Assembly: GCA_036172315.1 (NCBI GenBank)
Contig: JASFBC010000139.1
Location: 1,728 to 65,727, forward strand
Source: Anaerolineae bacterium
Lineage (GTDB): Bacteria; Chloroflexota; Anaerolineae; B4-G1; DUEL01
Reading direction: 5' to 3'
DNA length: 64,000 nucleotides
In this document: in pieces, positions 1 through 64,000 of the stretch
Layout of the letters: the number at the start of each line of letters is the position of its first letter
Numbering within the stretch: the first letter of the stretch is position 1
The notes under the pieces: model-generated
Database searches by the model: none
Seen by the model: only the letters and a program-made list of their open reading frames with translations
What the model was told of the DNA's origin: nothing
Program-made: the position numbers and the translations under genes

Positions 1-701
<701 letters not shown>

Positions 702-771
702 AAAAAGCACCCGAATCCAGGAGGATCAGAGCCACTGCTCCCGATTCTCCCATCTTCCTCAGGAGGAGGGT

Positions 772-1329
772 ATGATCCGGGATTTGCTTCGTGAGACCGA
801 AGACCGTATGAAAAAGACCCTGGAGGTCATGGAGGCAGATTTCCGGGCCATCCGTACCGGTCGGGCCAGCCCGGCCCTGGTGGAACGGGTGATGGTGGAT
901 TATTACGGCGTCCCGACCCCTCTCCACCAACTGGCGGTCATCAGCGCACCGGAGCCCCAACTGCTCACCATCCGCCCCTACGACCCCTCCTCGCTGGGAG
1001 ATATAGAGCGGGCCATCCTGAAATCCGATCTGGGCCTGACCCCCTCCAACGATGGCCGCATCATCCGCCTGGTCATCCCCCCTCTAACAGAGCAGCGACG
1101 AGCCGAACTGGCGCGCATGGTCAGCCGGCGGGTGGAGGAGGCCAAAGTAGCCCTGCGCAACATCCGTCGGGAAGCGCTGGATGACTTGCGGGAGTTTGAG
1201 AGGGAAAAGTTGATTTCGGAGGACGAGTTCTATCAGGCCCGCGACGAACTCCAGGAACTGACCGATAAGTATACGGAGCGGGCGGAGGAAATTGGCGAAC
1301 GGAAAACCCGGGAAGTCATGGAAATCTGA
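772..1329 (+). CDS. frr: Ribosome recycling factor
   Basis: 185 aa with typical RRF sequence (IRTGRASPALVERVMVDYYGVPTPL, RLVIPPLTEQRR). AGGAGGAGGG SD before the ATG. Confidence 0.93.
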   Translation: MIRDLLRETEDRMKKTLEVMEADFRAIRTGRASPALVERVMVDYYGVPTPLHQLAVISAPEPQLLTIRPYDPSSLGDIERAILKSDLGLTPSNDGRIIRLVIPPLTEQRRAELARMVSRRVEEAKVALRNIRREALDDLREFEREKLISEDEFYQARDELQELTDKYTERAEEIGERKTREVMEI

Positions 1330-1375
1330 CCGCTTCCTTCTCGGGAACCAAGTAGCGCAAGATTTACGACTCTTT

Positions 1376-1403
1376 TTGCGAAAAGGCAGAATGGTGGTAT
1401 AAT
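1376..1403 (+). promoter_or_regulatory. Candidate sigma-70 promoter for uppS-cdsA (TTGCGA, 16 nt, TATAAT)
   Basis: TTGCGA at 1376-1381 and TATAAT at 1398-1403, about 75 nt upstream of the uppS ATG. Confidence 0.35.
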
Positions 1404-1479
1404 ATTCCTGTACCTGGCCCTTGTTGATTCACCGCCTCACCCGCATCGTCTCAGAGGCGCTATCTCCGATTTTGCCCCA

Positions 1480-2211
1480 ATGACTCAACCGAAAGAGGAA
1501 AAAGTATACCCTCCACTGGAGAAAATCCCCGTCCATGTCGGCATCATCATGGATGGGAATGGCCGATGGGCCCAGGCCAGAGGGCTTCCGCGCCTGGCCG
1601 GTCATCGCGCTGGTACAGAGAATCTCCGCCGCATCCTGCGCGCCGCTGTGGAGTTCGGCGTCCGCATCCTCACCATCTACGCCTTCTCCACCGAAAATTG
1701 GGAACGCCCCCGGGATGAGGTGGAAGGCCTGCTGGACATTATGGAGCGGATGATTGACCAGGAACTCCCCGAACTCCATCGGGAAGGGGTCCAGATTCGC
1801 CATGTCGGGCGGCTGGAGCGGGTGCCCGACCGCCTGGCCGCCAAAATCCGCCAGGCGCTGGACCTGACCCGGGACAACCAGCGGCTCATCCTGAACGTCG
1901 CCTTTAACTACGGCGGACGGGCGGAGATTGTGGACGCCGTCCGCCGCATTATCCAGGACGGTGTCCCTCCTGAGGCGGTGGATGAGGCCCTCATTTCCCG
2001 CTACCTGTATACTGCTGACCTGCCCGATCCCGATCTGATCATCCGAACCAGCGGAGAAATGCGGGTGAGCAATTTTCTGATCTGGCAGGGCGCTTACGCC
2101 GAATACTACGTCACCCCAGTCTACTGGCCGGATTTTGATAAGGACGAATTCTATAAGACCCTGGCCGAGTATGCCCGGCGCGAGCGTCGCTTTGGCCGCA
2201 TCCCTGGATAA
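1480..2211 (+). CDS. uppS: Undecaprenyl-diphosphate synthase (cis-prenyltransferase)
   Basis: [11 protein letters not shown] motif and conserved UPPS C-terminal region ([15 protein letters not shown]). Confidence 0.93.
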
Positions 2212-2240
2212 CTCTTCCCGAATCTGAGACTCTCCGATTC

Positions 2241-3062
2241 TTGGATCCTTCCTGGTTCTCCATGCTGCGTGCTCGCTTGCTCACGGCCCTGATCGCCCTT
2301 CCCCTTGTTATCGCTCTGATCAAGGTAGGGGGTATCGGGTTCTTCGCTCTCGTCCTCATCGTGTTCACAATGGCGGTCGTAGAATTCTGCCGCCTGATGG
2401 AAAAGGACCATTTCCGCCCTGCCCTGCCCTGGGCCCTGCTCCTCCTGTGGGTGCTGTTGCTGGACGCCCAGTTTCCCGGATGGGGGCTTTTCAGGCCTGG
2501 CCTCTCTCTGGTCCTGCTGGGCTCTCTGGCCTGGCAACTGGTTCACCGGCAGGGCAAACCGGTGGCCAACTGGTCTTTGACCATCGCGGGGGCCCTCTAC
2601 ATTGGCTGGTGCGGGTGGCACATCCTCCGCCTGCGAAGTATGCCCGATGGCCTCTGGTGGATAATGACGGTCCTGCCTGCCGTCTGGTTTGCCGACAGCG
2701 GTGCTTACTTTGTCGGCCACACGTGGGGCCGCCACAAAATGGCCCCGACTCTGAGCCCGGGCAAGACCTGGGAGGGCTACGTCGGGGGGATCGTGATCGG
2801 CACCCTCTTGACGGCTGGACTGGCGGCCCTCTGGAGCCTGGCCGCCAGCCCCAGCGGCCCCCGGGCCATAGATGGCGCCGGGATCGGCTTGCTGGTGGCG
2901 GCCCTTTCTCCGTTGGGTGACCTGGCAATCTCTATGGTGAAACGCCAGGTAGGTGCCAAAGATACCGGCACCCTGTTCCCCGGCCATGGCGGCGCGCTGG
3001 ACCGGATAGATAGCATTCTCTGGGCAGTTATCCTGGGCTACTATTTCGTCATCTGGCGGTAA
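2241..3062 (+). CDS. cdsA: Phosphatidate cytidylyltransferase
   Basis: Multi-TM protein with the CdsA signature region (SPGKTWEGYVGG..GHGGALDRIDS). Follows uppS. An alternative start at M8 (2262) is possible. Confidence 0.85.
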   Translation: MDPSWFSMLRARLLTALIALPLVIALIKVGGIGFFALVLIVFTMAVVEFCRLMEKDHFRPALPWALLLLWVLLLDAQFPGWGLFRPGLSLVLLGSLAWQLVHRQGKPVANWSLTIAGALYIGWCGWHILRLRSMPDGLWWIMTVLPAVWFADSGAYFVGHTWGRHKMAPTLSPGKTWEGYVGGIVIGTLLTAGLAALWSLAASPSGPRAIDGAGIGLLVAALSPLGDLAISMVKRQVGAKDTGTLFPGHGGALDRIDSILWAVILGYYFVIWR

Positions 3063-3121
3063 ATGGCAACCGGAACGCCTGCTGAAGGGCAAACTCATCA
3101 TCCCCATTCTGGAGGTTTCCC

Positions 3122-3526
3122 ATGACTCAACATCTGGTCCGAGAGATCTACCACAAAGGCGTCATCTTCTGCAACCCTGATACCCCCCTCCAGGAGGTCG
3201 TGCGGGTAATGGCCGATACCGACATTCACGCCATTATTGTGGCCGAAAGAGAGGGAGCAAAGCCGTTGGGGGTCATCTCTCACACCGATGCCATCGCTCA
3301 TTACGGGGAGGACTTGAGCCAGATTCGCGCCGGCGACGTGATGACCCGGGGGGTTATTACCATCTCAAAAGAGGCGCCGGTGGCCGAAGCGGTAAAGAAA
3401 ATGCTGGAAAGCCGGATCCACCGCCTCCTGGTTGTGGACGAGGACGGCACCCCTCTGGGTATTCTATCCACTACCGACATCATCCGCGATATGCGCGGCT
3501 CCAAATGGGTCTGGTATATGGGGTGA
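3122..3526 (+). CDS. CBS domain pair protein
   Basis: Two CBS motifs (HAIIVAERE..GVISHTD and HRLLVVDEDGTPLGILSTTDI). Confidence 0.8.
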   Translation: MTQHLVREIYHKGVIFCNPDTPLQEVVRVMADTDIHAIIVAEREGAKPLGVISHTDAIAHYGEDLSQIRAGDVMTRGVITISKEAPVAEAVKKMLESRIHRLLVVDEDGTPLGILSTTDIIRDMRGSKWVWYMG

Positions 3527-3529
3527 GCC

Positions 3530-4546
3530 ATGCCGGAGGAAATCATCACCATAGAACGGCACATCCTGGAGCAGGAGCGGGCCTATCCGGAGGCCACCGG
3601 CGTCTTCACCAGCCTCCTTTATGACATCGCGCTGGCGGCCAAAATCATCGCCCGCGAAACTTCCCGCGCCGGCCTGGTCCAGATTCTTGGTCTGGCGGGC
3701 AAGATCAACGTCCAGGGCGAAGCCCAGATGAAACTGGACGTTTTCGCCAACCAGACCATCATCCGTATGAACTCCTATACGGGCCGGTTGGCCGTGATGG
3801 CCTCCGAAGAGGAGCCGGACATTATCCCCATCCCCGAGGGCTATCCCACGGGCCGCTACGTTCTGGTCTTTGACCCCCTGGATGGCTCATCCAACATTGA
3901 CGTGAACGCCAGTATCGGCACGATTTTTGGCATTTACCGTCGCCGCACTCCCGCCGGGCCGGGAACGGTGGAGGATTGCCTTCAGCCGGGCCGAGACCTG
4001 GCGGCAGCCGGCTACATCATCTATGGCTCCAGCACGATGATGGTCTACACGACCGGCAATGGGGTGCATGGTTTCACCCTGGACCCAGGGGTGGGGGAAT
4101 TCCTGCTCTCCCACCCGAATATCCGCGTCCCGGCGGAGCCCAAATACTACAGCGTCAATCAGGGCAATGAGAAATACTGGAGCGAGGGTGTACGGCGGTT
4201 TACCCGCTGGCTCCAGGGGATGGACGAGGAGTCCCCTCGCCGGCCGCTCTCTGGACGCTACATCGGCTCCCTGGTTGCCGACTTTCACCGCAACTTACTG
4301 GAAGGCGGAATTTTCTACTACCCGCTGGATTATAAAGACCCCGGGAAACCCAAAGGGAAACTGCGTCTCCTTTATGAGGCCGCCCCGCTGGCCTGCATTG
4401 CCGAACACGCCGGAGGGTACGCTTCGGATGGGCAACGCCCCATCCTGGACATCGTCCCTCAAACCCTTCATCAAAGGACGGCGCTCTTTATCGGCAACCG
4501 GGAACTGGTGGAGATGGCGGAACGTTTTATCGCTCGCTATGGATGA
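3530..4546 (+). CDS. fbp: Fructose-1,6-bisphosphatase class I
   Basis: FBPase class I metal-binding region ([26 protein letters not shown]). 338 aa. Confidence 0.9.
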
Positions 4547-4549
4547 CTT

Positions 4550-4703
4550 TATGGACGACGGACGACGGACGATGGACAACGGACAACGGACCACCGTCGT
4601 CTGTGGTCTATGGTCTGGTGGTCTATGCTGTGGTCTGTGGTAGGAAGGCCGATTTTCCCATCGGCGCAAAAAGGGTGATCCCCATCAGGCGAATATAGTT
4701 ACC
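4550..4703 (+). repeat. Dispersed intergenic repeat element, copy A. A GGACGAC/GTCTGTGGTC repeat hairpin is followed by the conserved motif GGAGGCCGATTTYCCCATCGGCGC..AGGGTGAYCYCCATCRGGC..GTTAC
   Basis: The first half (GGACGAC-rich) and second half (GTCTGTGGTC-rich) are mutually complementary. The 3' ~60 nt are ~80% identical to copies at 9693-9806 and (reverse orientation) 56145-56300. Confidence 0.7.
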
Positions 4704-4720
4704 AGGAGGGTAAAGGCTAA

Positions 4721-6097
4721 ATGGAAGAAATTGTCCCGATAACAGAAGAAGAAACTCGTCTCTCCCGACCGGATGAAGCCCCGCGCGAGATTGTTCCGGG
4801 CGTGCCGGCCGACATCCTGGAGATGGGGGTGTTGGAGGAGTGGACGCTTGCGGACCTGCGGGAGTTAGCCCGAAAGATGGGGGTCTCCGGCTACAGCCGG
4901 CTGAAGAAAGAGGACCTGATCCTGCGCATCCTCCAGGCGAAAGCGGAGCGGGAAGGGCTGACTTTCCGGGGAGGCGTGCTGGAGATTCTGCCCGAGGAGG
5001 GGGTGGGCTTCCTGCGGGGGCCCAATTATCTCCCCGGTCCAGAAGATGTCTACGTCTCTCCGTCCCAGATTCGGCGCTTCGGCCTGCGCAACGGTGATCT
5101 GGTCATCGGCCAGGTCCGGCCGCCCAAGGAGACGGAGCGGTGGTATAGCCTGCTGCGGGTGGAGACGGTCAACGGGATGGACCCGGAACAGGCCAAATTG
5201 CGCCCCCGCTTTGAGAAACTGACCCCCATCTTCCCGACCCACCGGCTCATCATTGAGACGGACCGGCACAACCTGACCACCCGGTTACTCAGCCTCATCG
5301 CGCCCATCGGTAAAGGGCAGCGGGGCCTCATCGTCTCGCCGCCAAAAGCCGGGAAGACGACCGTCCTCAAACACATCGCCAACGGCATCACTGCCAACCA
5401 TCCGGAGGCCCATCTGATGGTTGTCCTCATCGGAGAGCGGCCGGAGGAGGTGACCGATATGGACCGGTCGGTGGAGGCGGAGGTCATCAGTTCCACCTTT
5501 GATGAACCGGTCCAGAATCACACCAAAGTGGCCGAGATGGCATTGGAGCGGGCCAAACGGCTGGTGGAGTGCAAAAAGGATGTGGTCATCCTGCTGGATA
5601 GCATCACCCGGCTGGCACGGGCGTACAACCTGGTCGTCCAGCCCAGCGGACGCACTCTCTCCGGTGGCCTGGACCCGGCCGCCCTCTACCCGCCCAAGAG
5701 TTTCTTCGGCGCGGCCCGCAACCTGGAAGAGGGCGGCAGCCTCACCATCATCGCCACCTGTCTGGTGGACACCGGCAGCCGGATGGACGATATGATTTAT
5801 GAGGAGTTCAAGGGGACCGGAAATATGGAACTCCACCTCAGCCGGCGGCTGCAGGAACGGCGCATCTTCCCCGCCTTTGACATTGAGCGGTCGGGCACCC
5901 GCCGGGAGGAGTTGCTCCTGGATCCGGATACGCTGCAGAAGGTCTGGCTGATGCGCAAGATGATCGCCCAGATGGTAGCCCCGCCGCCGGCCGGCGCCGG
6001 GTACGACCTGACGACGGTCACCGAGTCGGTGCTGCAGCACCTGGCCCGCACGCGCAACAATCGGGAATTCCTGGATACGCTGAAAGAAGCCATGTAG
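4721..6097 (+). CDS. rho: Transcription termination factor Rho (with ~40-aa N-terminal extension)
   Basis: Rho N-terminal and OB-fold regions, Walker [17 protein letters not shown], and the C-terminal RecA-like domain. 458 aa. Confidence 0.93.
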
Positions 6098-6112
6098 CGC
6101 TGTAGCACAAGA

Positions 6113-6877
6113 TTAATCTTGGGCTACGGTTTCCAGCCACTCCTGCACCGCGCTTGCCACCCGGTCTGGCTTCTCCAGCATCACCATGTGACCGGCTCCC
6201 TCTACCGGGATCCAGCGCGCGCCGGGAATGCGTTCCGCCAGCCACTGCCCAAACTTCGGCGGCGTCATCCGGTCTTCTGAGCCGGTGATCACCAGCGTCG
6301 GCGCGGTGATCTCCCCCACTCGCTCCCGGACATCAAAGCGGTCGCATGCGGCGAAATCCCCCCACACGACCTGAGGGTTTACGCGCGCCATCATCCGGCG
6401 GCCCCGGGCGACCATTGCCGGGTCGGCTTCCGGGCCCCAGGCCCATTCGGTGATGAGGGCCACCGTTCCCCGCGCGTCCTGCAGAATCCCCTCCAGGATG
6501 ACAGGCGCCACCCGTAAGCGCGCGCCAGTGCCCACCAGCACCAATCCGGCAACCCGCGCGGGAGCCAGCAGGGCCGCCATCTGGGCAATAGCGCCTCCCA
6601 TGGAATGCCCCACCAGCACTCCGCGCGCGACCCCTGTGGCATCCATAAAGCGGATGACGTCGGTGGCGTAGTCCTCTATCCGCTCCCGGCCCGGTCCCTC
6701 CGACCGCCCGTGTCCGGGCAGGTCTATGGCGTAGACGGTGGCACCGGGCATGCGGCGCAGTGCGGCCGGCCAGTGGAGGTGATTCCCGCCCGCCCCGTGG
6801 ATCAGGATCAGGGCAGGCCCTCCTCGCCCGCTAACGGTGTAGAAAAGGTGCTGTTCTCCTATCTGAGCAAAAGGCAT
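6113..6877 (-). CDS. Alpha/beta-fold hydrolase
   Basis: HGAGGN..GHSMGG nucleophile-elbow motif. The start is chosen at MPFAQIGEQ (GGAGGA SD 5 nt upstream); the ORF track extends to 6985. Confidence 0.75.
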
Positions 6878-6921
6878 GGGCTCCTCCAGCGTGCCAGGCA
6901 TTCCCCCGAGGTGCTGGCACG

Positions 6922-7512
6922 TCACCCTGATTTTTGGACCCCCGCCCGAAAGGCGGCCAGGTTGCGCTCCGGCTCCCGGGGCCACCGGTGCCGGATGGCT
7001 TCCTCCACGGCCGAAGCGGGGAGAATATTCCCCAGGCGAGTATGGCCAACCGCCGCCCCCAGTACGAACATGTTGGCTGGCAGACCGGCAGGGGATGAAT
7101 CCGGGGGGAGGTAGATGGGGTGCCCCTCCGCCGCGCGCACCTGCTCCAGCACCGTCTCCGGCGCCGGATACGCCGCCTTGCCCAGCAGGACGGCCGTTGG
7201 GAGCCAGCGCTCCCCGAAGAGGAGAAACTCCCCACCGGGCCGCAGGACGCGCACCGCCCGCAATGCCTCCGAGACCTCCATGGCGATGACCAGGTCGGCT
7301 CCCCGGGGTGGGATATTAGGGCCCGCCGTTGACCGTCCCAGCCGCAACTGAGCCTTGACCAGCCCGCCCCTTTGGGCCATCCCCTTGTAGGGATAGAAGC
7401 AGACCGGGAGGCCAAGGGCCACAGCCGCATCCGCCATCACCTCCCCGATAGTCAGGAGACCCTGACCGCCGACGCCGATGAGGAAAATGTCCAGAGTGTT
7501 ATCCGTTCCCAT
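6922..7512 (-). CDS. iorB: Indolepyruvate:ferredoxin oxidoreductase beta subunit (2-oxoacid:Fd oxidoreductase gamma-type)
   Basis: Starts MGTDNTLDIFLIGVGGQGLLT (POR gamma-type domain). Overlaps the iorA stop by 14 nt. The longer ORF-track N-terminus is alternate-frame read-through. Confidence 0.8.
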   Translation of the reverse strand: MGTDNTLDIFLIGVGGQGLLTIGEVMADAAVALGLPVCFYPYKGMAQRGGLVKAQLRLGRSTAGPNIPPRGADLVIAMEVSEALRAVRVLRPGGEFLLFGERWLPTAVLLGKAAYPAPETVLEQVRAAEGHPIYLPPDSSPAGLPANMFVLGAAVGHTRLGNILPASAVEEAIRHRWPREPERNLAAFRAGVQKSG

Positions 7513-9385
7513 TTTTCTCCACCGGAGTGTGGACCAGGGCATCCCGGTTGCACACCTGGGCGCAGAGGCCGCAGCCGTAACAGAGCGCGGGGTCAATCAC
7601 CACTGCCTCCGTTCCCAGGTCAATGGCTGGACAGCCCGTGAGCATAATGCACAACTTGCAGAGATTGCAGTTCTCCGGCACGACGCGCACCGCGCCGGCC
7701 CGGCGTCCCCGACGCTGCGCCTGAATAGCGCACTCCTGTCGGGATAGGACGACTTTGACCCCGGGCAGCGTCAGCGCTTGCTGGATGGCCGCCGTCGTCT
7801 CATCCAGGTTAAAGGGGTCCACGATAAAGAAGTGTTCCACTCCCAGTGCGGGCACCAGTCGCGCGATGTCCACCCTGCGGCCTCCCGGGGGCTGAAAGTC
7901 CTCGGCGGTGCCGGGATTGACCTGCATGCCCGTCATCGCCGTCCAGCCGTTGTCCATAATAATTACCGTCAGGGGGACGGCGTGCTGGACGGCGTTGATG
8001 AGGGCGGGGATTCCCGCGTGGAAGAAGGTGGAATCGCCGATGGTGGCGATAACCGGGGTTTTGACCCCGGCGTGGACGTAGCCCTGGGCCAGGCCGATAC
8101 TGGCCCCCATCGCGACCTCGTTCCAGACCGTGTCAAAGGGCGGGTTCATCCCCAGGATGGTACAGCCGATGTCGCCGGTTACCATCACCTGGTCCCGCCG
8201 GTATCCAGCCCGCCGGATGGCCCGATTGATGGCCAGGAAAGTCCCCCGATGGGGACAGCCCGGGCAGACAGTGATAGGGCGAGGGGCCGCCAGTCGCTCC
8301 GCCTCTGTTCCGGCCACGAAGAGGTTCAGGGGGATAGAGAGACCCCGTGCGACCGCAATCCCCCGGACCACGTGGCGCACGTCGTACTCACCGACCCGTT
8401 CCAGGGTCCCGTCCAGTTTGCCCACGATGCGGCCGGTGAAGCCGAGCCGGTGCGCTTCTACATAGACCCCCCGCTCCAGATGGGGCTCCAGTTCCTCCAG
8501 GACGACCATTGTATCTACGTGTTGTAGCAGGGTCCGGACCTCGTCGGAGGGGAAGGGGTGCGGGGCCCGAACGCGCAGGACGGAAACTGTCCGGGGGTCC
8601 AGGCCCAGACGGGTTGCTATCTCTAACCCCTCCTCCAGGTATGCGTTGACCACTCCGCTGGCGATGATTCCCAGTCCCCTCCCGGTCGTCGCGATCTGAA
8701 GAGAGTTCAGGCCCGCCTCTCGGATCCATCGTCCCGCTTTTTCCAGGCGGGCGATCAGGTCCTGGTGCTGCTGCATACAAATGGCCGCGCCCGCTTTGGT
8801 GAAGCGCGCGATGTCCCGGAGCAATTGGGGCTCCCGTTCAGGGAGGGGGGCGGGCTCACCCACCTCCACCGGCGCGGAGGCGTGAGCGATCGCGGTGACC
8901 AGTCGGACCAGGACCGGCGTCCCCACCGCTTCGGAGAGGTCAAAGGCCAGGCGGGTGAACTGGTATGCCTCCGCTACGGAGGAGGGGTCCAGGAGAGGAA
9001 GGTCGGCCAGAAGGGCAAAGCCCCGCGAGTCCTGCTCACACATCCCGGCGCTCACGCCGGGATCATCGGCCACATAGATGACCAGCCCGCCCACAACGCC
9101 GGAATAGGCGACCGAATAGAGGGAATCGGAGGCCACATTCAGGCCCGACATTTTCATTGTACAGAGGGCCCGCTGGCCCGCCCAGGCGGCCCCGGCGGCA
9201 ATCTCCAGGGCCACCTTCTCGTTGGTGCTCCATTCCACATAGACATCCGGCGGCTGGTTTGCCAGCAGACTCTCTATGGCCCCGGTGGAGGGGGTGCCTG
9301 GATAGCCGGTGATGACGCGGGCGCCTGCATGCAGCGCGCCCAGGGCCAGGGCTTCGTTGCCAGTTAGAAGTTTCTTTGAAGACAT
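7499..9385 (-). CDS. iorA: Indolepyruvate:ferredoxin oxidoreductase alpha subunit (TPP-binding, C-terminal 2x[4Fe-4S])
   Basis: N-terminus GNEALALGALHAGARVITGYPGTPS, a TPP domain, and C-terminal CNLCKLC..CPAID / CYGCGLCAQVC motifs. Start chosen at MSSKKLL. Confidence 0.85.
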   Translation of the reverse strand: MSSKKLLTGNEALALGALHAGARVITGYPGTPSTGAIESLLANQPPDVYVEWSTNEKVALEIAAGAAWAGQRALCTMKMSGLNVASDSLYSVAYSGVVGGLVIYVADDPGVSAGMCEQDSRGFALLADLPLLDPSSVAEAYQFTRLAFDLSEAVGTPVLVRLVTAIAHASAPVEVGEPAPLPEREPQLLRDIARFTKAGAAICMQQHQDLIARLEKAGRWIREAGLNSLQIATTGRGLGIIASGVVNAYLEEGLEIATRLGLDPRTVSVLRVRAPHPFPSDEVRTLLQHVDTMVVLEELEPHLERGVYVEAHRLGFTGRIVGKLDGTLERVGEYDVRHVVRGIAVARGLSIPLNLFVAGTEAERLAAPRPITVCPGCPHRGTFLAINRAIRRAGYRRDQVMVTGDIGCTILGMNPPFDTVWNEVAMGASIGLAQGYVHAGVKTPVIATIGDSTFFHAGIPALINAVQHAVPLTVIIMDNGWTAMTGMQVNPGTAEDFQPPGGRRVDIARLVPALGVEHFFIVDPFNLDETTAAIQQALTLPGVKVVLSRQECAIQAQRRGRRAGAVRVVPENCNLCKLCIMLTGCPAIDLGTEAVVIDPALCYGCGLCAQVCNRDALVHTPVEKNGNG

Positions 9386-9692
9386 TGCTCTCTCAGGGCA
9401 CTCCGTGTCGGAAATGGCGGGGCGCACAGGCCTGGCAGCCTGCGCTCCAGTTGTGCTCTTTGGGGCAAGTGGTTGCGATTATCTTTGAAAATCTTCATCA
9501 CACGCCCATTATAGCCAGGGTTGCGCCCCTGTCAACAGAGCAAAAGGAGGGCGGTCTCATCTCGTTCAGACCAGGGCCTTGCCTGGCCCGGTATATGTCG
9601 GATCGTTCATAAGCCCTGGGGTAACTATTCAGCGCTGATTGAAAGTAGCCTCTCCGGGCCTTTGGCCGGAGGACGGCCTGCGCCGTTCCGTT

Positions 9693-9806
9693 CAAGACGG
9701 ACGACAGACGACGGACCACCGACCGCTGCCATCTGTGGTCTGCGGGAGGGAGGCCGATTTCCCATCGGCGCCAAGAGGGTGACCTCCATCGGGCTGAATC
9801 GTTACG
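9693..9806 (+). repeat. Dispersed intergenic repeat element, copy B (shorter version of copy A)
   Basis: Carries gacggacgacagacgacggaccacc...ctgtggtctg, then GGGAGGCCGATTTCCCATCGGCGCCAAGAGGGTGACCTCCATCGGGCTGAATCGTTAC, ~90 nt upstream of mscL. Confidence 0.7.
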
Positions 9807-9895
9807 CCTCGGGTTCTATCCACAGCACTTGGCGCAAATCGCGGTTTTGTGTTATCATAACTGGTGCATTTCAGCCGCTGATGAGGAGGCCAACG

Positions 9896-10345
9896 ATGCT
9901 GAAGGAGTTCAAAGAGTTCGCCCTGCGGGGAAACGTCTTGGATATGGCCATTGGCATTATTATTGGCGCCGCCTTCGGCAGCGTCGTCTCATCTCTGGTT
10001 AAAGATATTCTGATGCCGCCTCTTGGCTTCCTTTTGAGCAACGTAGACTTCTCCAATCTCTTTATCAGTCTGAAGGGCCATTATGCTACTCTGGCGGAGG
10101 CCCAGGCGGCGGGCGCGCCGACCATCAACTACGGCATCTTCATCAATACGGCATTGAACTTTATTGTCGTGGTAGCAGCGCTCTTTTTCTTCATTGTCCG
10201 TCCGGTGAATCGCTGGCGGCGGACCCGAGAGGTCCCTCCCGCCGCGCCGACAACGAAGGAGTGTCCGTATTGCTTCTCCACCATCCCGCTGAAGGCCACC
10301 CGCTGCCCGTATTGTACATCCCATCTGGAGGGGAAAACCGGTTAA
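9896..10345 (+). CDS. mscL: Large-conductance mechanosensitive channel MscL with a C-terminal CxxC..CxxC zinc-ribbon-like tail
   Basis: MLKEFKEFALRGNVLDMAIGIIIGAAFG is the canonical MscL N-terminus. An AGGAGG SD precedes the ATG. The C-terminus is KECPYCFSTIPLKATRCPYCTSH. Confidence 0.88.
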   Translation: MLKEFKEFALRGNVLDMAIGIIIGAAFGSVVSSLVKDILMPPLGFLLSNVDFSNLFISLKGHYATLAEAQAAGAPTINYGIFINTALNFIVVVAALFFFIVRPVNRWRRTREVPPAAPTTKECPYCFSTIPLKATRCPYCTSHLEGKTG

Positions 10346-11461
10346 TGGACGAATTACGAAGCCGTCTTCTCGCCCTGCAGGCCCGACTCCAGGACATCCG
10401 GAGGCGGCTTTGACTTGGACGGCAAAGAGCAGGAAATCGCCCGCCTGGAGAAACGGGCCGCCGCACCGGACTTCTGGGATGACCTCCAGGCCGCTCAGCG
10501 GGTCATGCAGCGCCTGGCCGACCTGCGCGACGAGCGGGAGCCCTGGGTCGCCCTGGAACAGCGCGTCGCGGATGCCCTGGAACTGGCCGCATTGGGCGAC
10601 GAAAGCCTGATAGAAGAACTCCGGAACGAAGCGGAGGAGGTAGAAAACCGACTGGAAAAACTGGAGTTTCGCCTTCTCTTCTCCGGCCCCTACGACCGGA
10701 ATGACGCCTTCCTGGCCATCCACGCCGGGGCCGGCGGCACCGACGCCCAGGACTTCGCCGAGATGTTGCTGCGGATGTACCTGCGCTGGGCCGAATCCCG
10801 GGGCTACCAGACCGACCTGGTGGACCGGCTCTATGGAGAGGAAGCCGGCATCAAACGGGCCACCGTCGCCGTCTCCGGGCCCTACGCCTACGGCTACCTG
10901 CGAGCCGAGCGGGGCGTCCACCGGCTGGTCCGCCTCTCCCCCTTTGACGCCGCCCATCGCCGCCACACCTCCTTCGCCCTGGTGGAGGTCTGGCCGGACC
11001 TGCCGGAAACGGCCAGCATTCACATCAATCCGGACGATCTGAAGATTGAGACTTTTCGCTCCTCTAGCGCAGGCGGCCAGCATATGCAGAAAAACGAGAC
11101 CGCCGTCCGCATCACCCACCTCCCCACCGGCATCGTCGTCACCTGCCAGAACGAGCGCTCCCAGACCCAGAACCGGGAGACAGCCCTGCGGGTTCTGCGG
11201 GCCCGTCTCATAGAAATGGAGGAAGAAAAACGCCAGCGGGAACTGGCGGAAATCAAAGGCAAACACATTGAGGCGGCCTGGGGCAACCAGATTCGCTCCT
11301 ACATCCTCCACCCCTACCAACTGGTCAAGGACCACCGCACCGGCTACGAAACCGGCAACACTCAGGCCGTGCTGGACGGAGAACTGGACGCGTTTATGGA
11401 AGCGTACTTGAGGTCCACTCTCTGGGAAGGAGGAAACGGAGCATGGACGAACAACCGGTAG
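10345..11461 (+). CDS. prfB: Peptide chain release factor 2, requiring a programmed +1 frameshift at CTT TGA C (10408-10414)
   Basis: Frame 0 runs ATG(10345)..22 codons..CGG CTT TGA(10411), preceded by the internal SD GGAGG. The +1 frame continues DGKEQEIARLEKR... to 11461 with the GGQ motif (SSSAGGQHMQKNE). Confidence 0.9.
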
Positions 11462-11712
11462 AGGAACTGGTCGGACAGGTCTCCCACTGGTACGGTAAAA
11501 TCAGCGTGATGGGCGTGACGCTCACCGGACGGCTGGCCGTGGGCGATACCATCCGCGTGCGCGGCCACACCACCGACTTCACCCAGCGGGTCACCTCTAT
11601 GCAGGCCTGGCATCAGGACATCGCCGAGGCCAGCCCGGGCGACCAGATCGGCATCCGCGCCGCCTTCCGCGCCCGCCCCGGCGACCGGGTCTATAAGATA
11701 ACCAGCGGGTAG
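11443..11712 (+). CDS. Small beta-barrel protein, EF-Tu domain-2-like (hypothetical, 89 aa)
   Basis: VMGVTLTGRLAVGDTIRVRGHTTDFTQ...GDQIGI resembles the EF-Tu domain-2 fold. Overlaps the prfB end by 19 nt. Its 3' ~115 nt are tandemly duplicated downstream. Confidence 0.55.
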   Translation: MDEQPVEELVGQVSHWYGKISVMGVTLTGRLAVGDTIRVRGHTTDFTQRVTSMQAWHQDIAEASPGDQIGIRAAFRARPGDRVYKITSG

Positions 11713-11730
11713 CGCAAGATTTATCTTGCC

Positions 11731-11872
11731 CTTCACCCAGTGGGTCACCTCTATGCAGGCCTGGCACCAGGAGATCGCCGAGGCCGGCCCGGGCGACCCG
11801 ATCGGCATCCGCGCTGCCTCCCGCGTCCGCCCCGGCGATCGGACCTCAGTGCAAGATCGATCTTGTGCCTGC
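11731..11872 (+). repeat. Diverged tandem duplicate (~90% identical) of the 3' end of the upstream 89-aa gene, including its terminal palindrome
   Basis: Nucleotide alignment 11575-11725 vs 11731-11872. Both copies end with a CAAGATnnATCTTG palindrome. Confidence 0.75.
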
Positions 11873-11899
11873 TTCTGCGCGATTCTGTGGCCCTGCGAC

Positions 11900-13417
11900 A
11901 TGCGCCCTTCAGACCTTCTGTGTCGGGTTCGGGAATTCATCCGCCGCCACGACCTGCTGAGCGTCGGCGACGGGGTAGTGGTGGGTGTCTCCGGTGGGCC
12001 GGACTCCCTCTGCCTGCTCCACCTGTTGCTGCGCCTGCGGGAGGAGTACCGGCTGCAACTCCACGTAGCCCACCTCCACCACGGCGCGCGCGGCGAGGAT
12101 GCCGACGCGGATGCCGCCTTCGTTGCCGACCTGGCCCGGGAATGGGGCCTCCCCGCTACCCTGGCGCGAGAGGACGTCCCTGCCATTGCCCGCGCCCACA
12201 AACTGGCCTTTGAGGAAGCCGCCCGCCGCGTCCGCTACGCCTTCCTGGCCCACGTCGCCGGAGAGGTCGGCGCCGCGAAGGTCGCAGTGGGCCACCACGC
12301 CGATGACCAGGCCGAGACGGTGCTTATGCATTTCCTGCGTGGCGCAGGGCTGGCCGGACTGCGGGGGATGCGCCCGGCGACCCCCCTCTCCGAGTACCGT
12401 CTCCTGCCCCAAACCGGCCCCTTCTCCCTTCCGGACCGTCTGCCCCTGCTCATCCGCCCGCTCCTGGACATCCCGCGCGCGGAGATAGAAGCGTACTGTG
12501 CCGAACAGGGCCTCACGTCCCGCTTTGACCGCTCCAACCTGGATACGACCTACTTCCGCAACCGGCTGCGGCACGAACTCCTGCCCCTTCTGGAGACCTA
12601 TAACCCCAACATCCGTCGCCGCCTCTGCCACACGGCGGAGGTCGTCGCCGCCGACTACGAACTCCTGGCCCAGATGCGGGACTGGGCCTGGGATCGGATC
12701 GTGCGGGAGGAATCGGAGAAAGCCATCGTCCTGGACCGGGCCGCATGGCAGGCTCAGCCGCTATCGCTCCAGCGGGCGCTCATCCGGGAGGCAGCCTACC
12801 GGCTGCGCCCCTCCCTGCGGGATGTGGACTTCGTCCACGTAGAGGCGGCGGTGCAGGTGGCCCGTGCGGGTACGACCGGCGCGCAGGCCACCCTCCCCGG
12901 CGGCCTGGCCCTCACCGTTGGCTACGACACACTCACCATCGCCGACGCCGGGTACGAGCCGCCGCCCCCAGGCCCGACCCTCCCTCCGGGGACGGAGATA
13001 CCGGTGGCCCTGCCAGGCCGGACCCCCCTGCCGGGCGGCGAGTGGGTCCTGGAGGCAGAACTTCCGGAGACCTGGACTCTGGCAGAGGTGAGGGGCAACC
13101 CGGATCGGTGGACAGCGTACCTGGATGCGGAGAGCCTGCAGGGGACGCCGGTCCTGCGCACCCGTCGCCTCGGCGACCGCTTCCGGCCCCAGGGCATGGG
13201 CGGCCATGCCCCCCCGCTGACGGACTGGATGATCAACGCCCGGGTCCCCCGCCCGGCGCGCAATTCCCTGCCGCTTTTGGTCTCTGGCGACGGGGAGATC
13301 CTCTGGGTCTGCGGCTGGCGCGTCTCGGAGACCGCCGCCGTCCGCCCCGAGACCCGCCGGGTGGTCCGATTCCGGTTCCGTCGGGAGAGAGGCACAGGAA
13401 AGACGGGCGTTGAGTAA
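11900..13417 (+). CDS. tilS: tRNA(Ile)-lysidine synthetase
   Basis: PP-loop SGGPDS (VVVGVSGGPDSLCLL) and TilS C-terminal domain. The upstream 58 codons of the ORF-track ORF are the duplicated fragment, so the start is taken at the ATG of MRPSDLL. Confidence 0.85.
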   Translation: MRPSDLLCRVREFIRRHDLLSVGDGVVVGVSGGPDSLCLLHLLLRLREEYRLQLHVAHLHHGARGEDADADAAFVADLAREWGLPATLAREDVPAIARAHKLAFEEAARRVRYAFLAHVAGEVGAAKVAVGHHADDQAETVLMHFLRGAGLAGLRGMRPATPLSEYRLLPQTGPFSLPDRLPLLIRPLLDIPRAEIEAYCAEQGLTSRFDRSNLDTTYFRNRLRHELLPLLETYNPNIRRRLCHTAEVVAADYELLAQMRDWAWDRIVREESEKAIVLDRAAWQAQPLSLQRALIREAAYRLRPSLRDVDFVHVEAAVQVARAGTTGAQATLPGGLALTVGYDTLTIADAGYEPPPPGPTLPPGTEIPVALPGRTPLPGGEWVLEAELPETWTLAEVRGNPDRWTAYLDAESLQGTPVLRTRRLGDRFRPQGMGGHAPPLTDWMINARVPRPARNSLPLLVSGDGEILWVCGWRVSETAAVRPETRRVVRFRFRRERGTGKTGVE

Positions 13418-13470
13418 TCCGCATACCCGGGATTGCCACCGAGATTGAACGGGGCGTCATCTATGTTTAA

Positions 13471-13647
13471 GCGAACCGACAGGGAGTTTCTGGCGACATT
13501 CTGGAAGCCGCTCGTCGCATCCGGGCATACGTAGCCGGGATGACCTATGAGTCCTTTCTGGAGGACACGAAGACCTAGGATGCAGTAGTCCGCAATCTGG
13601 AGATTATCGGCGAGGCCGTGAAAAAACATTTTGCAACGGGTGAGCCG
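13471..13647 (+). pseudogene. Decayed fragment of a HepT-family (HEPN, DUF86) toxin gene, N-terminally truncated with an internal stop
   Basis: The frame translates ..GDILEAARRIRAYVAGMTYESFLEDTKT*DAVVRNLEIIGEAVKKHF.., matching HepT up to the R-x4-H region. It has no start, has an in-frame TAG at ~13576, and runs into the DJ-1 gene. Confidence 0.5.
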
Positions 13648-14271
13648 ATGAGCAAACGGATACTCTATCTGATTGGTATTGCCCTGGGGGTTATAGTCCT
13701 GGCCGCCTGCCGGCCTGCCCCCGCCGCGCCGACCGGGACGCCGGCCCCCCAACGGGGCCGTATCCTGATGGTCATCGCGCCCCAGGACTTCCGGGACGAG
13801 GAGTACGCCCGCCCGCGCGAGATTCTGGAATCCGCCGGATACGCCGTCACCGTCGCCTCCCGCTCCCGGGAGACGGCCCGGGGGATGCTGGGGATGCGGG
13901 TTCAGCCCGACCTCCTCCTCCCCGAAGCCCGCGCCGCCGACTACGACGCGGTCATTTTTGTCGGCGGGAACGGCGCCCAGACTTACTGGGACGACCCGGA
14001 GGCCCATCGGCTGGCGCAGGAAGCCGCCGCCGCAGGCAAGGTGGTCGCGGCCATCTGCATCGCCCCGGTCATCCTGGCCCGCGCCGGCGTGCTGGAAGGG
14101 AAACAGGCCACCGTTTTTAACCCTCCATCCCTCTGCACCGAACTGACCGCCCACGGAGCCACCTGCACCGACACATCCGTCCAGCGGGACGGGCGGATCG
14201 TCACCGCTTCCGGCCCCCACGCGGCGGAAGAGTTTGCCCGGGCCATCCTGGCCGCCCTGGAGGAACCCTGA
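13648..14271 (+). CDS. DJ-1/PfpI family protein (class I glutamine amidotransferase-like), lipoprotein
   Basis: Signal peptide with lipobox LAAC. ILMVIAPQDFRDEEY.., AICIAPVILA, and the nucleophile-elbow Cys region. The ORF-track start at 13618 belongs to the HepT remnant. Confidence 0.8.
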   Translation: MSKRILYLIGIALGVIVLAACRPAPAAPTGTPAPQRGRILMVIAPQDFRDEEYARPREILESAGYAVTVASRSRETARGMLGMRVQPDLLLPEARAADYDAVIFVGGNGAQTYWDDPEAHRLAQEAAAAGKVVAAICIAPVILARAGVLEGKQATVFNPPSLCTELTAHGATCTDTSVQRDGRIVTASGPHAAEEFARAILAALEEP

Positions 14272-15254
14272 TGCTGACCCCGAAGGTACGGACCGTCCTG
14301 ACCTGGCTGACCGTTGTGGCGATCGTGGTGATGCTCATCAGCGGCCTGGCCAGTGCGCTTCGGGTGCTGGCCCGCCCGTCCGGGCAACGCCTGGCGCTCT
14401 CCATCACGCCGCCGGAGGTGACCCTCTGCGTCGGCGAGACGGCGGTCTTTTCCGCCGCGCCGCTCCCGGCAGCCCGCTGGGCCGCCACCGGCGGCACCAT
14501 CGGCGCCGACGGCCGCTACACCGCCGGCGACCTCCCCGGCAACTACGAAGCCCAGGCCGTCGGGCCGGGCGGGGAGCAGGGCCGGGCCTACATCCACATC
14601 GTCGCCTGCACCCCGACCCCGCTCCCCACGCCCACACCCATACCCACCCCGACCCCGACCCCCACGCCGCCGCCCACGCCCATCCCGGAGGCGGACCCGG
14701 CAGGCGACCTCTTCGTCTACAACACTGGCGCTGCCGCCCCCGCTCCCTTTGACGGCGTGGACATCCGCAACGGTTCCTTCGCCGCCGACGGGCACCTCCG
14801 GCTGGAGAGCATGCCCGCCGAATGGACCGGGTGGGCCCAGGCGGGGGAGACCGTCCTCTGGATGGCCCTCCACACCCCCATCCCGGAGAAGATGCCGGTG
14901 CGGACCGATTGGTTCTTCGTCCTGGACCTGGACGGGAATCCAGGGACGGGCCGCCCGCCGGGAACTCGTCCCGCCAACCGGGGCCTGGGGGATGAGGTAG
15001 CCGTAGGGCTTTACTACGACCCGACCGATGGCGCGTTCCACTCGTACCTCCTGCTCTGGAATGCCGCGCGGGGGGATTTTGATGACGGCGGGGAGCCTCG
15101 CTACTGGCTCTCTCCGGACCGTACGGTGGTAGCCCTGGCGGTATCGGGGGATATTCTGGGTCCCCGGGGGTTTGCGCCGGAAGCGGCGCGCGGTCGGGCG
15201 GCGACCATCGCCTACACCACCCCTGAGCCCGTCGCCGACTTCTACCCCCAGTAG
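14271..15254 (+). CDS. Hypothetical membrane-anchored secreted protein with a Pro/Thr-rich linker
   Basis: N-terminal TM helix, TPTPLPTPTPIPTPTPTPTPPPTPIP linker, no recognisable catalytic motif. ATGA overlap with the upstream gene. Confidence 0.6.
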   Translation: MLTPKVRTVLTWLTVVAIVVMLISGLASALRVLARPSGQRLALSITPPEVTLCVGETAVFSAAPLPAARWAATGGTIGADGRYTAGDLPGNYEAQAVGPGGEQGRAYIHIVACTPTPLPTPTPIPTPTPTPTPPPTPIPEADPAGDLFVYNTGAAAPAPFDGVDIRNGSFAADGHLRLESMPAEWTGWAQAGETVLWMALHTPIPEKMPVRTDWFFVLDLDGNPGTGRPPGTRPANRGLGDEVAVGLYYDPTDGAFHSYLLLWNAARGDFDDGGEPRYWLSPDRTVVALAVSGDILGPRGFAPEAARGRAATIAYTTPEPVADFYPQ

Positions 15255-15273
15255 CGCTCTGCGACTCTGCGCC

Positions 15274-16176
15274 ATGCTCCCTGCTCCCTGCGACCTGGGC
15301 ATCGTCATCGTCAACTACAACACCCGCGACCTGCTGCGGGCGTGTCTGCGCACCGTCTACGCCAGCCGGGGGGATTTCACCTTTCAGGTCTGCGTGGTGG
15401 ATAACGGCTCCGCCGATGGAAGCGGGGAAATGGTGACGGCGGAGTTCCCCCAGGCCCACTCCATTCTCAACCCGGACAATCGGGGGTATCCGGCGGCCAA
15501 CAACCAGGGACTGCGCCTGCTGGGGTTCCCGGACGGCGCCGACGCGCCTCGCTTCGCCCTGCTCCTCAACCCGGATACCGAACTCCCTCCCGACGCGCTG
15601 GCGAAGATGCTGGCCTTTCTGGAGGCGCATCCGGAGGCCGGCGTTGCCGGCCCCAAACTGGTGCGGCAGGACGGCTCCCTGGACCTGGCCTGTCGTCGTT
15701 CCTTCCCCTCGCCGGAGGTCTCTTTCTACCGGTTCTCCGGCCTGGCGCGCCTCTTTCCCCGCAGCCGCCGCTTTGGGCGCTACAACCTCACCTACCTGGA
15801 CCCGGACGAGATGGCGGAGGTGGACGCCGTGGTGGGGGCTTTTATGATGCTGCGCCGGGAGGCCATCGCCCAAGTTGGCCTGCTGGATGAGGGGTTCTTT
15901 ATGTACGGGGAAGACCTGGACTGGTGCTACCGCATCAAGGCGGCGGGCTGGAAAGTGTACTACAACCCGGAGGTAACGGTTCTCCACATCAAGCGGGCCG
16001 CCAGCATTCGCAACCCCCGCGCCCAGGTGGAGTTCTGGCGGGCGATGGATTACTTCTACCGGAAACACTACGCTGCCCGCACCCCCTGGCCGCTCCACGT
16101 CCTGATTCTGGCAGCCATCCGGACCCGAACCCATCTGGAGCGGCTGCGCTGGCGGATAGCGGGGGTGAAGGTATAA
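15274..16176 (+). CDS. Glycosyltransferase family 2
   Basis: IVIVNYNTRDLL, VVDNGSADGS and NRGYPAANNQG (DXD-containing GT-A fold). Paralog of the gene at 60585-61511. Confidence 0.85.
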   Translation: MLPAPCDLGIVIVNYNTRDLLRACLRTVYASRGDFTFQVCVVDNGSADGSGEMVTAEFPQAHSILNPDNRGYPAANNQGLRLLGFPDGADAPRFALLLNPDTELPPDALAKMLAFLEAHPEAGVAGPKLVRQDGSLDLACRRSFPSPEVSFYRFSGLARLFPRSRRFGRYNLTYLDPDEMAEVDAVVGAFMMLRREAIAQVGLLDEGFFMYGEDLDWCYRIKAAGWKVYYNPEVTVLHIKRAASIRNPRAQVEFWRAMDYFYRKHYAARTPWPLHVLILAAIRTRTHLERLRWRIAGVKV

Positions 16177-16309
16177 GGTATGATGGGAGCGAGAACCCAG
16201 CCGGGTTTGACGATGCGGCTTTCGTGTGTTATATTGTAATACAGGCCGCCAGGCCTGCACGCAGGCTAACAGCCTGCGCCACGGATTCATCCTGTATGCA
16301 GGATGTGAA

Positions 16310-17722
16310 ATGAAAAAACGTCGCGCACAAATTTTCTTTATCGGAACCCTGTTTCTGACCGATGCGCTGATGGCCGGGGCGGCCTTTTACGGCGCCTACT
16401 GGCTGCGCGCGACGCTCCCCTTTCCGGCGGAGGCGGTCACCCTGGCCGCGCCCCCCGCCTACGCCCCGGTGATGCTGGCCCATGTCGCAGCGGTCCTCAT
16501 CGCTCTGGCCTTCAACCGTCTCTACATCCTGGCCCGTAGCCCCTCCCGGGTGGACGAGTTCTATCAGACCATCGGGGCCGCCACGACAGGCACCATCACC
16601 GGCATCGCCCTCTCCTACTTCCTCTTCAAAAACACACCCCTGGAGGTGGATTACCCCCGGGCGATGATGATATATGCCTGGATGCTGACCATTCTCCTGG
16701 TGACGGTGGGGCGGCTGGCCCACGGGCGGCTGCGGGCGGCCCTCCAGGCCCGGGGCTGGGGACGGGACCGGGTGCTGGTGGTGGGCACCGGGGACGTGGC
16801 GCGGATGATTCTCCACAAGATTCTGGGCAACCCCGGCCTAGGTTATCAGGTGGTGGGGACGGTAGAGGTAGAGGGTTACCCAACGGTAACCCTGCCGGCC
16901 CCCATTCTGGGCAATGCCCGCGACTTGGGCAACCTGATTGAACAGCACCAGGTGGATGAAGTCATCATCGCGCTGCCGGAGGCAACCCACCAGGAGATTC
17001 TCACCCTTATCTCCGAGTGCGAGCGGGGCAAGGCGACCATCAAGGTTTTCCCCGACGTGTTCCAGATCATCGCTGGACCGATGGGCATCGGCGACCTGGG
17101 CGGGCTCCCTCTGCTGACGGTGCGCGAGGTCGCCCTGCGGGGCTGGCGGCGGGCCGCCAAACGGTTGATGGACATCGTCGGCGCAACGGTGGGGCTCATT
17201 CTCCTCTCCCCGCTGATGCTCCTCACCGCCATCCTTATCAAACTGGATTCCCCCGGCCCCGCCTTCTATGTCCAGGAACGGATGGGGCTGGACGCCCGCC
17301 CCTTCCTGATGTTCAAGTTCCGCTCCATGCGGCAGGACGCAGAGGCCCGGGGGCCGGGCTGGACCCGCCCCGGCGACCCCCGGGTGACTCGCCTGGGCAG
17401 TACTCTGCGCCGACTGAACGTGGACGAGTTGCCCCAGTTGATCAACGTCCTGCTGGGGGAGATGAGCCTGGTAGGGCCTCGCCCGGAGCGGCCCGTCTAC
17501 GTGGCCCAGTTCCGCCGCTCCATTCCCCGCTACATGGACCGGCACCGGGAGAAGGCCGGCATGACCGGCTGGGCCCAGGTAAACGGCCTGCGGGGGGATA
17601 CCTCCATCGCCGAGCGGACCAAGTACGACCTCTGGTACATTGAGAACTGGTCGCTCCTGCTGGACATCAAAATTCTCCTGCGCACGCTGGTCAACATCTT
17701 CCGCTCCCCCAACGCATATTGA
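16310..17722 (+). CDS. Undecaprenyl-phosphate sugar phosphotransferase (exopolysaccharide-priming, WbaP/EpsL-like)
   Basis: N-terminal TM region plus the C-terminal bacterial sugar transferase domain (FKFRSM..PRVTRLGSTLRRLNVDELPQLINVL.GEMSLVGPRPE). Confidence 0.85.
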   Translation: MKKRRAQIFFIGTLFLTDALMAGAAFYGAYWLRATLPFPAEAVTLAAPPAYAPVMLAHVAAVLIALAFNRLYILARSPSRVDEFYQTIGAATTGTITGIALSYFLFKNTPLEVDYPRAMMIYAWMLTILLVTVGRLAHGRLRAALQARGWGRDRVLVVGTGDVARMILHKILGNPGLGYQVVGTVEVEGYPTVTLPAPILGNARDLGNLIEQHQVDEVIIALPEATHQEILTLISECERGKATIKVFPDVFQIIAGPMGIGDLGGLPLLTVREVALRGWRRAAKRLMDIVGATVGLILLSPLMLLTAILIKLDSPGPAFYVQERMGLDARPFLMFKFRSMRQDAEARGPGWTRPGDPRVTRLGSTLRRLNVDELPQLINVLLGEMSLVGPRPERPVYVAQFRRSIPRYMDRHREKAGMTGWAQVNGLRGDTSIAERTKYDLWYIENWSLLLDIKILLRTLVNIFRSPNAY

Positions 17723-17788
17723 CGGCCAGCGCCCTCAGGCGCCGAGCGTTCGCCTTCGCGGACTCCTCCCGTCGGCGAACGCCGACGG

Positions 17789-18862
17789 TCAGAAGACATG
17801 AACCGCCGAGGCCTTGAAGGCGATGCAGACCTCCTCTCCCTCCCGCAACCCCATTTCCTCCAGCGATGGCCGGGTGACCGCGCAGACGAAATCCACCGCC
17901 CCCGGCAGGGCCCGCACCGTCACATAGACGAGGGCCCCCCGGTCCAGCACCCCCACCACGCGCCCCCGAAAGGAGTTGCGCATGCTGGAATGGAGCGGCT
18001 CCCGGGAGAGCACCACCTCCTCCGGCCGGATGGACGCGTGGACGAGACCGGACCGGTCGGTCAGGACGGCTATCCTCATCCTCTCCCGCCCGGCACCCCC
18101 TACGACGAGCCACCGATAACCCCCATCTCCGGGGAAGATTTCACCCCGGAAGATATTCCTCACCCCCACAAAACGGGCCACGAATTCCGATTCGGGCTTG
18201 CGGAAAATCTCCTCCGGCGAGCCGACCTGAACCACTTTCCCCTGATTCATCACCCCGATGCGGTCAGCCAGCGCGACGGCTTCCTCAAAGTCATGGGTGA
18301 CGTGAATCGTCGTCGTGCCCAGTTCCTGGTGCAATCGGGCCAACTCTCGCTGCAGGTCCTCTTTCGTCTGCGGGTCCAGCGCGCTCAGGGGCTCGTCCAG
18401 CAGCAGAAGGGAGGGCTCAATCGCCAGCGCGCGGGCCAGGGCCACCCGCTGGGCCTCGCCCCCGCTCAGCGTTCCAGGGCGGCGATGGAGCAGAGGATGA
18501 ACGGAGAGCCGGCGGCTGATCCTCTCTACCTGTTCCGTAACAGCCCTCCGATCCAGCCCCTTCAACCGCAGGCCGAAGGCGATGTTCTCGGCCACGCTCA
18601 AATGCGGGAAGAGCGCGTAATCCTGGTAGACAAATCCGATGGAGCGGCGCTCCGGCGGAACCCGGGTGATGTCCTCGCCGTTGAGGAGAATTCGCCCCCG
18701 CTGGGGGAAGCGAAGCCCCGCGATGGCCTCCAGCAGCACCGTCTTACCGGCGCCGGTCGGGCCGAGAATAACGAAGTACTCGCCCGGGACAACTTCCAGA
18801 TAGACCCCGCACAGGTGGAACTCCCCCAGGTCCAGCCACAAATCCATCACTTGGAGGCTCAT
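17789..18862 (-). CDS. wtpC: Molybdate/tungstate ABC transporter ATP-binding protein with C-terminal TOBE domain
   Basis: Walker A GPTGAGKT, LSGGE signature, and a C-terminal TOBE-like region. Confidence 0.8.
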   Translation of the reverse strand: MSLQVMDLWLDLGEFHLCGVYLEVVPGEYFVILGPTGAGKTVLLEAIAGLRFPQRGRILLNGEDITRVPPERRSIGFVYQDYALFPHLSVAENIAFGLRLKGLDRRAVTEQVERISRRLSVHPLLHRRPGTLSGGEAQRVALARALAIEPSLLLLDEPLSALDPQTKEDLQRELARLHQELGTTTIHVTHDFEEAVALADRIGVMNQGKVVQVGSPEEIFRKPESEFVARFVGVRNIFRGEIFPGDGGYRWLVVGGAGRERMRIAVLTDRSGLVHASIRPEEVVLSREPLHSSMRNSFRGRVVGVLDRGALVYVTVRALPGAVDFVCAVTRPSLEEMGLREGEEVCIAFKASAVHVF

Positions 18863-19650
18863 CTCGTTTTCCGCTCGATCTTGTGGATTCCCCGCAGCAG
18901 CACGAAAATGACCAGGCAGATTAGAATCATCACCGCCGCTACCGGCCGGGCGGAATCCAGCCCGAAGGACTCAAACCGCTGGTAGAGGAGCACCGGGGCC
19001 ACCATCGGGTGATAGGCCAGGATGACGACCGCGCCGAACTCGCTCAGTCCCCGGGCCCACATCATCATTGCTCCGGAGAGGATACTGCGCCAGGCCATAG
19101 GGAAGGAGACGCGCCAGAAAGCCTCCCAGGGGGATGCCCCCAACGTCCGCGCCACCCGCTCCAGGCGGGGATCCACCGCCTCAAACCCCTCCCGGGCCGC
19201 GTTGACCAGAAAGGAGAGGCTGACAAAGAGCATAGCGATGACGATGCCGGGCACGGCGGAGACGAACCTCAGGCCCAGGAGGCCGAATGCCTGGCCCAGC
19301 GGGGCCTGGCGCCCAAAGACCATCAGGAGCGCGACGCCAGCCGCCGAGTGCGGGACGACGACGGGCAAATCTATGACCCCTTCCACCACCCCCTTGCCGG
19401 GGAAATCCACACGGGCCAGCAGATAGGCCAGGGGGACGCCGCAGAGGAAGGCCAGCAGGGTGGCGATAAGGGACGCGTAGAGGGTCAGGGAGATGGCGCC
19501 GCGTACCTCCGGATCCAGGAGGGTTTGCCAGAGGACGGACGGGCTGGCGGCGGTGACCGTTCGGGCCAGCGGGACGACGACGAACAGGACCAGCAAGGCC
19601 CCGAGGGCAGAGAAGAGGGCGATCAGTCGGTTGGCGAAAAAGACTCTCAT
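18859..19650 (-). CDS. wtpB: Molybdate/tungstate ABC transporter permease
   Basis: 6-TM permease with an EAA-like loop. Starts MRVFFANRLIALF, with ATGA coupling to the wtpA stop. The ORF-track N-extension is read-through. Confidence 0.78.
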   Translation of the reverse strand: MRVFFANRLIALFSALGALLVLFVVVPLARTVTAASPSVLWQTLLDPEVRGAISLTLYASLIATLLAFLCGVPLAYLLARVDFPGKGVVEGVIDLPVVVPHSAAGVALLMVFGRQAPLGQAFGLLGLRFVSAVPGIVIAMLFVSLSFLVNAAREGFEAVDPRLERVARTLGASPWEAFWRVSFPMAWRSILSGAMMMWARGLSEFGAVVILAYHPMVAPVLLYQRFESFGLDSARPVAAVMILICLVIFVLLRGIHKIERKTR

Positions 19651-20630
19651 GGCTCCTGCTCCCTTACCAGCGGCCGGAGAATGGGAGGAAGCGCGTCCCG
19701 GTCCCCTGTGACGGGCGGCACAATGGGCGGCTGGCCCATCCGGGCCATTATCGCCTGCCCCTCCGGGCCGATGAGAAACCGGACAAACTCCAGCGCCAGG
19801 TCGGGATGAGGGGCGTTTTTGGGGACGGTCACCCCGTAGACGATGGGCTCCCCCCAAACGGTGACGGTCTGACCCGGGCCGGCGCCGGTGATCTCCACAC
19901 GCGCCTGGCGATAGAAGTCGGCGTACTCTGCATCCCCCAGGTTGATCTCCGGCGGCAGCGCCACAAACCGGAGGCCGTGCTGGACAGCGACCGAGCGGTA
20001 TTCAAAGGCATAGTCCACATCCCCCGATTGCAAGAGCGCGATCAACTCCACCGATTTGGGGCGCATATACGCCTTCGGACAGCGCGCCTCCAGCGTTCGG
20101 TAGAGGCCGGGCGCCCCGTAATGGGCCTCCGCCAGTTGCCAGACCATCAACGTACGATAGCCGCAGGGATCCGTATGAGGGTCGGCGCGGCCGCAGATGA
20201 CGCCATCCCGACCGAGAATTTCGTACCAGTTATCGGCGTCCACCTCGTCCGCATACCGGGAGCGGTCGGTGTAGGCCAACACCATCTCGTTGCGGGCAAA
20301 GAGGATATTCCAGTCGGCGAAGTCGGGGATGAGCAGCCGGTCAATGACCCCGTAGTCGGCAGAAATCATCAGGTCGGCCTCCCGGCCCAGTTCACGGATT
20401 TTGCGGGCGGCCTCGTTGCTGCCGGACGCCTCGGTCTCAAAGATGACCCCGGGGTAGTGGGTCTGGAAGGCCTCGGCGAGGGCCCGTACCGGCTCCGCCA
20501 GACTGCCAGCATGGAGGATGACCAGTTTCCCACCCCGGGCGGCCACCGGGGAGGGCGCGGGGAAGGACGACTGACACCCGGTCAGCCAAGAGGAAAGGAT
20601 GACGGCGGCCAGAATTGGACGAATTTTCAC
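19647..20630 (-). CDS. wtpA: Tungstate/molybdate-binding lipoprotein (WtpA-type substrate-binding protein)
   Basis: Lipobox LTGC. LVILHAGSLAEP..ETEASGSNEAARKIRELGREADLMISADY matches the WtpA pattern. GTG start with a GGAGGTG SD. Confidence 0.8.
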   Translation of the reverse strand: MKIRPILAAVILSSWLTGCQSSFPAPSPVAARGGKLVILHAGSLAEPVRALAEAFQTHYPGVIFETEASGSNEAARKIRELGREADLMISADYGVIDRLLIPDFADWNILFARNEMVLAYTDRSRYADEVDADNWYEILGRDGVICGRADPHTDPCGYRTLMVWQLAEAHYGAPGLYRTLEARCPKAYMRPKSVELIALLQSGDVDYAFEYRSVAVQHGLRFVALPPEINLGDAEYADFYRQARVEITGAGPGQTVTVWGEPIVYGVTVPKNAPHPDLALEFVRFLIGPEGQAIMARMGQPPIVPPVTGDRDALPPILRPLVREQEP

Positions 20631-22518
20631 TTTTCACCTCCGTTAACCACCAGGAGTAGTAGGCCCGGACCATCGCCTCTACGTCCAGCGTGATCCCCGC
20701 CAGCGGCCCCGCCTCCTGCGGCGGCTCTCCCCGCTCCCGCGCCGGCAGCGGGAACTCGCGCGGGAGCCCATGCCGCGCGTTGAAGGCATGGCGCAGCCGC
20801 TGAATGGCCTTTCCGGCCTCCAAGAACTCCGACTCCGTAATCCCCCAGCCAGTGGCGGCGTTCAGCCAGGCGAAAGGCGGCTCGCCCATATAGAGAGCAA
20901 AATGGCAGAGGCCCAAACTGTCATAGGCACGCAGGACGGCCATGCCAACGGCCATAACCCGTCCCTTCGTCGCGTAGTCGTAGCGACTGCCGGGCTTGAC
21001 CCCCTCCAGAGCGAAATACGGCATAAATGGCGGCAGTTCCACCGTTCCCGAGAGGGTGGCCGTGTGACGGCCCGGGGCCGGATCCACCGCATATCCCAGC
21101 GCCACTCCCGGTTCATAGAGGCCCCGGTGCATAGCCAGTTCCTGCCCTCCGGCGTGAACCGCCGCTTCCCGCGCCTCCGGGCCCAGTTGCTCGGATGCCC
21201 GCCGGACGCCATCGGCCAGCCATTCTCCCAGGCCCGGCTCCCGGCGGGCGATGCGTGCCGTCAGTTCTACAATCGCTTCGCCGTTCCCCCAGTCCAGCGG
21301 TAACTCCTCCGCCAGTTCCGGCGGAAGCCATCCCCGCTCCCGGCACTCTATGGCAAAAGCGATCGCGGCGCCGGCGGAAATAGTATCCAACCCGGCCCGG
21401 TTGCAGATGCGGTTACAGCGCATCACCACGTCCAGGTTGTCATTCAGCAGGAGCGGGCCGAAGGCGGCCAGCGTCTCGTACTCCGGCTTGTGATCGGTAT
21501 CGCCGTCGGACAGGCGGACGATGCCGCCGCAGGCTACCGGGCAAAACGAACAGCCGTACCCCCGAATCCTGGGCCGCACCACCGCTTCATCGCTCAGACG
21601 GGCGGCCCGGCGCAGCGGAAAGTCCCGGTAGCCGATGCCAGTCCAGTTGCGGACCGGCGTGTCTCCCAACTCCACCAGCGCGGCCGTGCCGGCGGCGGTC
21701 CCATAAAGGCGATACGTGTCTATGATTATGGAAGTCGGGCCGCCACTGGGCCGAAGGCGCAGCCGCCGCATCACAGGGAGGGCGCGCAGGAGGAAGCCGG
21801 CGATGCCGGAGGCCCAGCGGGACGGCTTGCGGCGGAACAGTCGCCGGTACTCCTCTGTGGTCCGCCGGAAGGCCTCGGGGTCGGCCAGAGGCGGACGGGC
21901 TTTCCCCCGTGCGGCGACAGCCTTGAGGTTCTTGGCTCCCATGACCGCGCCCAGGCCGCACCGCGCGGCGGCCCGCCCGTCGTCGTTGATGATGGCGGCC
22001 AGAAGTGACCGCTTCTCCCCTGCCGGGCCGATACAGGCGGCGCGCACGTCCCGGCCGTGGGCGGCGCGCAGAGCGGCCTCCGTCTCCCGGGTATCCAGAC
22101 CCCAGAGGTCGGTGGCGTCCCGGATCTCGGCCCGCTCGCCGTCTACATACAGGTAGACAGGCCGCTCCGCCTGGCCGGTGATGAAGACGCCGTCGTAGCC
22201 GGCCCCCCGCAGAGCGGGGCCGAAATTCCCCCCGCAGTTGGAGTCCCCCCAGGCGCCGGTGAGGGGGGAGCGGGCGCAGACCATGAAGCGTCCGCCGAAG
22301 AGCGCGCCGCTCCCAGTGAGGAGCCCGGGGAGAAAACCGATGATGTTCTCCGGTCCCAACGGGTCGGCGCCGGACGGGATGCGCTCGTAAAGGGCCCAGG
22401 CCCTCAGGCCGTACCCACCCAGATACCGGCGATAGACCTCTTCGGGAGGTGTCTCTACGGTGATTTCGCCGGTGGAAAGGTTGACAAAGGGCAGTTTTCC
22501 CCAGTAACCGTTGGGCAT
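20437..22518 (-). CDS. aor: Tungsten-containing aldehyde:ferredoxin oxidoreductase (AOR family)
   Basis: MPNGYWGKLPFVNLSTGEI N-terminus and AOR N/C domains. Its frame has no stop until 20437, so the C-terminal ~65 aa overlap wtpA. The true 3' end is uncertain. Confidence 0.8.
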   Translation of the reverse strand: MPNGYWGKLPFVNLSTGEITVETPPEEVYRRYLGGYGLRAWALYERIPSGADPLGPENIIGFLPGLLTGSGALFGGRFMVCARSPLTGAWGDSNCGGNFGPALRGAGYDGVFITGQAERPVYLYVDGERAEIRDATDLWGLDTRETEAALRAAHGRDVRAACIGPAGEKRSLLAAIINDDGRAAARCGLGAVMGAKNLKAVAARGKARPPLADPEAFRRTTEEYRRLFRRKPSRWASGIAGFLLRALPVMRRLRLRPSGGPTSIIIDTYRLYGTAAGTAALVELGDTPVRNWTGIGYRDFPLRRAARLSDEAVVRPRIRGYGCSFCPVACGGIVRLSDGDTDHKPEYETLAAFGPLLLNDNLDVVMRCNRICNRAGLDTISAGAAIAFAIECRERGWLPPELAEELPLDWGNGEAIVELTARIARREPGLGEWLADGVRRASEQLGPEAREAAVHAGGQELAMHRGLYEPGVALGYAVDPAPGRHTATLSGTVELPPFMPYFALEGVKPGSRYDYATKGRVMAVGMAVLRAYDSLGLCHFALYMGEPPFAWLNAATGWGITESEFLEAGKAIQRLRHAFNARHGLPREFPLPARERGEPPQEAGPLAGITLDVEAMVRAYYSWWLTEVKSENSSNSGRRHPFLLADRVSVVLPRALPGGRPGWETGHPPCWQSGGAGTGPRRGLPDPLPRGHL

Positions 22519-22531
22519 GGGAGACCTCCGG

Positions 22532-22556
22532 ATAGGGTCGGGCGGAGGTAGGGGCA
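22532..22556 (-). terminator. Stem-loop GGGGCAGGG-gcaa-CCCTGCCCC between the LysM gene stop and the aor start
   Basis: Perfect 9-bp GC stem directly 3' of the LysM-protein stop. Confidence 0.4.
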
Positions 22557-22572
22557 GGGGCAAGCCCTGCCC

Positions 22573-23715
22573 CTACGGTGTCGGCGTGGGCGCCGGTGTC
22601 AGCGGCGATTCCAGCCAGAGGAAGCGGCGGATGATTCCCTCATCCGACGCAGTGGTGAAGGCACCGCTGCGGGTCTCCCGGACTACCCGGACCTCCCATC
22701 GGAACTCCCGCGCCTGGGAGCCGGAAGGCGGGAAAAGGTCGGCGGGGAGCCGGTAGGCCGTCGTCCGGGTGTGCACCCGGAGGATGGGCATCCCGGGCCG
22801 GGTGATCCGCAGTTCGTACCACTCATTGGGGCGCAGGACGGCAACGGAGGCCCACTGGAGCACGATGACCGCATCCGGCCCACCGAAGACGGCCCCGTCC
22901 GGCGGATACAGGAGGGGCGGCGACGGATAGGGCGGGATGGGCGTCGGCGTGGCATAGGGGTTGGGGGTGGGCGTCGGCGTGGGCATCGGTGTCCCCAACG
23001 GGATGATCAGCGGCTGGTTCACGCGGATGGCGTCGGAGCCGGCGGGAATCTCCGGATTGGCGGCCCGGATCAGGGAGAGGGTGACGCTGTATTTCTGCGC
23101 GATGGAGAGGAGGGTCTCCCCCGGCGCGACGACGTGGATGATGTAATCGCCCGGCGTGGGAGTCGGCGTGACCGTCCCCGGAATAGGCGAAGGGGTGGGA
23201 GTGGGGCGGGCCGGCGGGATGAGCAGGACCTGCCCGATTTGCAGCGCGTCCGGGTTGATGCCCGGGTTCAGGGCGATGATTTCCTCCACGGTGGTGTCGT
23301 ACCGGACAGCGATGCCCGAGAGGGTATCGTTCGGTTGGACCTGGTGAGCCCGGGGAGGCAGCGGAGTGGGTGTGGGCGTCTCAGTCGGCGTGGCGGTAGG
23401 GGTAGACGTGGCCGCCGGCGTGGCCGTCCGGGTCGGGGCGACGGTCGGGGTGGGGAAAGGAGCCCGCTGGGGAAAGAAGAGCGGCCCCAGAAGCCAGTAG
23501 GCCGTCCCCAGAACCAGTGCGGCGACAGCGAACGCCGCCACCCAGAAGAGCCGGTGAGAATAGCGGGCCGGCGCGCGGGTCACCAGCGACTCCGCCTCCG
23601 GCCTCTCTGCCAGGGACGCGCCACAGATGATACAGGTAGTGGCTTGTGCCGACACCTTTGTCCCACAGGCCGGACAGATTCTGTTGGGTAAATCAGTGGG
23701 TGGTAAATGGGTCAT
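22573..23715 (-). CDS. LysM-domain protein with an N-terminal zinc ribbon and TM anchor, Pro/Thr-rich linkers
   Basis: CPACG..CIICG zinc ribbon, a TM helix, and two LysM domains (DTLSGIAVRY.., ETLLSIAQKY..). Confidence 0.8.
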   Translation of the reverse strand: MTHLPPTDLPNRICPACGTKVSAQATTCIICGASLAERPEAESLVTRAPARYSHRLFWVAAFAVAALVLGTAYWLLGPLFFPQRAPFPTPTVAPTRTATPAATSTPTATPTETPTPTPLPPRAHQVQPNDTLSGIAVRYDTTVEEIIALNPGINPDALQIGQVLLIPPARPTPTPSPIPGTVTPTPTPGDYIIHVVAPGETLLSIAQKYSVTLSLIRAANPEIPAGSDAIRVNQPLIIPLGTPMPTPTPTPNPYATPTPIPPYPSPPLLYPPDGAVFGGPDAVIVLQWASVAVLRPNEWYELRITRPGMPILRVHTRTTAYRLPADLFPPSGSQAREFRWEVRVVRETRSGAFTTASDEGIIRRFLWLESPLTPAPTPTP

Positions 23716-23736
23716 TGGATCATTGAGCCATCGGGG

Positions 23737-24309
23737 TCATTGAGCCATTTGCCCGCCCAACCCCAGGTCCGCCGCGACCGATTGCATGGCCTCCAGGACG
23801 ATGCCAACGTGCTCCCAGAGGTCCACCCCCAGGAGCGCCGCGCCTTCCTCGGCCGCGCTCCGGTCAGCACCCGCTGCGAACCGTTTGTCCTTCCACTTGT
23901 TCTTGACGCTCTTGACCGTAATCTGGCGGATGTCCTTGGAGGGGTGGACCAGGGTTACGGCGACAATAAGGCCGGTCAGGTCGTCCACGGCGTAGAGGGC
24001 GTGCTCCATCCGGTTCTCCCGCTCCACGCCGGTCCGTTCGGCCGCATGGGAGAGGACGGCGCGGACAATCTCCTCAGGCCAGCCTTGCTCCCGCAGGATG
24101 CGGGCGCCGGTGAGCGGGTGGTCTTCAGGGAAGCGCTCGTAGTCAAAGTCGTGGAGGAGCCCCACCACGGCCCATTTCTCCTCGTCCTCCCCGAAGCGGC
24201 GGGCATAGGCCCGCATGGCCGCCTCCACGGCCAGCATATGCTTGAGCAGGTTCGGGTTCTGGATGTACTCGGTGACCAGTTTCCAGGCATTTTCTCGGGT
24301 GGGTTGCAT
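23737..24309 (-). CDS. HD-domain phosphohydrolase
   Basis: H..HD motif (LKHMLAVE..GLLHDFDY). Start at MQPTREN, with a GGAGGT SD. Confidence 0.75.
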   Translation of the reverse strand: MQPTRENAWKLVTEYIQNPNLLKHMLAVEAAMRAYARRFGEDEEKWAVVGLLHDFDYERFPEDHPLTGARILREQGWPEEIVRAVLSHAAERTGVERENRMEHALYAVDDLTGLIVAVTLVHPSKDIRQITVKSVKNKWKDKRFAAGADRSAAEEGAALLGVDLWEHVGIVLEAMQSVAADLGLGGQMAQ

Positions 24310-25061
24310 GGTGACCTCCGGAGTGAAACGGGAAGAGTGAAACGTGAAACGGGAGCGTAGAATATCGGGATCGGGTCGCCCAGGACGGGTTGAGGGCGGC
24401 GAATCCACAGGTCCCACCAGGCCAGCCAGAGGGCCAGGACTTCGCGGGCCCAGTACTGGCGGATGTGGATGTAGGGGTGTCGGTCGGCCACGAAGCCAAC
24501 GGCGTCTATTCCCAGGCGCTTGCAGGTATAGAGAGCGCGCGGCAAGTGATAGCGCTGGGTGACAACCACCACCTCCCTCAGGCCGAAGATGGCCTTCGCC
24601 CGATAGCAGGTGTCATAGGTGCGCCGCCCGGCATAATCCAGGACGATGTCCTCCTCCGGCATTCCCAGCGTCCGGGCGACCTCCCGCATCTTCTCCGGCT
24701 CGTTGTAATTCACGAAGCGGTTATCGCCGCTGAAGAGGAGTTTGCGGACCCGCCCGGCCCGGTAGAGTTCCACCGCTGCCGTCACCCGGTCTCGCAGGAT
24801 GTCACTGGGCGTACCGTCGGGCCAGTAGCCAGCGCCGAAGACCAGCGCCACCGGGCGCTCCGGCACCGCCGCCGGGTCGGTGGAGATGAGCCTCCGGTAG
24901 CGCACGGTCAGCGTCCAGAGGGTCCAGCCCCCGACCGCGCCCAGGACAGAGAGGAGGACGCAGATGAACGCGGATAGACGCAGATGCCATCTGTATGTTT
25001 CTACGCTTCTCTGCCCAGGCCTACGTTCCTCCGGGTCCATCTTTTTTATTTTTCCTCCCAT
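23976..25061 (-). CDS. DUF218 (SanA/YdcF/ElyC family) membrane protein. Only the first ~237 aa look genuine; the C-terminal ~110 aa is low-complexity read-through overlapping the HD gene
   Basis: VFGAGYWPDGTPSDILRDRVTAAVELYRAGRVRKLLFSGDN is the DUF218 core. There is no in-frame stop until 23976. Confidence 0.6.
   Translation of the reverse strand: MGGKIKKMDPEERRPGQRSVETYRWHLRLSAFICVLLSVLGAVGGWTLWTLTVRYRRLISTDPAAVPERPVALVFGAGYWPDGTPSDILRDRVTAAVELYRAGRVRKLLFSGDNRFVNYNEPEKMREVARTLGMPEEDIVLDYAGRRTYDTCYRAKAIFGLREVVVVTQRYHLPRALYTCKRLGIDAVGFVADRHPYIHIRQYWAREVLALWLAWWDLWIRRPQPVLGDPIPIFYAPVSRFTLPVSLRRSPCNPPEKMPGNWSPSTSRTRTCSSICWPWRRPCGPMPAASGRTRRNGPWWGSSTTLTTSASLKTTRSPAPASCGSKAGLRRLSAPSSPMRPNGPAWSGRTGWSTPSTPWTT
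24322..24352 (-). promoter_or_regulatory. Three direct repeats of GTGAAAC(G) immediately upstream of the HD-domain gene SD
   Basis: Plus strand reads agtGAAACGggaagagtGAAACGtGAAACGgg. The position suggests an operator or activator site. Confidence 0.3.
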
Positions 25062-25062
25062 T

Positions 25063-26511
25063 CTACGGCACCAAGGAAGTCACCGCTGCCACCGTCTCCA
25101 GGTCCGGCCCCCAGAGGACGGTGACGACGCGGCCGGTGCGGTAGAGGTAGGCCGCTCCCGCCGGCCCGCTCCAGAACCGCCCCGTCAGGCCCAGCGGAGG
25201 ATCGGTGGCGACCAGCGGCGGGTTGCGGAACCCGGGCACCAGCAGCGCATACGCGCGCTCAAACTCCACCGCCTCTTCCCGGTTCTCCCATACCAGTCGC
25301 CAGGCGATGACCTCCCGGCCCGCCGTATCCCTCCAGAGGGTAAAGGTATCCCCGGCCCAGCCGTCGGCGGCGCGGCGGGCGGCCTCGTCGTCGTCCAGAT
25401 AGGCCGCCAGGTGCAGGCCGACCAGAAACTCGCCAACGGTGTCCCGCCGGGCCAGGCTCCAACCTTTGCCCAGAACCGACGCCAGGTCCGGGATGGCAGG
25501 CTCCAGGGCGGAGTGGCGGGCCCGGTACCGCTCCGGGTGCAGGACCTCCTGGGTGCTGCAGGGCGGAGCGGCGTAGGCGCGGTTCACGGCATCCCAGCCG
25601 CCGTCGGCGTAGAGCGCGGCCACGAAACGGGCCCCTTCCCGATACGGGAACAGGCGAATCGCTGCAAAGGTAGCGGCGTTCGCTACTGGCGCGTAGGTCG
25701 GCTCCTCGGCCCCGGCCGCCAGGGCGGCGAGACGGTCCACTTCCTGAGGGGCGGTGTCCAGTCCGGCGTAGCGGGCGGTGGTGAGGACGGCATCCCCCTC
25801 CAGAAGCGCCCGCAGAGCCAGCGCGGCGTCCGTCGTGGGCCGGCAGGCGGCGGCCAGCGGGACGCGCGGCGGTTCGGCATCCGGGCCCAGCCCGAACCCG
25901 CTGTCCTGGAGCGCATGGGCCAGGGTGTGCACCAGCGCCAGTTCATCGTCGGGGGTGGCGGGCCCCCGGCCCGCCACCAGCAAAATCTGCCGTCCCGCCG
26001 GGGCATAGAGGCTGAATACCCGGGCGGCCTGCGCGGTCACATCCGGCAGCGGGAGCGGATCCAGCCGGGGTACCAGCCCCAGCAGGCCATAAAGGGCCAG
26101 GGCCTCCTGCGGGCGGATGTCGCTGTACCGGTGAAGAAGGTAGAGGGCGATCTCCCGCTCCGACGGGAAAGTTACAGGAAACTGCTCCACCGGCGGGAGG
26201 TCCCGTACCCGGGCCAGGATACGGGCCACCTCATGCACCGCGCGGGCGCTCTGAATCTGGGAGAGGGGAACGGCCCGCGTGGGAGTCGGGGCGGCCGTCG
26301 GGGAGGCAACCGTTGGGGCAGGAGAAGACTCCGCGATGACCGCAGGGGATTCCAGGGGGGGTGTTGGCCCCTGCGGTGAGGGAAGGGGAGAGAGGGCCGT
26401 CATCTGCCGCGTGGTGGTGACCACGACATAGCCGAAGAGACCAAAGACGGCAATGACGGCGGTCGCCATCAGAGCCAGGATCAACCGCTGGCGGGGTGTG
26501 AACCCCCTCAC
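25063..26511 (-). CDS. Hypothetical membrane-anchored protein with a Pro/Thr/Ala-rich linker
   Basis: N-terminal TM helix and a 482-aa ORF. Tightly coupled to the downstream DUF218 gene. No confident family. Confidence 0.55.
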   Translation of the reverse strand: MRGFTPRQRLILALMATAVIAVFGLFGYVVVTTTRQMTALSPLPSPQGPTPPLESPAVIAESSPAPTVASPTAAPTPTRAVPLSQIQSARAVHEVARILARVRDLPPVEQFPVTFPSEREIALYLLHRYSDIRPQEALALYGLLGLVPRLDPLPLPDVTAQAARVFSLYAPAGRQILLVAGRGPATPDDELALVHTLAHALQDSGFGLGPDAEPPRVPLAAACRPTTDAALALRALLEGDAVLTTARYAGLDTAPQEVDRLAALAAGAEEPTYAPVANAATFAAIRLFPYREGARFVAALYADGGWDAVNRAYAAPPCSTQEVLHPERYRARHSALEPAIPDLASVLGKGWSLARRDTVGEFLVGLHLAAYLDDDEAARRAADGWAGDTFTLWRDTAGREVIAWRLVWENREEAVEFERAYALLVPGFRNPPLVATDPPLGLTGRFWSGPAGAAYLYRTGRVVTVLWGPDLETVAAVTSLVP

Positions 26512-27230
26512 CGCAAAGCCTCCTCCTGGGCGGCGATGAGTGCCTCAATCCCCCGACGGGCCAGGTCCAGCATTCGCTCCAGCCGATAACGGGAGAAAGG
26601 AGATTTCTCCGCTGTCCCCTGCACCTCTACAAACCGTCCGTCCCCTGTCATTACCACGTTCAGGTCCACCTCGGTCTGGCTATCTTCTTCATAACAGAGG
26701 TCCAGCCGGACCTCGCCCTGCACAATGCCGACACTGACGGCAGCGACGGGGGTGCGAATGAGGTCCGGAGGAACGATTCCCCGCGCGGCCAGGCGGCGCA
26801 GGGCCAGGGCCAGGGCGATGTATCCTCCGGTGACAGCGGCGGTGCGGGTGCCGCCGTCGGCCTGGAGGACGTCGCAATCCAGGATCAGCGTCCGCTCCCC
26901 CAGCCGGGTCAGGTCCAGGCCGGCGCGCAGGGAGCGGCCGATGAAGCGGCGGATTTCCTGCGTCCGCCCACCGGTCAGGCCGTTCTCGCGCGGCGTGCGG
27001 ATGTGGGTAGAACGGGGCAGCAGCGCGTACTCTGCCGTCAGCCAGCCCTGCCCGGAGCCCGCCAGCCAGCGTGGCACCCCCTCCTGCAGGGTCAGGTTAC
27101 AAAGCACGCGGGTGCGCCCCCATTCCACCAGCACCGACCCCTCCGGGTAATCCACGTAGTCCAGGAGGAAGCGGACGGGGCGGAGTTCATCGGGCTGTCG
27201 CCCATCAGGTCGGAAGACAACGCGGGACAT
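26508..27230 (-). CDS. rph: Ribonuclease PH
   Basis: RPDGRQPDELRPV, GSVLVEWGRTRVLC, TAEYALLPRST and DCDVLQADGGTRTAAVTG. Confidence 0.92.
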   Translation of the reverse strand: MSRVVFRPDGRQPDELRPVRFLLDYVDYPEGSVLVEWGRTRVLCNLTLQEGVPRWLAGSGQGWLTAEYALLPRSTHIRTPRENGLTGGRTQEIRRFIGRSLRAGLDLTRLGERTLILDCDVLQADGGTRTAAVTGGYIALALALRRLAARGIVPPDLIRTPVAAVSVGIVQGEVRLDLCYEEDSQTEVDLNVVMTGDGRFVEVQGTAEKSPFSRYRLERMLDLARRGIEALIAAQEEALR

Positions 27231-27241
27231 CGCACTCCCTT

Positions 27242-27332
27242 CCTCACCCCACCCCCGCTGCCTTCGGCGGCACCCTCTCCCCTCTCCGGAACTTTGTTCA
27301 GGTGAGGGAGGGGGCAGGGGGGAGGGGTGAGG
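27242..27332 (-). repeat. ~90-nt two-hairpin element E1 (outer stem CCTCACCCCACCCC/GGGGAGGGGTGAGG, a UUC-loop hairpin, and a 14-bp hairpin); a second copy lies at 57879-57970
   Basis: ~85% identical to 57879-57970, with compensatory changes in the small hairpin (gctgcc-ttc-ggcggc vs ggccc-ttc-gggcc). Sits between the O-antigen-ligase gene stop and the rph ATG. Confidence 0.7.
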
Positions 27333-27336
27333 AGCC

Positions 27337-30300
27337 CTACGGTGTGACAGGAACGGAGGGCTGAAGTTGCCCGATCAGTTGCTCTATGGCCGGCTTCTGC
27401 TCCTCCGGCGCCATCTGGAGCGCCGTCTGGGCTTCCGCCAGCGCCATCTCCAGGAGCCCCTTCTGGTAATAGGCGATCGCCAGCAGCCGGTGGGCATCCC
27501 AGGCCCAGGAGCCGGTGGGATCCAGTTCCAGCGAGCGGCCCAGCGCTTCCACCGCCAGGTCGTCCTGCCCCTGCTGCAGATACACCCGCGCCAGCGCATT
27601 CCAGACCTGGGGCATAGCGGGCACAATTTCCAGAGCCTTCCGATACGCCTCTGCCGCCCCTACCAGGTCCCCTTTCATCGCCCGGGCATCCCCAACGATG
27701 AGCCAGGTCTGCTCAAAGCCATCGTCCACTGCCAGAGAGCGGTTGATACACTCCCAGAATCTCTCCTCGTCCCTCAAACTGTAAAAATAGAGAGTAGCCC
27801 ACTGGTTCCAGAGGATGGGGTTATTGGGGCTCAGCGACGTGGCGGCCTCGTAATAGCGGGAGGCCAGGTTCAGAAGCGTCTCCCGCTGGGCCTGCCCGGC
27901 GGGAAGGTCGGCCCAGCGCTGGTACATCCGGGCCAGGTTGGCCGAATGGTCGGTGTTGAGCGGGCTCAGCGCCTGGGCCTGCAGGAGCACCCGTTCCGTC
28001 TCCCGCAGAATCGCCTCCTGCTGGGTTGTGTCGGTGGTGACAGTCGCCGCCTCCAGCAGCGCGCGGCCTAGATAGAGGTAATAGAAATCCTCGTGGGGGG
28101 CCAGTTGGACCGCCCGCTGGTAGTGGGGGACGGCCGCTCCCCACTGTCCGCTCCGGTCCCATGGGTCGGCCTGCTTGTAGATGATATCAGCGCGGATGGG
28201 GCGCAGGTTGGCCTGCACCGCGCCGAATGCCGCCAGCGGGAGCAGGACCGCCAGCGCCACCGGCCCCCAGGCTGTCCCCCACTTTTTGGGTATCCACCGC
28301 TCCCCCGCCAGCGCCAGCCCGCCCAGGAAAATCACCACGGCCAGAAAGCCGTAATAGGCCCCGATCTGCCCGGCGATGTACTCTGCCAGGCGCAGCAGGT
28401 CGTTGACGTTCTGGACCCTCATCCGCAGCACAGCAGCATGGCGCCCTGCCAGCAGCAGGCCAAAGGTCATCCCTACCGTCAGGGATACCAGGAGGACGAT
28501 CAGGGCTGCCAGCCACAAATCCCCCCGCCGCTGTCCGAATACCCCCCGGTGGGCCATCTGGGTGACGGTCAGGAGGGTAGTCATCGCCCAGGCCATACCG
28601 AAGACCAGGAGGATGCCCAGGGACTGGCGGGGCGGGCCGCCGATGGCGATGACTGTCAGCGAGCGCCAGAAAATCTGCGCGGGGTTGCTCAGCCGCTCCA
28701 CGTTGTTGACGAAGTCATAGGCCAGGGTGCCCAGGATGAGGGCGCCGATGAGGGCAGAGCCCAGCGCGGGCCAGAGCCAGGCGGGGACAGCGGAAGACGG
28801 CGCGGGTGGAGGAGTCGCCGGCCGGCGCCGCCGTTTCCTTCCCTTTGACTTGGGGGACGGCACCGTCTGCGGCGCGGCGGGTCGCTCCTCCCGCTCCGTA
28901 ATGGCCTGAGTGCCCAGGAGGACAAAAACCGCCGCTAGGGTCCAGAAGGTGGTCCGGGTGGACGCAATGGCGATGCCGAAGTTAATCTCCACCAGATGGG
29001 CCACAAAGGCAGCCAGAATGCCGATGAGCAGAATCTGGTGGGGATGGGCCGCTGGGAGGGACTCCGGGGAGAAGAAACCACAGATGACCAGATAAGCCAG
29101 CATTCCCAGGACCATCCCCACCGGAACCGCCAGCCCGAAAAAGTGAGGGCCGACAGTGGGGATGACGGCCGCGACAGCGGCCAATGCGCCCGTCACCAGC
29201 AAGCCGAAAAACAGCCGCCGCCGGGATGGGTCCGGAATCCACCCCAGCCAGGAGAGGCCATAGTAAAAGAGACTGCCGAAGAGCCAGAGGTACGCCGCAA
29301 ACCCCACCAATCCCGTGATGACCAGCGAGTCCAGCGTCTCGTTGTGAGAACGGTCCGGTGAGGCCGTGCGAGACTCGTAATGGCCCAGGAGGGGCGGGTA
29401 AAAACGGTTATAGGCCACATACATGGACTCCGGGCCGTAGCCGACCAGTGGGCGGATGAGATTGAAGGGATCGGGGTGACCGGTGGGGTCGGCGGTGGTG
29501 GCGGGATACTGAATAGGTTGGTGGGGCAGGACCAGGCGCCGGGCCCCCTCCCAGATGAGGGAGCGGACCTTGCCGGTGCCGGTCTCCGCCTGGAGGACGT
29601 CGTCCAGCCGGCCCATCCAGGGTTGCTCCTGGGCCCAGGCGTGGACGGGCTCGGCCAGGTTGACCGTGAGGAAGCCGGCGGCGAAGAGGAGGACAGTGAC
29701 CAGCGCGGCCGCCCACAGCCAGCGCCACCCCCGCCCGTTCACGATGAAGGCTAGCCAGGAGCCGGCGATGACCAGCAGGGCGCCCACAGCCGGTGCCCAC
29801 TGCAGGGATGGGTTTGCCTGCGCGGCGCCGCGCAGGGCCAGATAGAGCCCGGCACCCACTATCCCGGCCCCGACGATGCTCCCCAGTCCGAAAGTGATAC
29901 CAGCCTGAACATCCTCCAGAAGGTCCGTTGGATGAGGGACTTCCCGCAGAGCGGCGCGCCGCAGCGCCAGCAGTCCCAGGAACGCCCAGACGGCCAGCCC
30001 CATCACCAGCCCCATCAGCGGCCCCCGGCTGTGAGTGTACCAGATGCTGATGACCTGGACCAGGAAGATGAAAATATAGGCGGCCGCCCGCAGGACTTCG
30101 GAAATCCCGGCCTTCTCGTCCGTCAGAAGGGAGCGGAAGGCGTCCACCGCGCGCCCCAGCGTGGGGAATGCGGCCATAATCATATACGCGGCGACGAAAA
30201 TGGGGTTGCCCATATTGGAAGCCACCCGCTGGGTCACGTCGCCGCCCCAGGGAAGGGGGTCCCGGCGGGCGTGCTGGACGAATCCGTAAAGGGCGATGGG

Positions 30301-30747
30301 CAGACTGTTGAGAATGAGCGTCGTGATGAACCGGTCCACCTGAGCGCGGGTACGCATCCGGTCCAGGATGATGAGAAAAACGACGATATAAGAGAGCGTA
30401 GTGAACGTCCCCTGAAGCCGCTGGTAGGAGCCGAAGAAACTGGTGTACGGAGTGACCGAGAAGGCAGTGCTGATCAAGTAGACCAGGACGGTGAAGAGAG
30501 TCGGCAGGACCAGGGGGGTGCGCCAGGAGAAGCGCAGGCGACCCCCACCAGCGACCCATCCCTCCACCCGGCGGGCCAGCCAGACGGCGGCCATCACCAG
30601 GGCGATGGAGCGCAGGGTGGTCAGTTTATCCGGTTCAAAGACGCGGCTGGAGTAGATGTTGAAAAAAAGGGGCGTGACGATGATGGCCGCCAGCCATCCG
30701 GCCTCCAGAATGCCGTCCAGAATCGCGCTGAAGCGGGTGGTGTTCAT
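27337..30747 (-). CDS. O-antigen ligase/polymerase-like (Wzy_C) polytopic membrane protein with a C-terminal TPR domain
   Basis: More than 12 TM helices with a Wzy_C-like core. The C-terminal ~350 aa consist of TPR repeats. 1136 aa. Confidence 0.7.
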   Translation of the reverse strand: MNTTRFSAILDGILEAGWLAAIIVTPLFFNIYSSRVFEPDKLTTLRSIALVMAAVWLARRVEGWVAGGGRLRFSWRTPLVLPTLFTVLVYLISTAFSVTPYTSFFGSYQRLQGTFTTLSYIVVFLIILDRMRTRAQVDRFITTLILNSLPIALYGFVQHARRDPLPWGGDVTQRVASNMGNPIFVAAYMIMAAFPTLGRAVDAFRSLLTDEKAGISEVLRAAAYIFIFLVQVISIWYTHSRGPLMGLVMGLAVWAFLGLLALRRAALREVPHPTDLLEDVQAGITFGLGSIVGAGIVGAGLYLALRGAAQANPSLQWAPAVGALLVIAGSWLAFIVNGRGWRWLWAAALVTVLLFAAGFLTVNLAEPVHAWAQEQPWMGRLDDVLQAETGTGKVRSLIWEGARRLVLPHQPIQYPATTADPTGHPDPFNLIRPLVGYGPESMYVAYNRFYPPLLGHYESRTASPDRSHNETLDSLVITGLVGFAAYLWLFGSLFYYGLSWLGWIPDPSRRRLFFGLLVTGALAAVAAVIPTVGPHFFGLAVPVGMVLGMLAYLVICGFFSPESLPAAHPHQILLIGILAAFVAHLVEINFGIAIASTRTTFWTLAAVFVLLGTQAITEREERPAAPQTVPSPKSKGRKRRRRPATPPPAPSSAVPAWLWPALGSALIGALILGTLAYDFVNNVERLSNPAQIFWRSLTVIAIGGPPRQSLGILLVFGMAWAMTTLLTVTQMAHRGVFGQRRGDLWLAALIVLLVSLTVGMTFGLLLAGRHAAVLRMRVQNVNDLLRLAEYIAGQIGAYYGFLAVVIFLGGLALAGERWIPKKWGTAWGPVALAVLLPLAAFGAVQANLRPIRADIIYKQADPWDRSGQWGAAVPHYQRAVQLAPHEDFYYLYLGRALLEAATVTTDTTQQEAILRETERVLLQAQALSPLNTDHSANLARMYQRWADLPAGQAQRETLLNLASRYYEAATSLSPNNPILWNQWATLYFYSLRDEERFWECINRSLAVDDGFEQTWLIVGDARAMKGDLVGAAEAYRKALEIVPAMPQVWNALARVYLQQGQDDLAVEALGRSLELDPTGSWAWDAHRLLAIAYYQKGLLEMALAEAQTALQMAPEEQKPAIEQLIGQLQPSVPVTP

Positions 30748-31709
30748 CTATCTTCCTCGGGCATCGCCTCTACCAGTTCGCCGTAGGAGAAAATGATATG
30801 AAAGCCCAGGGCCTGGATTCGCTCCTGTACCTCCGGCCGGGCCCGGTAGCAGAAGCAGACGGGAAAGATTTCTCCCTCCAGGTTGCGGCGGGCTATTTCC
30901 ACCGTTCGGGCGAACTTTTCCACTTCCCGCATCGTCAGATTGTGTTTGGCCTCCCCCACAATCCAGATGCGCCGTTCCGGTTGGGCCGGGTCGCGGGCCT
31001 CGCCGAAGATGTTGACCTCCCGCTTCTGGCCATCCCACCGCTGCCAGACCCGCTTCAGTTCTCCCACCTGCCAGCCCTTTTTCTGGCCGAGGACCCGGTG
31101 GATCACGATGTAGGCGATGTCTTCTATATCTCCACCAACGGTTTCGCTGAGTCCACCGACCTGGTGGGCCAGTCTATCCACTTTTCGCTCGGTGCGGGCC
31201 TGGGCCGCCGCCAGTTCCTCAATCCGCGCCTCGGTGCGGGCTTGAGCCCTGGCCAGTTCCTCAACCCGCGCCTCCGTCCGGGCCTGGGCCTCCGCCAGCC
31301 GGTCCAGCGCGGCTTCTATGCGGGCAAAGCGGGCCTCCGAAGCCTCCCGGTATTTCCGGAATTCCTCCTCGGTGCGGGCCTGGGCCTCCGCCAATTCTCG
31401 GACCTGCGCTTCGGTGCGGGCCTGGGCCTCGGCCAGCCGGTCCAGCGCCGCTTCTATGCGGGCAAAGCGGGCCTCCGAAGCCTCCCGGTATTTCCGGAAT
31501 TCCTCCTCGGTGCGGCCCTGGGCCTCGGCCAGTTCCTGGATGCTCTCTTTGAGGTCCTGGACGTCCTCGCGGGTGGCAAACTCCCCCCGAATCTGCCCCG
31601 CGATCAGACCGAGAGTATCGGCCAGGATTTCAGCCTGAGGCTCATCAAACGCGTTGAGAAAACGCCGAAAGAGCAGAGAGCGTTCCAAGTTCGTGATCGA
31701 GATACTCAT
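30744..31709 (-). CDS. Coiled-coil protein with a C-terminal PD-(D/E)xK nuclease-like domain (DUF3782-like), containing an internal 46-aa tandem repeat
   Basis: Start MSISITNLERS with an AGGAGG SD. EEFRKYREASEARFARIEAALDRLAEAQARTEA occurs twice (a 138-bp direct nucleotide repeat at ~31288-31563). The C-terminus has IWIVGEAK (ExK) and E..IFGEARD. Confidence 0.6.
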   Translation of the reverse strand: MSISITNLERSLLFRRFLNAFDEPQAEILADTLGLIAGQIRGEFATREDVQDLKESIQELAEAQGRTEEEFRKYREASEARFARIEAALDRLAEAQARTEAQVRELAEAQARTEEEFRKYREASEARFARIEAALDRLAEAQARTEARVEELARAQARTEARIEELAAAQARTERKVDRLAHQVGGLSETVGGDIEDIAYIVIHRVLGQKKGWQVGELKRVWQRWDGQKREVNIFGEARDPAQPERRIWIVGEAKHNLTMREVEKFARTVEIARRNLEGEIFPVCFCYRARPEVQERIQALGFHIIFSYGELVEAMPEEDR

Positions 31710-32731
31710 CGTTGCCTCCTGGATGGATAAAGAGATCGCTCCGCAGGAGTGGTCCTCTGGTATCCCATTATCCCATTCCGAAACCACTCCAGCGTCCGCT
31801 GGAGTCCCTCCTCCAGCGGCACTTCGGCCTCAAAGCCCAGAATCTCCCGCGCCCGACGCACGTCGGGCACCCGGCGGCGGGTCTCCTCAAAGTCCGGGCC
31901 GTAGGCGGAAGCATAGGGAACATGGACGATCTCCGATCGGGAGCCAGTCAGGGTTAGAATCCGTCGGGCTAGGTCGGCAATGGTGATTTCCCGGTCAGAG
32001 CCAATGTTGAAGACCTCTCCGGCAGCCTCCGGGACGGTCCCCGCCAGGATAGTGCCCCGCACCGTGTCGGCAACGTAGGTGAAACAGCGGGTCTGCTGGC
32101 CATCCTCGTAGACGGTGAGCGGCTCGCCCCGCAGCGCCTGGGTGAAGAAGCGGGCGATGACGCTCCCGTAGCCACGCGGGTCCAGGCGCGGGCCATAGGC
32201 ATTGAAATACCGTACCACGGTAACCGGCAGCCCTTTTCTGGCGTAGGCCAGGGCGAAGTACTCGTCTATCGCTTTAGCATCAGAATAGGACCAGCGGGGG
32301 ACGGTGGTCGGGCCCAGAAGCCGGTCCCCGTCTTCCCGCAGCGGCACGTCGGTGGATTTCCCATAGACCTCGGAACTGGAGGCGATGACAGTGCGCACCC
32401 AGTACTTGTGAGCCAGTTCCAGGACGTTTTCCGTCCCCCGAACGTTGACGATGATGGCATTCAACGGGTCCTCCACCACGTACTTGACACCGACGACGGC
32501 GGCCAGGTGAAAGATGAGATCGGCCCGGCGGATCAGCCGCTCCAGTGCGGTGGTGTTGAGGATGGAGTCGTTGATGAATCGGAACCGTTCGCTCCCCAGA
32601 TGGTGGGCGATGTTAGCGACTTTGCCCACGGATAAGTTATCCAGGACGGTGACCTGGTGCCCCTGGGCCATCAGGGCATCCACCAGGTGAGAACCGATGA
32701 AGCCCGCCCCGCCGGTGACCAGGACTCTCAT
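31706..32731 (-). CDS. NAD-dependent epimerase/dehydratase (extended SDR, UDP-sugar modifying)
   Basis: VLVTGGAGFIGSHL Rossmann motif and YSDAK (YxxxK). Start at MRVLVTGG, with a GGAGG SD. Confidence 0.85.
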   Translation of the reverse strand: MRVLVTGGAGFIGSHLVDALMAQGHQVTVLDNLSVGKVANIAHHLGSERFRFINDSILNTTALERLIRRADLIFHLAAVVGVKYVVEDPLNAIIVNVRGTENVLELAHKYWVRTVIASSSEVYGKSTDVPLREDGDRLLGPTTVPRWSYSDAKAIDEYFALAYARKGLPVTVVRYFNAYGPRLDPRGYGSVIARFFTQALRGEPLTVYEDGQQTRCFTYVADTVRGTILAGTVPEAAGEVFNIGSDREITIADLARRILTLTGSRSEIVHVPYASAYGPDFEETRRRVPDVRRAREILGFEAEVPLEEGLQRTLEWFRNGIMGYQRTTPAERSLYPSRRQR

Positions 32732-32914
32732 CTTGCCTCCAGGGGAAGAGGATGCGCTCCAGTGCTTCCTGCAACTGGGCAGGTGACCCGCACCGCATAC
32801 CCTGCTCCGCCAAACGAGAACGGACCCTTTTAGGAGCCCCCTTTGCCCAACTACCCGATGCCGCGTCCGACATAATCTTACCCCGAATCGGGGAAAAGCG
32901 CCAGTCCAAAACAA

Positions 32915-32945
32915 AAAGAAGGGCCGGAGTGGCCCTTCTTTCAGA
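32915..32945 (-). terminator. Rho-independent terminator (GGGCCGGAGTGGCCC hairpin flanked by A/T tracts) after rplT
   Basis: aaaaagaaGGGCCggagtGGCCCttctttc is bidirectional, with T/A runs on both sides. Confidence 0.6.
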
Positions 32946-32962
32946 AAAGGAGACGGGCGAGC

Positions 32963-33310
32963 TTACGCTTGCCGGGCCATCTCAGCCAGACGGGCGAACG
33001 TAGCGGCATCCCGCACGGCGATGTCGGCCAGCACCTTCCGGTCCAGCGCTACACCGGCCCGTTTGAGGCCGGCGATGAAGCGATTATAAGAGAGACCATG
33101 CTGGCGGGCGGCCGCGTTAATACGCAGAACCCACAACCGCCGCAGGTCCCGGCGTCGCTGCCGGCGGTCCCGGTAAGCGTACCACATCCCTTTCATCCAC
33201 GCCTCATTGGCCCGACGCCAGAGGCGATGACGGGTGCCGTAGTAGCCGCTGGTCTGGCGGATGATTTTCTTGTGACGACGACGGGTTCGGAATCCTCCTT
33301 TAACTCTCAC
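32963..33310 (-). CDS. rplT: 50S ribosomal protein L20
   Basis: [16 protein letters not shown].. and the conserved L20 C-terminus. GTG start. Confidence 0.92.
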
Positions 33311-33314
33311 GGTC

Positions 33315-33536
33315 TCACTTCCCCTTTTCTCTCAAATACGGTGCCAGACGAGCAACCCGGTGGCGGACCGCCGGGGACTCCACAACCAGTATCTCATCGT
33401 AGAGCCGCCGGGCCCGCGCGCTCTTCTTCCGACGCAGGTGGGACTTTCCCAACTTGGTGCGCATCAGTTTCCCTTTGCCACCCTGGCTGATGCGGAATCG
33501 TTTGGAGGTAGATTTATGGGTTTTGATCTTCGGCAC
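33315..33536 (-). CDS. rpmI: 50S ribosomal protein L35
   Basis: [21 protein letters not shown]... (73 aa). Confidence 0.92.
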
Positions 33537-34116
33537 GCTTCACCTCGCTCTGCTGACCTCCTGCTGCTTTCTTTGGCTTTGGCGCCAGAATCATCAGCAT
33601 CGTCTGCCCTTCCATATTCGGGGCCTGCTCCACTACCGCGATATCGGCCAACTCCTTCGCCACTTCCTGCAGTTGCTCTATAGCCAGTTCGGGGTAGGTA
33701 ATCTCCCGGCCCCGGAACCGGACCCGCACCTTGACCTTCATGCCCTCTCCCAGCCAGCGGCGGGCATCCCGCACCTTGATGGCCCGGTCGTGCTCATCCG
33801 TTTTCGGACGCAGGCGGATTTCCTTCACTTCCACCAACTTCTGGGAGCGTCGCGCCTCGCGCTCTTTTTTCGTCTGCTCGTAGATAAATTTTCCGTAATC
33901 TACAATGCGGACCACCGGCGGATCGGCGCTCGGGGAAATCTCCACCAGGTCCAGATTTGCCTTGCGGGCCTGCTCCAGTGCCTCCTGGAGGGAGACAATC
34001 CCGAGATGCTCCCGATTCGGGCCAATCAACCGCACCTGCGGAGCCTGAATCTCGCGGTTGATGCGGTAAGCGTAGCGCAGGTCACGCTTGAATTTTTTAG
34101 GCGGTCTTCGCTTTAT
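33514..34116 (-). CDS. infC: Translation initiation factor IF-3, probable non-AUG (ATA) start
   Basis: RINREIQAPQVRLIGPNREHLGIVSLQEAL... aligns with E. coli IF3 from its residue ~13. In-frame ATA preceded by GAGG at 5 nt. The ORF track uses TTG at 34185. Confidence 0.8.
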   Translation of the reverse strand: MKRRPPKKFKRDLRYAYRINREIQAPQVRLIGPNREHLGIVSLQEALEQARKANLDLVEISPSADPPVVRIVDYGKFIYEQTKKEREARRSQKLVEVKEIRLRPKTDEHDRAIKVRDARRWLGEGMKVKVRVRFRGREITYPELAIEQLQEVAKELADIAVVEQAPNMEGQTMLMILAPKPKKAAGGQQSEVKRAEDQNP

Positions 34117-34215
34117 TTCGGCCTCGCTTTCGTGGGTTTTCCGGATTCTGGCGTTTTCTGTAATGTGGTGTTTATCATAACACAAGATGCCGAAGGTGTC
34201 AAATAGCCTGAGGGA

Positions 34216-34731
34216 TTAAACCTCATCTTCTGGACGCGCTGGCTCCACGTCCACGATGATCCCCGGAGCCGGGCTGGAAGGGCCAGCGGCGGGTGCTGGG
34301 CTCTGCTGGGGGGGCTCAATCAGCGGGGGTTCAATATCCGTGTGCATGGTGGTCTGCCCTCGCAGATAAGCCCCCTCGCTGACCAGGAGGGAATTTACCG
34401 TCAGGTCTCCCCAGACCCGACCCGTCTCCAGCACTTCCACCCGGTTGCCGGTGATATTCCCTTTCACGGCCCCGGAAATGGAGATGTTGTTGGCCTGAAT
34501 ATCGGCGATGATTTTGGCCGATTCCCCAATCACCAGATTGCCGGTCGTCTGAATATTCCCCTCAAAGATGCCGTCAATCCGGATGCCCCCTTCGGAGACC
34601 AGGCTTCCCCGAAAATGGGCATTGGGGCCGATGACCGTCTCAATACGGGCAGCGGGCGCTGCCGGAGCCGCCGGCGCAACAGCCGGGGGCGGCATCCTTC
34701 TTTCGGTTTTCTTTTCTTCTCTCCCGAACAC
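34216..34731 (-). CDS. Bactofilin (DUF583/CcmA family polymer-forming protein)
   Basis: A beta-helical repeat region (IGPNAHFRGSLVSEGGIRIDGIFEGNIQTTGNLVIGESAKIIADIQANNISISGAVKGNITGNRVEVLETGRVWGDL) is flanked by Pro-rich tails. GTG start with an AAGGAGG SD. The ORF-track 5' extension is non-coding. Confidence 0.75.
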   Translation of the reverse strand: MFGREEKKTERRMPPPAVAPAAPAAPAARIETVIGPNAHFRGSLVSEGGIRIDGIFEGNIQTTGNLVIGESAKIIADIQANNISISGAVKGNITGNRVEVLETGRVWGDLTVNSLLVSEGAYLRGQTTMHTDIEPPLIEPPQQSPAPAAGPSSPAPGIIVDVEPARPEDEV

Positions 34732-34787
34732 GTTGGCCTCCTTATTCACTATTTGTATGATATGAAATTGGCAATTATCGCGCCGAC

Positions 34788-36647
34788 TCAGGGGTGATTT
34801 CCGTGCAGATGGAACGGTACGTGAGTGACCATAACCTCCCGCCGGAAGAGGAAAGCCAGGTGAATCAGCCAGGCTGTCTGGTTGTGCAGGAGATGATGCC
34901 ACCACTTCGCCGGGACAAACTGCGGGAGCACAATCGTCACCACCTGGTCCCGTCGCCGTCGGTCGTCTATCCGGTCCACGTACTCCACCAACGGCCCGAT
35001 GATGGACCGGTACGGCGAAGGGAGCACGACCAGCGGGACGCCGTCTCCCCACTCTTCCCACTTGCGCTGGATTTTCGGCGTCTCGTTGGGGTCCACCTCC
35101 ACATAGACCGCTGTCACGTCATCGGAGAGGGAACGGGCATAGTTGAGGGCTGCGATGACGGCCCGATGCACTCCCGCGATCGGGACAATCACCCGATGCC
35201 GCCGAACAGGCGGCGGGCTCCCGAAGGCCCCCAGCGAGAGTTGGGCCGCCACGTCCCGATAGTGGCGGTGGACCGCCAGGAAGAACCCAATGAAAAGGGG
35301 AATCCAGACGACAACGATCCAGGCACCGTAGATGAACTTGGTCACCACGAAAACTGTCAGGACGACCGCCGTCATTAACGCGCCGAACCCGTTGATGCCC
35401 ATTTTGAGCCACCAGTGCGGGCCCCGGCGGCGCCACCACCGCATCACCATCCCCGATTGGGAGAGGGTGAAAGACAGGAACACTCCCACTGCGTAGAGGG
35501 GGATCAGGCGGGTGGTCTTGCCGTCAAAGACGACCAGGAGGGTGGAGGCTGCCAGCGCCAACGCCAGAATCCCGTTGGAGAAGACCAGCCGGTCCCCCAG
35601 CAGGGCGAACTGGTTAGGCATATACCGGTCCCGGGCCAGGAAATAGGAGAGGCGGGGAAAGTCGGCAAAGGCCGTGTTCGCTGCCAGCACCAGGATCAGC
35701 ATCGTCGCGGCCTGGAAGAAGTAGTAGAGGATGGTGTCATCTCCGAACGCCACCCGTCCCAGTTGAGAGATGACCGTCTCGTGGGTCTCTTCATTGGGTA
35801 CGACGCCAAACTGACGGCTCAGGAAGGTGATGCCCAGGAACATCGTGATCAGAAGAACCGCCATCGCGATGAGAGTCTTTCCCGCGTTCTCTGACTCCGG
35901 CGGCTTGAACGCCGGGATACCGTCGCTGATGGCTTCCACGCCGGTCAGCGCCGCGCAGCCGCTGGAGAAAGCCCGCAGGATGAGGAAAAGGGTCAGCGCA
36001 TGGGTGGCGGGGTACGCTATCCGGGGCGGCGCGGCCGGCGGCATCCCCGATGCAATCCAGCGATATAACCCGACACCCAGCATGCCCAGCGTCATTATGA
36101 CAAAAAAGTAGGTGGGGATGGCGAAAATTGTCCCCGATTCTCGCACGCCCCGCAGGTTCAGGATGGCAGTGACGGCGATGAGCGCCAGCCCCATCCCCAC
36201 CCGGTACGGGTAGAGGGCCGGGAAAGCGGAGGTGACCGCCGCCACGCCCGCGCTGATGCTCACCGCGACGGTCAGGACGTAGTCGGTCAGGATGGCGGCC
36301 GCTGCCACCAGGCCCGGCAATTGCCCCAGATTGTCGTGGGCGACGATATAGGCCCCGCCGCCGCCGGGATAGGCGTGGATGGTCTGGTAGTAGGAGAAAG
36401 CGACAATAGCCAGCAGGATGGCGATGCCCAGCGCAATGGGCCAGGCCATCCCCGCGGCCGCGCTCCCGGCCAGGATGAGTACCAGCAGGATCTCCTCTGT
36501 GGCGTAGGCCGTGGAGGATAGCGCGTCGGAGGCGAAGACCGCCAGCGCCTTGATTTTGGTCAGCCGTTCGTGCTTCAGTTGGGCCGTTGCCAGTGGGCTG
36601 CCAAGGAGCAGCCGCCGCAGGCTGAACCCGGAAGGTCCGCTCCACAT
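34788..36647 (-). CDS. APC-superfamily transporter with a C-terminal cytoplasmic domain (KimA-like K+ importer family)
   Basis: 12 TM helices in the APC fold plus a ~150-aa C-terminal domain. Start at MWSGPSG. A candidate promoter TTGCGG-16-TACAAT lies just upstream (36668-36695). Confidence 0.65.
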   Translation of the reverse strand: MWSGPSGFSLRRLLLGSPLATAQLKHERLTKIKALAVFASDALSSTAYATEEILLVLILAGSAAAGMAWPIALGIAILLAIVAFSYYQTIHAYPGGGGAYIVAHDNLGQLPGLVAAAAILTDYVLTVAVSISAGVAAVTSAFPALYPYRVGMGLALIAVTAILNLRGVRESGTIFAIPTYFFVIMTLGMLGVGLYRWIASGMPPAAPPRIAYPATHALTLFLILRAFSSGCAALTGVEAISDGIPAFKPPESENAGKTLIAMAVLLITMFLGITFLSRQFGVVPNEETHETVISQLGRVAFGDDTILYYFFQAATMLILVLAANTAFADFPRLSYFLARDRYMPNQFALLGDRLVFSNGILALALAASTLLVVFDGKTTRLIPLYAVGVFLSFTLSQSGMVMRWWRRRGPHWWLKMGINGFGALMTAVVLTVFVVTKFIYGAWIVVVWIPLFIGFFLAVHRHYRDVAAQLSLGAFGSPPPVRRHRVIVPIAGVHRAVIAALNYARSLSDDVTAVYVEVDPNETPKIQRKWEEWGDGVPLVVLPSPYRSIIGPLVEYVDRIDDRRRRDQVVTIVLPQFVPAKWWHHLLHNQTAWLIHLAFLFRREVMVTHVPFHLHGNHP

Positions 36648-36782
36648 ACTCGTTCCCTGTGGGGTAAATTGTAGCACAGAACTCCATCCCCGCAAGATGC
36701 CACTTGCGCCCCCGCCGAATCCCGATACAATATGAATGACGGACGACAGACCACAGGCCACAGGCGACAGTTCGGAGGGAAC

Positions 36783-38918
36783 ATGTCACCCAACGATTTC
36801 CGCATCACTGCTCACCCCATTCTGCCGGTAGAGCCCCGACCGACCTTCTCTTTCTTCTGGCAAGGAAGGGAGATGACGGCCTGCGAAGGAGAGACCATCG
36901 CCTCGGCCCTCTTCGCCAACGGCGTCCGCATCTTCGGACACCACTATAAAGATAACGCCCCCCAAGGCATCTTCTGCGCCAATGGCCAGTGCGCGCAGTG
37001 CACCGTCGTCGCCGACGGCCTGCCGGTTAAGTCCTGTATGACGCTGGTTCGCCCTGGGATGCACGTGGAGCCACTGAACGGCAAGCCCGTCCTCCCCAAC
37101 GTCCAGACCGTCCCCCAGATGCGCCCCATAGAAACTGTAGAGGTGGAGTGCCTCATCATCGGCGGGGGGCCGGCGGGCCTCTCCGCCGCCATAGAACTGG
37201 GCAAAGCGGGCGTCCGCACGCTCATCGTGGACGACAAGCACCGCCTGGGCGGCAAACTGGTCCTCCAGACCCACAAGTTCTTCGGGTCAGTGGACGCCTG
37301 CTACGCCGGGACGCGCGGTATAGATATCGCCACGAAACTGGAAGAAGAAGTCCGCCGGTACGAAAATGTCCAGGTCTGGCTGAACTCTACCGCCCTGGCC
37401 GTCTTCTCTGACCGGAAAGTGGGGATATTGCGAGATGGCAACCGCTACGTCCTGGTCCAGCCCCATGTCCTTCTGGTCGCGACGGGCGCGCGGGAGAAGT
37501 CGCTGGTCTTCCGGGGCAATACCCTCCCCGGCGTCTATGGCGCAGGCGCGTTCCAGACGCTGGTGAACCGGGACCTGGTGCGCGCGGCCCGGCGGCTTTT
37601 CGTTGTCGGAGGGGGAAACGTGGGACTCATCGCGGCCTACCACGCCCTCCAGGCCGGCATCCAGGTGGTGGGCCTGTGCGAGGCGCTCCCGGAATGCGGC
37701 GGTTACAAGGTTCATAAGGACAAACTGGTCCGCATGGGCGTCCCCATTTACACTTCCCATACCATCCTCAGCGCTAACGGCGAGACGGAGGTGGAATCGG
37801 TCACCATCGCCCGGATTGACGACCGCTGGCAGCCCATCCCTGGTACGGAGAAGACCTTCGCCTGCGATACGGTGCTGATTGCGGTGGGGCTGGATCCGGT
37901 GGACGAGTTCTACCGCAAGGCGAAGGAATTCGGCCTGCCGGTCTACGCGGCGGGGGATGCCGAGGAGATCGCCGAGGCGTCGGCGGCGATGTTCACCGGG
38001 CGCATCCGGGGGCTGGAGATCGCCCGCGCGCTGGGCCGGGACGTGGGGGAAGTACCGCCGGAGTGGCACCGCACCGCTGAAATTCTCAAATCCCGCCCCG
38101 GCGCGGTGGTCCGGGAGGACATCCCGGAGAAAGAAGAGGGCGTCTTCCCGGTCCTTTATTGCTCCCAGGAGATTCCCTGCAACCCCTGTACCTCTGTCTG
38201 TCCCCAGAAATGCATCGTCATTGAGGGAGAGGACATCCGGGGACTGCCGGAGTATGTGGGGGAAGGGTGCATCGGCTGTGAGCAATGCGTCGCCATCTGC
38301 CCGGGGCTGGCCATCACGCTGGTGGACTACCGCCAGGACCCGGAATATCCGACCGTCACCATTCCCTACGAGTTCCCGCCGGAGAGCATTCATGAGGGGG
38401 ATGTGGTGACAGTCCTGGATACGGAGGGGATCGTCCTAGGGAACGTGGAAGTGGTGAAAGTCCGGGCGCCGAAGTTCGCCGACCGGGCGCTGCTGGTGCG
38501 GGTCCGGGCGCCCCGGGAGATCGCCCGCCGCATCGCCGGGATTCGGGTTCAGGAGCCGGCGGTAGCGGAGCCGGAGGCGGTCTATGTCTCCCGGATGCTG
38601 GAGGATGAGATCGTCTGCCGCTGCGAGCGGGTGACGGTGGGAGAGATTCGGGCGCTGATCCGCGCCGGCCTGCGGGATATGAATCACATCAAGGGCATCA
38701 CCCGGGCTGGCATGGGCGCCTGCGGCGGCAAGACATGCACCAACCTGATCCTCCGCCTCTTCCGGGAGGAGGGGATCCCGCCGGAGGAGGTAACGGAGAG
38801 CGTGCGGAGGCCCCTCTTCATAGAGGTCCCGCTGGGGGTCTTTGCGGGCGCGGCGGCCGAGGAGGTGGTGGCGGAGGCTCCGCCGACCCGCAAGGATGTG
38901 CACCGATGGGGGATGTAG
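36783..38918 (+). CDS. Multi-domain FeS flavoprotein: N-terminal 2Fe-2S, FAD/NAD(P)-binding pyridine-nucleotide-disulfide oxidoreductase fold, 4Fe-4S dicluster, C-terminal BFD-like [2Fe-2S] domain (SoxA/HcnB/PdhA-like)
   Basis: C..C..C cluster (CANGQCAQCTV..C), GGGPAGLSAA, VVGGGNVGL, CPQKC..CIGCEQCVAICP and CRCERVTVGEI..CGGKTC. Confidence 0.7.
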   Translation: MSPNDFRITAHPILPVEPRPTFSFFWQGREMTACEGETIASALFANGVRIFGHHYKDNAPQGIFCANGQCAQCTVVADGLPVKSCMTLVRPGMHVEPLNGKPVLPNVQTVPQMRPIETVEVECLIIGGGPAGLSAAIELGKAGVRTLIVDDKHRLGGKLVLQTHKFFGSVDACYAGTRGIDIATKLEEEVRRYENVQVWLNSTALAVFSDRKVGILRDGNRYVLVQPHVLLVATGAREKSLVFRGNTLPGVYGAGAFQTLVNRDLVRAARRLFVVGGGNVGLIAAYHALQAGIQVVGLCEALPECGGYKVHKDKLVRMGVPIYTSHTILSANGETEVESVTIARIDDRWQPIPGTEKTFACDTVLIAVGLDPVDEFYRKAKEFGLPVYAAGDAEEIAEASAAMFTGRIRGLEIARALGRDVGEVPPEWHRTAEILKSRPGAVVREDIPEKEEGVFPVLYCSQEIPCNPCTSVCPQKCIVIEGEDIRGLPEYVGEGCIGCEQCVAICPGLAITLVDYRQDPEYPTVTIPYEFPPESIHEGDVVTVLDTEGIVLGNVEVVKVRAPKFADRALLVRVRAPREIARRIAGIRVQEPAVAEPEAVYVSRMLEDEIVCRCERVTVGEIRALIRAGLRDMNHIKGITRAGMGACGGKTCTNLILRLFREEGIPPEEVTESVRRPLFIEVPLGVFAGAAAEEVVAEAPPTRKDVHRWGM

Positions 38919-38949
38919 CCAACATTCTCCTCCGCCTGAGGAATACCCA

Positions 38950-38986
38950 AGAGGTTCTGCTCAGCAGAACCTCTTTGTTTTCTCCA
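38950..38986 (+). terminator. Rho-independent terminator after the FeS flavoprotein gene
   Basis: AAGAGGTTCTGCT-c-AGCAGAACCTCTT hairpin followed by TGTTTTCTCC. Confidence 0.65.
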
Positions 38987-39074
38987 CCCCAGTGGGTCTG
39001 TCCTTACCTTCTCCGGGATTGGGCATAGAGTACCGCGCCCCAGATGCCCAAGAAGAGGCCCGGATGAACCTCCG

Positions 39075-40001
39075 TTACACGGGTTCGGAAATCTCTTCTA
39101 CTGCTCGTCCCAGCATATAAAAAGCGCTGCAGAACAGCATGATGGCCAACACGGGCGGTAAGAGCGCGTGCCAGGGTTCCCCCCTCGGAGACCAGCGGAA
39201 AGTGATCTGAGTCAGCCAGATCATCGTCCCCCAACTGAGCCGCATCTGGGTACGGCCGAAGAAGGAAAGAACGGCTTCTGTCAACACAGCCCCGGTGGCA
39301 GTAAAGGCCAGGAACAGGAACGACAAAGGCAGTATAAACGATAGGAGGTGGTACCGGATAATGTGCCCTCCTCCCCCACCGGCAACCCGGGCGGCATCCA
39401 CAAAGGGCCGCACCTTTACGGAACGGACATGGGTCCGCACAACGATGGTGGGGACTCCCATTCCGGCCAGAACCCCGTACATGACCGCCAGAGAAGGCCA
39501 GTGCAGGTCTAACAGGAGGCCGATAATCAACAGGATGACCGGAGGGGGCATAAGGACAAATACATCGCTTATGCCCATCAGAATGGCATCTACCCAGCCA
39601 CCCCAGTAACCTGACGCAAGGCCTGCGATGGTTGCCAGGAGGGCCGCCACGATCCCGGCCAGCAACCCGATCCCGAAGGACGTGCGGGCTCCGTAGAGCA
39701 ATTGACTGAGCACGTCTCTGCCCATAGGATCGGTGCCCAGGAGGTGTCGGGAAGAGGGGGGACTGGGGTGAGAAATGGTGTCGTCAAAGCCTACAGTGGG
39801 ATGATAGACTCTGGGTGGCCAGATGGTGGCCATCAACAGGGGATGGATCAGGGCCACAAGGCCGAAGAAGGCCACTATGAGCAGTCCGGCCCGCCCGAAG
39901 GGATGGGCCCACATAACGGAGGGCAATGCTCCTCTTTGGGCCTTAAATCCTGATGGCCCTCTCATCGCGCACCCGGGGGTCCAGCCAGGCATGGATGACA
40001 T
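39075..40001 (-). CDS. Oligopeptide/dipeptide ABC transporter permease (DppC/OppC family), second copy
   Basis: Conserved N-terminal W.HPFGR..GLLIV region and an ABC permease core. The start is ambiguous (ATGs at 40001, 39965, 39914). Confidence 0.75.
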   Translation of the reverse strand: MSSMPGWTPGCAMRGPSGFKAQRGALPSVMWAHPFGRAGLLIVAFFGLVALIHPLLMATIWPPRVYHPTVGFDDTISHPSPPSSRHLLGTDPMGRDVLSQLLYGARTSFGIGLLAGIVAALLATIAGLASGYWGGWVDAILMGISDVFVLMPPPVILLIIGLLLDLHWPSLAVMYGVLAGMGVPTIVVRTHVRSVKVRPFVDAARVAGGGGGHIIRYHLLSFILPLSFLFLAFTATGAVLTEAVLSFFGRTQMRLSWGTMIWLTQITFRWSPRGEPWHALLPPVLAIMLFCSAFYMLGRAVEEISEPV

Positions 40002-41112
40002 CCAGCGTACCGTGGGCGACCAGCATTAGCACGCCTACCACCGACAAAATGGCCATAATGACCGGAATGTCCTGGAAATCTATGGCTGTCAGGATCAGGG
40101 AACCCAGTCCCTTCCAGAAGAAGGCGACTTCTACTACCAGACTGCCCATCAACACGAAAGGCAGTTGGATGAGGAAACGAGTCAGCAGGGGTATTATCGC
40201 CAGAGGGGCCAGATGGCGGTCGCGAATCCTCGCCAGGGATAGACCTTTGGCCCGGGCTACATGGACGTAATCTTCTGCGGCCTGCTGGCGCATAAACAGC
40301 CGCATCAGGAGCAAGGGTTCGCCGAAGGAGAAGAGAACCACGGTGGCTAAGGGGAGGGCCAAATGCCATAACAGGTCCAGGGCCAGAGGTGCCAGGCCGG
40401 AGAGATACCACCCCAGCAGGGCAACGCATGCGGGAAAAAGCCATATAAAAGGGCGCACCCAGAACCGGCGCGCCCCCCTCCTTCCGGTCAGATGACCCAG
40501 CAGAGCGGAACTGACTCCGCAGAAGGTGACTGTCAGGAAGAGCAGGGTAATTATTTGATTCGCGGTGACCGGGGCCCCGCTCCATCGGTTCATGCTGAGT
40601 ATGTTCTCCGCCGGGAACCATCTTAACCGGATGGCAAAAATCTGAACCAGGACAAAGGCCAGCCAGATAGGGAAAGAGTTATAACTGAGCACGCCCAGGA
40701 GGATGAGAGGCCCTTCTACGAGAACGCGGAATCCTTTCCGGCGGAAAGGAGAGCCGAGATATTTTCCCAGCCATATCCCCAGCCAGAAAGAAAGGAGGGC
40801 CGCTGGAAGGAAAAGGAACAGAGTACGGGGGGCCAGTTCCAGCAGGATTTTCCCCACAGGGCGGTGGGGAAATTGAAAAGTGGTCCCCAGGTTCCCGGTG
40901 AAGAACCCGACCAGCCAGCGAAGGTACTGTTTCCAGAGAGGGTCATTGAGTCCGAGGAAGGTCCGAAGGCCGCGCCGCAGAGGGGACGGAAGCCCGATAA
41001 GTGTGCTGACGAAGTCCCCCGGCATAGCCTGGATGAGGAGGAAGAGGAGAAACTGATAGAGGAGCAAAAGGACAAGCGTCCGCACCAGTCGGCGCAGAAT
41101 GAAAGGGACCAT
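39943..41112 (-). CDS. Oligopeptide/dipeptide ABC transporter permease (DppB/OppB family), second copy
   Basis: Polytopic permease with the OppB-like EAA region (ARAKGLSLARIRDRHLAPLAIIP). Confidence 0.75.
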   Translation of the reverse strand: MVPFILRRLVRTLVLLLLYQFLLFLLIQAMPGDFVSTLIGLPSPLRRGLRTFLGLNDPLWKQYLRWLVGFFTGNLGTTFQFPHRPVGKILLELAPRTLFLFLPAALLSFWLGIWLGKYLGSPFRRKGFRVLVEGPLILLGVLSYNSFPIWLAFVLVQIFAIRLRWFPAENILSMNRWSGAPVTANQIITLLFLTVTFCGVSSALLGHLTGRRGARRFWVRPFIWLFPACVALLGWYLSGLAPLALDLLWHLALPLATVVLFSFGEPLLLMRLFMRQQAAEDYVHVARAKGLSLARIRDRHLAPLAIIPLLTRFLIQLPFVLMGSLVVEVAFFWKGLGSLILTAIDFQDIPVIMAILSVVGVLMLVAHGTLDVIHAWLDPRVRDERAIRI

Positions 41113-41486
41113 GGCAGCGTCCCCACGGAATGGGGAACATCTTGTCGCAACAAAATGTTCCTAATTCAGGGCTTATCTGAAAAGTTGCCCGGCTATCTGA
41201 CACCTGTTAGCGCCACTTCCGGTGGCTCTTGCAGGGCGTCATTGCAGTGCCCCATCGTGCGGGGCGCCTTCTTGGGGGTCAGAAACTCACAGGGTACGGA
41301 GCGCGAGGTTCGTCCTGCCCTATACCAGACGAATCTCGCGCTCCAGGCCACAAACGATTCGTGCTCTCTCAATGACACCCCGGAAGAAACTGTCCAGGGG
41401 CCAGAGACACTTTTGACCTTTGCGTCCTTCGCGCCCTTGGGGTTTTCAGACAAGCCCTACCTGCTGCGGCATGGCCAGGCGTCGGC

Positions 41487-42473
41487 TCAGGTCTTATAGC
41501 AGGCCACATAGTGCCCCCCACCTACATCCCTCAGCGGCGGGTGGTCATTCCGCTCACAGAACGCATCGGCGATGGGGCATCGGTCGTAAAAGCGACAGCG
41601 GGGGGGTGGGTTGATGGGTGTGGGGATAGATCCTTTGATCTCTATGGCCTGCCGCTTAATGCGGGGGTCGGGAATAGGCACAGCCGAGATCAGGGCCCGC
41701 GTGTAGGGGTGCTGGGGATGCTGGAGCAGTTCCTCCGTCTCCGCCTGCTCCACGATTTTCCCCAGATACATCACCGCAATCCGCTGGCACATGTAGCGCG
41801 CCACGGCCAGGTCGTGAGTAATGTAGAGATAGGTCACTCCCAGCCGTTGGGCCAGGTCCTGCATCAGGTACATAATGCCGGTGCGGATGGAGACATCCAG
41901 CATGGAGGTTGGCTCGTCGGCCACGACAAAGGTGGGGCCGACGATCAGGGCCCTGGCGATGGCCACCCGCTGCCGCTGACCGCCGGAGAGTTCATGAGGG
42001 AAGCGGAACATAAAAGAGGAGGGCGGCGTCAGGCCCACCATCACCAGCATCTCTGCCACCCGCTCCTCCCGCTCCAGCACATCTCCAATGCCCTGCACTA
42101 TCAGCGGTTCGGCGATGGTATCAAAAATGGTCAACCGGGGGTTCAGCGATTCATAGGGGTCCTGGAAGATCATCTGCACCCGGCGGCGGAAGGTTTTCAG
42201 GTCTTTTCCCCGCAAGGTGGCAATATCCACCTCGCTGCCGTTCGCGCGCAGGTAGATGTGACCGGCTGTAGGGTCCAAGAGCCGCACCAGGAGTTTGCCC
42301 GTCGTTGTTTTTCCCGAACCGGATTCCCCCACCAGGCCCAGACTCTCCCCGGGGGCGATGGTAAATGATACGTCCTCCACGGCGTGAATGAACTCCTGGC
42401 TCTCCCGAAACAGCCCCCGGGTGAGGGGGAAGAATTTGCTGAGTCCCGCTACTCGTACCAGTGCTTCGCCCAT
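41487..42473 (-). CDS. Oligopeptide ABC transporter ATP-binding protein (OppF/DppF-like)
   Basis: Walker A GESGSGKTT, LSGGQRQRVAIARAL, and a C-terminal oligopeptide-transporter extension. Start at MGEALVRVAGL. Confidence 0.82.
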   Translation of the reverse strand: MGEALVRVAGLSKFFPLTRGLFRESQEFIHAVEDVSFTIAPGESLGLVGESGSGKTTTGKLLVRLLDPTAGHIYLRANGSEVDIATLRGKDLKTFRRRVQMIFQDPYESLNPRLTIFDTIAEPLIVQGIGDVLEREERVAEMLVMVGLTPPSSFMFRFPHELSGGQRQRVAIARALIVGPTFVVADEPTSMLDVSIRTGIMYLMQDLAQRLGVTYLYITHDLAVARYMCQRIAVMYLGKIVEQAETEELLQHPQHPYTRALISAVPIPDPRIKRQAIEIKGSIPTPINPPPRCRFYDRCPIADAFCERNDHPPLRDVGGGHYVACYKT

Positions 42474-42474
42474 A

Positions 42475-43443
42475 TCAACCCTCCAGGGGATGCCAGCAAG
42501 CGGCAAAATGGTCGCCCCCGTACTCCTTGAACTCCGGCACCTGCTCCATGCAGATAGAGGTGGCGTAAGGGCAGCGCGGGTGGAACCGGCAACCGGGCGG
42601 GGGGTGGAGCAGGTCGGGCGGCTCGCCGGGGAGCATGGTCAGTTCCCGCTTCGGCCCAACAATACTGGGGAACGCCGACATCAGCCCCGCCGTATAGGGG
42701 TGGATGGGGTGGTGGAAAATCTCCTCCGTGCATGCCTTCTCCACCAGCCGCCCCGCGTACATCACACCAACGCAATCGCTGACTTCGGCGATGACGGCGA
42801 TGTCGTGGGAGATGTAAATCATCCCCATATTCAGTTTCTGCTGGATGGCCCGCAGTTCCTTCAGGATGCGGTCCTGGACAATGACATCCAGCGCCGTTGT
42901 CGGCTCGTCGGCGATGATAATGTCGGGGTCGCAGGCCAGCGCCATCGCGATGACGGCCCGCTGGCGCATCCCACCGCTATATTCGTGGGGGTATTGATCC
43001 ATCAGCGCTGGGTCCAGCCCCACCAGCCGGAAGAGTTCGGCTACCTTTTCCCGAGCCGCCGGATAGGAGAAGTTCTCCAGGTGGGTCTCCATCGCCTCAA
43101 TAATCTGGTCGCCCACCTTATATACCGGGTTCAGGGAGTTCATTGCGGCCTGGAAAATCATAGAAATCCGCCGCCAGCGGTATCGGCGCACCTGCTCTTC
43201 GCTGAGCGGCACCAGGTCCACGCCGTCCAGATAGATATGGCCTCCCTTAATGTGGGCATTATCGGGGAGAAGTTTGAGCAGACAGATGGCTACGGAGGTC
43301 TTCCCGCATCCCGATTCGCCCACCAGTCCCAGGGACTCCCCTTTGGTCAGGGTGAAGGAGACATTATCCACCGCCGACACGTCGCCGGCGCGGGTAGTGT
43401 AATGCATGGTCAGGTCGTCCACGTAGAGAATCGGTTCCGTCAC
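42475..43443 (-). CDS. Oligopeptide ABC transporter ATP-binding protein (OppD/DppD-like)
   Basis: GESGCGKTS, YSGGMRQRAVIAMAL, and a C-terminal OppD extension. GTG start (MTEPILYVDDL) with an AAGGAG SD. Confidence 0.82.
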   Translation of the reverse strand: MTEPILYVDDLTMHYTTRAGDVSAVDNVSFTLTKGESLGLVGESGCGKTSVAICLLKLLPDNAHIKGGHIYLDGVDLVPLSEEQVRRYRWRRISMIFQAAMNSLNPVYKVGDQIIEAMETHLENFSYPAAREKVAELFRLVGLDPALMDQYPHEYSGGMRQRAVIAMALACDPDIIIADEPTTALDVIVQDRILKELRAIQQKLNMGMIYISHDIAVIAEVSDCVGVMYAGRLVEKACTEEIFHHPIHPYTAGLMSAFPSIVGPKRELTMLPGEPPDLLHPPPGCRFHPRCPYATSICMEQVPEFKEYGGDHFAACWHPLEG

Positions 43444-43478
43444 GGTCCTGCTCCTTAGCAGAGGATGGGTCCGGTCGG

Positions 43479-44459
43479 CTATCGCTTCCGCAGGCGGGGG
43501 TTGACCACTTCGTCCAGGGCACGTCCAACCAGGTAGAAAGCGGCACAGAGAAGGGTGATGGAGAGGCCCGCCGGGACAATCAGCCACCAGGTCTTAGTGT
43601 TCAAGAGATACCCGGCCGTCTGGGCCGTATGGATCATCAACCCCCAGGACATGCGGATGTTCAGCAGGCCGAAGAAAGAAAGGGCCGCCTCGGAGAAAAT
43701 GGCCGAGGTCACCGTGAACATCATGTACAGGAAGGAAAGGGGCAGCAGGTTGGGGATGATGTGGTGGCGGATGATATGCCAGTGGCTCCCGCCCGCCACC
43801 CGGGCGGCCTCAATGTACGTGCGCACTTTGATGGTCAGGGCCTGGGATTTGATGATGATGGTCGTCCCGCCGAAGCCGGAGAGGATGCCGATGACCAGCG
43901 CCAGTTTGGGCAGGTCCAGTTTAAAGAGCGCACCGAGGACGATGAGAATGGTGACGAAGGGGAGCATAATGATGAGGTCTGCCAGGCGCATAAAGAAAGT
44001 GTCTATAGGCCCGCCGAAGTAGGCAGAGAGGGCGCCGATAGTAGTGCCGATGGTGACGGTAATCAGCGCGGCCACCAACCCCAGGATGAACTCCGACCGG
44101 GCGCTGAACATCAACTGGCTGAGCACATCCCGCCCCAGGGGATCGGTGCCCAGGAGATGGCGGGAAGAGGGTGGGGCTGGCTGCATCGTCTCCTCGTAGG
44201 CGTAGCCCACCACCGGATCATAAACCGTCGGATCCCAGACGTACTTCATCAGGATCGGATGGGCAATGGCCAGCAGGGCGAAGAAGATGATGATGGCCAG
44301 GCCGATCAGCCCAATGCGGTTTTCGGCGAACAGGCGCCAGTTGGTGCGCAGAGAGCGCAGGAAGAGGCGCAGACGGATTTTCCAGAGCGGTTGCTGCCGC
44401 AGCCGCTCCCGCTCTTCCGGAGAGAGAAACTCATCCAAATGTCGTCGGGGCTCCTGCAT
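43479..44459 (-). CDS. Oligopeptide ABC transporter permease (OppC/DppC family)
   Basis: N-terminal cytoplasmic region plus a 6-TM permease domain (RHLLGTDPLGRDVLSQL). Confidence 0.82.
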   Translation of the reverse strand: MQEPRRHLDEFLSPEERERLRQQPLWKIRLRLFLRSLRTNWRLFAENRIGLIGLAIIIFFALLAIAHPILMKYVWDPTVYDPVVGYAYEETMQPAPPSSRHLLGTDPLGRDVLSQLMFSARSEFILGLVAALITVTIGTTIGALSAYFGGPIDTFFMRLADLIIMLPFVTILIVLGALFKLDLPKLALVIGILSGFGGTTIIIKSQALTIKVRTYIEAARVAGGSHWHIIRHHIIPNLLPLSFLYMMFTVTSAIFSEAALSFFGLLNIRMSWGLMIHTAQTAGYLLNTKTWWLIVPAGLSITLLCAAFYLVGRALDEVVNPRLRKR

Positions 44460-44474
44460 TCCCGTTCCTCCTCA

Positions 44475-45626
44475 TCAGCCGTACCGGATGCGGGGATCCA
44501 GGTAGGCGTAGAGAATATCGGCGACCAGATGGGCCAGAAGGGCCAGAGTGCCGGTGAAGACCAGCCCACCCATCACCATGGGGATGTCCTGAGAGAGGGC
44601 GGCCTCCAGCAGGGTCAGGCCCATTCCCGGCCAGGAGAAAATGGTCTCAGTGATGACGCCCCCGTCTATAGCGAAGGCCAGGCTGAAGACGAAAGAGGTC
44701 ACCACTGGAAGCATCGCGTTCCGGGCGGCGTGTTTATCCCGAATGCTCTTTTCGGGCAACCCTTTGGCCCGTGCTGCCATTATGTAATCTTCCCGCAGGG
44801 TCTCCAGCATGCTATTGCGGGTCAAGAGCATCGTCCCGGCAAAGGAGATGCAGGTGAGGGTGAAGACGGGAAGGACCAGGTGGTGGAGGATGTCCAGGAT
44901 GTAGCGAGTCAGGCCAGTGGGGACCCAGTAGGCGGCCAGGCCGCCCAGAACGACCAGAACTCCCAGCCACTGGACCGGCCGGCGGCGGTCGGGGCGCACA
45001 GCGCGGGTGGCCAGCAGCCAGAAGAACAGGATAAGCAGGTCGATAAAGGCCGTCAGTAGCATCCGCTGGAAGAGGACGGTGGCCTCAATGGGCGCTCCCC
45101 GCCAAAGGGTAGGTGTGATGAACTTGCCGATAGGGAAGAGTTTCAACGCGGCGGCGAAGATCCAGATCATCATCAGGCCAAACCAGGGGGTGAAGACGGT
45201 ATAGAGGGTCACACCGCCCACCGTCGCCACGTACTCCAGCGTTTTGCCCCGCTTCCAGGCCAGGATTTTGCCCGAGAAGAAGCCGATGGTGAATGAGACC
45301 ACCGTAGCGGTCAGGAAGAGAGTGAGAGTGCGTGGGGCCCGTTCAAAGATGATGTCAGCCACCTGACGGGGGTAATTTGAGAAGGAGATACCCAGATTCC
45401 CGCGCAGGAGAGAGCGCATATACCGGAAGTATCGCTCGTGGACCGGACGGTCCAGCCCGAAAGTGGCCTTCAAGGCCTCCCGCTGGGCCTGGGTCAGTTT
45501 GGGATTAGAGAGGAAAATCTGAGCGTAATCTCCTGGCTGCGCTTCCAATAGAAAGTAGGCCAGGGTGATAAAGATAAAAAAGGTAATCACGATCTGGACC
45601 AGGCGTCTCAGGACATATCGGCGCAT
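44475..45626 (-). CDS. Oligopeptide ABC transporter permease (OppB/DppB family)
   Basis: Start at MRRYVLRRLVQIVITFF with an AGGAG SD. EAA loop ARAKGLPEKSIRDKHAARNA. Confidence 0.82.
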   Translation of the reverse strand: MRRYVLRRLVQIVITFFIFITLAYFLLEAQPGDYAQIFLSNPKLTQAQREALKATFGLDRPVHERYFRYMRSLLRGNLGISFSNYPRQVADIIFERAPRTLTLFLTATVVSFTIGFFSGKILAWKRGKTLEYVATVGGVTLYTVFTPWFGLMMIWIFAAALKLFPIGKFITPTLWRGAPIEATVLFQRMLLTAFIDLLILFFWLLATRAVRPDRRRPVQWLGVLVVLGGLAAYWVPTGLTRYILDILHHLVLPVFTLTCISFAGTMLLTRNSMLETLREDYIMAARAKGLPEKSIRDKHAARNAMLPVVTSFVFSLAFAIDGGVITETIFSWPGMGLTLLEAALSQDIPMVMGGLVFTGTLALLAHLVADILYAYLDPRIRYG

Positions 45627-45643
45627 AGGGCTCCTTATGAGAA

Positions 45644-45714
45644 GGTGACGGTCACCCCCACGGTGACCGTCACCGGATTTTACAAGATGCGGGGCGGGCT
45701 GAGGCCCGCCCCGC
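45644..45714 (-). promoter_or_regulatory. Two copies of the palindrome GGTGACGGTCACC, followed by a GC hairpin GCGGGGCGGGC-tgag-GCCCGCCCCGC, between the SBP gene and the permease gene
   Basis: Perfect inverted repeats. The hairpin lies directly 3' of the SBP stop, consistent with an attenuator or terminator plus an operator-like palindrome. Confidence 0.4.
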
Positions 45715-45728
45715 ATTCCCTCCAGCCC

Positions 45729-47729
45729 TTATTTGATCACCACCGTAGCCGGCAGGCCCTGGACAAACTGGAGACCGCCCAGCGTGTCGGTGTAGGGGTA
45801 TTCCACCGCCGCAGCGCGGTAGGCCTCAATGATGCCCGTATCAAAGAGGACGATGTAGGGCAGTTCGTCGGCCAGAATCTTCTGAATCTGGTCGGCGATG
45901 GCCTTGCAGGACTCCAGCGTGTCGCAGGACTTGATCTGGTCGGCTAGGGCGTCAAACTCAGGGTTGGAATAGCCACCGGCGTTGTTGTCACCCAGGCCCG
46001 CGCGCTCGCTGTGGAAGAAGTCGCGCACGTAGTCGGGGAAGATGGAGAGGCTCCAGCCCAGGATCCATATGTCAAAGTTCTGCTCGTCAAAGACCTTGGT
46101 GACGATGATGTTGAAGCCGGTGAGGTTGGCCTTGACGGGGATCCCGAACTCGTTGAGCCACTGCTCAATCCAGATGGCGAAGGTGGAGCGCAGCGGGTCG
46201 TAGCCGGGGCTGGGAGCCAGAAGTTCCATTTCGGGCACCGGCTTGCCGTCCGGCATGATGAGCCGGCCGCCGGGGGTAACCTGGCGGTTACCCTTATCCC
46301 AGGCCGGCTTCTGGTCGTTCTCCCACTTGTAACCGGCCGCCTCCAGGATTTCAATGGCCTTGTTGACGCGCTCCTCGCGGGTCATCGGGGTGCCATCCTC
46401 CTTCAGACCCCACTTGGGCACGTCGTCGGTATACCAGAAGGCATTGCCCTTGGGGACGAAGGAGTAGAGCGGGAAGGCCACGCCCTGGAGGATGGTCTTG
46501 GTCACGAACTCCTTGTCAATGAGAACGGCCACAGCCTGACGGAAGGCCTTGTCGTTCATCGGCGGCTTGCGGCAGTTAAAGCCCAGATAGCGGAACCCGT
46601 TGGTGTTATTCTCAATGACGGCCAGGTTGGGGTCTTCCTCAATCTGGGCTTTCAGCCCCCGCTGCAGGCCCAGCGGGTTGAGGACGAAGTCAATCTCCCC
46701 CGCCTTCAGGGCCAGCACCGCCGCGTCCTGGGTGCCGTAGAGGGTGTAGATGGCCGAGGAAGCGAAGGGGCCAACCTCCCACTCTTTGTCCACGTCACCC
46801 GTGGGCTCGCCGTAGCCGACGAACTCGTAGACCCCCTCCTTGAACTCCTTGTAGGCGCCATTCTTGTACTCAATCACTTTGGCGCCCTTGAAGAAGTAGT
46901 TGGGGTTGGCCGTGTTCTCGGCGAAGGCACCGGTCTCCCACTTAGAGAAGAGGTAGGAACCGGCCAGCGGCTCGCCCTCGGGGACATGGCCGAAGAGGAT
47001 GTTCAGAGCCTCGGCCTTCTTCTCCTCGTAGGCTTTCTTCTCTTCCTCCGGGGCATCCGCTGCAGGCGGGGTCAGCGCGGCCACCGCGGCCTTGGCCTGC
47101 TCCACGATGGGCCCCCAGTAGGCTTTAGAGAGGATGGGCCCCTGGAGCGCGCCGTACTCGTGGACCGCCAGGCCCGGCTTCTGCTTGTAGACGAACTTGA
47201 CGGTGTAGTCGTCCACCGCCTCCACGTGGTCCAGGTAGTTGCGGTCAAAGATGGAGGCCCAGTTGCCGGGCAGTTCCAGTTCCAGCGCAGTGTTGGCGGT
47301 GAAGGCCACATCGTGGGCAGTGACGGGGTTGCCGTCGCTCCACATTATGCCCTTCTTCATCTTGACCACGCTGACCCAGAACTCCCCTTCCTGCTTCATG
47401 GGTTCGGGCATCCCGTCGGCAATGCCGGGGACGAACTGGAAGGTGCGGTCCGCCAGGCCGTAGAGGCTCACCCGCTGCGGGCCCAGAACGTAGGCGTTCC
47501 ACACTGTGGCCTGGGGCCCCAGGTAAGCCCAATAGTTGGTGGTGGTCAGGTCCGAGAAGATGCCCACCCGGTAGGGCTTGGCCGGCACCGGTGTGGGGGT
47601 TGGCGGCACCGGGGTCGGCGCCTCCGTCGGCTTGGGCGGAGGGGTCGTCGGGGTCGCTGTTGGCTTGCAGGCCGCCAGCAGAAGCCCCACGACCACCAGC
47701 AGCGTTATGGCTAACAGTTCGCGCTTCAT
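45729..47729 (-). CDS. ABC transporter substrate-binding lipoprotein, family 5 (OppA/DppA-like)
   Basis: Lipobox LLAAC. 667 aa with the SBP_bac_5 architecture. Start at MKRELLAITLL with an AGGAGGAG SD. Confidence 0.85.
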   Translation of the reverse strand: MKRELLAITLLVVVGLLLAACKPTATPTTPPPKPTEAPTPVPPTPTPVPAKPYRVGIFSDLTTTNYWAYLGPQATVWNAYVLGPQRVSLYGLADRTFQFVPGIADGMPEPMKQEGEFWVSVVKMKKGIMWSDGNPVTAHDVAFTANTALELELPGNWASIFDRNYLDHVEAVDDYTVKFVYKQKPGLAVHEYGALQGPILSKAYWGPIVEQAKAAVAALTPPAADAPEEEKKAYEEKKAEALNILFGHVPEGEPLAGSYLFSKWETGAFAENTANPNYFFKGAKVIEYKNGAYKEFKEGVYEFVGYGEPTGDVDKEWEVGPFASSAIYTLYGTQDAAVLALKAGEIDFVLNPLGLQRGLKAQIEEDPNLAVIENNTNGFRYLGFNCRKPPMNDKAFRQAVAVLIDKEFVTKTILQGVAFPLYSFVPKGNAFWYTDDVPKWGLKEDGTPMTREERVNKAIEILEAAGYKWENDQKPAWDKGNRQVTPGGRLIMPDGKPVPEMELLAPSPGYDPLRSTFAIWIEQWLNEFGIPVKANLTGFNIIVTKVFDEQNFDIWILGWSLSIFPDYVRDFFHSERAGLGDNNAGGYSNPEFDALADQIKSCDTLESCKAIADQIQKILADELPYIVLFDTGIIEAYRAAAVEYPYTDTLGGLQFVQGLPATVVIK

Positions 47730-47968
47730 CGTTTCTCCTCCTGGGTTGGTAAATGGTAGATTGGTGATCGGTAAATTGGTATGGGGTCGGGGGATGTATC
47801 CGTCTTCTCCTCCAGGCATCACCTCCTTTCGCACAGATGAGAACTGACACGCTCTATAAATAATACAGTTTGCGGGCCAAAAAGGTTCAAATCAGACCAC
47901 AGACGATGGACGACAATCGTCCGTGGTCCGAGGTCCGTCGTCAGTCGTCCGTGGTCCGTCGTCCGTGG

Positions 47969-49621
47969 TCAGTGATCGGTAGTCAGTGACCGGACCATAT
48001 ACGTTCCCTCCAGGCGGAAGCCGCGCGCCCGGTAGTAGGGGCGGGTGCCGACGGCAGCGATGACGGCCAGCCGCCGGTAGCCGGCCTCCCGGGCCATGTC
48101 CGCCGCCCGCTCCAGGAGACGGGTGCCCAAGCCCGTGTGCTGGGCCCGCCCATCCCGCCGCCGGCCCAACTCCAGCGCCGGACCGTAGACATGGAGTTCC
48201 CGCACCACGGCGCTCCCGCGCAGTTCTTCCAACTCCGGCTCCACCCGGGGGAAAGAGAGCCGCAGGAAGCCCGCCAGATGCCCGTCCGGAGTCTCGCCCG
48301 CCAGGAAGTGCTCCACCGTGGCGTCGGTCTCGTAGGAGGTGACGGTAAGGGCCAGGGACGACGGGTCCACCGGCCGGCCGCGCACCTCCCGGCAGCGGAT
48401 GCACCGACAGCGCAGGCCCTGGCGCATCATCTCCGCCCGCACCACCTCCCGCAGGTTGGAACGGGTCACCCCAGCGACGATGTTCGGGGCCGGGATGTCC
48501 CGCATCAGGCGGTTGAGCCGGACGTAGGGAGGGATGAGGGCTTTGCAGGCCACCAGTAGCCGGACCAGCGTCTCCTCGTCGTAGGGCCGGTACTTTCCTT
48601 CCCGCCAGAGGTCGTAGAGGTCGGTCTCCTCCAGGAGCAGACAGGGGTAGATTTTCAGTTCGTCGGGCCGCAGAGCGGGGTCCTCCCACAACCGCCGGAA
48701 GTCTTCCAGGTCCCGCTCCGGGGTGGCACCGTAGAGATCGGGCATCCAGTGGAGGAGGATTTTGAAGCCCGCCAGGCGGAGCCGCCGGACGGCAGCGCGG
48801 GTCTCAGCGACGGTGTGGCCGCGCCGGTTAAGGGCCAGAATCTCGTCGTTCAGGCTCTGGACGCCCAGTTGGACTTTGGTCACCCCCAGGGCGCGCAACC
48901 GGCGGACTTCATCCGGGGTAATGCAGTCGGGCCGGGTCTCCACCACCAGCCCGACGTTGCGGTGAGGGGCCGTCTCGTTGCGGGTCTGGGCCTCTACCAG
49001 GGTCGGGGACTCCTCTCCGTTCATCGCATCCAGGCAGCGGCGGACGAACCATTCCTGGTAGTCGGGGGAGTAGTCGGACCAGGTGCCGCCCAGGATGAGG
49101 AGTTCTACCTTGTCGGTGGGGTGGCCGATGTTCTCCAGCGCCTGGAGGCGGCCCGCCGTCTGGGCAAAGGGGTCGTAGCCGAAGCGGATGGCCCGCTGGA
49201 CCCCCGGCTCGTCGGGGAGGTAGGATTTGGGGGCATTGGGGACGGTCGGGCAGTAGAGGCAGCGGCCCCGGCATGGGTGCGGCGGGGTCAGGACGGAGAC
49301 GGGGGCGACGCCGGAGATGGTGCGGGTGGGCTTGCGGCTCAAGGCCTGCTCCAGGCGCGGGTCGGGCGTCAGTTCGCCCACGGCGCAGAGGCGGCGGTAG
49401 GCGCGCAGGAGTTGGTCGCGAGAATAGAGGCCACCGCCAGGGCGGGGGTATTGGCGGATGATGGCCTCTACCCGTCTGGGCGTCAGGTGCCCGGCAGAGG
49501 CCAGGGCGCGCACGCAGGCCGCGCCCTCGGGGGCAACCGCAAGGGTTGTCCCTACAACGGTGGCCGCCAGAGATGGCTGGTATCGTTCATCAGCACCAGG
49601 CGGTAGAATTTCCCATTCCAT
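47969..49621 (-). CDS. Elp3-like radical SAM / GNAT acetyltransferase (tRNA U34 carboxymethyl-modification enzyme homolog)
   Basis: Radical SAM motif CRGRCLYCP, SGVAPVSVLTPPHP, a central radical SAM core, and a C-terminal GNAT (RRLAVIAAVGTRPYYRARGFRLEGTYMVRSL). An alternative GTG start at ~49513 would avoid the 70-nt overlap with the upstream gene. Confidence 0.8.
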   Translation of the reverse strand: MEWEILPPGADERYQPSLAATVVGTTLAVAPEGAACVRALASAGHLTPRRVEAIIRQYPRPGGGLYSRDQLLRAYRRLCAVGELTPDPRLEQALSRKPTRTISGVAPVSVLTPPHPCRGRCLYCPTVPNAPKSYLPDEPGVQRAIRFGYDPFAQTAGRLQALENIGHPTDKVELLILGGTWSDYSPDYQEWFVRRCLDAMNGEESPTLVEAQTRNETAPHRNVGLVVETRPDCITPDEVRRLRALGVTKVQLGVQSLNDEILALNRRGHTVAETRAAVRRLRLAGFKILLHWMPDLYGATPERDLEDFRRLWEDPALRPDELKIYPCLLLEETDLYDLWREGKYRPYDEETLVRLLVACKALIPPYVRLNRLMRDIPAPNIVAGVTRSNLREVVRAEMMRQGLRCRCIRCREVRGRPVDPSSLALTVTSYETDATVEHFLAGETPDGHLAGFLRLSFPRVEPELEELRGSAVVRELHVYGPALELGRRRDGRAQHTGLGTRLLERAADMAREAGYRRLAVIAAVGTRPYYRARGFRLEGTYMVRSLTTDH

Positions 49622-50187
49622 TCAATCTGATTGACGGCGCAAGTGTCCTGGACTATATGCCAGAAATGGTCGTTGCCCAGGCCCAGGACGGCGCAGAGGA
49701 GCACCTGGTTGACCACCCGGTGGGCCACCAGAGCGACAGTCTCCCTGGGGTGGCGGCGGACGGTCTCCTCCAGGGCGGCCATAGAACGCTCCCGGACCGC
49801 GTCCAGGCTTTCGCCGCCGGGGAAGTGGACGGTGTGGGGCGCCTCCCGCCAGGCCCGCCAGAGGTCGGGGTAGCGCTCCTGGATTTCGGGAATGGTAAGC
49901 CCTTCCCACTCGCCGAAACTGAGGTCCAGGAGGCCTTCCAGCGGTTGGGCCTGGAGGCCCTGGGCTTCGGCGACCGCGCGGGCGGTCTCCATAGCCCGGG
50001 AGAGGGGGCTGGCGTAGACGGCGGTGAGGGGCCAGCGGGCGGCGACGTAGCGGGCCGTGGCCCGGGCCTGAGCCCGTCCTTCCTCACTCAGAGGGACGTC
50101 GCTCCGGCCGCGAATGCGTTCGCCCGGTTCGTTCCAGGCGGTTTGTCCGTGACGGATAAGGATGATAGTGGTAGTTTCAGGGCGCAT
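49552..50187 (-). CDS. Histidine phosphatase family protein (phosphoglycerate mutase-like)
   Basis: RHG motif (IILIRHGQTAWN) and the conserved His region (VALVAHRVV). Confidence 0.82.
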   Translation of the reverse strand: MRPETTTIILIRHGQTAWNEPGERIRGRSDVPLSEEGRAQARATARYVAARWPLTAVYASPLSRAMETARAVAEAQGLQAQPLEGLLDLSFGEWEGLTIPEIQERYPDLWRAWREAPHTVHFPGGESLDAVRERSMAALEETVRRHPRETVALVAHRVVNQVLLCAVLGLGNDHFWHIVQDTCAVNQIEWNGKFYRLVLMNDTSHLWRPPL

Positions 50188-50202
50188 ATTGCAGGGAGCG
50201 GG

Positions 50203-51471
50203 TTACAGGTTTAGTGCGCTCAGTTGACTGGTCAGGTCCTGCGGCGTCGCCGCTTCTATCGGGATGTAACGCAGGCCGGGGTAGTAGGTCTGGAAAAATT
50301 GGGCCAGGTCACCGGGCCAGAGGTGCGGGTTGATAGCGATGACGGTGCGAACGTCCAGCGCGCCAATGCCGGCATCGTCGGCGCTCCCCCCGATGGTCCA
50401 GCGGTACCGGTCCCAGGCGCCGCTGGCGAGGATGGCCTCCACCCACTCCCGGCCCGCTCCCGGCGGCAGGAGAACGTAGGTGCGCGGGTACTGTTCCCGG
50501 GGCAGACCCAGAGGGACTTCCGGCTCCGGTCGGGCGTTCTCCCGGTTCCGGATGGAAATCATATGCTCCAGCAGGCGGGGGTACGCGTACTCATAACTGC
50601 AGTCCTCCCAGCCTGGAGATGGGCCAATTGTAAAGGGGCAGAAAGCCCAGTGGTAATAGTCCTTGCTGGCCTCCGCATCGTACCACGCCACCCGGCGGGC
50701 GACCTCTTCGGCGGAGAAGCCGGTATAGGGGCCTCCGGCTCCTACTGGATAGAATTCGCTGACCACCAGTGGCACTACCTCGCTGCGCATCTTCAGCAGG
50801 TGGTAGAGATAGCGGTAGCGGAAGCAGAGGGCGCCGGCCCCCTCCACCACCGGTGAGCCGGGAATCTGGTGGCCCCACCACTGGTCAATGGGCCAGTCGT
50901 AGAAGACGCCCTCGTGGAGGGTGAGGATGTGGCCGCCCTGGCGGGCGCGGCCGAAGACCCCCGTCTCCACCATAGCCTGCATCTCGGCCCACTCCGGTGT
51001 CCCGGCGTTGAAGGCGAAGATGCCCAGTTTCAGGCCGTGCCGTTCGGCCTTCTCCATGCAGAGAATCATCAATTGGGCCAGGCGGCGGTACCCCGCCACC
51101 CCGGGCGGGGCCGGTTCGTTGCAGACCTCCCAATAGTCCACCACGCGGCCGCCCTGCAGTTCGGGGCTGACGGCGATTTTGTTGAGGATCAATTGAACCA
51201 GCGAATCCGCGAGTTGGGCGAGGTCGGCGCCCATGATGTTGGGGGCGGCTTCTATGGCGGAAGTGAGCCGCCCAACAGTGATGACTTCGGGGGCTAACGC
51301 TTTCACTTCGGCCAGCGTACTCAAATTGTCCACGGCTTTAATGACGGGAAATCGGGCGCTGTTTTCCAGCAACTGCCGCAGGTAGGAGATGGTGGGACCC
51401 GAAGCGATGGTGTGCACGCCCAGTTTGCTGCCCCGTTCTACGAAGGGGTACGGCCAGGTTTCTCCGGACAT
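50203..51471 (-). CDS. Glycoside hydrolase-like protein (TIM-barrel, GH5-type NEP motif; family uncertain)
   Basis: WEVCNEP (acid/base) and VVSEFY (candidate nucleophile). 422 aa. AAGGAGG SD. Confidence 0.5.
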   Translation of the reverse strand: MSGETWPYPFVERGSKLGVHTIASGPTISYLRQLLENSARFPVIKAVDNLSTLAEVKALAPEVITVGRLTSAIEAAPNIMGADLAQLADSLVQLILNKIAVSPELQGGRVVDYWEVCNEPAPPGVAGYRRLAQLMILCMEKAERHGLKLGIFAFNAGTPEWAEMQAMVETGVFGRARQGGHILTLHEGVFYDWPIDQWWGHQIPGSPVVEGAGALCFRYRYLYHLLKMRSEVVPLVVSEFYPVGAGGPYTGFSAEEVARRVAWYDAEASKDYYHWAFCPFTIGPSPGWEDCSYEYAYPRLLEHMISIRNRENARPEPEVPLGLPREQYPRTYVLLPPGAGREWVEAILASGAWDRYRWTIGGSADDAGIGALDVRTVIAINPHLWPGDLAQFFQTYYPGLRYIPIEAATPQDLTSQLSALNL

Positions 51472-51637
51472 GGGGGGCCTCCTTACATCGGTATGCTGGT
51501 GATTGGTATACTGGTGATTGGTATATTGGTGATTGGTAGCATACTGGGGTTCGCCGCGCCTGGGGCAATTTTACCACAAAATGATGTATTTGCCACTCTG
51601 AGGATAGGTGGGTTGGGTTTTGCGGCTCAGGCGGGCC

Positions 51638-51666
51638 TTGACAAAATTTGCCATTTGTGGTAAAAT
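51638..51666 (+). promoter_or_regulatory. Candidate sigma-70 promoter TTGACA-17-TAAAAT for the membrane-protein/regulator/ABC-2 operon
   Basis: TTGACA at 51638-51643 and TAAAAT at 51661-51666, followed by a GGAGG SD and the ATG at 51702. Confidence 0.45.
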
Positions 51667-51701
51667 ACTTTGCAGCATAGAGAACTTTATGCGGAGGAAA
51701 T

Positions 51702-52277
51702 ATGCAACCCCAAGACGCGTTGGATGATCTGAGAGCCATCCGTCAGATTATGGAGCGGGCCCGCCGGGCCTCGGACGGGTTCGGGGGCTGGTTCATGGTG
51801 CTCTGGGGAGCCATCTGGCTGGTCGGCTTCACCGGCACCCACTTTATAGTCCAGGCTCGCCTGGAGCAGTTTACTCACTGGCTCTGGATGCCGCTGAATA
51901 TCCTGGGCATTCTGGGCACCATCTACCTGGGCATCCGGATGGGAGAACGGGCGCGGAGGAAATCCTCCGCCCTCTGGGGGCCCATTTTCCTCTGGTGGCT
52001 GGCCCTGGCGGCTTTTGACGGCGCGCTGATCTGGAAGTTGCGGCTCTACACCGACGGGGCCAATGTTGCCCTCCTGATCGTCCTCACCATTGCCCTGGGC
52101 TACATCCAGTTCGGCCTGTTCATTTACTGGGGGATCAGCGTGATCGGGCTCTTTATCGGCCTGCTGGCGCTGACCCTGGTGACGTGGTTGCCGGAGTACT
52201 TCAACCTGGGGGTGGCGCTTCTGGGCGGTGGAGCGCTGATCGGCAGTGGACTCTGGTTCATCCGCCATGGGGAGTGA
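51702..52277 (+). CDS. Hypothetical integral membrane protein (4-5 TM)
   Basis: Hydrophobic segments with no conserved motifs recognised. Confidence 0.55.
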   Translation: MQPQDALDDLRAIRQIMERARRASDGFGGWFMVLWGAIWLVGFTGTHFIVQARLEQFTHWLWMPLNILGILGTIYLGIRMGERARRKSSALWGPIFLWWLALAAFDGALIWKLRLYTDGANVALLIVLTIALGYIQFGLFIYWGISVIGLFIGLLALTLVTWLPEYFNLGVALLGGGALIGSGLWFIRHGE

Positions 52278-52279
52278 AG

Positions 52280-52573
52280 ATGGCGGACCTGGACCCCGTC
52301 ATCCATCAACCGACCCGCCTGCGCATTATGGCCGCGCTGGTCGGCCTGGATGAGGGCGATAAGGCCGACTTCGGCTTCCTGCGCGACCTCCTGGGCCTGA
52401 CCGACGGCAACCTCAGCGCGCACCTCCAGCGGCTGGAGGAGGCGGGCTATGTGCAGATAGAGAAGACCTTCGTTGGGCGCCGTCCCAAGACCTGGGTCTG
52501 CGCGACGGCGGAGGGACGGGCAGCATTCGCAGCCTACGTGGATGCTTTGGAAAGTATCCTGTACCCCAAATAA
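52280..52573 (+). CDS. Winged-helix transcriptional regulator (HTH_34-like)
   Basis: IHQPTRLRIMAALV..DGNLSAHLQRLEEAGYVQIEK..GRRPKTWVCATAEGRAAF. Start at MADLDPV; the ORF-track upstream part overlaps the previous gene. Confidence 0.7.
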   Translation: MADLDPVIHQPTRLRIMAALVGLDEGDKADFGFLRDLLGLTDGNLSAHLQRLEEAGYVQIEKTFVGRRPKTWVCATAEGRAAFAAYVDALESILYPK

Positions 52574-52591
52574 TGCAAAAGGAGGCAGAAG

Positions 52592-53518
52592 ATGAGTAAA
52601 CCGATGGGCGTCGCTGTAGAGGTTAGCAACCTGCACAAATCCTACGGGCCGGTGCGGGCGGTGGATGGAATCTCCTTCACCGTAGAGGTGGGGGAGATTT
52701 TCGGCATGGTCGGCCCCAACGGTGCTGGGAAGACCACCACCATAGAGTGCGTGGAGGGGTTGCGCCGCCCCGACCGGGGGACGATCCGGGTGCTGGGGGT
52801 GGACCCGCAGCGGGACGGCTATGAACTCCGCCGCCGCATCGGCGTCCAGTTGCAGGAAGCGGCCCTGCCTCCCCGGCTGAAGGTGGGGGAGGCACTGGAC
52901 CTCTTCGGCTCCTTCTACCCTCGCCGGGTGGATGGGGATCCGCTGCTGGAGCAACTGGGGCTGGCGGAGAAGCGGAACGCGCCCTTTGACCGACTCTCCG
53001 GCGGTCAGAAGCAGCGCCTCTTCATCGCCCTGGCGCTGATCAACGACCCGGAACTGGTCTTCCTGGACGAGTTGACTACCGGCCTGGACCCGCAGGCCCG
53101 CCGGGCGATGTGGGACCTGGTGCGAGGCATTCGGGACCGGGGCAAGACAGTCTTCCTGACCACCCACTATATGGAGGAGGCGGAGCGGCTCTGCGACCGG
53201 GTGGCCATCATAGACCACGGGAAAATTGTCGCTATGGACGCGCCGGAGAACCTCATCCGCTCCCTGGGAGCGGAGCAGCGGGTGGTCTTCCGTGCCGAAG
53301 GGCATTGGGACGACACGCCGCTCCGGCAGGTACCTGGTGTAACCCGGGTGGAGCATATCGGGGAGCGGGTGGTGGTCTACGGGAAGGGGGAGGGGCTGGT
53401 CGGCGGGGTCATCGGCCTGCTGGAGCAGGCCGGAATGCCCTTCCGCGACCTGCGCACCGAGCAGCCCTCACTGGAAGATGTCTTCCTGGCACTGACGGGG
53501 AGAGAGATGCGGGAATAG
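52592..53518 (+). CDS. ABC transporter ATP-binding protein (ABC-2/DrrA-like exporter)
   Basis: GPNGAGKTT, LSGGQKQRLFIALAL, and the D-loop/H-loop. Confidence 0.85.
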   Translation: MSKPMGVAVEVSNLHKSYGPVRAVDGISFTVEVGEIFGMVGPNGAGKTTTIECVEGLRRPDRGTIRVLGVDPQRDGYELRRRIGVQLQEAALPPRLKVGEALDLFGSFYPRRVDGDPLLEQLGLAEKRNAPFDRLSGGQKQRLFIALALINDPELVFLDELTTGLDPQARRAMWDLVRGIRDRGKTVFLTTHYMEEAERLCDRVAIIDHGKIVAMDAPENLIRSLGAEQRVVFRAEGHWDDTPLRQVPGVTRVEHIGERVVVYGKGEGLVGGVIGLLEQAGMPFRDLRTEQPSLEDVFLALTGREMRE

Positions 53519-53527
53519 GAGGCAACC

Positions 53528-54271
53528 ATGCGCGGGCTGACGAAGTTGATCTGGGTTCAAATGAAGCTCTATCTGCGGGAGCCGGTTGCAACCTTCTTCA
53601 CCGTTTTCTTTGCGCCCCTGATGCTTCTGCTCTTTGGCGCCATCTACGGCAACAAGCCCAGCCCCTTTTTCGGCGGGCGGGGCGCTATGGATGTTTCGGT
53701 GCCCTCGTACATCGGCATGATCACCGCCAGTGTAGCGCTGATGGGCTTGCCTATCGGCACGGCGGCGGCGCGCGAAAGCGGCATCCTGCGGCGCTTCCGG
53801 GCCACCCCCCTCCACCCTTTGGCCTATATGCTCAGCGACATCCTCAGTTACCTCCTGATGACGATGCTGGGCGTTCTGTTGCTCATTCTAACCGGCAAAC
53901 TGGTCTTCAACGTCCGCTTTGAGGGCAACCTGCTGAGTGTGCTGGCAGGCTTTCTGTTGGGGACGGGGGCCTTTTTCGCGCTGGGGTATCTGATCGCCGG
54001 GCTGGCCCCCACTGCCCGCGTCGCCCAGACTGTGGGGATGGTTCTGTTCTTTCCGATGATCTTCCTCTCCGGCGCCACCATCCCCTGGGAAGTCCTCCCC
54101 AAAGGTGTGCGGGCGGCGGCCCAGTACATCCCGTTGACTCACGTGCTGAGGCTGATGAAGGGACTGTGGTTCGGTGAGGCGTGGGGAGAACACCTGGTGG
54201 AGGTCGCGGTGCTGGTAGGGTGCCTGGTGGTAGGGGGAATCGTCGCGGCGCGGACGTTTCGGTGGGAGTAA
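53528..54271 (+). CDS. ABC-2 family transporter permease
   Basis: 6-TM ABC-2 type permease, 247 aa, coupled to the ATPase. Confidence 0.8.
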   Translation: MRGLTKLIWVQMKLYLREPVATFFTVFFAPLMLLLFGAIYGNKPSPFFGGRGAMDVSVPSYIGMITASVALMGLPIGTAAARESGILRRFRATPLHPLAYMLSDILSYLLMTMLGVLLLILTGKLVFNVRFEGNLLSVLAGFLLGTGAFFALGYLIAGLAPTARVAQTVGMVLFFPMIFLSGATIPWEVLPKGVRAAAQYIPLTHVLRLMKGLWFGEAWGEHLVEVAVLVGCLVVGGIVAARTFRWE

Positions 54272-54302
54272 GATGACGGTCGCCTCCAGGGCGACCGTCA
54301 TC
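54272..54302. terminator. Bidirectional terminator hairpin GATGACGGTCGCC-tccag-GGCGACCGTCATC between convergent genes
   Basis: Perfect 13-bp inverted repeat between the permease stop and the sigA stop. Confidence 0.55.
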
Positions 54303-55432
54303 TACAGGTATTGTCGCAGTTGTCGGCTGCGGCGAGGATGACGCAGCCGGCGGAGAGCCTTGCCCTCAATCTGGCGGATTCGCTCGCGCGTTAGGCCAAA
54401 CTTCTGTCCCACCTCCTCCAGCGTGTGGCTGCGGCCTCCCCCCAGCCCAAAACGGAGGCGCAGGATGCGGGCTTCCCGAGGGTTGAGTGTGGAAAGCACT
54501 TCCTCTATCTTTTCCGCCAGCATCTTCTGGTACGCGCTTTGGGGAGGGGTGGGGGTGGAGTCATCCTCAATGAATGCCCCCAGTTCGTTATCTTCCTCTT
54601 CCCCTACCGGGTGTTCCAGACTGAGCGGCCTCCACGAGACGCGCAACATCCACTGGACTTTGCGCGGTTCCATATCCAGTTCAGCGGCGATCTCCTCAGG
54701 GGTCGGGGGACGACCGTACTCCTGCTCCAGTTGCTGGGCCGTCTTGTAGAGTCGGCGGATGCGGTCGGACATATGGACGGGAACGCGGATGGTTCGGCTC
54801 TGGTCGGCTACGGCCCGGCTGATCGTTTGACGGATCCACCAGGTCGCATAAGTACTGAACCGGTAACCTCGCCGGTAGTCAAATTTCTCCACGGCTTTCA
54901 TAAGGCCGAGGTTCCCTTCCTGAATCAGGTCCAGGAAGGGAACGCCGCGGCCGATGTATTTCTTGGCGATGCTGACGACCAGGCGAGTGTTTGCCTTGAT
55001 CAGGTGTTCCCGTGCTGCCCGGCCTTCTTCCACTAACGCTTCCAGTCGGGCCCGCTCCACCGGGTCTGTCCCGTCTTTGGAAAGTCTCTGCTCCGCCTCG
55101 CGCCCGATCTCAATGACATGGGCCAGACGAGTTTCTTCTTCCAGAGAGAGCAACGGCACCCGGGCCATTTCCCGGAGATAAAGGCCCACCGCGTCATCGG
55201 CCGCAATCCCGCTCATGTCATCCAGGTCCACCTCCGCCGGCTCGGCCGGGCCTTCCGTCTCCGGTGCGGGTAATTCATCGTACACCTCAATGCCCGCTTC
55301 GCTCAACAGTGCAATGATTTCATCCAGTTGCTCCGGGGAGCATTCAGCCTCTGGCAAAAGGTCCAGAATATCACCGGTAGTCAGGTACCCCTGGGCTTCC
55401 GCCTTCTCCAGCAATTCTTCCAGTATATCCAT
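54302..55432 (-). CDS. sigA: RNA polymerase sigma-70 factor, group 1 (primary sigma factor)
   Basis: Regions 1.2, 2 ([14 protein letters not shown]), 3, and 4 ([20 protein letters not shown]). AAGGAG SD. Confidence 0.9.
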
Positions 55433-55459
55433 CCTCCCTACTCCTTACTTCCCGATCTT

Positions 55460-55978
55460 TTACTCCCTTCTCTGCAGGAATTGAGCCAGGGGAGCCAGTC
55501 GGGGGTCCACTCTCTCTTCCGCACAGCGGCAGGGTTCCAGGTTCAGATTTGCCCCACACTCGGGACAGATGCCCTTACAGTCCGGGCGGCACAGGGGCTT
55601 CATCGGTAGGTTGACCCAGATTTGCTCTCGCAGCAGTGGCAGGGGGTCAAACCACCCCTCATCGGTAAGAGTGTACGAAATGCCGGGGCGTGGCCGTCCA
55701 CTCAGACCGATGGTCTCCTCTACCTCCAGGGCGGTGTCGTATGGGAATGGTTCCAGGCACCGGACACATTCTATCTCCACGCGGGTTTCTATCTGGGCTT
55801 CCACCAGGATACCGCCCTGGACGCGAGTGAACTGAATGGAGCCGTGGAGGAAGGCCACCGAGATATCATCCAGGTGCTGAGGGCCTTCATCCAGAGTGAA
55901 GGAGAGGCGCTCGCCCGGACGCGCCCCGATAAGCGGGGAAAGGTCTATCTGAACCATAGAAACACAAAAACCAGGCAC
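55460..55978 (-). CDS. yceD: YceD/DUF177 family protein (23S rRNA accumulation protein)
   Basis: CVRCLEPF and CRPDCKGICPECGANLN motifs. GTG or downstream ATG start. Confidence 0.8.
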   Translation of the reverse strand: MPGFCVSMVQIDLSPLIGARPGERLSFTLDEGPQHLDDISVAFLHGSIQFTRVQGGILVEAQIETRVEIECVRCLEPFPYDTALEVEETIGLSGRPRPGISYTLTDEGWFDPLPLLREQIWVNLPMKPLCRPDCKGICPECGANLNLEPCRCAEERVDPRLAPLAQFLQRRE

Positions 55979-56082
55979 TTCCTCAGGCCCGGGTGGTCTC
56001 AGGAGAACGGATTCGCTGAATCAATCGGGAAAGTGCCCGGTGCTGAATCGTTCAACCGCCTTGTATACTTGGATTCACACAT

Positions 56083-56111
56083 ATTATAACAGAAAAGAAG
56101 GCATTCGTCAA
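56083..56111 (-). promoter_or_regulatory. Candidate sigma-70 promoter TTGACG-17-TATAAT for yceD-sigA
   Basis: Minus strand reads cccTTGACGaatgccttcttttctgtTATAATatg, immediately downstream of repeat element copy C. Confidence 0.5.
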
Positions 56112-56144
56112 GGGTTTTTGGAGCCAATTCTGAGAGATTCTTCA

Positions 56145-56300
56145 AAGCCTGTAACTCTTCAGCCCGATGGGTATCGCCCTCCTGCGCCGATTGGAAGTCG
56201 GCCTCCCTGCCACAAAGACCACAGACCATAGACCACAGACCACGACGGTGGTGGTCGGTGGTCCCTCGTCCATCCGGAAAGGACGACGCAGGCCGTCCAT
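56145..56300 (-). repeat. Dispersed intergenic repeat element, copy C (reverse orientation)
   Basis: The reverse complement reads ..ggacga..ccaccgtcgtggtctgtggtctatggtctgtggtctttgtggcaGGGAGGCCGACTTCCAATCGGCGCAGGAGGGCGATACCCATCGGGCTGAAGAGTTAC, matching copies A/B. Confidence 0.7.
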
Positions 56301-56384
56301 TGGCCGCAGGCCCAGAAAGGCGAACTTTCCGTCAACGCTGGATCGTCACCAAAAGCCCTTGCGAAACATGGCTTCGTGACGGAG

Positions 56385-56413
56385 TTGCCCATTGGGGCAT
56401 TTTCTGGTAATAT
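56385..56413 (+). promoter_or_regulatory. Candidate promoter TTGCCC-17-TAATAT for the ferredoxin gene
   Basis: Positioned ~45 nt upstream of the AAGGAGA SD and ATG. Confidence 0.35.
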
Positions 56414-56456
56414 ACAAGCGCACCAGAACAGTCCTATCTGCGCAAGGAGAACAGCC

Positions 56457-56858
56457 ATGAAAGTCCTGTCCTATAATGCTGAACTCTGCGTTGGCTGCCA
56501 CATCTGCGAGGAGGTCTGCGCGGAGACCTGGTTCAAGACCCCCGATGCGGCGAAGTCCAGCATTGTAATTCGGGATGAGGGGCCGGGTCCTCTGCAGGCT
56601 ACGTTCTGTGTGCAGTGCGGCGAATGCATCGCCGTCTGCCCGACCCAGGCCCTGTATCGGGATAAACAGGGCATCGTCCGATTGCGCAAGCAACTCTGTG
56701 TGGGGTGCCTCTCCTGCGTTGGCTTCTGCCCGTATCTGGCGATGTTTTACCATCCGGACCTACTGGAGCCGTTCAAATGCGTGGCCTGCGGGCAGTGCGT
56801 GAAGGAGTGCCCCGCCGACGCGCTGGCCCTGGTGGAGATGCCTGCTCCCACACCGTAA
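56457..56858 (+). CDS. Ferredoxin with four CxxCxxCxxxC(P) motifs (two 4Fe-4S dicluster domains)
   Basis: CVGCHICEEVC, CVQCGECIAVCP, CVGCLSCVGFCP and CVACGQCVKECP. Start at MKVLSYN. Confidence 0.8.
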   Translation: MKVLSYNAELCVGCHICEEVCAETWFKTPDAAKSSIVIRDEGPGPLQATFCVQCGECIAVCPTQALYRDKQGIVRLRKQLCVGCLSCVGFCPYLAMFYHPDLLEPFKCVACGQCVKECPADALALVEMPAPTP

Positions 56859-56960
56859 GATTGTCTGAAAACCACGAAGGACGCGAAGAGCGCAACGGGA
56901 GTTTGGGGCAACGGCCTCGCCGTCGTTCCAAACTCCCGTTTTTTCTACGCAGGGTATCTT

Positions 56961-59225
56961 TTACTGAACCCGAATCCGGCTCAGGAGCAGGAAATTCTGG
57001 CCGTCCTCCAGCCGGAGACGTTCGCCGGTATCGGGCCGGTAAAGACCGATTTCCACCTCGTAGAAGCCCGGCGGCGTCTCCGGCTTCACCCGCAGCGTAT
57101 AGGTCTCCCGATATACCTCCCCGGCCCGCCACTGAGACGTGGGCGGGGTCGGCGGACGGTCCTCTTGCCCCCAGAGGGTCTGCGGCGGCTCCAGGATGTG
57201 GGTAAAGACGGTGTAATCGTGTTCTGTGGGGCCAAGGGCTCGCCAGTACAGGGCCAACACGACCGTATCGCCGGGCCGCACCCGCCGGGGGGCCAGTTCG
57301 TACCCCACCAGTTCTATCCGGTCGCCGAAACGGTAGGAGACGGGGTTGGGATAGGGGCCCGGCCGGGGCCGAAGCGCTATTTCTCCGAAAGAAACGTAGC
57401 GCTGGCTGTCAGCCTGCCCGGCAACTGGCATCCGCTCCCGGGTCCGCAGGTCGTAGAAGCCCATCATCAGCGAAAGGCGCGCCGGAGCCACAGCGGTCTC
57501 AGGCACCCGCAGGCGGAAGACCTCCGCCCAGCGTTCCCCGGCCCGCAGTTGGGTCGCCCGGACCAGCCCCTGGCGGGGGTAGCGGTCGTCCTGGGCCAGG
57601 ATGATCTCCAGGTCGTCCACCAAGTGGACGAAGAGGCTCCAGTCCCGCGTCGGGGGCCGGAGGGCCTCCAGATAGAGCGTCAGGTCTACAGTCTCCCCTG
57701 GCTCCAGCGAGGATGGACGGAGGTCATACCCCAGCAGGCGGAACTCGTCGCCGAAGGTTGCCTCCATGGGGTTGGGGACCTCCACCGGAACGGGCAGATC
57801 AGGGGGACGGTAGGCGGGGGCGATCCAGAGGGCCGGCGCCAGCAGGGCCAGGGTCCCCAGGAAGACGGCAGGAAGGAACCTCACCCCACCCCCGGCCCTT
57901 CGGGCCACCCCTCTCCCCTCTCCTGAACTTTGTTTAGGAGAGGGGAGAGGGGATAGGGAGGGGGGTGAGGAAAGCACCCGCGCCACCTGCTCCCAACCGA
58001 TCCACAGTCCCAGGGAGATGAGCCCGATGGCGGGGAACATCAGCCGCCCTTGGGAGGCGAGGGTCTGGGAGGTCCAACGCAGGAAGGCCGCGAGGAGCAC
58101 CGTCATATAGCCCAGGAGCCCCAATCCGACGGCCCACCTTTCCCCCCAGGCACGGGTGCGGACCGCGTGGGTCAGCCCCCGGCCCACCCGAGCCAGAAGC
58201 CCCAGGGTTGCCAGAGCGGTCCAGGCGTCCAGCACCCGGTATATCCACACTGGCATCAGGACGTTCATCCCCCCGAAGACGCCCCAGAAAGACCAGCGGA
58301 AGCCCTGGAATTCCCGTAGAAGGTCGGCGGGGGTGGCGGCTCGCCGCCCGACGATGTCCAGCATCACGGAGAGTCCAAAGGGGTCATGGTAGAGGGTCCA
58401 GTTGCGCCAGAACCACCAGCCACAGAGGGCCAGGGCGGTGGAAAACACTGCCAAAAGCGCCAGGCCCTTCTGGGAGGAGCGCGGGGCTTTGACCAGCAGA
58501 ACAACCAGCGCCAGAGGCCAAAGGGTCAGACCGCTCAGTTTGGCCAGCGCGGCCGTCCCGAGCACAACTCCCAGCAAGAGGGCGCGCGGCCAGGAGAATC
58601 CCCGCCGCCAGATGATGGCCAGCAACCAGAGCCCGGCGGCGGTGCCAGCGTTAACCAGGGTATCGTTGTTCACCGACGCAGCGATGAAGAGGAACATCGG
58701 GTTAACGGCAACCAGCAAGCCACTCCCCAGGGCCCAGCCTGGGTGGTCAGGAAAGAGGAGGCGCACCGTGCTCACTGTCGCCAGGACCGTCAGCAGGCCC
58801 AGTGATACCGAGACCAGCCGCCAGAGGTGGAGGGTGAGGATAGTGCCACGCCAGGGGAAGGCTTCGCCGGGGCCATGTAGCGCCTGATTCCGGTTGGCGA
58901 TGCGGGAGGTGTCGCCAGAGGAAGCATGGGGGTTTGGGAGGTAGACGACGTCCAGATCATCCAGGGGAAGGCGGAACAGGTGGGTGAACCCGGCCAGCAG
59001 GGCATAGTAGAGGGGGGGCTGACTGCCTTCCTGTCGCCAGGGCGTCTCCTCCCCGGGGTGCTGCACCGGGAGTCCCTCACCCCGCGTCAGCCGGCCCACC
59101 ATGCCGATGTGCCACCTTTCGTCGGAAGACTCAAAGAGGGGGTTGGCCGCGCTGTACAGGAGAGCCAAGGCCAGGTAGAGGAGCAGGAGAGGCATTCGCT
59201 GAAAAGAGAAGCGCTGATCGGACAT
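56961..59225 (-). CDS. GT-C fold glycosyltransferase (PMT/ArnT-like, GT39/GT83 type) with a C-terminal twice-repeated beta-rich domain. The ORF contains an in-frame copy of the ~90-nt repeat E2 and may be two genes
   Basis: N-terminal ESSDERWH (DE motif in loop 1) and more than 10 TM helices. Residues ~420-450 (SSPPSLSPLPSPKQSSGEGRGVARRAGGGVRF) are the translation of element E2. Downstream are a signal-peptide-like segment and a duplicated F.LLGYDL..G..V.L.LYW domain. Confidence 0.65.
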   Translation of the reverse strand: MSDQRFSFQRMPLLLLYLALALLYSAANPLFESSDERWHIGMVGRLTRGEGLPVQHPGEETPWRQEGSQPPLYYALLAGFTHLFRLPLDDLDVVYLPNPHASSGDTSRIANRNQALHGPGEAFPWRGTILTLHLWRLVSVSLGLLTVLATVSTVRLLFPDHPGWALGSGLLVAVNPMFLFIAASVNNDTLVNAGTAAGLWLLAIIWRRGFSWPRALLLGVVLGTAALAKLSGLTLWPLALVVLLVKAPRSSQKGLALLAVFSTALALCGWWFWRNWTLYHDPFGLSVMLDIVGRRAATPADLLREFQGFRWSFWGVFGGMNVLMPVWIYRVLDAWTALATLGLLARVGRGLTHAVRTRAWGERWAVGLGLLGYMTVLLAAFLRWTSQTLASQGRLMFPAIGLISLGLWIGWEQVARVLSSPPSLSPLPSPKQSSGEGRGVARRAGGGVRFLPAVFLGTLALLAPALWIAPAYRPPDLPVPVEVPNPMEATFGDEFRLLGYDLRPSSLEPGETVDLTLYLEALRPPTRDWSLFVHLVDDLEIILAQDDRYPRQGLVRATQLRAGERWAEVFRLRVPETAVAPARLSLMMGFYDLRTRERMPVAGQADSQRYVSFGEIALRPRPGPYPNPVSYRFGDRIELVGYELAPRRVRPGDTVVLALYWRALGPTEHDYTVFTHILEPPQTLWGQEDRPPTPPTSQWRAGEVYRETYTLRVKPETPPGFYEVEIGLYRPDTGERLRLEDGQNFLLLSRIRVQ
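57879..57970 (-). repeat. Second copy (E2) of the ~90-nt two-hairpin element, located in-frame inside the GT-C ORF
   Basis: ~85% identity to 27242-27332 with compensatory stem changes. Confidence 0.7.
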
Positions 59226-59249
59226 TTTACTTTCAGGCCAGCCGCAAAA

Positions 59250-60410
59250 TCAGCGATTAAAGCGCCCCAAAAACGCCGCACTCCGGCGGGCGATGCGGTC
59301 CCAGGAGAAATCGGCAGCGAGGGCCCGCGCGCCGGCTTCCAGGCGGGCCCGCAGCGCTGGATCACGCCAGACCTGCAGGACCGCTTCTGCCAGCGCGCCC
59401 ACGTCCCGGGGCGGCACCAGCCGCATGTTTTCCCCGTCCCGTACCTCTGGCAGCGGCAGGGCCGGGTGGGTGGTGACGATGGCTCGCCCATGGGCCAGGC
59501 AGGCATGCAGCGTCCCCCGCCGGAAGGAGACCCCGTCCCGGTAGGGGAGGACGCAGAGGTCGGTCGCCAGAAGGCCCGCCGAGACCGCCTGAGGGTCGGT
59601 ATAGCCGGTCCAGTGGACCCGCTCTGTCAGCCTCAATTCAGCAATGAGGCCATCTATGAAAGCGGCGTAGGCCCGGTTGGTGGGGTCGGAGGTGCCCAAC
59701 CGCCCGCCGACCATCAGCAGGTGAGCCGGAACTCCTCGCTCCACCAGCAGAGCCAGCGTCCGGATCAACTCCTCCCCACCCTTGCTCTCGTTAAGGAAGC
59801 CGAAGTAGCCCAGGAGGAGGTCATCGGGGCCCACGCCCCAGCGGGCTCGCTCGGCGGCCCGGTTGTAGCCTGGAGGCGGCTCTGGCGGGATGTTACTCCC
59901 GATGGGGATCAGGGCCAGCCGATCCGGGGGAATTTCCCCCTCCAGCCGGAGGTAGTCCTCCCGGTTGGTGACGATCACGCCGTCGGCGCGGCGGGCCAGC
60001 AGACGGACCGCTTGCCAGCGCAGGGGGCCGGCCTTGGGAAAGAGATACGGCACCCGCAGGTCGTGGAAGGTGACCACCAGCGGCGGGCGTGCCGAGGGCC
60101 GGGGGAGGAAGTGGACCGCCGGGTGCATCCCATACGCGGCGGCCTGGTACTGGAGGTTCTGGACTTCCAGGCGCTCCGCCCGGGCCACCCGCAAGACCTC
60201 CCGCCAGCAGCCCCAGCGCCAGGAGGGGACGACACGATGCACGGCGCAGGGGGCAGGGGGCAAGTCGCGGGGGGCAGGGGAGCGTAGAGGGCCGGTGATG
60301 ATGTGGACGTCGTGGCCCAGCGCGGCCAGCGCTTCCGCCAGCCGGAAGGTGAAATCCCCTACGCCGCCCTGGTCGGGGGGAAATTCGCCGGTCACCAGTC
60401 CGATGCGCAT
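59250..60410 (-). CDS. Glycosyltransferase family 4 (GT-B, glycosyl transferase group 1)
   Basis: MRIGLVTGEFPPDQGGVGDF N-terminus and the C-terminal EX7E-type region. Start at MRIGLV. Confidence 0.85.
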   Translation of the reverse strand: MRIGLVTGEFPPDQGGVGDFTFRLAEALAALGHDVHIITGPLRSPAPRDLPPAPCAVHRVVPSWRWGCWREVLRVARAERLEVQNLQYQAAAYGMHPAVHFLPRPSARPPLVVTFHDLRVPYLFPKAGPLRWQAVRLLARRADGVIVTNREDYLRLEGEIPPDRLALIPIGSNIPPEPPPGYNRAAERARWGVGPDDLLLGYFGFLNESKGGEELIRTLALLVERGVPAHLLMVGGRLGTSDPTNRAYAAFIDGLIAELRLTERVHWTGYTDPQAVSAGLLATDLCVLPYRDGVSFRRGTLHACLAHGRAIVTTHPALPLPEVRDGENMRLVPPRDVGALAEAVLQVWRDPALRARLEAGARALAADFSWDRIARRSAAFLGRFNR

Positions 60411-60495
60411 AGGGTTTGCCCTAAACTCCCACCGGGACACAAAGAGCACTTATCGGGAATAGCGATAAGAGGGGCGGACGTGCACAAAGACAAGG

Positions 60496-60586
60496 AAAAT
60501 CCATATTCATCTGCGTTTCATCTGCGTTTATCTGCGTCCTAAAAATCCATATTCATCTGCGTTTCATCTGCGTTTATCTGCGTCCT
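60496..60586 (-). repeat. Two tandem copies of a 45-bp AT-richer unit, each made of three 11-nt sub-repeats (gene-strand ACGCAGATRAA), in the GT2-GT4 intergenic leader
   Basis: aaaatccatattcatctgcgtttcatctgcgtttatctgcgtcct occurs twice. The 11-nt period suggests iteron or response-regulator-type sites. Confidence 0.7.
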
Positions 60587-61511
60587 ACTTCCGACTGACC
60601 ATCGCCCGCACCACTTGCCGGTAGGCGGCGATGCGCTCCGCCCGCAGGGCCCGCTTGTGGCCCAGAAGCCACTTGCCCCCTTCCAGCCCAATCTGCCAGA
60701 GATAGTTGCCCAGGAGGACCAGCCGCAGGAGCCCCGCCGCGACCGGGCCGTGGTACTTGCGGAAGTAGCGGACCTTGCTGGTCTGGAAGTGGATATGACG
60801 GGCCGGGAGGACCTGTTCGCTGCTCTTGCCCACATGGTGAATCACCCGTGCGGTGGGCAGATAGACGACTCGCCAGCCCGCCTCCCGGAACCTCCGACAC
60901 CAATCCAGTTCTTCCGAGTACATAAAGAAGCCCTCGTCCAGCGGCCCCACCTGTTCTATCGCCTCACCCCGGGCCATCAGCGCCGCGCCGGTCACCCAGT
61001 CCACGTCCTGAATCTCGTCATCCGGGCGGTCCAGGACGTAGTAGCGCGAGAGCAGACGACGGGGAGCGTAGGGCTGGAGCCAGGTGGACTCCAGGAGAGC
61101 CGTCGCCAAGGTGGGGAAGCGGCGGCGGGAGGATTGCACCGTCCCGTCGGGGTTCAGCAGTTGGGGGCCCACGATGCCGACATCGGGATGGGCATCGGCG
61201 AAGGCGACCATCGTCTCCAGAGCGTTGCCTATCACTTCGGTATCCGGGTTCAGCAGGAGGACATAGCGGCCCCGGGCAACGGCGAGTCCCTGGTTGTTGG
61301 CGGCAGGGAAACCCCGGTTATCGGTGTTGGCAATCAGGTGAACTTGAGGGAACTCCGTCCGGACCATCTCCCCGCTCCCGTCGGTGGAGCCATTATCCAC
61401 GACAATGATTTCCAGTGTGCAGGCGGGCGAGTTTGCGAGCAGGGACTGGAGGCAGCGCCGGAGAAGGTCCCGAACATTCCAGTTGACGATAAGAACGGAG
61501 AGGTCAACCAT
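60585..61511 (-). CDS. Glycosyltransferase family 2
   Basis: VLIVNWNVRDLL, VVDNGSTDGS and NRGFPAANNQG, paralogous to 15274-16176. Start at MVDLSV, 8 nt after the polyprenyl synthase stop. Confidence 0.85.
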   Translation of the reverse strand: MVDLSVLIVNWNVRDLLRRCLQSLLANSPACTLEIIVVDNGSTDGSGEMVRTEFPQVHLIANTDNRGFPAANNQGLAVARGRYVLLLNPDTEVIGNALETMVAFADAHPDVGIVGPQLLNPDGTVQSSRRRFPTLATALLESTWLQPYAPRRLLSRYYVLDRPDDEIQDVDWVTGAALMARGEAIEQVGPLDEGFFMYSEELDWCRRFREAGWRVVYLPTARVIHHVGKSSEQVLPARHIHFQTSKVRYFRKYHGPVAAGLLRLVLLGNYLWQIGLEGGKWLLGHKRALRAERIAAYRQVVRAMVSRK

Positions 61512-61521
61512 GAAAGCCAAT

Positions 61522-62487
61522 TCAGAATTGGCGCTGGACGATAAAGTCGGCGAGGTCCAGAAAGGCGGTCTTGTATTCGGAGGACGGGAAGAGTTGCAGG
61601 GCCTCTTTCGCCTCCCGGATGTAATCGCGGGCGACCCGGAGGGAGTGTTCAATGGCCGGAGAGGCCGCGATGGCCCGGACCACTTCCTGCACCGTCGGAT
61701 CGGATGGGCCGTGGGTGAGGATCCGCTGGAGGGCCGGGTGGTCGCCGCCGTGCTCCAGGAAGAGCATCACGGGCAGCGTGACCAGCCCCTGGCGGAGGTC
61801 GCTGCCGACCGGCTTGCCCAGGACCCGCTCGTCGGCGACGAAGTCCAGGACGTCATCCACGACCTGGAAAGCCAGGCCCAACCGCTCACCGTAGGTTCGC
61901 ATAGCGGCGATGGTGGCTTCGTCGGTGTGGGCCAGGATGGCTCCTGACTCCGCTGAGAAGGCAATCAGAGAGGCGGTTTTGGCATAGATGCGTCGCTCGT
62001 ATTCCTGGAAAGTGGGTACTTTTCCCCGTCCGTCAAACATCTGGCGGATTTCGCCGTTGCAGATGACCATCAGGGTTTCGGCGAACCGCCGCACCAGACG
62101 GACGTTCTCCGTCCGGGCAACCAGATAGGCCGCACGGGCGAAGAGGTAATCGCCGGTGAGGACGGTGGCCGCCGGAGACCAGCGGGCATTGAGGGTCTCC
62201 GTCCCCCGGCGCATCAGGGAGCCGTCAATCAGGTCATCGTGGACCAGGGTGGCGGTATGGAGCATCTCCACGCCAGCGGCCGCGAAGAGCGCCGCATCGG
62301 GGTCGGCCCCGCACAGACGGGCCGAGAGGAAGACCAGGGCAGGGCGCAGCCGTTTGCCTCCGCTTCCCAGCAGAAGTTCTACAGCGCCGGCAATCGCAGG
62401 ATGCCGGTCCGGCTCCGATTCTCGCAAGAGGCCCTCGGCCCGCTGAAGGTCGTCCTGGATCGGGTGGAAAAAGGGTAACAGTGTCAC
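61522..62487 (-). CDS. Polyprenyl diphosphate synthase (trans-IPPS, IspA/GGPPS family)
   Basis: First DDxxD (LVHDDLID) and second DDxxD (VVDDVLD) motifs. Confidence 0.88.
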   Translation of the reverse strand: MTLLPFFHPIQDDLQRAEGLLRESEPDRHPAIAGAVELLLGSGGKRLRPALVFLSARLCGADPDAALFAAAGVEMLHTATLVHDDLIDGSLMRRGTETLNARWSPAATVLTGDYLFARAAYLVARTENVRLVRRFAETLMVICNGEIRQMFDGRGKVPTFQEYERRIYAKTASLIAFSAESGAILAHTDEATIAAMRTYGERLGLAFQVVDDVLDFVADERVLGKPVGSDLRQGLVTLPVMLFLEHGGDHPALQRILTHGPSDPTVQEVVRAIAASPAIEHSLRVARDYIREAKEALQLFPSSEYKTAFLDLADFIVQRQF

Positions 62488-62578
62488 CGACGGTCTCCGG
62501 AAGGGGATGCTGGGCAGCGTCCGGCGGGAAGTCCCGGCCGTTCATCATCCCCCATTATGCCATTTTCTGACGACTCCG

Positions 62579-63316
62579 TCAAGCGGGCCTGCGGCGGTCA
62601 TAAATCCCTGCTCGCCCGTTGCGGCGGATGCGGATGACTTCCCAGAACATATTCCAGGAATCCCGCAGGGGGCTGACCCGGCTTCCTTCGCCATAGTACC
62701 AGTCAATCGGCACCTCTACGATGCGGTAGCCGCGCCGCCGGGCGATGTAGAGCACCTCCACGTCAAACGCCCAGCCGTTCAGTACCTGCACCGAGAAGAG
62801 GTCGCGCGCCACTTCCCGGCGGAAACATTTGAAGCCGCACTGGGTGTCCTGGATGCCCGGCACCGCCAGCAGGCGCACAAAGGCGTTGAAGGCGCGGCCC
62901 ATCAGATGGCGATACTGGGGTTCGTTGAACCGACGCGCGCCCGGGGCTTCGCGGGAGGCGATGGCGACGTCGTAGTCGGAGAGGGCCGGGGGAAGGAAAC
63001 GGGAGACCTGCTCAATGGGCATCGCCAGATCGGCATCGCAGATGAACAGGTACTCCCCCCGTCCGGCCCGCATCCCCTTTCGGACCGCCGCGCCTTTCCC
63101 CCGGACGGGCTGGTAGAGGAGGGAGACGATGGGGTGCTCGGCCGCGACTTCCCGGACGACCTCCGCCGTCCGGTCGGTGCTGGCGTTATCCACCACCAGT
63201 ACTTCCACCGGATAGGCCTGCGCTTTGGCGAAGGCGACGACCTGGGGGAGGGTCATCGGCAGGCGATGCTCCTCGTTGTAGGCCGGAATGATGATGGTCA
63301 GCAACGGTTCGGTCAT
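62579..63316 (-). CDS. Polyprenol-phosphate glycosyltransferase, DPM1-like GT2 (dolichyl-phosphate mannose synthase family)
   Basis: LTIIIPAYNEE, VVDNASTDRT and a DAD motif. 245 aa. Confidence 0.85.
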   Translation of the reverse strand: MTEPLLTIIIPAYNEEHRLPMTLPQVVAFAKAQAYPVEVLVVDNASTDRTAEVVREVAAEHPIVSLLYQPVRGKGAAVRKGMRAGRGEYLFICDADLAMPIEQVSRFLPPALSDYDVAIASREAPGARRFNEPQYRHLMGRAFNAFVRLLAVPGIQDTQCGFKCFRREVARDLFSVQVLNGWAFDVEVLYIARRRGYRIVEVPIDWYYGEGSRVSPLRDSWNMFWEVIRIRRNGRAGIYDRRRPA

Positions 63317-63747
63317 TCCGGCCCCCCCACTCCGGCGACGACGGCCCGGATGGCCGCCCGGTCGGGCAGGCCGGCCCGGACGTAGGCCGCCTGTCCTTTC
63401 CCGTCAAAGACGATAAAGGTGGGGACGGCGCCCACACCGTACTCCTGGGCCAGCATCAGCCCTGTCCGGCTCATCACGTTGATCCGCAGCACCTTTGCGC
63501 TACCATCCAGTTCCTGTTCTAACCTGTCCACGACAGGTTTAGCCATCAGGCAGGCGCTTCAGGTGTTGGAGAAGAATTCCACCACGACGGGCCGTCCGCT
63601 GCGAATCTCCTGCTGAAAGGCCTCCACGGAGAGGTCATCGCCCGGGGTACGCAGGAAGAGCCAGCCCCCCGCCAGCAGGCCGAGTACCAGCAGAAGAGCC
63701 CAGTTCTGTCGGAGCAGGTCGTAGAGCATATATCCAATGCCGTTCAC
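63313..63747 (-). CDS. Membrane-anchored thioredoxin-fold protein with an in-frame UGA at the first redox-Cys position (candidate UxxC selenoprotein)
   Basis: GTG start with an AAGGAG SD (GTGA overlap with the upstream stop), then a TM helix NWALLLVLGLLAGGWLFL, then a Trx fold: VVVEFFSNT-[TGA]-SACLMAKPVVDRL...AVPTFIVFDGKG. A hairpin GCUAAaCCUGUC-GUG-GACAGGUUAG follows the UGA, 21 nt downstream. If the UGA is a stop, the product is a 62-aa fragment. Confidence 0.55.
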
Positions 63748-64000
63748 TTTTCTCCTTCTATCAGCCGAAAGATGCCCAGAATCCGGGTCTCCTCCCGCCG
63801 GAGGCGGAACCCGGCCTCCCGGATGGTTTGAGTCGTCTCCCGGTTCAGGTGGCAGACGCCGTTCCAGACCAGCCACAGGGGATGGAGGTGGTCGGTCAGC
63901 CAGGCGCCCAGTCCCCGGCCCCGGGTGTGCTCCAGGAGGAGCAGACGGCCCCTGGGCCGGAGGACCCGGTACACCTCTCCCAGCGCTCCCTCCGGGTCGG
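63744..64000 (-). CDS. Class I SAM-dependent methyltransferase, 5'-truncated at the window edge (only the C-terminal part is present)
   Basis: LRPRGRLLLLEH is a methyltransferase post-motif-II region. The ORF is open to the window end. Confidence 0.55.
   Translation of the reverse strand, partial: DPEGALGEVYRVLRPRGRLLLLEHTRGRGLGAWLTDHLHPLWLVWNGVCHLNRETTQTIREAGFRLRREETRILGIFRLIEGEK

Follow-up and report, generated by a model that had tools for sequence, protein, structure and literature searches.

What are the short, related repeats that lie upstream of rho, mscL and yceD-sigA in this Anaerolineae genome? The window, by which we mean the whole 64-kb stretch of DNA that was analysed, holds three of them (copies A, B, and C), and a first-pass annotation made from the letters alone had described them as a dispersed family of MITE/REP-like character, each member placed in front of a gene and perhaps supplying or modulating its promoter. 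The evidence assembled below favors one half of that description. We consider it probable, at roughly 0.85, that the copies are non-autonomous DNA transposons (MITEs) with the ends of the ISBst12 group of the IS66 family. The MITE part of the earlier label agrees with the inverted repeats, the 8-bp duplications seen in the family, the variable presence of the copies and the ISBst12-like ends; the REP part is very unlikely to hold.

That three related repeats are present in the window, as had been observed, is far above chance. A 23-nt core pattern has two exact matches in the window against an expectation of 0, and copy A departs from the same pattern by an additional T. Run on the window, a profile of the two copies B and C recovers C, B, and A, in this order of significance (Table 1), and its other matches in the window are blocks of heptamers alone, at about 47.9 and 36.7 kb.

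The extents of the copies needed more revision than their existence. The three had been located correctly, but the boundaries of B and C had been set short at the 5' side, by about 72 and 49 nt, respectively, of conserved sequence that includes the left terminal inverted repeat and that appears once the copies are aligned with their flanks. Neither can one speak of three full copies, since A comprises only the 3' two thirds of the profile and is devoid of both the left inverted repeat and the 5' module. Copy A starts immediately 3' of the FBPase stop codon and occupies most of the fbp-rho spacer, and its 3' end, ...GGCGAATATAGTTAC, abuts the rho ribosome-binding site CAGGAGG. Two further stretches, at 36.7 and 47.9 kb, had been taken for partial copies, but nothing of the element other than heptamer repeats is found in them. 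As the block at 47894-47975 comes without other MITE sequence, a heptamer block can stand alone, and such solo blocks are a separate phenomenon and not partial MITE copies. Further heptamer arrays are dispersed in the spacers of the window.

Table 1. Position of the repeats, of their parts and of neighboring features in the window (MITE stands for the reading preferred in the text; host promoters are predictions).
Feature	Position	Strand	Remarks
Copy A, 5'-truncated putative MITE	4547..4702	+	profile positions 77-201 only, E=5e-25
Copy A, heptamer hairpin	4553..4641	+	(GGACGAC/GGACAAC)x6 then (GTCTGTG/GTCTATG)x6 (TRF)
Copy A, core hairpin	4646..4667	+	AGGCCGATTTTCCCATCGGCGC, stem GCCGAT/ATCGGC
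Copy B, decayed duplication, left copy	9613..9620	+	GCCCTGGG
Copy B, complete putative MITE, 185 bp	9621..9805	+	E=2e-59
Copy B, left inverted repeat	9621-9635	+	GTAACTATTCAGCGC
Copy B, heptamer hairpin	about 9696-9745	+	
Copy B, core hairpin	9751-9771	+	
Copy B, right inverted repeat	9791-9805	+	GGGCTGAATCGTTAC
Copy B, decayed duplication, right copy	9806..9813	+	GCCTCGGG
Host mscL promoter, predicted	9829..9858	+	TTGGCG-18-TATCAT with TG; begins 23 nt past the end of B, outside the element
Short solo heptamer array	36731..36770	+	GACGGAC/ACAGGCC; without complementary arm and without MITE sequence, profile E=0.11
Solo heptamer-repeat hairpin	47894..47975	+	GGACGAC/GTCCGTC type; no other MITE sequence
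Host yceD-sigA promoter, predicted	56083..56111	-	TTGACG-17-TATAAT; ~40 nt beyond the 3' end of C
Copy C, complete putative MITE, 199 bp	56151..56349	-	E=8e-65
Copy C, left inverted repeat	56349-56337	-	GTGACGATCCAGC
Copy C, heptamer hairpin	about 56282-56210	-	
Copy C, core hairpin	56204-56184	-	
Copy C, right inverted repeat	56165-56151	-	GGGCTGAAGAGTTAC
Copy C, 5' flank, decayed duplication	56350..56357	-	GGCTTTTG; partner AGGCTTTG at 56150-56143

The two complete copies share one plan. Their first bases are GTAAC or GTGAC and their last bases GTTAC, and over the outermost 13-15 nt each end is the reverse complement of the other; as compared with each other, the inverted-repeat pairs read GTAACTATTCAGC / GCTGAATCGTTAC in B and GTGACGATCCAGC / GCTGAAGAGTTAC in C. 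Between these ends follow, in order, a 5' module that includes the hairpin GCCTCTCCGGGCCTTTGGCCGGAGG, a heptamer hairpin of variable length, the hairpin AGGCCGATTTCCCATCGGCGC and a subterminal stretch. The arms of the variable hairpin are tandem heptamers according to TRF, GGACGAC-like on the 5' side and then GTCTGTG-like, and in copy A this hairpin is long and imperfect, with many G-T/G-U pairs. Both B and C are too short to code for a transposase and have the size that is typical of MITEs (below ~300 bp, non-coding).

Taken whole, B and C each fold as one long hairpin, better than shuffled sequences (z = -3.0 and -2.9, respectively), although folding of this kind would be expected from any element with inverted ends and internal palindromes. 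The fold is also what would speak for a structured cis-regulatory RNA, or a small RNA, acting on the gene downstream (rho, mscL, or yceD-sigA). Several structural details point the same way. The heptamer hairpins of A (-44.3 kcal/mol sense vs. -24.5 antisense) and C (-33.5 vs. -26.4) gain 7-20 kcal/mol of stability on the sense strand from G-U pairs, those of B being alike on both strands; the helix that closes the element is altered on both sides between subfamilies; and a few double changes are found in the core stem, from GCCGAT/ATCGGC to GCTGAT/ATCAGC (C-G to T-A). However, the closing helix is accounted for by the inverted repeats alone, and variation in the core stem is scarce, with as many broken as compensated pairs in a sample that is biased by the search pattern. 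Rfam, at gathering and E-value thresholds, gave nothing relevant in the window or in seven copy-rich loci. We return to this reading below with the gene context.

The flanks of the elements show signs of movement. Those of B agree at six of eight positions, a level reached by 0.6% of the mismatched-partner controls (left and right flanks taken from different elements), none of which scored 7/8. The flanks of C match only if a 1-nt indel is allowed, and are weak evidence of a target-site duplication. Outside the window, four related elements with both ends are bordered by perfect 8/8 duplications (CAAAGTCA in L176, CCGCCGAC in L181, GTTCAGAA in L199, and GCGAAAGG in L203), as is a fifth with the same ends and another interior (TTATTCTC in L217/L219), and one more, L212, has TCGCCCG(C/T) at 7/8. 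The fifth, of 122 bp, combines canonical ends with a different interior and lies on a contig (L217) of a relative whose Rho is 95% identical. The elements of L181 and L199, both from hot-spring metagenomes, are 134 bp long and the same but for two bases, although they occupy separate loci and have separate duplications, which indicates recent movement. The search for target-site duplications that the first-pass annotation had proposed was positive for the related elements and less clear for the window copies. A duplication of fixed length is found in the former and is weaker in the window; terminal inverted repeats and multiple dispersed, variably present copies, the other marks of a MITE, are found as well.

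The bases at the ends and the length of the duplication also point to a particular family of transposons. IS66-family elements, as compiled in ISfinder, have ends that begin with GTAA and make 8-bp (8-9) duplications, and the family studied here fits this rule, with ends beginning GTAAC and duplications of 8 bp. Among described members, ISDge4 (IS66 family, ISBst12 group) has the ends GTGACTACTCAGCA/GTAACTGCTCAGCA and an 8-bp direct repeat (PMC12898284), and one ISBst12-group IS66 element is listed for plasmid pHTA426 of Geobacillus kaustophilus (PMC8024623). The IS66-like element that we examined on pHTA426 contains a single 485-aa ORF (DDE_Tnp_IS66 with E=2e-64, plus zf-IS66, in Pfam), labeled in RefSeq as 'IS66-like element ISGka4 family', and has the ends GTATCTATTCAGCCC ... 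GGGCTGAATAGTTAC flanked by the 8-bp duplication GACGAGTT; we infer that it is the copy listed. Each end of B has 14 of the 15 bases of the right end of this element (read as GTAACTATTCAGCCC), and this match, together with the 8-bp duplication, identifies the ends and the duplication length as those of the ISBst12 group.

A DDE_Tnp_IS66 transposase with the same ends was not seen in the window or in the fetched loci, and such a partner could reside elsewhere in the genome. Over this same set of sequences, tblastn with the Geobacillus IS66 transposase and a six-frame search for the IS66 motif CWAHxRR gave no match, and GTAA-type inverted-repeat pairs at 0.9-3.6 kb from each other were chance pairs only. 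One 475-aa ORF beside a repeat end in L181 was considered as part of an autonomous parent and turned out to be a glycosyl hydrolase.

Copies beyond the window, on which the first-pass annotation had staked its proposal, are many in related genomes and metagenomes. A stricter core scan of metagenomes gave 96 stretches with the 21-nt core hairpin, and the core also occurs in Thermoflexales/Anaerolineae MAGs; a first, looser scan of a genome collection had given 119 stretches, mostly chance matches, among which nhmmer leaves L009, L014, and L106 as true relatives. Metagenome stretches, MAG loci, and window add up to 132 core copies at about 75 distinct loci, a figure that includes chance matches within coding sequence (e.g., L121, L140, L184, or L201). 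The core was absent from viral contigs, and B from plasmids. Real copies are frequently found in tandem, and the related elements span 122-232 bp.

The canonical full-length form has a 5' part composed of GTAACTGCCTACCC and then ACGCCGACTGAAGTCGCCC..TGGGGCCTTCGGCC, a middle with the GC hairpins GCGTCGGCGCAGGCCGACGC and GGCGCGAAGCGCC, and a 3' part that reads CCCAGGA-AGGCCGATTTCCAATCGGCGC, then ACGGCGGCGGGCAGCC-GGGTAGGTAATTAC. It shares homology with B and C in the 5' module and the core, and its inverted repeat diverges after GTAAC. One element (L137) has a left end of the window type and a canonical interior. The middle behaves as a slot with varied contents: GC hairpins, up to six tandem 19-mers (L203), hairpins of the CCCCTCTCC/GGAGAGGGG kind (L106, L188, and L207), GGCCCGAGGGGCC types (L014 and L145) or, in the window, heptamer hairpins. 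Around it, subfamilies with dissimilar inverted repeats (...TTCAGC... vs. ...CCTACCC...) have the 5' module and core hairpin of the interior in common. MITEs usually show the opposite, inverted repeats better conserved than the interior, and some constraint on the interior is hinted at. Core modules are also found in tandem arrays that have no inverted repeats (four in L009, nine in L197, five in L170, and others in L177), so that a second route of amplification is needed, such as slippage or unequal recombination.

Arrays of this kind recall REP/BIME-like palindrome mosaics, which would have been spread by a RAYT (a tyrosine/HUH transposase of the IS200/IS605 type) or by recombination, and not by a DDE enzyme. 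The resemblance extends to the interior, made of short GC-rich palindromes (GCGTCGGCGCAGGCCGACGC, GGCGCGAAGCGCC, and the core hairpin), to the frequent tandem amplification without inverted repeats (the arrays of L009, L197, and L170, and the six 19-nt hairpins of L203) and to the canonical right end GGGTAGGTAATTAC, which contains GTAG, given that REP superfamilies are tagged GTAG or CGTC (PMC3733652). Still, REP/RAYT and IS200/605 mobility produces no target-site duplication, whereas five elements here have perfect 8-bp ones, and the ends are true 14-15-bp inverted repeats with a near match in a DDE-type IS66-family element, which makes a REP/BIME origin very unlikely. No RAYT gene was noticed on informal inspection. 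Two further candidates were discarded. A CGTC-tagged REP does not suit these elements because CGTC sits in the stem of internal hairpins and is not an unpaired tag, and integron attC sites do not either, as the ends (...GTAAC, GTTACGC/GTTACAG) do not fit RYYYAAC/GTTRRRY, the genes alongside are of core housekeeping type and the elements have 8-bp duplications.

It is also possible, if rather unlikely, that the conserved interior of these MITEs is a functional module riding on the transposon ends and not mere filler. Its parts would be the 5' GCCTCTCCGGGCC...GGCC module, the near-invariant hairpin AGGCCGATTTCCMATCGGCGC and, between the two, the slot for varied hairpin cassettes. Such a role would fit with an interior that is kept while the inverted repeats are swapped between subfamilies, that is amplified in tandem without them and that, in window copies A and C but not in B, folds far more stably as the sense strand. 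If true, the interior could be a protein-binding or RNA-level element of thermophilic Anaerolineae, with effects, for example, on mRNA stability or processing or on nucleoid structure, and the repeated turnover of repeat families in the fbp-rho spacer and in the one in front of mscL could be a sign that selection favors the presence of some hairpin array there.

The identities of the flanking genes given earlier (rho, mscL, and yceD-sigA) were confirmed by Pfam, together with FBPase, POR, and a Fer4 protein on the other sides. Copy A is flanked by FBPase and then rho, on the same strand. Copy B is located between a POR-type oxidoreductase and mscL, and copy C between the Fer4 protein and yceD-sigA, both pairs being divergent. 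With this context one can weigh the proposal of a mobile promoter or expression module, in which the element would provide an outward promoter or modulate the downstream one, its co-orientation being kept by selection. All three window copies do face the start of the downstream gene, in many metagenome copies the end is followed, after 20-150 nt, by a ribosome-binding site and start codon in the same orientation, and copies in tandem contexts lean weakly toward co-orientation. But an element between divergently transcribed genes, as are B and C, points at a gene automatically in either orientation, and only A is informative among the window copies. In the metagenome family, crude GC3-based gene calls, wrong at least on the yceD side of copy C, place 32 copies in tandem, 9 in divergent and 7 in convergent contexts; in the tandem ones 21 run with transcription and 11 against it, a difference that is not significant (two-sided binomial p about 0.11). 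Being co-oriented upstream of a gene, which had been put forward as an argument, therefore has no weight, and the orientation bias by which the first-pass annotation would have judged its own proposal is not clear in the family either.

The promoters themselves belong to the host. No promoter-like site (a sigma-70-like hexamer pair) or terminator-like site was found within A, B, or C. The TTGACG-17-TATAAT promoter noticed next to C is real, but it is host DNA outside the element and not part of it, and its block CTTGACGAA.GCCTTCTTTTCTGTTATAATATG reads the same in three relatives without the element (82-90% YceD identity). In the same way, the block TCC.C.GCACTTGGCGCAAATCGCGGTTTTGTGTTATCATAA of the mscL promoter is kept in relatives (88% MscL identity) without the element. 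Elsewhere the flanks of B and C are too diverged or rearranged for base-by-base alignment with the relatives, and the promoter blocks alone align. The earlier suggestion that the element carries or modulates promoters is not supported, and a mobile promoter or expression module is highly improbable; B and C are placed in neutral space between divergent host promoters.

Copy A sits in a changeable setting, a spacer with at least five states among close relatives. It is present in the window and in L216 (Rho 100%), and its place is taken by an unrelated element of about 217 nt in L223 and L224 (Rho 94-96%), by arrays of GCAGGATAAATCCTGCGCTAC hairpins in L217 and L220 (95%), and by a G-rich hairpin repeat in L222 (90%), the spacer of L221 (84%) being bare, with 27 nt. 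In close relatives, several short contigs break off at a spacer filled with repeats or close to one. Because fbp and rho are 27 nt apart in the relative without an insert, they probably form an operon, with copy A transcribed through and co-oriented inside its transcript.

A place inside the fbp-rho transcript is what one would want of an RNA regulator, yet a cis-regulatory RNA would be conserved at orthologous positions, and this element is not, over relatives with 82-96% protein identity. It is missing upstream of rho in relatives with 84-96% Rho identity, and upstream of mscL (88% MscL) and yceD (82-90% YceD) in the relatives checked. With the host promoters downstream of them, copies B and C are probably not included in those genes' transcripts, and the genes downstream of the three copies are functionally unrelated. 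Target-site duplications and near-identical copies at unrelated loci are, on the other hand, the product of transposition. All this leaves a regulatory RNA as an extremely improbable explanation, and we find no indication of a regulatory role for the copies.

With MITEs as the preferred reading, the history of the copies may be sketched as follows. A DDE transposase encoded elsewhere would bind the terminal inverted repeats of ~15 bp, the 130-230-bp element would be inserted at a staggered 8-bp cut and repair would then create the 8-bp duplication. The interior would be a hairpin mosaic, in which a variable hairpin cassette is framed by the conserved 5' module and the conserved 21-nt hairpin AGGCCGATTTCCMATCGGCGC, and the heptamer cassette would change in length, plausibly by slippage. 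The window copies appear to be fossils, given that B and C are only 78% identical with their duplications decayed and that A, without a left end, cannot move. Several observations count against the MITE reading. Besides the conserved interior and the tandem arrays without inverted repeats, the window duplications are degenerate (6/8 in B, an indel required in C), neither an IS66-type transposase nor a long element with the same ends was found in the window and the fetched loci, and the better sense-strand folding of the heptamer hairpins of A and C is not predicted for an element that acts purely at the DNA level.

The family is apparently a large and undescribed group of MITEs in thermophilic Anaerolineae/Thermoflexales, abundant in uncultivated thermophilic Chloroflexota of these lineages. 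The literature searched contained no paper joining ISBst12 with MITEs and none on MITEs of such kind in Chloroflexi. In an annotation, neither regulatory RNA nor promoter is a warranted label for the repeats in front of rho, mscL, and yceD-sigA. The similarity to Geobacillus and Deinococcus ends suggests that the ISBst12-type transposase group is common to thermophiles of different phyla. Contigs that end at repeat-filled spacers fit with assembly fragmentation driven by repeats, and the insertion polymorphisms are possible strain markers. Beyond these points, this is ordinary mobile-element biology.

Several known systems resemble these elements in part. Correia, ERIC, RUP, and BOX are bacterial MITEs that affect the expression of their neighbors, with promoters, RNase sites, or IHF sites documented. 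They are likewise small inverted-repeat elements in promoter-proximal or intercistronic positions, transcribed through and hairpin-forming, but documented promoters set them apart from A, B, and C, in which no such site is seen. The cyanobacterial STRR sequences, which Mazel et al. reportedly described in 1990 as short tandemly repeated heptanucleotides, are, compared by description, intergenic heptanucleotide arrays like the variable block found here. They differ in phylum and in unit sequence, and the arrays of the window form complementary pairs that fold into hairpins inside a transposon. REP/BIME sequences (PMC3733652) share the short GC-rich intergenic palindromes, the mosaics or tandem clusters and the variability among strains, but REPs are RAYT-dependent and have neither long inverted repeats nor target-site duplications, two features that the elements studied here possess. 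The sister subfamily described above has the same interior and different ends (GTAACTGCCTACCC). The closest likeness at the ends is to ISBst12-group elements, whose inverted repeats also start with GTAAC: the end GTAACTATTCAGC(G/C)C of the elements studied here agrees in 14/15 positions with that of the pHTA426 element, and ISDge4 of Deinococcus geothermalis, with its end GTAACTGCTCAGCA, has the same 8-bp duplication. Differences are found inside, where the subterminal regions of the pHTA426 element are unlike the MITE interior, a palindrome mosaic with the strongly conserved 21-nt hairpin, and a transposase gene was not found linked to the copies described here. Both the ISBst12-group parents and the MITE have thermophiles as hosts, the MITE being the small, non-coding form with many copies.

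The spacer between fbp and rho has five distinct contents among relatives at 84-100% Rho identity. In sample ERZ4756918, an element of the form GCCGAGAACGCCGAGAA...TCTCTGCG is found upstream of both rho (L223) and mscL (L228), whereas in the window it is the MITE that lies at both of these sites. The repeat family that has colonised these two spacers thus differs from genome to genome. The region upstream of mscL was also seen with an IS4/IS5-type transposase gene (loci L230-L232, 88% MscL identity), compared to copy B of the MITE in the window.

Coordinates of repeats, spacers and small elements in the window and in related loci
Feature	Locus	Positions	Description
fbp-rho spacer	window	4547-4720	
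fbp-rho spacer	L220	526-791	
fbp-rho spacer	L223	1497-1713	
fbp-rho spacer	L222	1-152	
fbp-rho spacer	L221	9974-10000	
DDE_Tnp_1 transposase gene (IS4/IS5-type)	L230-L232	2932-3864	immediately upstream of mscL
Second dispersed repeat	window	27248-27327 and 57884-57963	~80 nt, 73% identical
Leader between conserved yceD promoter and yceD	window	about 56075-55960	minus strand, ~110 nt
Tandem repeats	window	31188-31535	42 and 138 nt (81-89% matches)
Inverted repeat pair	window	15394-15512 and 61285-61403	119 nt, 76% complementary
Nested MITE copy	L137	6833-7078	window-type left end
Small elements with IS66/ISBst12-like ends	L181; L217	4465-4690; 2472-2593	
Short tandem repeats	window	47746-47781, 51490-51539, 60496-60587, 24321-24351, 60246-60280	units 7-15 nt
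Short tandem repeats	L137	7150-7190	units 7-15 nt

A second dispersed repeat of the window forms a long hairpin with one C-rich and one G-rich arm (CCCCTCTCC...GGAGAGGGG). Hairpins of this type were also observed in the variable slot of the MITE (its middle part, which holds interchangeable hairpins) in the relatives L106, L188, and L207, in the L222 spacer upstream of rho, and adjoining a heptamer array in L138.

The opposite nesting to that of the window, where a short-unit hairpin sits inside the MITE, was found in L137, in which a hairpin with arms of tandem GAAGACAC units contains a MITE copy in its loop. Two further small elements have IS66/ISBst12-like ends and unrelated interiors. The one in L181, with its left end duplicated in tandem, terminates in GTAACTGCTCAGC...GCTGAGCAGATAC, a match to the first 13 bases of the 14-nt end of ISDge4 (an ISBst12-group insertion sequence of Deinococcus geothermalis), while that of L217 is 122 bp long, with ends GTAATTACCTACCC and a perfect 8-bp duplication.

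The yceD leader is conserved in L234 and L238, ends with a hairpin and then a T-run (CCAGGCACTT...AAGTGCCTGGTTTTTGTG), and gave no match in Rfam. It has the appearance of a conserved attenuator or leader RNA of the yceD-sigA operon. The 42- and 138-nt tandem repeats fall within a long minus-strand ORF (30744-31787) and probably represent a repetitive protein domain. The longest inverted repeat of the window, with arms 46 kb apart, may consist of two paralogous gene segments.

Units of 7-15 nt in tandem (e.g., TTGGTAAA, GGTATACTGGTGATT, TTCATCTGCGT, or CATCCTG) appear across many intergenic spacers, a genome-wide short-repeat habit of which the heptamer hairpin within the MITE seems to be an example. 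These short tandem repeats resemble the STRR heptamer arrays of cyanobacteria.

Follow-up and report, generated by a model that had tools for sequence, protein, structure and literature searches.

A GTAG-tagged palindrome of the Anaerolineae, probably a REP family, ends both copies of a small tandem duplication upstream of tilS

Our analysis of a 64-kb stretch of DNA from an Anaerolineae bacterium (hereafter, the window) indicates that a palindrome recurring behind stop codons is probably a GTAG-tagged REP that is common in the Anaerolineae and may spread by means of a RAYT transposase, and that a 154-bp unit ending in this element was duplicated in tandem upstream of tilS, where its second copy has subsequently decayed. 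An earlier note on this DNA had considered the palindrome to be a terminator, a protein-binding site or a REP, and it is the last of these options that the data favor: the element occurs scattered outside genes and close to stop codons, has a direction and a GTAG head, and covaries in its stem. Since the survey of GTAG REPs by Di Nocera et al. (2013, PMC3733652) includes no Anaerolinea, and full-text searches of the literature returned no paper linking the Anaerolineae with REP or RAYT, the palindrome apparently constitutes an undescribed family of the GTAG-tagged REP superfamily.

Results

Copies of the palindrome in the window

In the window, which has a G+C content of 64%, the sequence CAAGATNNATCTTG occurs exactly at positions 6108, 11715 and 11852, against an expectation of 0.05 sites per window, and none of 100 dinucleotide-preserving shuffles reached three occurrences. 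The related sequence GTAGCRCAAG is found at 1352, 6102 and 11709, on the forward strand in all three cases. Altogether, the window harbors four copies of the REP in 64 kb (Table 1), three of which carry the GTAG head even though the head was not part of the window search. The exact occurrences at 11715 and 11852 lie behind the two copies of a gene-tail repeat, just as the earlier note had described, and the tails of these two REPs differ from each other by small indels. Likewise, the motif reported behind the rho stop was recovered there, in a copy (6102-6127) that begins 4 nt past the stop codon.

The motif that had been claimed to follow the frr stop is present as a degenerate copy, comprising the whole element with small insertions (GTAGCGCAAGATTTA-cgac-TCTT-ttt-GCG), but it begins 22 nt past the TGA of frr (1327-1329; Pfam RRF), so that its TAG is not the frr stop codon. 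Upstream of uppS, the arm remnant TTGCGA of this copy supplies the -35 hexamer in a good promoter-like site, TTGCGA-16-TG-TATAAT. The variant that had been placed in a promoter region at 36690 fared less well: it presents two mismatches to the core and, taken alone, is indistinguishable from chance. Across the whole window, we obtained no Rfam match at gathering score, and a tRNA scan returned no genes.

Table 1. Features of the window discussed in the text
Feature	Coordinates	Strand	Evidence or remarks
REP copy 1: GTAG head, then CGCAAGAT-TT-ATCTTGCC	11709..11734	+	RNA hairpin -12.3 kcal/mol, z -3.3
REP copy 2, degenerate: head TCAG not GTAG, loop CG, tail TGCCTG	11846..11871	+	Hairpin -7.7 kcal/mol, z -1.1 (weak)
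rho-hydrolase REP, heads on both strands (GTAGCACAAGATTAATCTTGGGCTAC)	6102..6127	+	Hairpin -16.3 kcal/mol, z -5.5
Extra partial head GTAGCGCT at rho stop	6094..6101	+	Absent from H13_138 orthologue
Degenerate REP, 22 nt past frr stop	1352..1380	+	Insertions cgac and ttt in loop/3' arm
Possible eroded REP remnant: GTAGCACAgaac, then CGCAAGATGCCACTTGCG (uncertain)	36671..36708	+	Hairpin no better than shuffles, z -0.97
EF-Tu-domain-2-like small gene, 89 aa	11443..11712	+	Pfam GTP_EFTU_D2, 30.7 bits
Repeat copy 1, within functional small gene	11577..11688	+	Repeat search; 2 derived changes vs outgroups
Repeat copy 2, decaying gene-tail fragment in small gene-tilS spacer	11731..11842	+	92% identical to copy 1
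tilS	11900..13417	+	Pfam ATP_bind_3, TilS, TilS_C; N-terminus aligned with L001, L005

A dispersed family of elements in the Anaerolineae

Scanning one genome per species (GTDB representatives) with the pattern GTAGCRCAAGATNNATCTTG yielded at least 117 stretches containing it. Among the matches listed, 113 belong to the Chloroflexota, mostly to the Anaerolineae, and four lie outside this phylum, against our own estimate, under uniform base composition, of approximately 35 matches expected by chance over all phyla. Contrary to what the earlier note had suggested, the palindrome is not species-specific, with the same 20-mer occurring in about 36 Chloroflexota species among the matches listed. 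Carriers include Villigracilis, Thermoflexus, CFX2 and CFX11, and the element is found in at least 31 separate 8-kb blocks of the MAG H13_138 (DAOTWL01) and in at least 18 blocks of the MAG S1_Bin_Bin_9_sub_1.

Alignment of 137 oriented copies resolved an element of roughly 23-26 nt with the consensus (Y)GTAGCGCAAGAT-TT-ATCTTGCGC(T/C)AC, modeled here as GTAGCGCAAGATTTATCTTGCGC, and a stem of 8-12 bp. Upstream of it, the flanking sequence is random except for a pyrimidine at position -1, and the sequence past position 26 is random as well. Outside the window, the GTAG head owes part of its conservation to the search itself, since the genome scan required it. Positions 21-23, left free by the pattern, are predominantly C (88%), G (84%) and C (61%), and positions 24-26 tend to (T/C)AC. 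The two-base loop reads TT in 67 copies, TC in 28, TA in 27 and AA in none, and the element thus has a direction despite its palindromic core. In about 74% of the copies, a single side bears the head, while about one quarter end in C(T/C)AC and hence carry heads on both strands, forming a perfect palindrome of 26 nt. The stem has kept its base pairing: the combination at positions 6 and 21 is G-C in 120 copies, A-T in nine, G-T in five and unpaired combinations in four, and the inner stem triplets are complementary in 146 of the 152 copies retrieved with a relaxed pattern. No T enrichment was detected at positions 27-40 of the 137 aligned copies.

Several arrangements known from published GTAG REPs recur here. 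Tandem partial copies are visible in the loci examined, and head-to-head dimers occur in other genomes (e.g., at loci L015, L021, L047, L063 and L082). In H13_138, the REP is nested within a composite repeat of about 95 nt that carries no gene, and an insertion of about 240 nt bounded by REP-like sequences separates locus L024 from L089. Other kinds of repeat were discarded: the copies have no regular spacers, as a CRISPR array would; their density is too low, and the element too directional, for a DNA uptake sequence; and the random flanks, with neither terminal inverted repeats nor target-site duplications beyond the palindrome itself, dismiss a MITE or IS end.

Association of the element with gene 3' ends

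To judge by crude ORF-based gene calls on the 117 loci and the window, which place 33 of 140 heads inside called ORFs, the element lies mostly at gene 3' ends and in sense orientation, with a sense-strand gene ending just before the head in 73 cases and the head located beside a gene start in 28. The distance from stop codon to head has a median of 1 nt, and the element often supplies the stop codon of the neighboring gene, through its head TAG in 26 of the 73 gene-end cases and through its loop TAA in nine. Independently of gene calls, the frame closed by the head TAG extends upstream through 100 or more codons without a stop in 43 of 140 heads, versus 11 of 140 in a control frame. Flanking genes are arranged in tandem at 46 sites, convergently at 19 and divergently at 10.

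The copy behind rho illustrates this association. The stop codon of rho occupies positions 6095-6097, and the loop TAA and right arm of the REP encode the end (V-A-Q-D-stop; ...EWLETVAQD*) of a convergent gene for an alpha/beta hydrolase. The post-rho REP is an old one: six loci with Rho proteins 94-96% identical (L138-L143) carry it at the orthologous site, and a seventh (L144; 84% identity), in which the hydrolase ends in ...EWLEAL*, lacks it. In H13_138 (L064), it is a perfect 26-nt palindrome, and its TAG is the rho stop codon. The fold of this copy appears to have been maintained, because one relative (L142) presents a compensatory double change in the stem, from CAAGAT/ATCTTG to CACGAT/ATCGTG, and another has a G.T wobble for which pairing is confined to the + strand. 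Maintenance of the fold fits a transposase substrate and an RNA hairpin alike.

Wherever copies are transcribed, they would place a hairpin of 8-12 bp at the stop codon or just past it. Such a 3' RNA hairpin may stabilize the mRNA, and a role as a barrier to 3' decay would be plausible. It is unlikely to act as a strong intrinsic terminator because it lacks a T-run; the terminator contemplated in the earlier note is, in its canonical form, further disfavored by terminator scans at the frr, rho and small gene-tilS loci, which found none. Given that tilS lies behind two REP copies with no promoter-like site between, read-through is expected at this locus.

These observations also bear on whether the palindrome might be mainly a host-selected signal at the 3' end of RNA, either an exonuclease barrier or an Anaerolineae-specific termination or attenuation signal, instead of a mobile REP. 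Its sense orientation behind genes, at a median of 1 nt from the stop, would be expected of such a signal, as would the fact that different species have kept it behind rho, at orthologous positions, with one compensatory change and a wobble restricted to the + strand, the recurrence of one sequence in about 36 species among the matches listed, and the fact that no RAYT flanked by the studied REP was found in the sampled clade (see below). An identical 20-mer at unrelated loci, however, implies copying over independent origin, and partial copies in tandem, dimers joined head to head and copies embedded in larger repeats argue in the same direction. Presence is also variable, with the element absent before tilS in three relatives (L001, L005 and L007) and after rho in L144; the absence of a T-run speaks against a classical intrinsic terminator; and an essential gene, tilS, is located behind two copies without an intervening promoter-like site. 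We therefore regard a host-selected RNA signal as unlikely.

A related reading, to which we assign a rather low probability, is that the palindrome is not, or is no longer, a selfish REP and has been domesticated as a signal across the class Anaerolineae. Its sequence is kept in dozens of species and orthologous sites are held with compensatory changes; it is oriented with transcription, abuts or supplies stop codons and encodes a V-A-Q-D-stop tail in one frame; and no flanking transposase was found in the sampled clade, all of which domestication would accommodate. The unusual conservation across genera and at orthologous sites is explained by a host-selected function as well as by a selfish element. 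A domesticated signal could flag the 3' ends of transcripts or link the end of translation with the fate of the RNA, and it would do so in a phylum whose terminators are poorly known.

RAYT transposases and the mobility of the element

Under the preferred interpretation of the palindrome as a REP, a transposase would be expected to act on it. One of the REP-bearing loci (L082) encodes a RAYT-type Y1 transposase (Pfam Y1_Tnp) whose relatives exceed 1,400 in number, many bearing the name RayT in their source. RAYT genes are present in the Anaerolineales, including a genome that carries the studied REP, and in four of the five genomes examined they lie between genes for a rarA-like AAA ATPase and a histidine phosphatase. 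The MAG JBGANO combines a RAYT at this rarA/histidine phosphatase site with the studied REP. The sampled RAYT genes (L082 and L127-L137), notably those of L082, L128, L134, L135 and L137, are flanked by doublets of another GTAG REP, GTAGCCGACGTTCTCTAACGTCGG, and the CAAGAT..ATCTTG core was not found in RAYT loci L127-L137, which represent one RAYT clade. Searching all ORFs of the window and of approximately 800 kb of REP-bearing loci with a RAYT query (phmmer) revealed a Y1 transposase only in L082. Linkage between the studied REP and a RAYT was not encountered among the sampled RAYTs, and we infer mobilization in trans by analogy: like other GTAG REPs, the element would spread as single-stranded DNA through the action of a RAYT-type Y1 (HUH) transposase encoded elsewhere.

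A tandem duplication between the small gene and tilS

The small EF-Tu-domain-2-like gene upstream of tilS has 230 detected homologues at the protein level, mostly in the Anaerolineae, and the homologues of Rho are likewise nearly all from this class. Its TAG stop codon (11710-11712) is the TAG in the head of REP copy 1. The earlier note had reported that the end of this gene is duplicated, and we confirmed a direct repeat of 112 nt with 92% identity and a start-to-start distance of 154 nt; the last 24 nt of the gene, in contrast to that description, fall outside the repeat. In the second copy, 5 nt stand in place of the 22 nt at 11689-11710, a net loss of 17 nt. The tetranucleotide CTTC is found at both unit starts (11577 and 11731) and again after copy 2 (11872). 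The join at 11730/11731 lies 2 nt beyond the stem of REP copy 1, whose final 4 nt (CTTC) double as the first 4 nt of repeat copy 2. As had been stated, the duplicate is in frame with a tilS ORF (11726-13417), but homologues place the start of the gene at the ATG at 11900, which is likely its true start. An N-terminally extended TilS initiating at the TTG at 11726 was accordingly dismissed, since the starts of the homologues correspond to ATG 11900.

Comparison with relatives situates the duplication in time. Relatives with small proteins 92%, 88% and 79% identical present the same gene order, prfB being followed by the small gene and then by tilS in each of the three groups examined. The check for a single copy suggested in the earlier note gave a uniform answer, with one gene tail and no REP before tilS in each group (L001, L005 and L007). 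The spacers between the small gene and tilS measure 180 nt (of unrelated sequence), 46 nt and 0 nt in the three groups. Because all three carry a single tail and no REP, the duplication arose within the source lineage.

Using the relatives as outgroups, we polarized nine differences between the two copies. Copy 2 has accumulated seven derived substitutions, five non-synonymous and two synonymous, together with a GT>AC change at its end, versus two derived substitutions in copy 1. At the site where L001 and L005 read GGTG, the two copies have the same derived GATC, and copy 2 therefore came from the small gene of the source lineage itself.

These results indicate a succession of three events. 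The small gene first acquired a single REP at its TAG stop codon, in the source lineage only, as the comparison with relatives shows. A unit of 154 bp, in which 132 nt from the end of the gene precede the REP, was then duplicated in tandem, most likely because replication slipped or switched templates at a stalled hairpin. Since then, copy 2 has decayed as non-coding spacer before tilS, as its derived changes show. Slippage or template switching from one 4-nt microhomology to another, with the hairpin at the stall point, would be expected to leave this layout, and the hairpin may in that case have mediated the duplication. The CTTC microhomology spans only 4 nt. Searches of JGI metagenomes returned no matches to the duplication join and none to the intermediate in which the gene end is followed by a REP without duplication.

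Regarding the arrival of the REP, the presence of GTAG at the stop of the small gene in L001 and L007 fits the idea that the body of the element inserts 3' of a pre-existing GTAG stop context. This is not general: when two filled sites (L078 and L039) are set against an empty one (L073), the empty site has no GTAG and the REP replaces the C-terminus of the gene.

Copy 2 could also have been produced by transposition, with a Y1 transposase cutting at one hairpin, rejoining at another and carrying the flank along. Each copy does end in a REP, clusters of REPs reiterated with flanking DNA have already been described (Di Nocera et al. 2013, PMC3733652), and an insertion of about 240 nt with REP-like borders distinguishes L024 from L089. 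Nevertheless, the left end of the unit (11577) is inside the gene and has neither hairpin nor GTAG, the two units simply follow each other head to tail, with CTTC at either boundary, and the sampled RAYTs include none flanked by the studied REP. Overall, this route appears very unlikely, and duplication by slippage or template switching remains the favored account.

Discussion

The evidence presented above is best accommodated by a REP that has spread through the Anaerolineae and, in one lineage, come to lie at the end of a small tandem duplication. The protein-binding site considered in the earlier note would take the form of a double-stranded DNA site for a dimeric protein, be it a regulator or a nucleoid-associated or gyrase-like protein, as proposed for some E. 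coli BIMEs. A near-perfect palindrome, fully symmetric in about one quarter of the copies with CTAC at the far end, and AT-rich in a genome with 64% GC, would suit such a protein. The element is, however, strongly asymmetric, with a one-sided head in about 74% of the copies and a loop of TT in 67 and of AA in none; it sits at gene ends, not at promoters; and its stem tolerates G-T pairs, which fits a single-stranded fold, making a double-stranded site highly improbable. That the tandem arrangement is an assembly artefact joining two strain variants of the region is barely credible, for although the source is probably a metagenome-assembled genome, its exact proteins are not on record elsewhere and the join was not found in JGI metagenomes, the pattern of change in copy 2 is not that of a functional allele (five non-synonymous versus two synonymous changes, a lost gene end and a damaged REP head), and the sequence downstream of it continues directly into tilS, as in the relatives.

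The REP is a known kind of bacterial repeat, and no new kind of system is revealed here. Its definition nonetheless provides a REP family for the annotation of the Anaerolineae, a clade known mostly from metagenome bins, in which the element supplies stop codons, alters protein C-termini and, in one instance, provides a -35 box. Short repeats of this type break contigs during assembly, and the variable presence of the REP between close relatives may be of use in strain typing. For genome evolution, the region upstream of tilS is a tidy natural case in which a hairpin repeat is located at a short tandem duplication, here keeping apart two genes that, in two of the three groups of relatives, either overlap or have 46 nt between them.

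Among known systems, the studied element most closely resembles the GTAG REP superfamily (Di Nocera, De Gregorio & Rocco 2013, BMC Genomics 14:522), whose members include the REP/BIME of E. coli, the REPs of Pseudomonas, the SMAGs of S. maltophilia and GTAG-23 of T. roseum. As described by Di Nocera et al. (2013, PMC3733652), GTAG REPs fold into small stem-loops tagged by GTAG on one side, in which the stem spans 5-13 bp and the loop often has 2-4 nt; complementary variants of the stem occur, and the copies are located mainly between ORFs that are either unidirectional or convergent. They can be reiterated along with flanking DNA, some are located inside larger palindromes, and they have been reported in the Chloroflexi among other phyla, with Thermomicrobium roseum as the sole Chloroflexi example (Di Nocera et al. 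2013, PMC3733652). The studied element shares the 20-40 bp size class, the tetranucleotide (GTAG, or GTRG in the general definition) at one end, a stem of about 8-12 bp and a loop of 2-4 nt. It is likewise dispersed in at least tens of copies per genome with unrelated flanks, extragenic between unidirectional or convergent ORFs, and able to provide its TAG as a stop codon; it also has complementary stem variants, head-to-head dimers and clusters, and copies that are reiterated with their flank or nested in larger repeats. It departs from the superfamily in that about one quarter of its copies are tagged on both strands and in that a RAYT flanked by it was not found in the one clade sampled, and both its stem and loop sequence and its Anaerolineae host are absent from the published survey (PMC3733652).

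The REPIN-RAYT system (Bertels & Rainey 2011; Bertels et al. 2017) also combines GTAG-headed hairpin repeats with single-copy Y1 transposases in conserved positions, and the same clade contains comparable genes, namely the Anaerolineales RAYTs between rarA and histidine phosphatase genes with their REP doublets. Those RAYTs, in contrast, are flanked by another REP family, and, unlike the inverted doublets of REPINs, the copies in the window are singletons or, before tilS, a head-to-tail pair that stems from the duplication. With the subterminal hairpins of IS200/IS605, the element has in common a single-strand hairpin beside a conserved tetranucleotide and a strand-specific orientation, but it measures only about 26 nt, no transposase gene lies between copies, and no repeat of IS length was found. 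Like Rho-independent terminators, it forms a hairpin right after stop codons, often between convergent genes, yet it differs from them in its AT-rich mid-stem, the absence of a T-run, its random downstream sequence and the recurrence of an identical sequence at unrelated loci. Finally, in enterobacteria, Shyamala, Schneider & Ames reportedly described, in 1990, large tandem duplications arising by recombination between two REPs. The duplication upstream of tilS shares with them a join-point at a REP, but it differs in that its 154-bp unit contains a single REP and has its other end at a 4-nt microhomology inside a gene.

REP copies as gene ends and within longer repeats

Read in one frame, the GTAG-tagged REP translates to V-A-Q-D followed by a stop codon, and an alpha/beta hydrolase gene on the minus strand of the window takes its C-terminal V-A-Q-D tail and stop codon from the palindrome (6113-6127). 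Likewise, in two other genomes (loci L078 and L039) the REP gives the V-A-Q-D-stop end to a gene unrelated to the hydrolase; the orthologue of this gene at a locus without the REP (L073) terminates EAQPS*. A promoter-like site upstream of uppS has as its -35 hexamer what is left of the 3' arm of the degenerate REP copy after erosion. The 8-nt partial REP head GTAGCGCT that accompanies the rho REP is missing from the orthologue in the REP-rich MAG H13_138; at the rho stop of the window, a short stretch of the head has therefore been duplicated. In two MAGs (H13_138 and H71_738), the REP sits inside a longer repeat, itself an inverted repeat, to which no gene is attached.

Features of the window and of the comparison loci (L-numbers)
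Feature	Location	Description
Promoter-like site	window 1376-1403	upstream of uppS; TTGCGA, 16 nt, TG-TATAAT; 10/12 matches
Partial REP head	window 6094-6101	GTAGCGCT, directly ahead of rho REP
prfB	window 10261-11461	classical programmed +1 frameshift site
Tagged hairpins	window 22548-22576, 16866-16893, 16260-16283	GTAG- or GTGG-tagged, stems unlike the REP's; e.g. GTAGGGGCAGGGGCAAGCCCTGCCCCTAC
Short repeats	L001 (relative's prfB-tilS locus) 4275-4455; L144 (relative with 84% identical Rho) 2566-2760; window 11885-11899, 15255-15300	
REP-containing unit	H13_138: L011, L026, L043, L069, L071	roughly 95 nt; CCCAGAAAC...GTTTCTG surrounding REP
REP-containing longer repeat	H71_738: L119, L120, L124	GTGTAAA...TTTACAC
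RAYT gene	L082 4035-4700 (reverse complement)	RAYT-type Y1 transposase
RAYT gene	L128 1390-2140	RAYT-type Y1 transposase
RAYT gene	L134, L135, L137	RAYT-type Y1 transposase

Other repeats and the prfB-tilS region

The other tagged hairpins of the window may represent additional REP families of the same genome. Further short repeat families occupy intergenic regions of the relatives, and the types seen comprise cacgaagg/cctttgtg inverted repeats, gacgcagac repeats and CCTGCGAC-like tandem heptamers. The heptamers lie immediately 5' of tilS in the relatives, and ccctgcgac ahead of the tilS start in the window is a trace of them.

The genes prfB, the small EF-Tu-domain-2-like gene (230 homologues) and tilS form a conserved Anaerolineae trio. 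The prfB frameshift site (GGAGG, then CTT TGA C, at about 10399-10414) connects a 50-codon ORF with the main 348-codon ORF, and the 3' end of prfB shares 19 nt with the small gene (window 11443-11461), which overlaps or abuts tilS in relatives.

A RAYT gene and a second REP family in the Anaerolineales

In four of the five Anaerolineales genomes that were compared, a single-copy gene for a RAYT-type Y1 transposase, the enzyme associated with REPs, occupies a common position, with a gene for a rarA-like ATPase on one side and one for a histidine phosphatase on the other. The transposase gene is bordered on both sides by doublets that belong to a second family of GTAG REPs, GTAGCCGACGTTCTCTAACGTCGG. 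Together, the gene and these doublets look like a vertically inherited REPIN-RAYT system (REPINs being inverted REP doublets) outside the Proteobacteria.

Follow-up and report, generated by a model that had tools for sequence, protein, structure and literature searches.

Nested-palindrome DNA repeats in Thermoflexales and related 'Anaerolineae' MAGs: two copies in one 64-kb window, one of them in frame within a membrane glycosyltransferase gene

Among the small palindromic repeats of bacteria, the RPEs of Rickettsia lie between genes and also in frame within ORFs that encode full-length proteins, to which they add a short peptide (PMC3733652). The REP superfamilies carry a GTAG or CGTC tag at the end of a stem-loop, consist of a simple palindrome of 20–40 bp, are often arranged as inverted doublets and flank the gene of a cognate RAYT (Y1 HUH transposase) (Di Nocera et al. 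2013, PMC3733652). Here we analyse two elements of about 90 nt, E1 and E2, found in a 64-kb stretch of DNA (the window, meaning the whole stretch that was analysed), whose proteins have homologues named Thermoflexales, Thermoflexus sp. or Anaerolineae MAG. E1 and E2 belong to a lineage-restricted family of miniature nested-palindrome DNA repeats, non-coding and 47–120 nt long, of which we found no description in the literature, the Thermoflexus genome paper included. We hold it very probable that the three parts of this reading go together, namely that there is a repeat family, that E2 is an in-frame insertion in a single gene and that the symmetry of the elements resides in the DNA rather than in an RNA. 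The features concerned are as follows.

26508–27230, minus strand: rph (RNase PH), directly downstream of E1 on the minus strand
27242–27332, no strand assigned: E1, intergenic repeat copy with a partly decayed central palindrome (covariance model E 1e-12, both strands)
27242–27256, no strand assigned: left terminal arm of E1, CCTCACCCCACCCCC, which pairs with 27317–27332
27257–27271, no strand assigned: small hairpin module of E1, GCTGCC-TTC-GGCGGC, an 'A-type' GCCGCC hairpin with one C>T change
27273–27314, no strand assigned: central palindrome of E1, CCCTCTCCCCTCTCCGGAAC-TTT-GTTCAGGTGAGGGAGGGGG, degenerate, with mismatches and a 1-nt gap
27317–27332, no strand assigned: right terminal arm of E1, GGGGGGAGGGGTGAGG
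27337–30747, minus strand: ORF of 1136 aa encoding a membrane and TPR protein, with its stop codon 4 nt from E1
56961–59225, minus strand: host gene of E2, one gene, encoding a 754-aa DUF2142/GT-C-type membrane glycosyltransferase
57879–57970, no strand assigned: E2, intragenic repeat copy (covariance model E 4e-14)
57879–57893, no strand assigned: left terminal arm of E2, CCTCACCCCACCCCC
57894–57906, no strand assigned: small hairpin module of E2, GGCCC-TTC-GGGCC ('C-type', the same as in locus L002)
57908–57952, no strand assigned: central palindrome of E2, with 21-nt arms, a TTT loop and a single G-T mismatch (GTTTA)
57956–57970, no strand assigned: right terminal arm of E2, GGGAGGGGGGTGAGG

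Both elements lie where a preliminary description of this DNA had placed them, and their identity, given there as about 85%, measures 83% (79 of 95 columns in a global alignment over ~92 nt), with the modules in the same order. They have in common (i) the outer stem CCTCACCCCACCCC...GGGGTGAGG; (ii) a right end reading GG(G)GTGAGG; (iii) a small TTC-looped hairpin, whose stems (GCTGCC/GGCGGC in E1, GGCCC/GGGCC in E2) differ by compensatory changes, so that the shared stem and compensated hairpin reported earlier are indeed present in both copies; (iv) a centre in which a C/T-rich arm faces a G/A-rich arm around GAAC-TTT-GTT. The 14-bp hairpin that had been ascribed to both copies is part of this central palindrome; it is near-perfect in E2, but the right arm of the same palindrome is degenerate in E1 (GGTGAGGGAGGGGG). 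Folded as single strands, E1 and E2 adopt the same three-way junction, with minimum free energies, for the plus strand, of -68.3 kcal/mol (z -4.5) and -80.5 kcal/mol (z -9.6), respectively. The likeness of the two copies is more than chance: the two 14-mers, counted at up to two mismatches, occur nine times, versus 2.2–2.4 expected, a count reached by none of 100 shuffles, and a covariance model made from copies in other genomes matches E1 and E2 and nothing else in the window, with E values from 1e-12 to 1e-14.

Outside the window, the family is hosted by Thermoflexales/Anaerolineae MAGs and hot-spring metagenomes. Scanning a genome collection with the apex motif returned seven true copies in such MAGs along with three chance matches (the MAGs with matches include CALDFY01, JBBIKR01 and JAPYWT01), and a metagenome scan returned 12 loci; no copy was found in a scan of viral contigs or by blastn against plasmids. 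Taken together, the covariance model and a reading of the loci put the number of distinct sites at about 20 within the 314 kb of DNA that was fetched. Copy density varies, from two per 64 kb in the window to none in about 70 kb of some relatives. Note that the covariance model was built from four-way copies only, the right half being misaligned by MAFFT when three-way and four-way copies were mixed.

The architecture of the family is that of a fixed outer stem with optional contents. Nearly all copies are bounded by 15-nt inverted arms, CCTCACCCCWCCCCC and GGGGGWGGGGTGAGG. Most contain a perfect central palindrome of 19–21 bp, ...CCCCTCTCC-TGAAC-NNN-GTTCA-GGAGAGGGG..., which is missing from the 47-nt form of locus L025 and whose apex exists in four compensatory variants (TGAAC/GTTCA, CGAAC/GTTCG, TGGAC/GTCCA and TGACC/GGTCA). 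At the junctions between arms and centre, optional 6-bp GC hairpins (GCCGCC-NNN-GGCGGC, AGCGGC-NNN-GCCGCT or GGCCC-NNN-GGGCC) may stand on the left, on the right, on both sides (the four-way copies of L007, L014, L018 and L025) or on neither (L004, L006 and L021), which gives stem-only, three-way or four-way forms. The difference between the small hairpins of E1 and E2 is thus one between discrete, interchangeable modules of the GCCGCC, AGCGGC and GGCCC types that recur across the family. In 9 of the 13 copies that could be scored, position 10 of the outer stem holds a same-base mismatch, A·A on one strand and hence T·T on the other, and the orientation of this mismatch usually tracks that of the apex loop; this conserved non-palindromic position gives the element a polarity. 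In REP/IS200-type systems, conserved stem imperfections of this kind let hairpin-binding proteins tell one strand from the other. A canonical G4 motif occurs in E1, E2 and some other copies; the G-quadruplex was considered as a family feature and dropped, the motif being missing from the four-way forms.

A rough gene call based on GC3 around 20 copies places most of them between genes, 0–50 nt from the ends of ORFs, and several fill an entire spacer. Some genes take their C-terminal tail or stop codon from the element, as at L002, where it supplies the tail and stop of SurE (the likeness of the L002 flank to that of E2 proved to be a coincidence, the L002 locus being a SurE gene), and four copies lie in frame inside real genes: E2, L025a and two in a PF10131 membrane protein at L007. 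The arms are pure pyrimidine or pure purine, and stops can therefore arise only at the junctions, as TGA (CTGAAC, GGTGAGG) or TAG (GTAGCGG); one to two reading frames per strand run through the element. With arms free of stops, each strand usually keeps one open frame or more, so that in-frame survival in tolerant loops is possible; we do not claim selection for this property.

On the strand of its host gene (minus, 57971 to 57879), E2 amounts to 93 nt, or 31 in-frame codons, translated as SSPPSLSPLPSPKQSSGEGRGVARRAGGGVR, with the single G-T mismatch of the central palindrome changing Glu to Lys. About 38 aligned orthologues of the 754-aa protein are continuous over 730–767 aa (42–83% identity), and most lack a segment of about 20 aa at this place. 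In an alignment of 40 sequences, SSPPSLSPLPSPKQSSGEGR... occurs only in the window protein and its identical counterpart in a second, independent assembly (P0001, locus L026), where the site is filled in the same way; the other aligned orthologues run from ...GWExxxR through a short basic loop to the conserved helix LPAxFLGxLALLAPxLWIAP. In the DNA of the closest clade (L023 and L024), the loop is 'empty' at the E2 site. E2 lengthens it by about 20 aa and leaves the gene continuous; by comparison with the empty allele of L023, the sole filled/empty pair compared, it appears to take the place of about 12 native codons, and such a replacement does not fit clean cut-and-paste transposition. Preceded by a hydrophobic segment and followed by the last TM helix (residues 450–468), the insert brings five K+R for one D+E (net +4), which, by the positive-inside rule, suggests that it sits in a tolerated cytoplasmic loop. 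These comparisons support the earlier proposal that E2 is a repeat inserted in frame in the manner of the Rickettsia RPEs, since the orthologues are continuous, mostly without the extra residues, and the element recurs in other genomes. If E2 is translated through as part of a single protein, peptides spanning SPLPSPKQSSGEGR are expected. A phmmer search with the 31-aa E2 peptide against 1.8 billion representatives returned three weak matches, two of them translated CRISPR-like arrays, and a concatenated four-frame peptide query returned five, mostly terminal tails or probable start mis-calls; neither search was informative, a result that low-complexity words and composition filters probably explain.

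The same codon junction is occupied in two further orthologues. That of L025 (P0007) has a 47-nt short form in the same place and frame, made of the arms and a GCCGCC hairpin without the central palindrome, and that of L030 (P0014) has a decayed version of this short form. The right junction, GGTGAGG|YTYCTYCCYGCC, is identical in the window, L025 and L030, and the left junction is common to the window and L030. In a neighbour-joining tree calculated with the loop masked, these three genes are not sisters, and the window gene branches within the element-free clade P0002–P0005. One explanation is that the element is an old resident of the loop or a domesticated linker that was inserted once in an ancestor, decayed in most lineages and was rebuilt in the window lineage through conversion by other copies, in which case a short form may be ancestral to the loop throughout the orthologue group. 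The shared frame and junctions in non-sister lineages are what such a history would leave; native loops, for example GRSRRLGPVLQALPA, look like the short-form peptide RRLRRLGGGVRLLPA, and the Glu to Lys change of E2 falls within a basic loop. However, the empty loop of L023 and the short form agree at about 44% of DNA positions in a manual codon-by-codon comparison, which we estimate to be close to what chance would give at this G+C content, the element is missing from P0002–P0005, the closest relatives of the window gene, and the window and L025 forms differ in the type and position of their hairpin and in the central palindrome. We regard the old-resident explanation as rather unlikely, if the best of the alternatives, and favour the insertion of a repeat into the gene. 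Three histories would account for the occupancy of this junction: (a) a single old insertion, spread or lost by recombination and rebuilt in place; (b) insertion recurring at one junction; (c) survivorship, the positions of the protein that tolerate an insert being few.

Elements of the family are present or absent between close relatives, and their modules turn over at orthologous sites of closely related populations. With the same flanks, L005 has GCCGCCTGCGGCGGC and L012, L015 and L017 have AGCGGCTTCGCCGCT, all six differences being compensatory. Again between identical flanks, the small hairpin of L010 and L022 is enlarged by a 37-nt insert that is missing from L013, the copies of L006 and L018 contain the same insert of ~28 nt in the loop of the AGCGGC hairpin, and a loop is flipped between related elements (GAAAC in L017, GTTTC in L019). 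Some copies are themselves nested within a further inverted repeat, GTAAC..TTCAG...CTGAA..GTTAC. It is conceivable, although we would not bet on it, that the family is built like a modular 'onion', in which small hairpins insert into or replace each other at palindrome loops and junctions and the outer arms serve as fixed anchors. The idea draws on inner hairpins at orthologous sites that are swapped between the GCCGCC and AGCGGC types, enlarged by loop inserts of 28–45 nt or flipped in the loop, and on the one glycosyltransferase codon junction that holds different forms in three non-sister lineages. If true, it would imply single-strand insertion directed to hairpin loops, or copy-choice conversion, and could also mean site-specific targeting; to our knowledge, neither is on record for REPs, MITEs or RPEs.

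The compensatory changes between E1 and E2 had been taken as covariation that implies selection on RNA or DNA structure. Pairing is indeed strongly kept: in an alignment that was fitted to the model and mixes both strands, 94% of cells are standard pairs, versus 77% in column shuffles (none of 500 reached 94%) and about 58% in slid controls, and 45 of the 47 pairs show changes on both sides. Yet this conservation fits a DNA palindrome or mobile repeat and not a functional RNA. The folding energies of the two strands of a copy differ by no more than a few kcal/mol, zero to two of about 40 pairs are G-U, the covariance model scores both strands equally, and the copies face either way with respect to neighbouring genes and occupy several reading frames. 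Since folding is strand-equal, both orientations occur, and modules come and go at orthologous sites, we interpret the apparent covariation as maintenance of a palindrome at the DNA level combined with module swapping, with no RNA motif. In the window, Rfam gave no match at gathering level, and relaxed scans found only hairpins of the miRNA-precursor type, with 10–38 bits against gathering scores of 35–168 bits.

E1 makes up 91 of the 106 nt between the stop of the TPR ORF (27337) and the ATG of rph (27230), which lies 11 nt from it; the Shine-Dalgarno-like AAGGGAG of rph is outside. The start codon announced close to each copy is thus real for rph. In the orthologous spacer of L027, L028 and L029, whose rph genes are 92–94% identical, E1 is absent and other sequence stands in its place, and the comparison shows E1 to be a lineage-specific insertion. 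A search of E1 for terminator and promoter signals revealed no U-tract and no promoter consensus. If transcribed, E1 would give the upstream message a 3' end with a highly stable stem (about -60 to -68 kcal/mol), and since it has no U-tract it could at most act as an exonuclease barrier or 3' stabiliser for this message, not as an intrinsic terminator. The spacer of one relative holds a GTAG...CTAC hairpin from a different repeat family, and GTAG-tagged hairpins of a separate family are also found in the window, at 6102–6127 and 11709–11734.

That the element works as a structured RNA (cis-regulatory leader, 3' stabiliser or small RNA), through which E1 would regulate rph, can be argued from the very stable, covariation-supported fold, from the position of E1 just past the upstream stop and just ahead of the rph start, and from the REPs that are known to act in transcripts elsewhere in bacteria (PMC3733652). 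We consider it improbable: strands that fold and score equally with nearly all pairs Watson-Crick, copies in either orientation and in different frames within ORFs, optional modules, close relatives that do without the element upstream of rph, and the lack of an Rfam family at threshold, a U-tract or a promoter consensus in the searches above all speak against it. Individual copies may still have a role at the RNA or the protein level.

It had also been suggested that the 754-aa ORF is in truth a pair of genes with the element between them, the upstream stop having been lost, with a GTG following E2 as the start of a signal-peptide-like segment. This GTG is in frame and does lead into a hydrophobic stretch, but it belongs to the end of the element itself (GGGGTGAGG), its proximity is coincidental, and the stretch is the last TM helix, internal and conserved. 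As the roughly 38 orthologues are continuous, of similar length and mostly without the element, and as the gene call in L026 likewise gives one 754-aa product, the two-gene explanation is refuted, and E2 is best taken as an in-frame insertion in one gene. Finally, a chance resemblance between low-complexity coding sequence rich in Pro, Ser and Gly and an unrelated GC-rich intergenic hairpin might be entertained in a G+C-rich genome where C/T and G/A tracts are common, but is refuted by the 83% identity of E1 and E2 along some 92 nt and their shared order of modules, by model E values of 1e-12 to 1e-14, by motif counts that shuffles never match and by the presence of the same element in many other genomes.

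How the family spreads can be outlined only tentatively. It would be selfish or mobile DNA that propagates as a hairpin- or cruciform-forming unit, mobilised most plausibly in trans, in a REP/RAYT- or MITE-like manner, by a transposase that would bind specifically to the terminal arms or to single-strand hairpins and that possibly acts on single-stranded DNA. Copies would then be homogenised or remodelled, and their palindromes kept perfect, by copy-to-copy conversion or by template switching inside the palindromes, and would persist only where they are harmless. Any specific mechanism of mobilisation is a doubtful proposition at present. In the window and the fetched loci, inspected by eye, neither a transposase nor a RAYT nor an autonomous IS sharing these ends came to light; the genes between the paired copies of L018 are, from their ORF translations read by eye, ECF sigma/anti-sigma- and thioredoxin-like, and the fetched DNA contains no kb-spaced pairs of element ends. 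No target-site duplication or single clear target motif is visible at about 15 copies; GGAR, a purine-rich sequence that immediately precedes the A-oriented end on its 5' side, was tried as a target and discarded, being present at 6 of about 15 copies, which is too inconsistent.

In practical terms, the odd low-complexity linker of the glycosyltransferase and the GC-rich hairpin before rph become two copies of one repeat family, and knowing the family guards annotation against reading its copies as RNA motifs, as signal peptides or as the sign of a split gene. Its palindromes break metagenome assemblies (L016 and L019 resemble chimeric contig ends), and it could act as a strain-level marker. 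The work extends in-frame palindromic insertion, best known from Rickettsia, to thermophilic Chloroflexota. What may be new is the nested swapping of modules and the recurrent occupancy of one codon junction; if the turnover and recurrence do reflect a targeted mechanism, they would represent a new route by which small palindromes spread and remodel the loops of membrane proteins.

Compared with the described systems, the family has features of each. Like the Rickettsia RPEs, it includes copies in frame (E2, L025a and the two L007 copies), in a segment shown for E2 to be missing from most orthologues; unlike them, it is hosted by Chloroflexota thermophiles, is shorter (47–120 nt), has homopyrimidine/homopurine arms and carries optional hairpin modules. 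Given the taxonomic distance, sequence homology to the RPE families is, as far as we know, unlikely. With REPs, REPINs and BIMEs, it shares extragenic palindromes near the 3' ends of ORFs that sometimes supply a stop or lie within genes, a mosaic modular make-up, conserved stem imperfections and the lack of a visible target duplication. However, the termini of all copies are CCTCACC/GGTGAGG, without a GTAG or CGTC tag, the unit is one of 47–120 nt with three- or four-way junctions instead of a 20–40-nt hairpin or simple doublet, and no RAYT candidate was seen by eye beside the copies in the 64-kb window and about 250 kb of fetched flanks. Like MITEs (Correia/CREE, ERIC, RUP, Nezha), the elements are non-coding, about 50–120 nt long and bounded by 15-nt TIRs, within the range of about 15–30 bp that defines MITEs, are polymorphic in presence or absence among relatives, and are in some insertions co-transcribed or co-translated with genes; they differ in that no target-site duplication is visible at about 15 copies and the fetched DNA yielded no parent IS whose ends match, in an interior that is itself a perfect palindrome with swappable hairpins, and in the E2 site, which looks like a replacement of native codons. 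In conclusion, the behaviour of the family matches that of intragenic REPs, Rickettsia RPEs (PMC3733652) and MITEs: the kind of event is already known, and the family is newly described.

The recurrence of a larger palindromic repeat, CCCCATCGCTCCGCTCTGGGGAAAGGGG...GGGCGGGCGGC-TTT-GCCGCCCGCCC..., close to contig ends in one MAG (S1_Bin_9) suggests that these genomes contain several palindromic repeat families. A nested-palindrome element distinct from the family of E1 and E2, the two copies found in the window, occupies a single orthologous site in L005, L012, L017 and L019, which are loci from other genomes or metagenomes.

Positions of the two palindromic elements in related loci
L002 5934-6067: CCCCATCGCTCCGCTCTGGGGAAAGGGG...GGGCGGGCGGC-TTT-GCCGCCCGCCC repeat
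L003 24-63: same repeat
L006 35-74: same repeat
L012 4976-5069: CCTCATCCCCCC...CCCCGAAACGGGG...GGAGAGGTGAGG nested-palindrome element
L017 2624-2753: same element
L019 13106-13235: same element
L005 4199-4297: same element

At the orthologous site of the nested-palindrome element, an inserted hairpin of ~36 nt is either present or absent, and the apex loop is flipped between samples (GAAAC vs GTTTC).

As for the E1/E2 family itself, L002 contains two copies in tandem, 2 nt apart (2770-2952), with a SurE gene on one side and a nucleotidyltransferase/HEPN pair on the other; the SurE stop codon and last ~25 codons fall within the first copy. Two metagenome contigs (L016 67-184 and L019 13710-13876) show mirror-image joins between a half-element and one shared foreign sequence, located at the element's central palindrome; these reflect either chimeric contig ends or a real rearrangement at the palindrome.

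The window also contains other repeats and hairpins. A 22-bp hairpin (56894-56940; 86% complementary, 3-nt loop) lies ~20 nt downstream of the stop codon of the 754-aa glycosyltransferase gene that hosts E2; it may be the terminator of this gene or a further repeat. A short distance upstream of the gene for the GT4 glycosyltransferase (- strand, 59250-60449), an AT-richer 46-nt unit, AAAATCCATATTCATCTGCGTTTCATCTGCGTTTATCTGCGTCCTA, which contains the sub-repeat CATCTGCGTTT, is perfectly duplicated in tandem (60496-60587). At 47911-47980, CGTCCGTGGTCCG forms the basis of a short tandem array (period 14/28 nt), and GC-rich direct repeats with 42-nt and 138-nt periodicity, containing ...CTCGGTGCGGGCCTGGGCC..., span 31162-31532, probably a repetitive coding region.

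Finally, a small palindrome unrelated to the E1/E2 family, GTAGCRCAAGATTNATCTTGSGCTAC, whose ends are GTAG...CTAC, is repeated at 6102-6127 and 11709-11734. The latter hairpin is flanked by a direct duplication of a gene 3' end (11577-11688 and 11731-11842; 112 nt, 92% identical), which is followed by a second hairpin, GTGCAAGATCGATCTTGTGC (~11849-11868). In L027, a relative lacking E1, a GTAG...CTAC copy (5946-5971) lies in the rph-upstream spacer, at the place of E1 in the window. The GTAGCRCAAGATTNATCTTGSGCTAC repeat looks like a GTAG-tagged REP.

Follow-up and report, generated by a model that had tools for sequence, protein, structure and literature searches.

Tandem arrays built on a seven-nucleotide unit have been described from several bacterial groups. 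The function of the STRR arrays of cyanobacteria is unknown, although effects on transcript stability or translational coupling have been suggested (PMC2670836). TAACTGA repeats are found in marine Beggiatoaceae, some Cyanobacteria and Bacteroidetes (MacGregor 2015, PMC4679880). More broadly, many bacteria have an excess of heptamer SSRs, attributed to slippage, according to the accounts of Mrazek 2007 given in PMC4679880 and PMC4692102; these form the heptamer class of prokaryotic 'long SSRs' (LSSRs; Mrazek et al. 2007; Huang & Mrazek 2014). Members include the GGGAATC repeats of Xanthomonas and the GGGGAYT repeats of Nostoc (PMC4692102), as well as the (GATAGRA)n satellites of Chloroflexus aurantiacus (PMC6749651).

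Here we examine an ACCAAT-core array that precedes a transporter gene in a Thermoflexales-like Chloroflexota genome of about 64% GC, using a contiguous stretch of 64 kb (hereafter the window; Table 1). On the minus strand, the leader from 47783 to 47727 reads CA-TACCAAT-T-TACCGAT-CACCAAT-C-TACCATT-TACCAAC-CC-AGGAGGAG-AAACG-ATG, exactly as transcribed in a first-pass annotation of this DNA. That annotation described five tandem copies of TACCAAT. Five units are indeed present, but TACCAAT itself occurs just once; the other four are degenerate versions of a (T)ACCAAT core, adjacent units are never identical, and the spacing alternates between 8 and 7 nt. Nor does the repeat fill the whole of 47746-47800, as had been proposed, since 47784-47800 is not repeat sequence. 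The ACC cores fall at offsets 3, 11, 18, 26 and 33, which yields a super-period of ~15 nt, and TRF reports a period of 7 with 4.8 copies, 73% matches, 13% indels and a score of 37. With its head-to-tail copies of a ~7-nt unit, beyond chance, the array belongs among heptanucleotide tandem repeats. The spaced core pattern ACC-N5-ACC-N4-ACC-N5-ACC-N4-ACC has two matches in the window, this array and a sister array, against 0.00 expected from 100 dinucleotide-preserving shuffles of the window, in keeping with the earlier judgment that the repeats are unlikely to be fortuitous. The sister array had also been noticed, near 51487-51550, and we find it at 51490-51541. The main array is non-coding, lying between the stop of a radical-SAM/GNAT gene (47969) and the ATG of the transporter gene (47729); it spans about -54 to -17 relative to this ATG and is depleted of G on the sense strand, with 1 G in 36 nt.

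Table 1. Repeat arrays, genes and leader elements of the window (SD, Shine-Dalgarno; SBP, substrate-binding lipoprotein)
Feature	Coordinates	Strand	Details	Basis
ACCAAT-core tandem array	47746..47783	minus	five degenerate units, 8/7-nt alternating spacing	sequence, TRF, core-pattern count
SD AGGAGGAG of SBP gene	47735..47742	minus	5 nt 5' of ATG (47729-47727), 3 nt 3' of array	
Opp/Dpp-type SBP gene	45729..47729	minus	666 aa	Pfam SBP_bac_5, E=6e-46
Invariant SD-like block TGCGAAAGGAGGTGATGCC	47815..47833	minus	~90 nt 5' of real start	perfect anti-16S-tail match
Promoter-like block TTGAAC-(19 nt)-TATTAT	47860..47890	minus		26/30 positions invariant, four lineages
Second heptamer array (GGACSAC)x8 with inverted partial array (GTCGTCC/GTGGTCT)	47893..47974	minus		
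Upstream gene, radical-SAM + GNAT (ELP3-like) protein	47969..49621	minus		Pfam Radical_SAM, Radical_SAM_C, Acetyltransf_1
Sister ACCAAT array (ACCAATC-ACCARYAT)x3.5	51490..51541	minus	abuts SD AAGGAGG (51478-51484)	
Heptamer array (GTTTCAC)n on sense strand	24321..24351	minus	unrelated unit; abuts SD CGGAGG	
Heptamer array (GACRGAC/CACAGGC)n	36737..36770	plus	unrelated unit; abuts SD GGAGGG	

The downstream gene is the binding-lipoprotein gene named in the first-pass annotation, with a lipoprotein-type N terminus (MKRELLAITLLVVVGLLLAAC). An exact-protein lookup returned no record of an identical protein. The gene heads an ABC-transporter operon with permease genes at 44475-45716 and 43479-44459, an assignment whose basis also includes gene order in relatives. 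Several elements of its leader are conserved across four lineages. The block from SD to ATG is invariant at 16 of 18 positions, and the TGCGAAAGGAGGTGATGCC block, which is unique within the window, at 18 of 19. An ATG within the latter does not open a frame-conserved ORF. By analogy with a described STAB-SD (PMC4113751), this block may be STAB-SD-like, and the invariant GAAAGGAGGTGAT block is a candidate 5' stabilizer. The TTGAAC-TATTAT block was not flagged by a consensus promoter scan with 16-18-nt spacers, because its spacer exceeds 18 nt; its conservation is what suggests a promoter, and with it a putative transcription start site (TSS). Since the array lies between this promoter-like block and the SD, it is probably located in the 5' UTR, given such a TSS, and any role would be exerted at the level of RNA or translation. 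The second heptamer array overlaps the stop codon of the upstream gene (TRF call, 47917-47974). RNA folding of this array and its inverted partner gives a long hairpin (-43.5 kcal/mol, z=-4.2, with none of 200 shuffles equally stable), and copy number and unit type there differ in every relative.

Arrays of this unit length are a general property of the region. Across the 64 kb, period 7 is uniquely enriched, with 9 arrays at a threshold of at least 20 of 28 self-matches versus about 0.1 in shuffles, and the same threshold returned 0 arrays in the window for the other periods that are not multiples of 3 (4, 5, 8, 10, 11 and 13). TRF recovers 13 period-7 arrays belonging to several unit families. 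Those at 4545-4650 and at 47893-47974 are paired with inverted copies and fold into hairpins. Four arrays with different units abut an SD and end 11-18 nt 5' of an ATG; the genes behind them encode an HD-domain protein (array ending 11 nt before the ATG), an FAD/Fe-S oxidoreductase (12 nt), the SBP and a protein of unknown family, with the main and sister arrays both terminating 16-18 nt before their ATG. TACCAAT is therefore not a unique recognition sequence, as arrays with quite different units are found against SDs in this genome. The sister array is called by TRF at period 15 (3.3 copies, 94% matches) and is near-perfect at this 15-nt period only. It is positioned downstream of a conserved -10-like TGTGGTAAAAT (51568-51577). 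Its gene, with an ATG at 51471, had been taken for glycoside-hydrolase-like; the encoded 422-aa protein matched no Pfam or NCBIfam family, leaving that label without a basis.

Relatives provide a view of how the SBP-leader array evolves. It is kept in six related lineages with about 3, 4, 5, 5 and 8 units. Its positions are 51% invariant, compared with 54% for four-fold sites and 87-95% for the flanking promoter-like, STAB-SD-like and SD blocks, such that its substitution rate is neutral. The invariant array positions in four lineages are the (T)ACC cores and their phasing, and in all six lineages the cores survive along with strong G-depletion (2-6 G per 40 nt versus 7-12 in ordinary leaders). 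Unit number turns over: two relatives (L140 and L157) differ by one 8-nt unit, L150 carries a 22-nt insertion of three units, L152 retains a decayed remnant, and the otherwise identical metagenome loci L047 and L132 are separated by a 15-nt indel. Among ten contigs from ten samples, chosen for an identical SBP protein and hence carrying one SBP allele, the ACCAAT arrays are identical, and one contig has a different GACSAC array further upstream. None of the three relatives examined (L010, L140/L141 and L152) has the sister array in its orthologous leader. The first-pass annotation had proposed a binding site for a regulator; the neutral rate, the changes in unit number and the loss of the sister array from three relatives all speak against a dedicated site of this kind. 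L010 was left out as a comparator for the SBP leader, as its contig jumps from the end of the GNAT gene into SBP residue 246. Heptamer arrays are hot spots of assembly breaks, with N gaps in L154 and L155 and a likely mis-join in L010. They are likewise hot spots of over-extended gene calls, such as a 614-aa call in L140 that extends across the arrays.

A single scan of metagenome contigs recovered at least 120 arrays with the ACCAAT core and 8/7 spacing, in sequences of 27-68% GC and including an (ACCAATG)n variant. Among the matches listed, 50 of 114 arrays have the start of a long ORF no more than 60 nt away on the ACCAAT strand, versus 15 of 98 for the mirror arrangement (Fisher p=6e-6), and the distances from array end to start codon cluster at 0-7 and 12-22 nt across phyla. 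Recurrence of the array before other genes, which the first-pass annotation had called for, is thus borne out. No orientation bias was found at gene ends among the listed matches; classing flanks by gene ends is noisy with stop-to-stop ORFs and serves for this symmetric comparison only. The bias is therefore confined to gene starts, and the repeat class occurs genome-wide and across phyla. The idea that the arrays mark secreted or uptake proteins did not hold up: the genes behind 49 listed arrays represent 65 unrelated Pfam families, with at most three per family, and 7 of 50 downstream genes have a signal-peptide-like N terminus, again among the matches listed. A G-poor sense strand was considered as a rule for all start-adjacent heptamer arrays and rejected, as it applies to 11 of 24 arrays with non-ACCAAT units. 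In the leaders of the lineage generally, G-depletion 5' of the SD amounts to a weak bias of C over G (30 of 46, with a noisy home-made start predictor).

The array RNA has a minimum free energy (MFE) of 0 kcal/mol in the SBP leader and -1.7 kcal/mol in the sister array. The whole SBP leader folds worse than its own shuffles (z=+1.54), and Rfam returned no family for the window at gathering thresholds or for 4500-4800 at E<=1. On these grounds, a structured cis-regulatory RNA (riboswitch, leader or thermometer) was rejected. We also compared partition-function accessibility of the SD and start codon between native leaders and versions in which the array was deleted, reverse-complemented, shuffled or replaced by random sequence. 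In the SBP leader, modeled accessibility was 0.43 for the native sequence, 0.47 with random replacement and 0.59 with deletion; in the 51 kb leader it was 0.54 versus 0.47, and 27% of random sequences did as well. The proposal that the array unmasks the SD is thus unsupported in these models, because modeled accessibility is not raised significantly by the array relative to its replacement or deletion.

We consider it reasonably likely that the SBP-leader array is an STRR-like slippage repeat (in Mrazek's terms, a 'long SSR'), situated in a 5' UTR and subject to an orientation filter acting on RNA. Degenerate arrays of the heptanucleotide class are scattered through the intergenic DNA of this Thermoflexales-like genome, and would be born, grow, shrink and decay by replication slippage in steps of 7-8 nt or of the 15-nt double unit. 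The target of selection would be orientation, with arrays next to a ribosome-binding site mainly in the ACCAAU sense. In that sense the strand is G-poor and unable to fold; with the opposite strand, SD-like GGUGAU motifs and GUG or UUG start codons would come to lie just 5' of the real start, which may be the reason for the filter. Immediately 5' of the SD, the array would most likely serve only as a passive single-stranded spacer or as a segment on which the 30S subunit lands, and any effect on expression would be quantitative at most. The array is not a dedicated control site of the transporter gene, and a role as a translational enhancer or RNA-binding platform is a candidate. Two observations sit uneasily with tolerance as the whole story. 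The array, its cores and its G-depletion are kept in six lineages, which could reflect selection beyond tolerance, and the tight clustering at start codons exceeds what a pure tolerance filter obviously predicts.

One alternative is that ACCAAU repeats form a platform for a conserved single-stranded-RNA-binding factor (S1, a cold-shock-domain protein or another), with one unit bound per 7-8 nt, that enhances or regulates initiation at many unrelated genes. The array, at about -54 to -17 from the ATG, occupies the mRNA region that ribosomal protein S1 contacts. The footprint of a cold-shock domain is about 6-7 nt, and the ligands originally described for such domains were CCAAT/ATTGG (Y-box) single strands. 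The sense orientation and the tight proximity to starts and SDs in organisms of 27-68% GC, among the matches listed, would suit such a platform, as would the restriction of invariant positions in four lineages to the (T)ACC cores and their phasing. A like pattern and like candidates have been put forward for TAACTGA repeats, as part of a proposed post-transcriptional network (PMC4679880). However, the overall substitution rate is neutral, three close relatives lack the sister array and carry no element that would compensate for it, arrays of unrelated units take the same place in this genome, and core conservation may be an artifact of repeat alignment or of homogenization by slippage. The binding protein is itself hypothetical, and we regard the platform as rather unlikely. 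It is improbable that the array is a contingency locus, phase-variable or rheostat-like, in which slippage alters the length of the 5' UTR and tunes SBP expression. The spread of about 3 to 8 units across lineages and the 15-nt indel between two otherwise identical loci would fit, and heptamer SSRs between promoter and start codon control expression elsewhere, as in hmw1A/hmw2A (PMC12721329 and PMC8262952). But the units are degenerate, with no two neighbors identical, and high-frequency slippage would therefore be suppressed; the array is not the perfect or near-perfect tract expected of a phase-variable SSR; it does not vary among the ten contigs, each from a different sample, that were chosen for an identical SBP protein; and an apparently environmental Chloroflexota lineage has no obvious need for phase-variable peptide uptake.

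Direct repeats near a gene start are also a classic architecture for a DNA operator, here tandem half-sites for a transcription factor acting on the SBP operon, and the array is far beyond chance. Yet it adjoins the SD, ~75 nt 3' of the conserved promoter-like block, neither overlapping the promoter nor phased near the helical turn: its period is 7.5 bp, whereas known direct-repeat regulators show helical phasing of 10-11 bp. Its neutral evolution and variable unit number are not those of a site under purifying selection in orthologous promoters, in many phyla ACCAAT arrays stand before genes of unrelated function, and the strand bias relative to the gene points to a constraint on RNA rather than on duplex DNA. 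Together these make an operator highly improbable. The remaining alternative, that the repeats are coding, would have an N-terminal SBP extension or a leader peptide begin at the ATG inside GAAAGGAGGTGATG (47819). In the window, this ATG shares the reading frame of the SBP and follows a perfect SD, and a 701-aa ORF is listed from 47834. Against this, the frame is not conserved, being out of register in L001 and stopped after 12 codons in L140; the spacing from SD to ATG is only 2 nt; and MKRELLAITLLVVVGLLLAAC is a canonical lipoprotein signal, necessarily N-terminal, with its own conserved SD. An N-terminal extension or uORF is effectively refuted by the non-conserved reading frame, and we assign it almost no probability.

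For the SBP locus, the slippage-repeat reading is deflationary: the repeats should not be annotated as an operator or riboregulator of peptide uptake. The kind of repeat, functionally unexplained, was already known. Our analysis extends the phenomenon to a Thermoflexales-like Chloroflexota lineage and adds that one unit type, the ACCAAT core at 8/7 spacing, turns up in widely differing genomes with a strong orientation bias that is confined to gene starts. This bias offers a concrete way into the long-standing question of whether STRR-like repeats act. We also entertain, as a speculation that is unlikely to be correct, that ACCAAT arrays and TTGGTCA-type STRRs, perhaps with TAACTGA repeats, are cross-phylum 5'-UTR cis elements of Chloroflexota, Bacteroidota, Cyanobacteria and others, read at one unit per 7-8 nt by an S1- or cold-shock-domain-type initiation component as auxiliary or SD-independent enhancers or regulators. 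If true, heptamer repeats, which have lacked an explanation since about 1990, would acquire a function, and the favored 7-nt unit a reason.

Among known systems, the TMV omega leader, with three copies of ACAAUUAC and (CAA)n, is a G-poor, CA-rich and SD-independent translational enhancer. It resembles the ACCAAT arrays in presenting G-depleted, unstructured RNA with 7-8-nt direct repeats just 5' of the initiation region. The likeness is an analogy only, since omega is of viral or eukaryotic origin and no accessibility gain was modeled for the ACCAAT array; a literature search returned nothing usable as a bacterial source for the omega/S1 analogy. The 7-bp SSRs of Haemophilus influenzae hmw1A and hmw2A (PMC12721329, PMC8262952) likewise lie between promoter and start codon and change copy number through slippage, but they are perfect, numerous and demonstrably phase-variable, unlike the degenerate units found identical in ten samples here. 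Like the LSSRs, the arrays favor a unit length of 7, are intergenic, vary in length and sequence at the same locus between close relatives and have a proposed origin in slippage. Unlike the LSSRs of Xanthomonas, Nostoc and Chloroflexus, which are either G-rich and G4-prone or purine-rich, they are G-poor on the mRNA strand and structure-free, and they differ from LSSRs in their orientation bias toward start codons.

The closest parallels are with STRRs and TAACTGA repeats. The window shares with cyanobacterial STRRs tandem 7-nt intergenic units, many arrays in several unit families, and the pairing of some arrays with inverted copies as hairpins. Reverse-complemented and rotated, TTGGTCA becomes the (ACCAATG)n variant; TTGGTCA is reportedly the STRR2 unit of Mazel et al. 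1990. The present case differs in that the host is a Chloroflexota of ~64% GC and that the SBP-leader array is short, degenerate, spaced at 8/7 and set against a strong canonical SD. With TAACTGA repeats, the ACCAAT arrays have in common that 'forward', overwhelmingly intergenic heptamers end a few nucleotides from a start codon or SD, before genes of unrelated function and with a patchy spread across phyla, and TAACTGA repeats also show indels in 7-nt steps between strains (PMC4679880). That paper contains no mention of Chloroflexi, ACCAAT or STRR. The ACCAAT core and the canonical SD that follows the array set the two apart, whereas most BOGUAY repeats replace the ribosome-binding site. By this comparison, the ACCAAT arrays are analogous to the TAACTGA repeats and belong to another family.

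The array in the leader of the SBP gene, which encodes a substrate-binding lipoprotein (SBP_bac_5, E=6e-46) and is followed by two permease genes, belongs to a dispersed, slippage-prone class of heptamer repeats. On the minus strand, 47783..47727 reads CA-TACCAAT-T-TACCGAT-CACCAAT-C-TACCATT-TACCAAC-CC-AGGAGGAG-AAACG-ATG, exactly as transcribed in the first-pass annotation, with an exact TACCAAT in only one unit. This array gets a low TRF score (period 7, 4.8 copies, 73% matches, 13% indels) because its ACC cores are spaced 8/7/8/7 in alternation. At 51490-51541 lies the related array reported alongside it, (ACCAATC-ACCARYAT)x3.5 (TRF period 15, 94% matches), and a super-period of ~15 nt is common to both. 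The claim that such an arrangement is unlikely by chance also holds: within the window, the bare pattern ACC-N5-ACC-N4-ACC-N5-ACC-N4-ACC is matched only by these two arrays (two matches versus 0.00 expected from 100 shuffles). Neither array has an inverted partner or forms a structure (MFE 0 and -1.7 kcal/mol). The 422-aa protein encoded behind the second array (50203-51471, minus strand) matches no Pfam or NCBIfam family even at E<=0.1, and its earlier label, glycoside-hydrolase-like, is therefore unsupported. Synteny of its gene is kept in all relatives examined (L010, L140, L141 and L152, loci from MAGs or metagenome contigs).

Period-7 repetition is found across the window, with TRF units GGACGAC, GTCTGTG, GTGAAAC, GGGAGGG, AGACCAC, GGAGAGG and GCAGGGG. 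In an ungapped self-match test (threshold >=20/28, local shuffles as control), period 7 yielded 9 arrays versus ~0.1 in shuffles, and periods 4, 5, 8, 10, 11 and 13 yielded none; otherwise only multiples of 3 (coding) scored. Four arrays of differing units end 11-18 nt 5' of an ATG, directly against the SD (see table). Another kind consists of (GGACSAC)n followed by inverted (GTGGTCT/GTCGTCC)n, forming hairpins of -43.5 and -45.7 kcal/mol (z ~ -4.1 to -4.2), and a further kind comprises G-rich/C-rich palindromes.

Several other elements accompany these repeats. Three heptamer hairpins reach -43 to -46 kcal/mol; those at 47893-47974 and 4545-4650 lie just 3' of a stop codon and 5' of the next gene's promoter or leader, and such hairpins may be terminators, insulators or 3'-end stabilizers. 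A ~60-nt conserved repeat, AGGGAGGCCGAyTTCCcATCGGCGC.A..AGGGyGAy..CCATCrGGC.GA.A..GTTAC, occurs three times directly 3' of (GGACGAC)n/(GTGGTCT)n hairpin arrays; it had no Rfam match and was not found in the 151 other loci fetched. The palindrome CTCACCCCACCCCC...CCCCTCTCCCCTCTCC-TGAACTTTGTTyAGG-GGAGAGGGGAGAGGGG..., present in two copies, looks REP-like, and a similar one replaces the heptamer hairpin 5' of the SBP promoter in L152 (~5770-5850).

Features of the SBP leader and repeat elements in the window
Feature	Coordinates	Strand	Remarks
Stop of radical-SAM/GNAT gene	47969	minus	
(GGACSAC)x8 + inverted partner, hairpin	47974-47893	minus	z ~ -4
TTGAAC-19 nt-TATTAT promoter-like block	47890-47860	minus	87% invariant, four lineages
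SD-like block TGCGAAAGGAGGTGATGCC	47833-47815	minus	18/19 (95%) invariant, four lineages
Variable spacer	between TGCGAAAGGAGGTGATGCC block and ACCAAT array	minus	
ACCAAT array, SD-abutting	47783-47746	minus	gene: SBP
SD AGGAGGAG	47742-47735	minus	
SBP ATG	47729	minus	
SD-abutting array	24321-24351		gene: HD-domain protein
SD-abutting array	36737-36770		gene: FAD/Fe-S oxidoreductase
SD-abutting array	51490-51541	minus	gene: protein without Pfam/NCBIfam match
Heptamer hairpin	4545-4650		z ~ -4
Heptamer hairpin	56200-56300		z -1.9
~60-nt repeat	4636-4700	plus	
~60-nt repeat	9740-9800	plus	
~60-nt repeat	56215-56150	minus	
G-rich/C-rich palindrome	27240-27338		
G-rich/C-rich palindrome	57880-57972		
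Perfect 46-nt x2 tandem duplication	60496-60587		intergenic; made of 11-mer (TTCATCTGCGT x7)
138-nt x2.2 tandem repeat (TRF)	31188-31535	minus	42-nt sub-period; 89% identity; within apparent minus-strand coding region

The conserved promoter-like blocks place the main array in a predicted 5' UTR. This leader as a whole folds worse than its own shuffles (z=+1.54) and matched no Rfam family. About 90 nt 5' of the SBP start lies the invariant block GAAAGGAGGTGAT, a perfect SD-like sequence that occurs once in the window and complements the 3' tail of 16S rRNA over its full length. The ATG of the GAAAGGAGGTGAT/TGCGAAAGGAGGTGATGCC block opens no conserved ORF in the relatives compared. By analogy only, this block resembles the STAB-SD 5' stabilizer of B. 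thuringiensis cry3A, in which a 30S subunit on the upstream SD blocks RNase J1 (PMC4113751).

Relatives' DNA from several lineages was gathered by homolog search and by look-up in the cluster of >=90% identity; the nearest GTDB-genome loci are in Anaerolineae/Thermoflexales MAGs (94-97% amino-acid identity). An ACC-core, G-poor array occupies the same place in all SBP-cluster lineages compared, with unit numbers of ~3 in L152/L153 (a decayed remnant), ~4 in L140, 5 in the window, in L001/L154/L155 and in L157 (one 8-nt unit more than L140, flanks the same), and 8 in L150 (a 22-nt insertion). The share of positions unchanged across four lineages is 89% for SD..ATG, 51% for the array, 54% for four-fold degenerate sites of the adjacent SBP gene and 11% for the spacer 5' of the array; the whole array thus evolves at an approximately neutral rate. 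As a sequence-specific site it shows no conservation. Its invariant positions fall mostly in the TACC cores, which could reflect selection, slippage homogenization or the aligner's freedom within repeats. In ten contigs, each from a different sample and all encoding an identical SBP, the ACCAAT arrays are identical, and the upstream GACSAC array deviates in one of them. Across relatives, the array 5' of the SBP leader is hypervariable in unit type and number: (GACSACN)10 then in phase (GCGATNN)10 in L001, (GCGATAC)~14 in L140 and a G/C-rich palindrome in its place in L152. Judged from orthologous leaders, the 51.5 kb array is a recent gain: these leaders retain the -10-like TGTGGTAAAAT and SD, and its site holds unrelated sequence in L010, a different repeat in L140 and only a short UTR in L152.

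Heptamer arrays coincide with assembly or annotation faults in public MAGs. At 9976-10001, L010 passes abruptly from the end of the GNAT gene to residue 246 of the SBP; the arrays 5' of SBP are interrupted by N gaps in L154 and L155; and in L140 the radical-SAM gene (3110-4954) is called as 614 aa, reading through the arrays.

A metagenome scan with ACCAATNNACCNATNACCANTNNACC returned at least 120 stretches, with chance matches estimated at only a handful; among the matches listed, contigs span 27 to 68% GC and arrays reach 160 nt. These arrays are oriented relative to gene starts. Among the matches listed, a long ORF begins -6..+60 nt downstream of the array on the ACCAAT strand in 50/114 cases versus 15/98 for the mirror (Fisher p=6e-6), and distances from sense arrays to starts cluster at 0-7 nt (no SD) and 12-22 nt (SD fits). 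With ORF calling that is crude but symmetric, the bias in the same set is 45 vs 17 at gene starts and absent for arrays facing gene ends (31/91 vs 44/114). Within the same 1.17 Mb, start-adjacent heptamer arrays of other units follow no G-poor rule (11/24). The arrays are not bound to any functional class of genes. An enrichment of secreted or uptake genes did not materialize, as only 7/50 downstream proteins among the matches listed have a signal-peptide-like N-terminus; 49 such proteins carry 65 Pfam families, with at most 3 per family, and include ribosomal protein S4, thymidine kinase, NuoB, SecD and a Bacteroidetes-type GldD. The loci L047 and L132 have the same flanks, and the difference between them amounts to exactly one double unit of 15 nt.

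A ~50-nt conserved element, ...GGGGTGTAACCAGCAGTTGACACAGATTTTTGAACACTCCC, lies just 5' of the arrays at ~9 loci of a ~50% GC contig group (L045, L062, L064, L069, L090, L095, L102, L138); it directly adjoins the array at most of them, and in L069 and L090 a gap of 20-40 nt separates the two. A perfect TTGACA occurs within this element, and element plus array look like a dispersed promoter-plus-array module. An inverted pair of ACCAAT arrays, one on each strand and separated by 15 nt, occurs in the more distantly related Anaerolineae MAG L016 (3420-3620); the unit type is therefore also found in a hairpin configuration. On the minus strand, a terminator-like hairpin (AACCCCCTT...AAGGGGGTTTTCTTTT) follows this pair 5' of a 406-aa gene.

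The orientation at gene starts points to an RNA-level constraint, for which we favor a filter. The ACCAAU strand, G-poor and unable to fold, would be tolerated next to an RBS; with the AUUGGUGAU strand in its place, SD-like GGUGAU motifs and GUG/UUG start codons would come to lie just 5' of the real RBS. In the tolerated orientation, the array would serve as a passive single-stranded spacer or landing segment from about -54 to -17. The simplest benefit, better SD accessibility, was tested directly with a negative result, and we therefore claim no enhancement. The main rival, a platform for a single-strand RNA-binding protein (S1 or a cold-shock protein), accords with a like proposal for TAACTGA repeats, array-start clustering that is tight across phyla, persistence of the SBP array cores and extreme G-depletion in 6/6 lineages. 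However, the SBP array's neutral substitution rate, the absence of the 51.5 kb array from relatives and the arrays of unrelated units that also adjoin SDs make such a platform unlikely in our judgment. Specific tests disfavor phase variation via the array, a DNA operator and a coding function for the region.

Heptamer SSRs are described as the over-represented class in many bacteria, ascribed to polymerase slippage (Mrazek 2007, cited through PMC4679880 and PMC4692102). The cyanobacterial STRRs are 7-bp repeats of unknown function that frequently form hairpins (PMC2670836), and (GATAGRA)n satellites are present in Chloroflexus aurantiacus (PMC6749651). The ACCAAT arrays share the defining features of the heptamer-SSR class, and their nearest behavioral match is MacGregor's TAACTGA repeats, which are forward oriented, stop one or a few nt short of start codons, precede unrelated genes, are patchily distributed across phyla and show 7-nt indels between strains (PMC4679880). 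The heptamer-repeat class, functionally unexplained, is already known; what distinguishes the ACCAAT arrays from the TAACTGA type is their unit, host phylum, 8/7 alternation and the canonical SD that follows the array.
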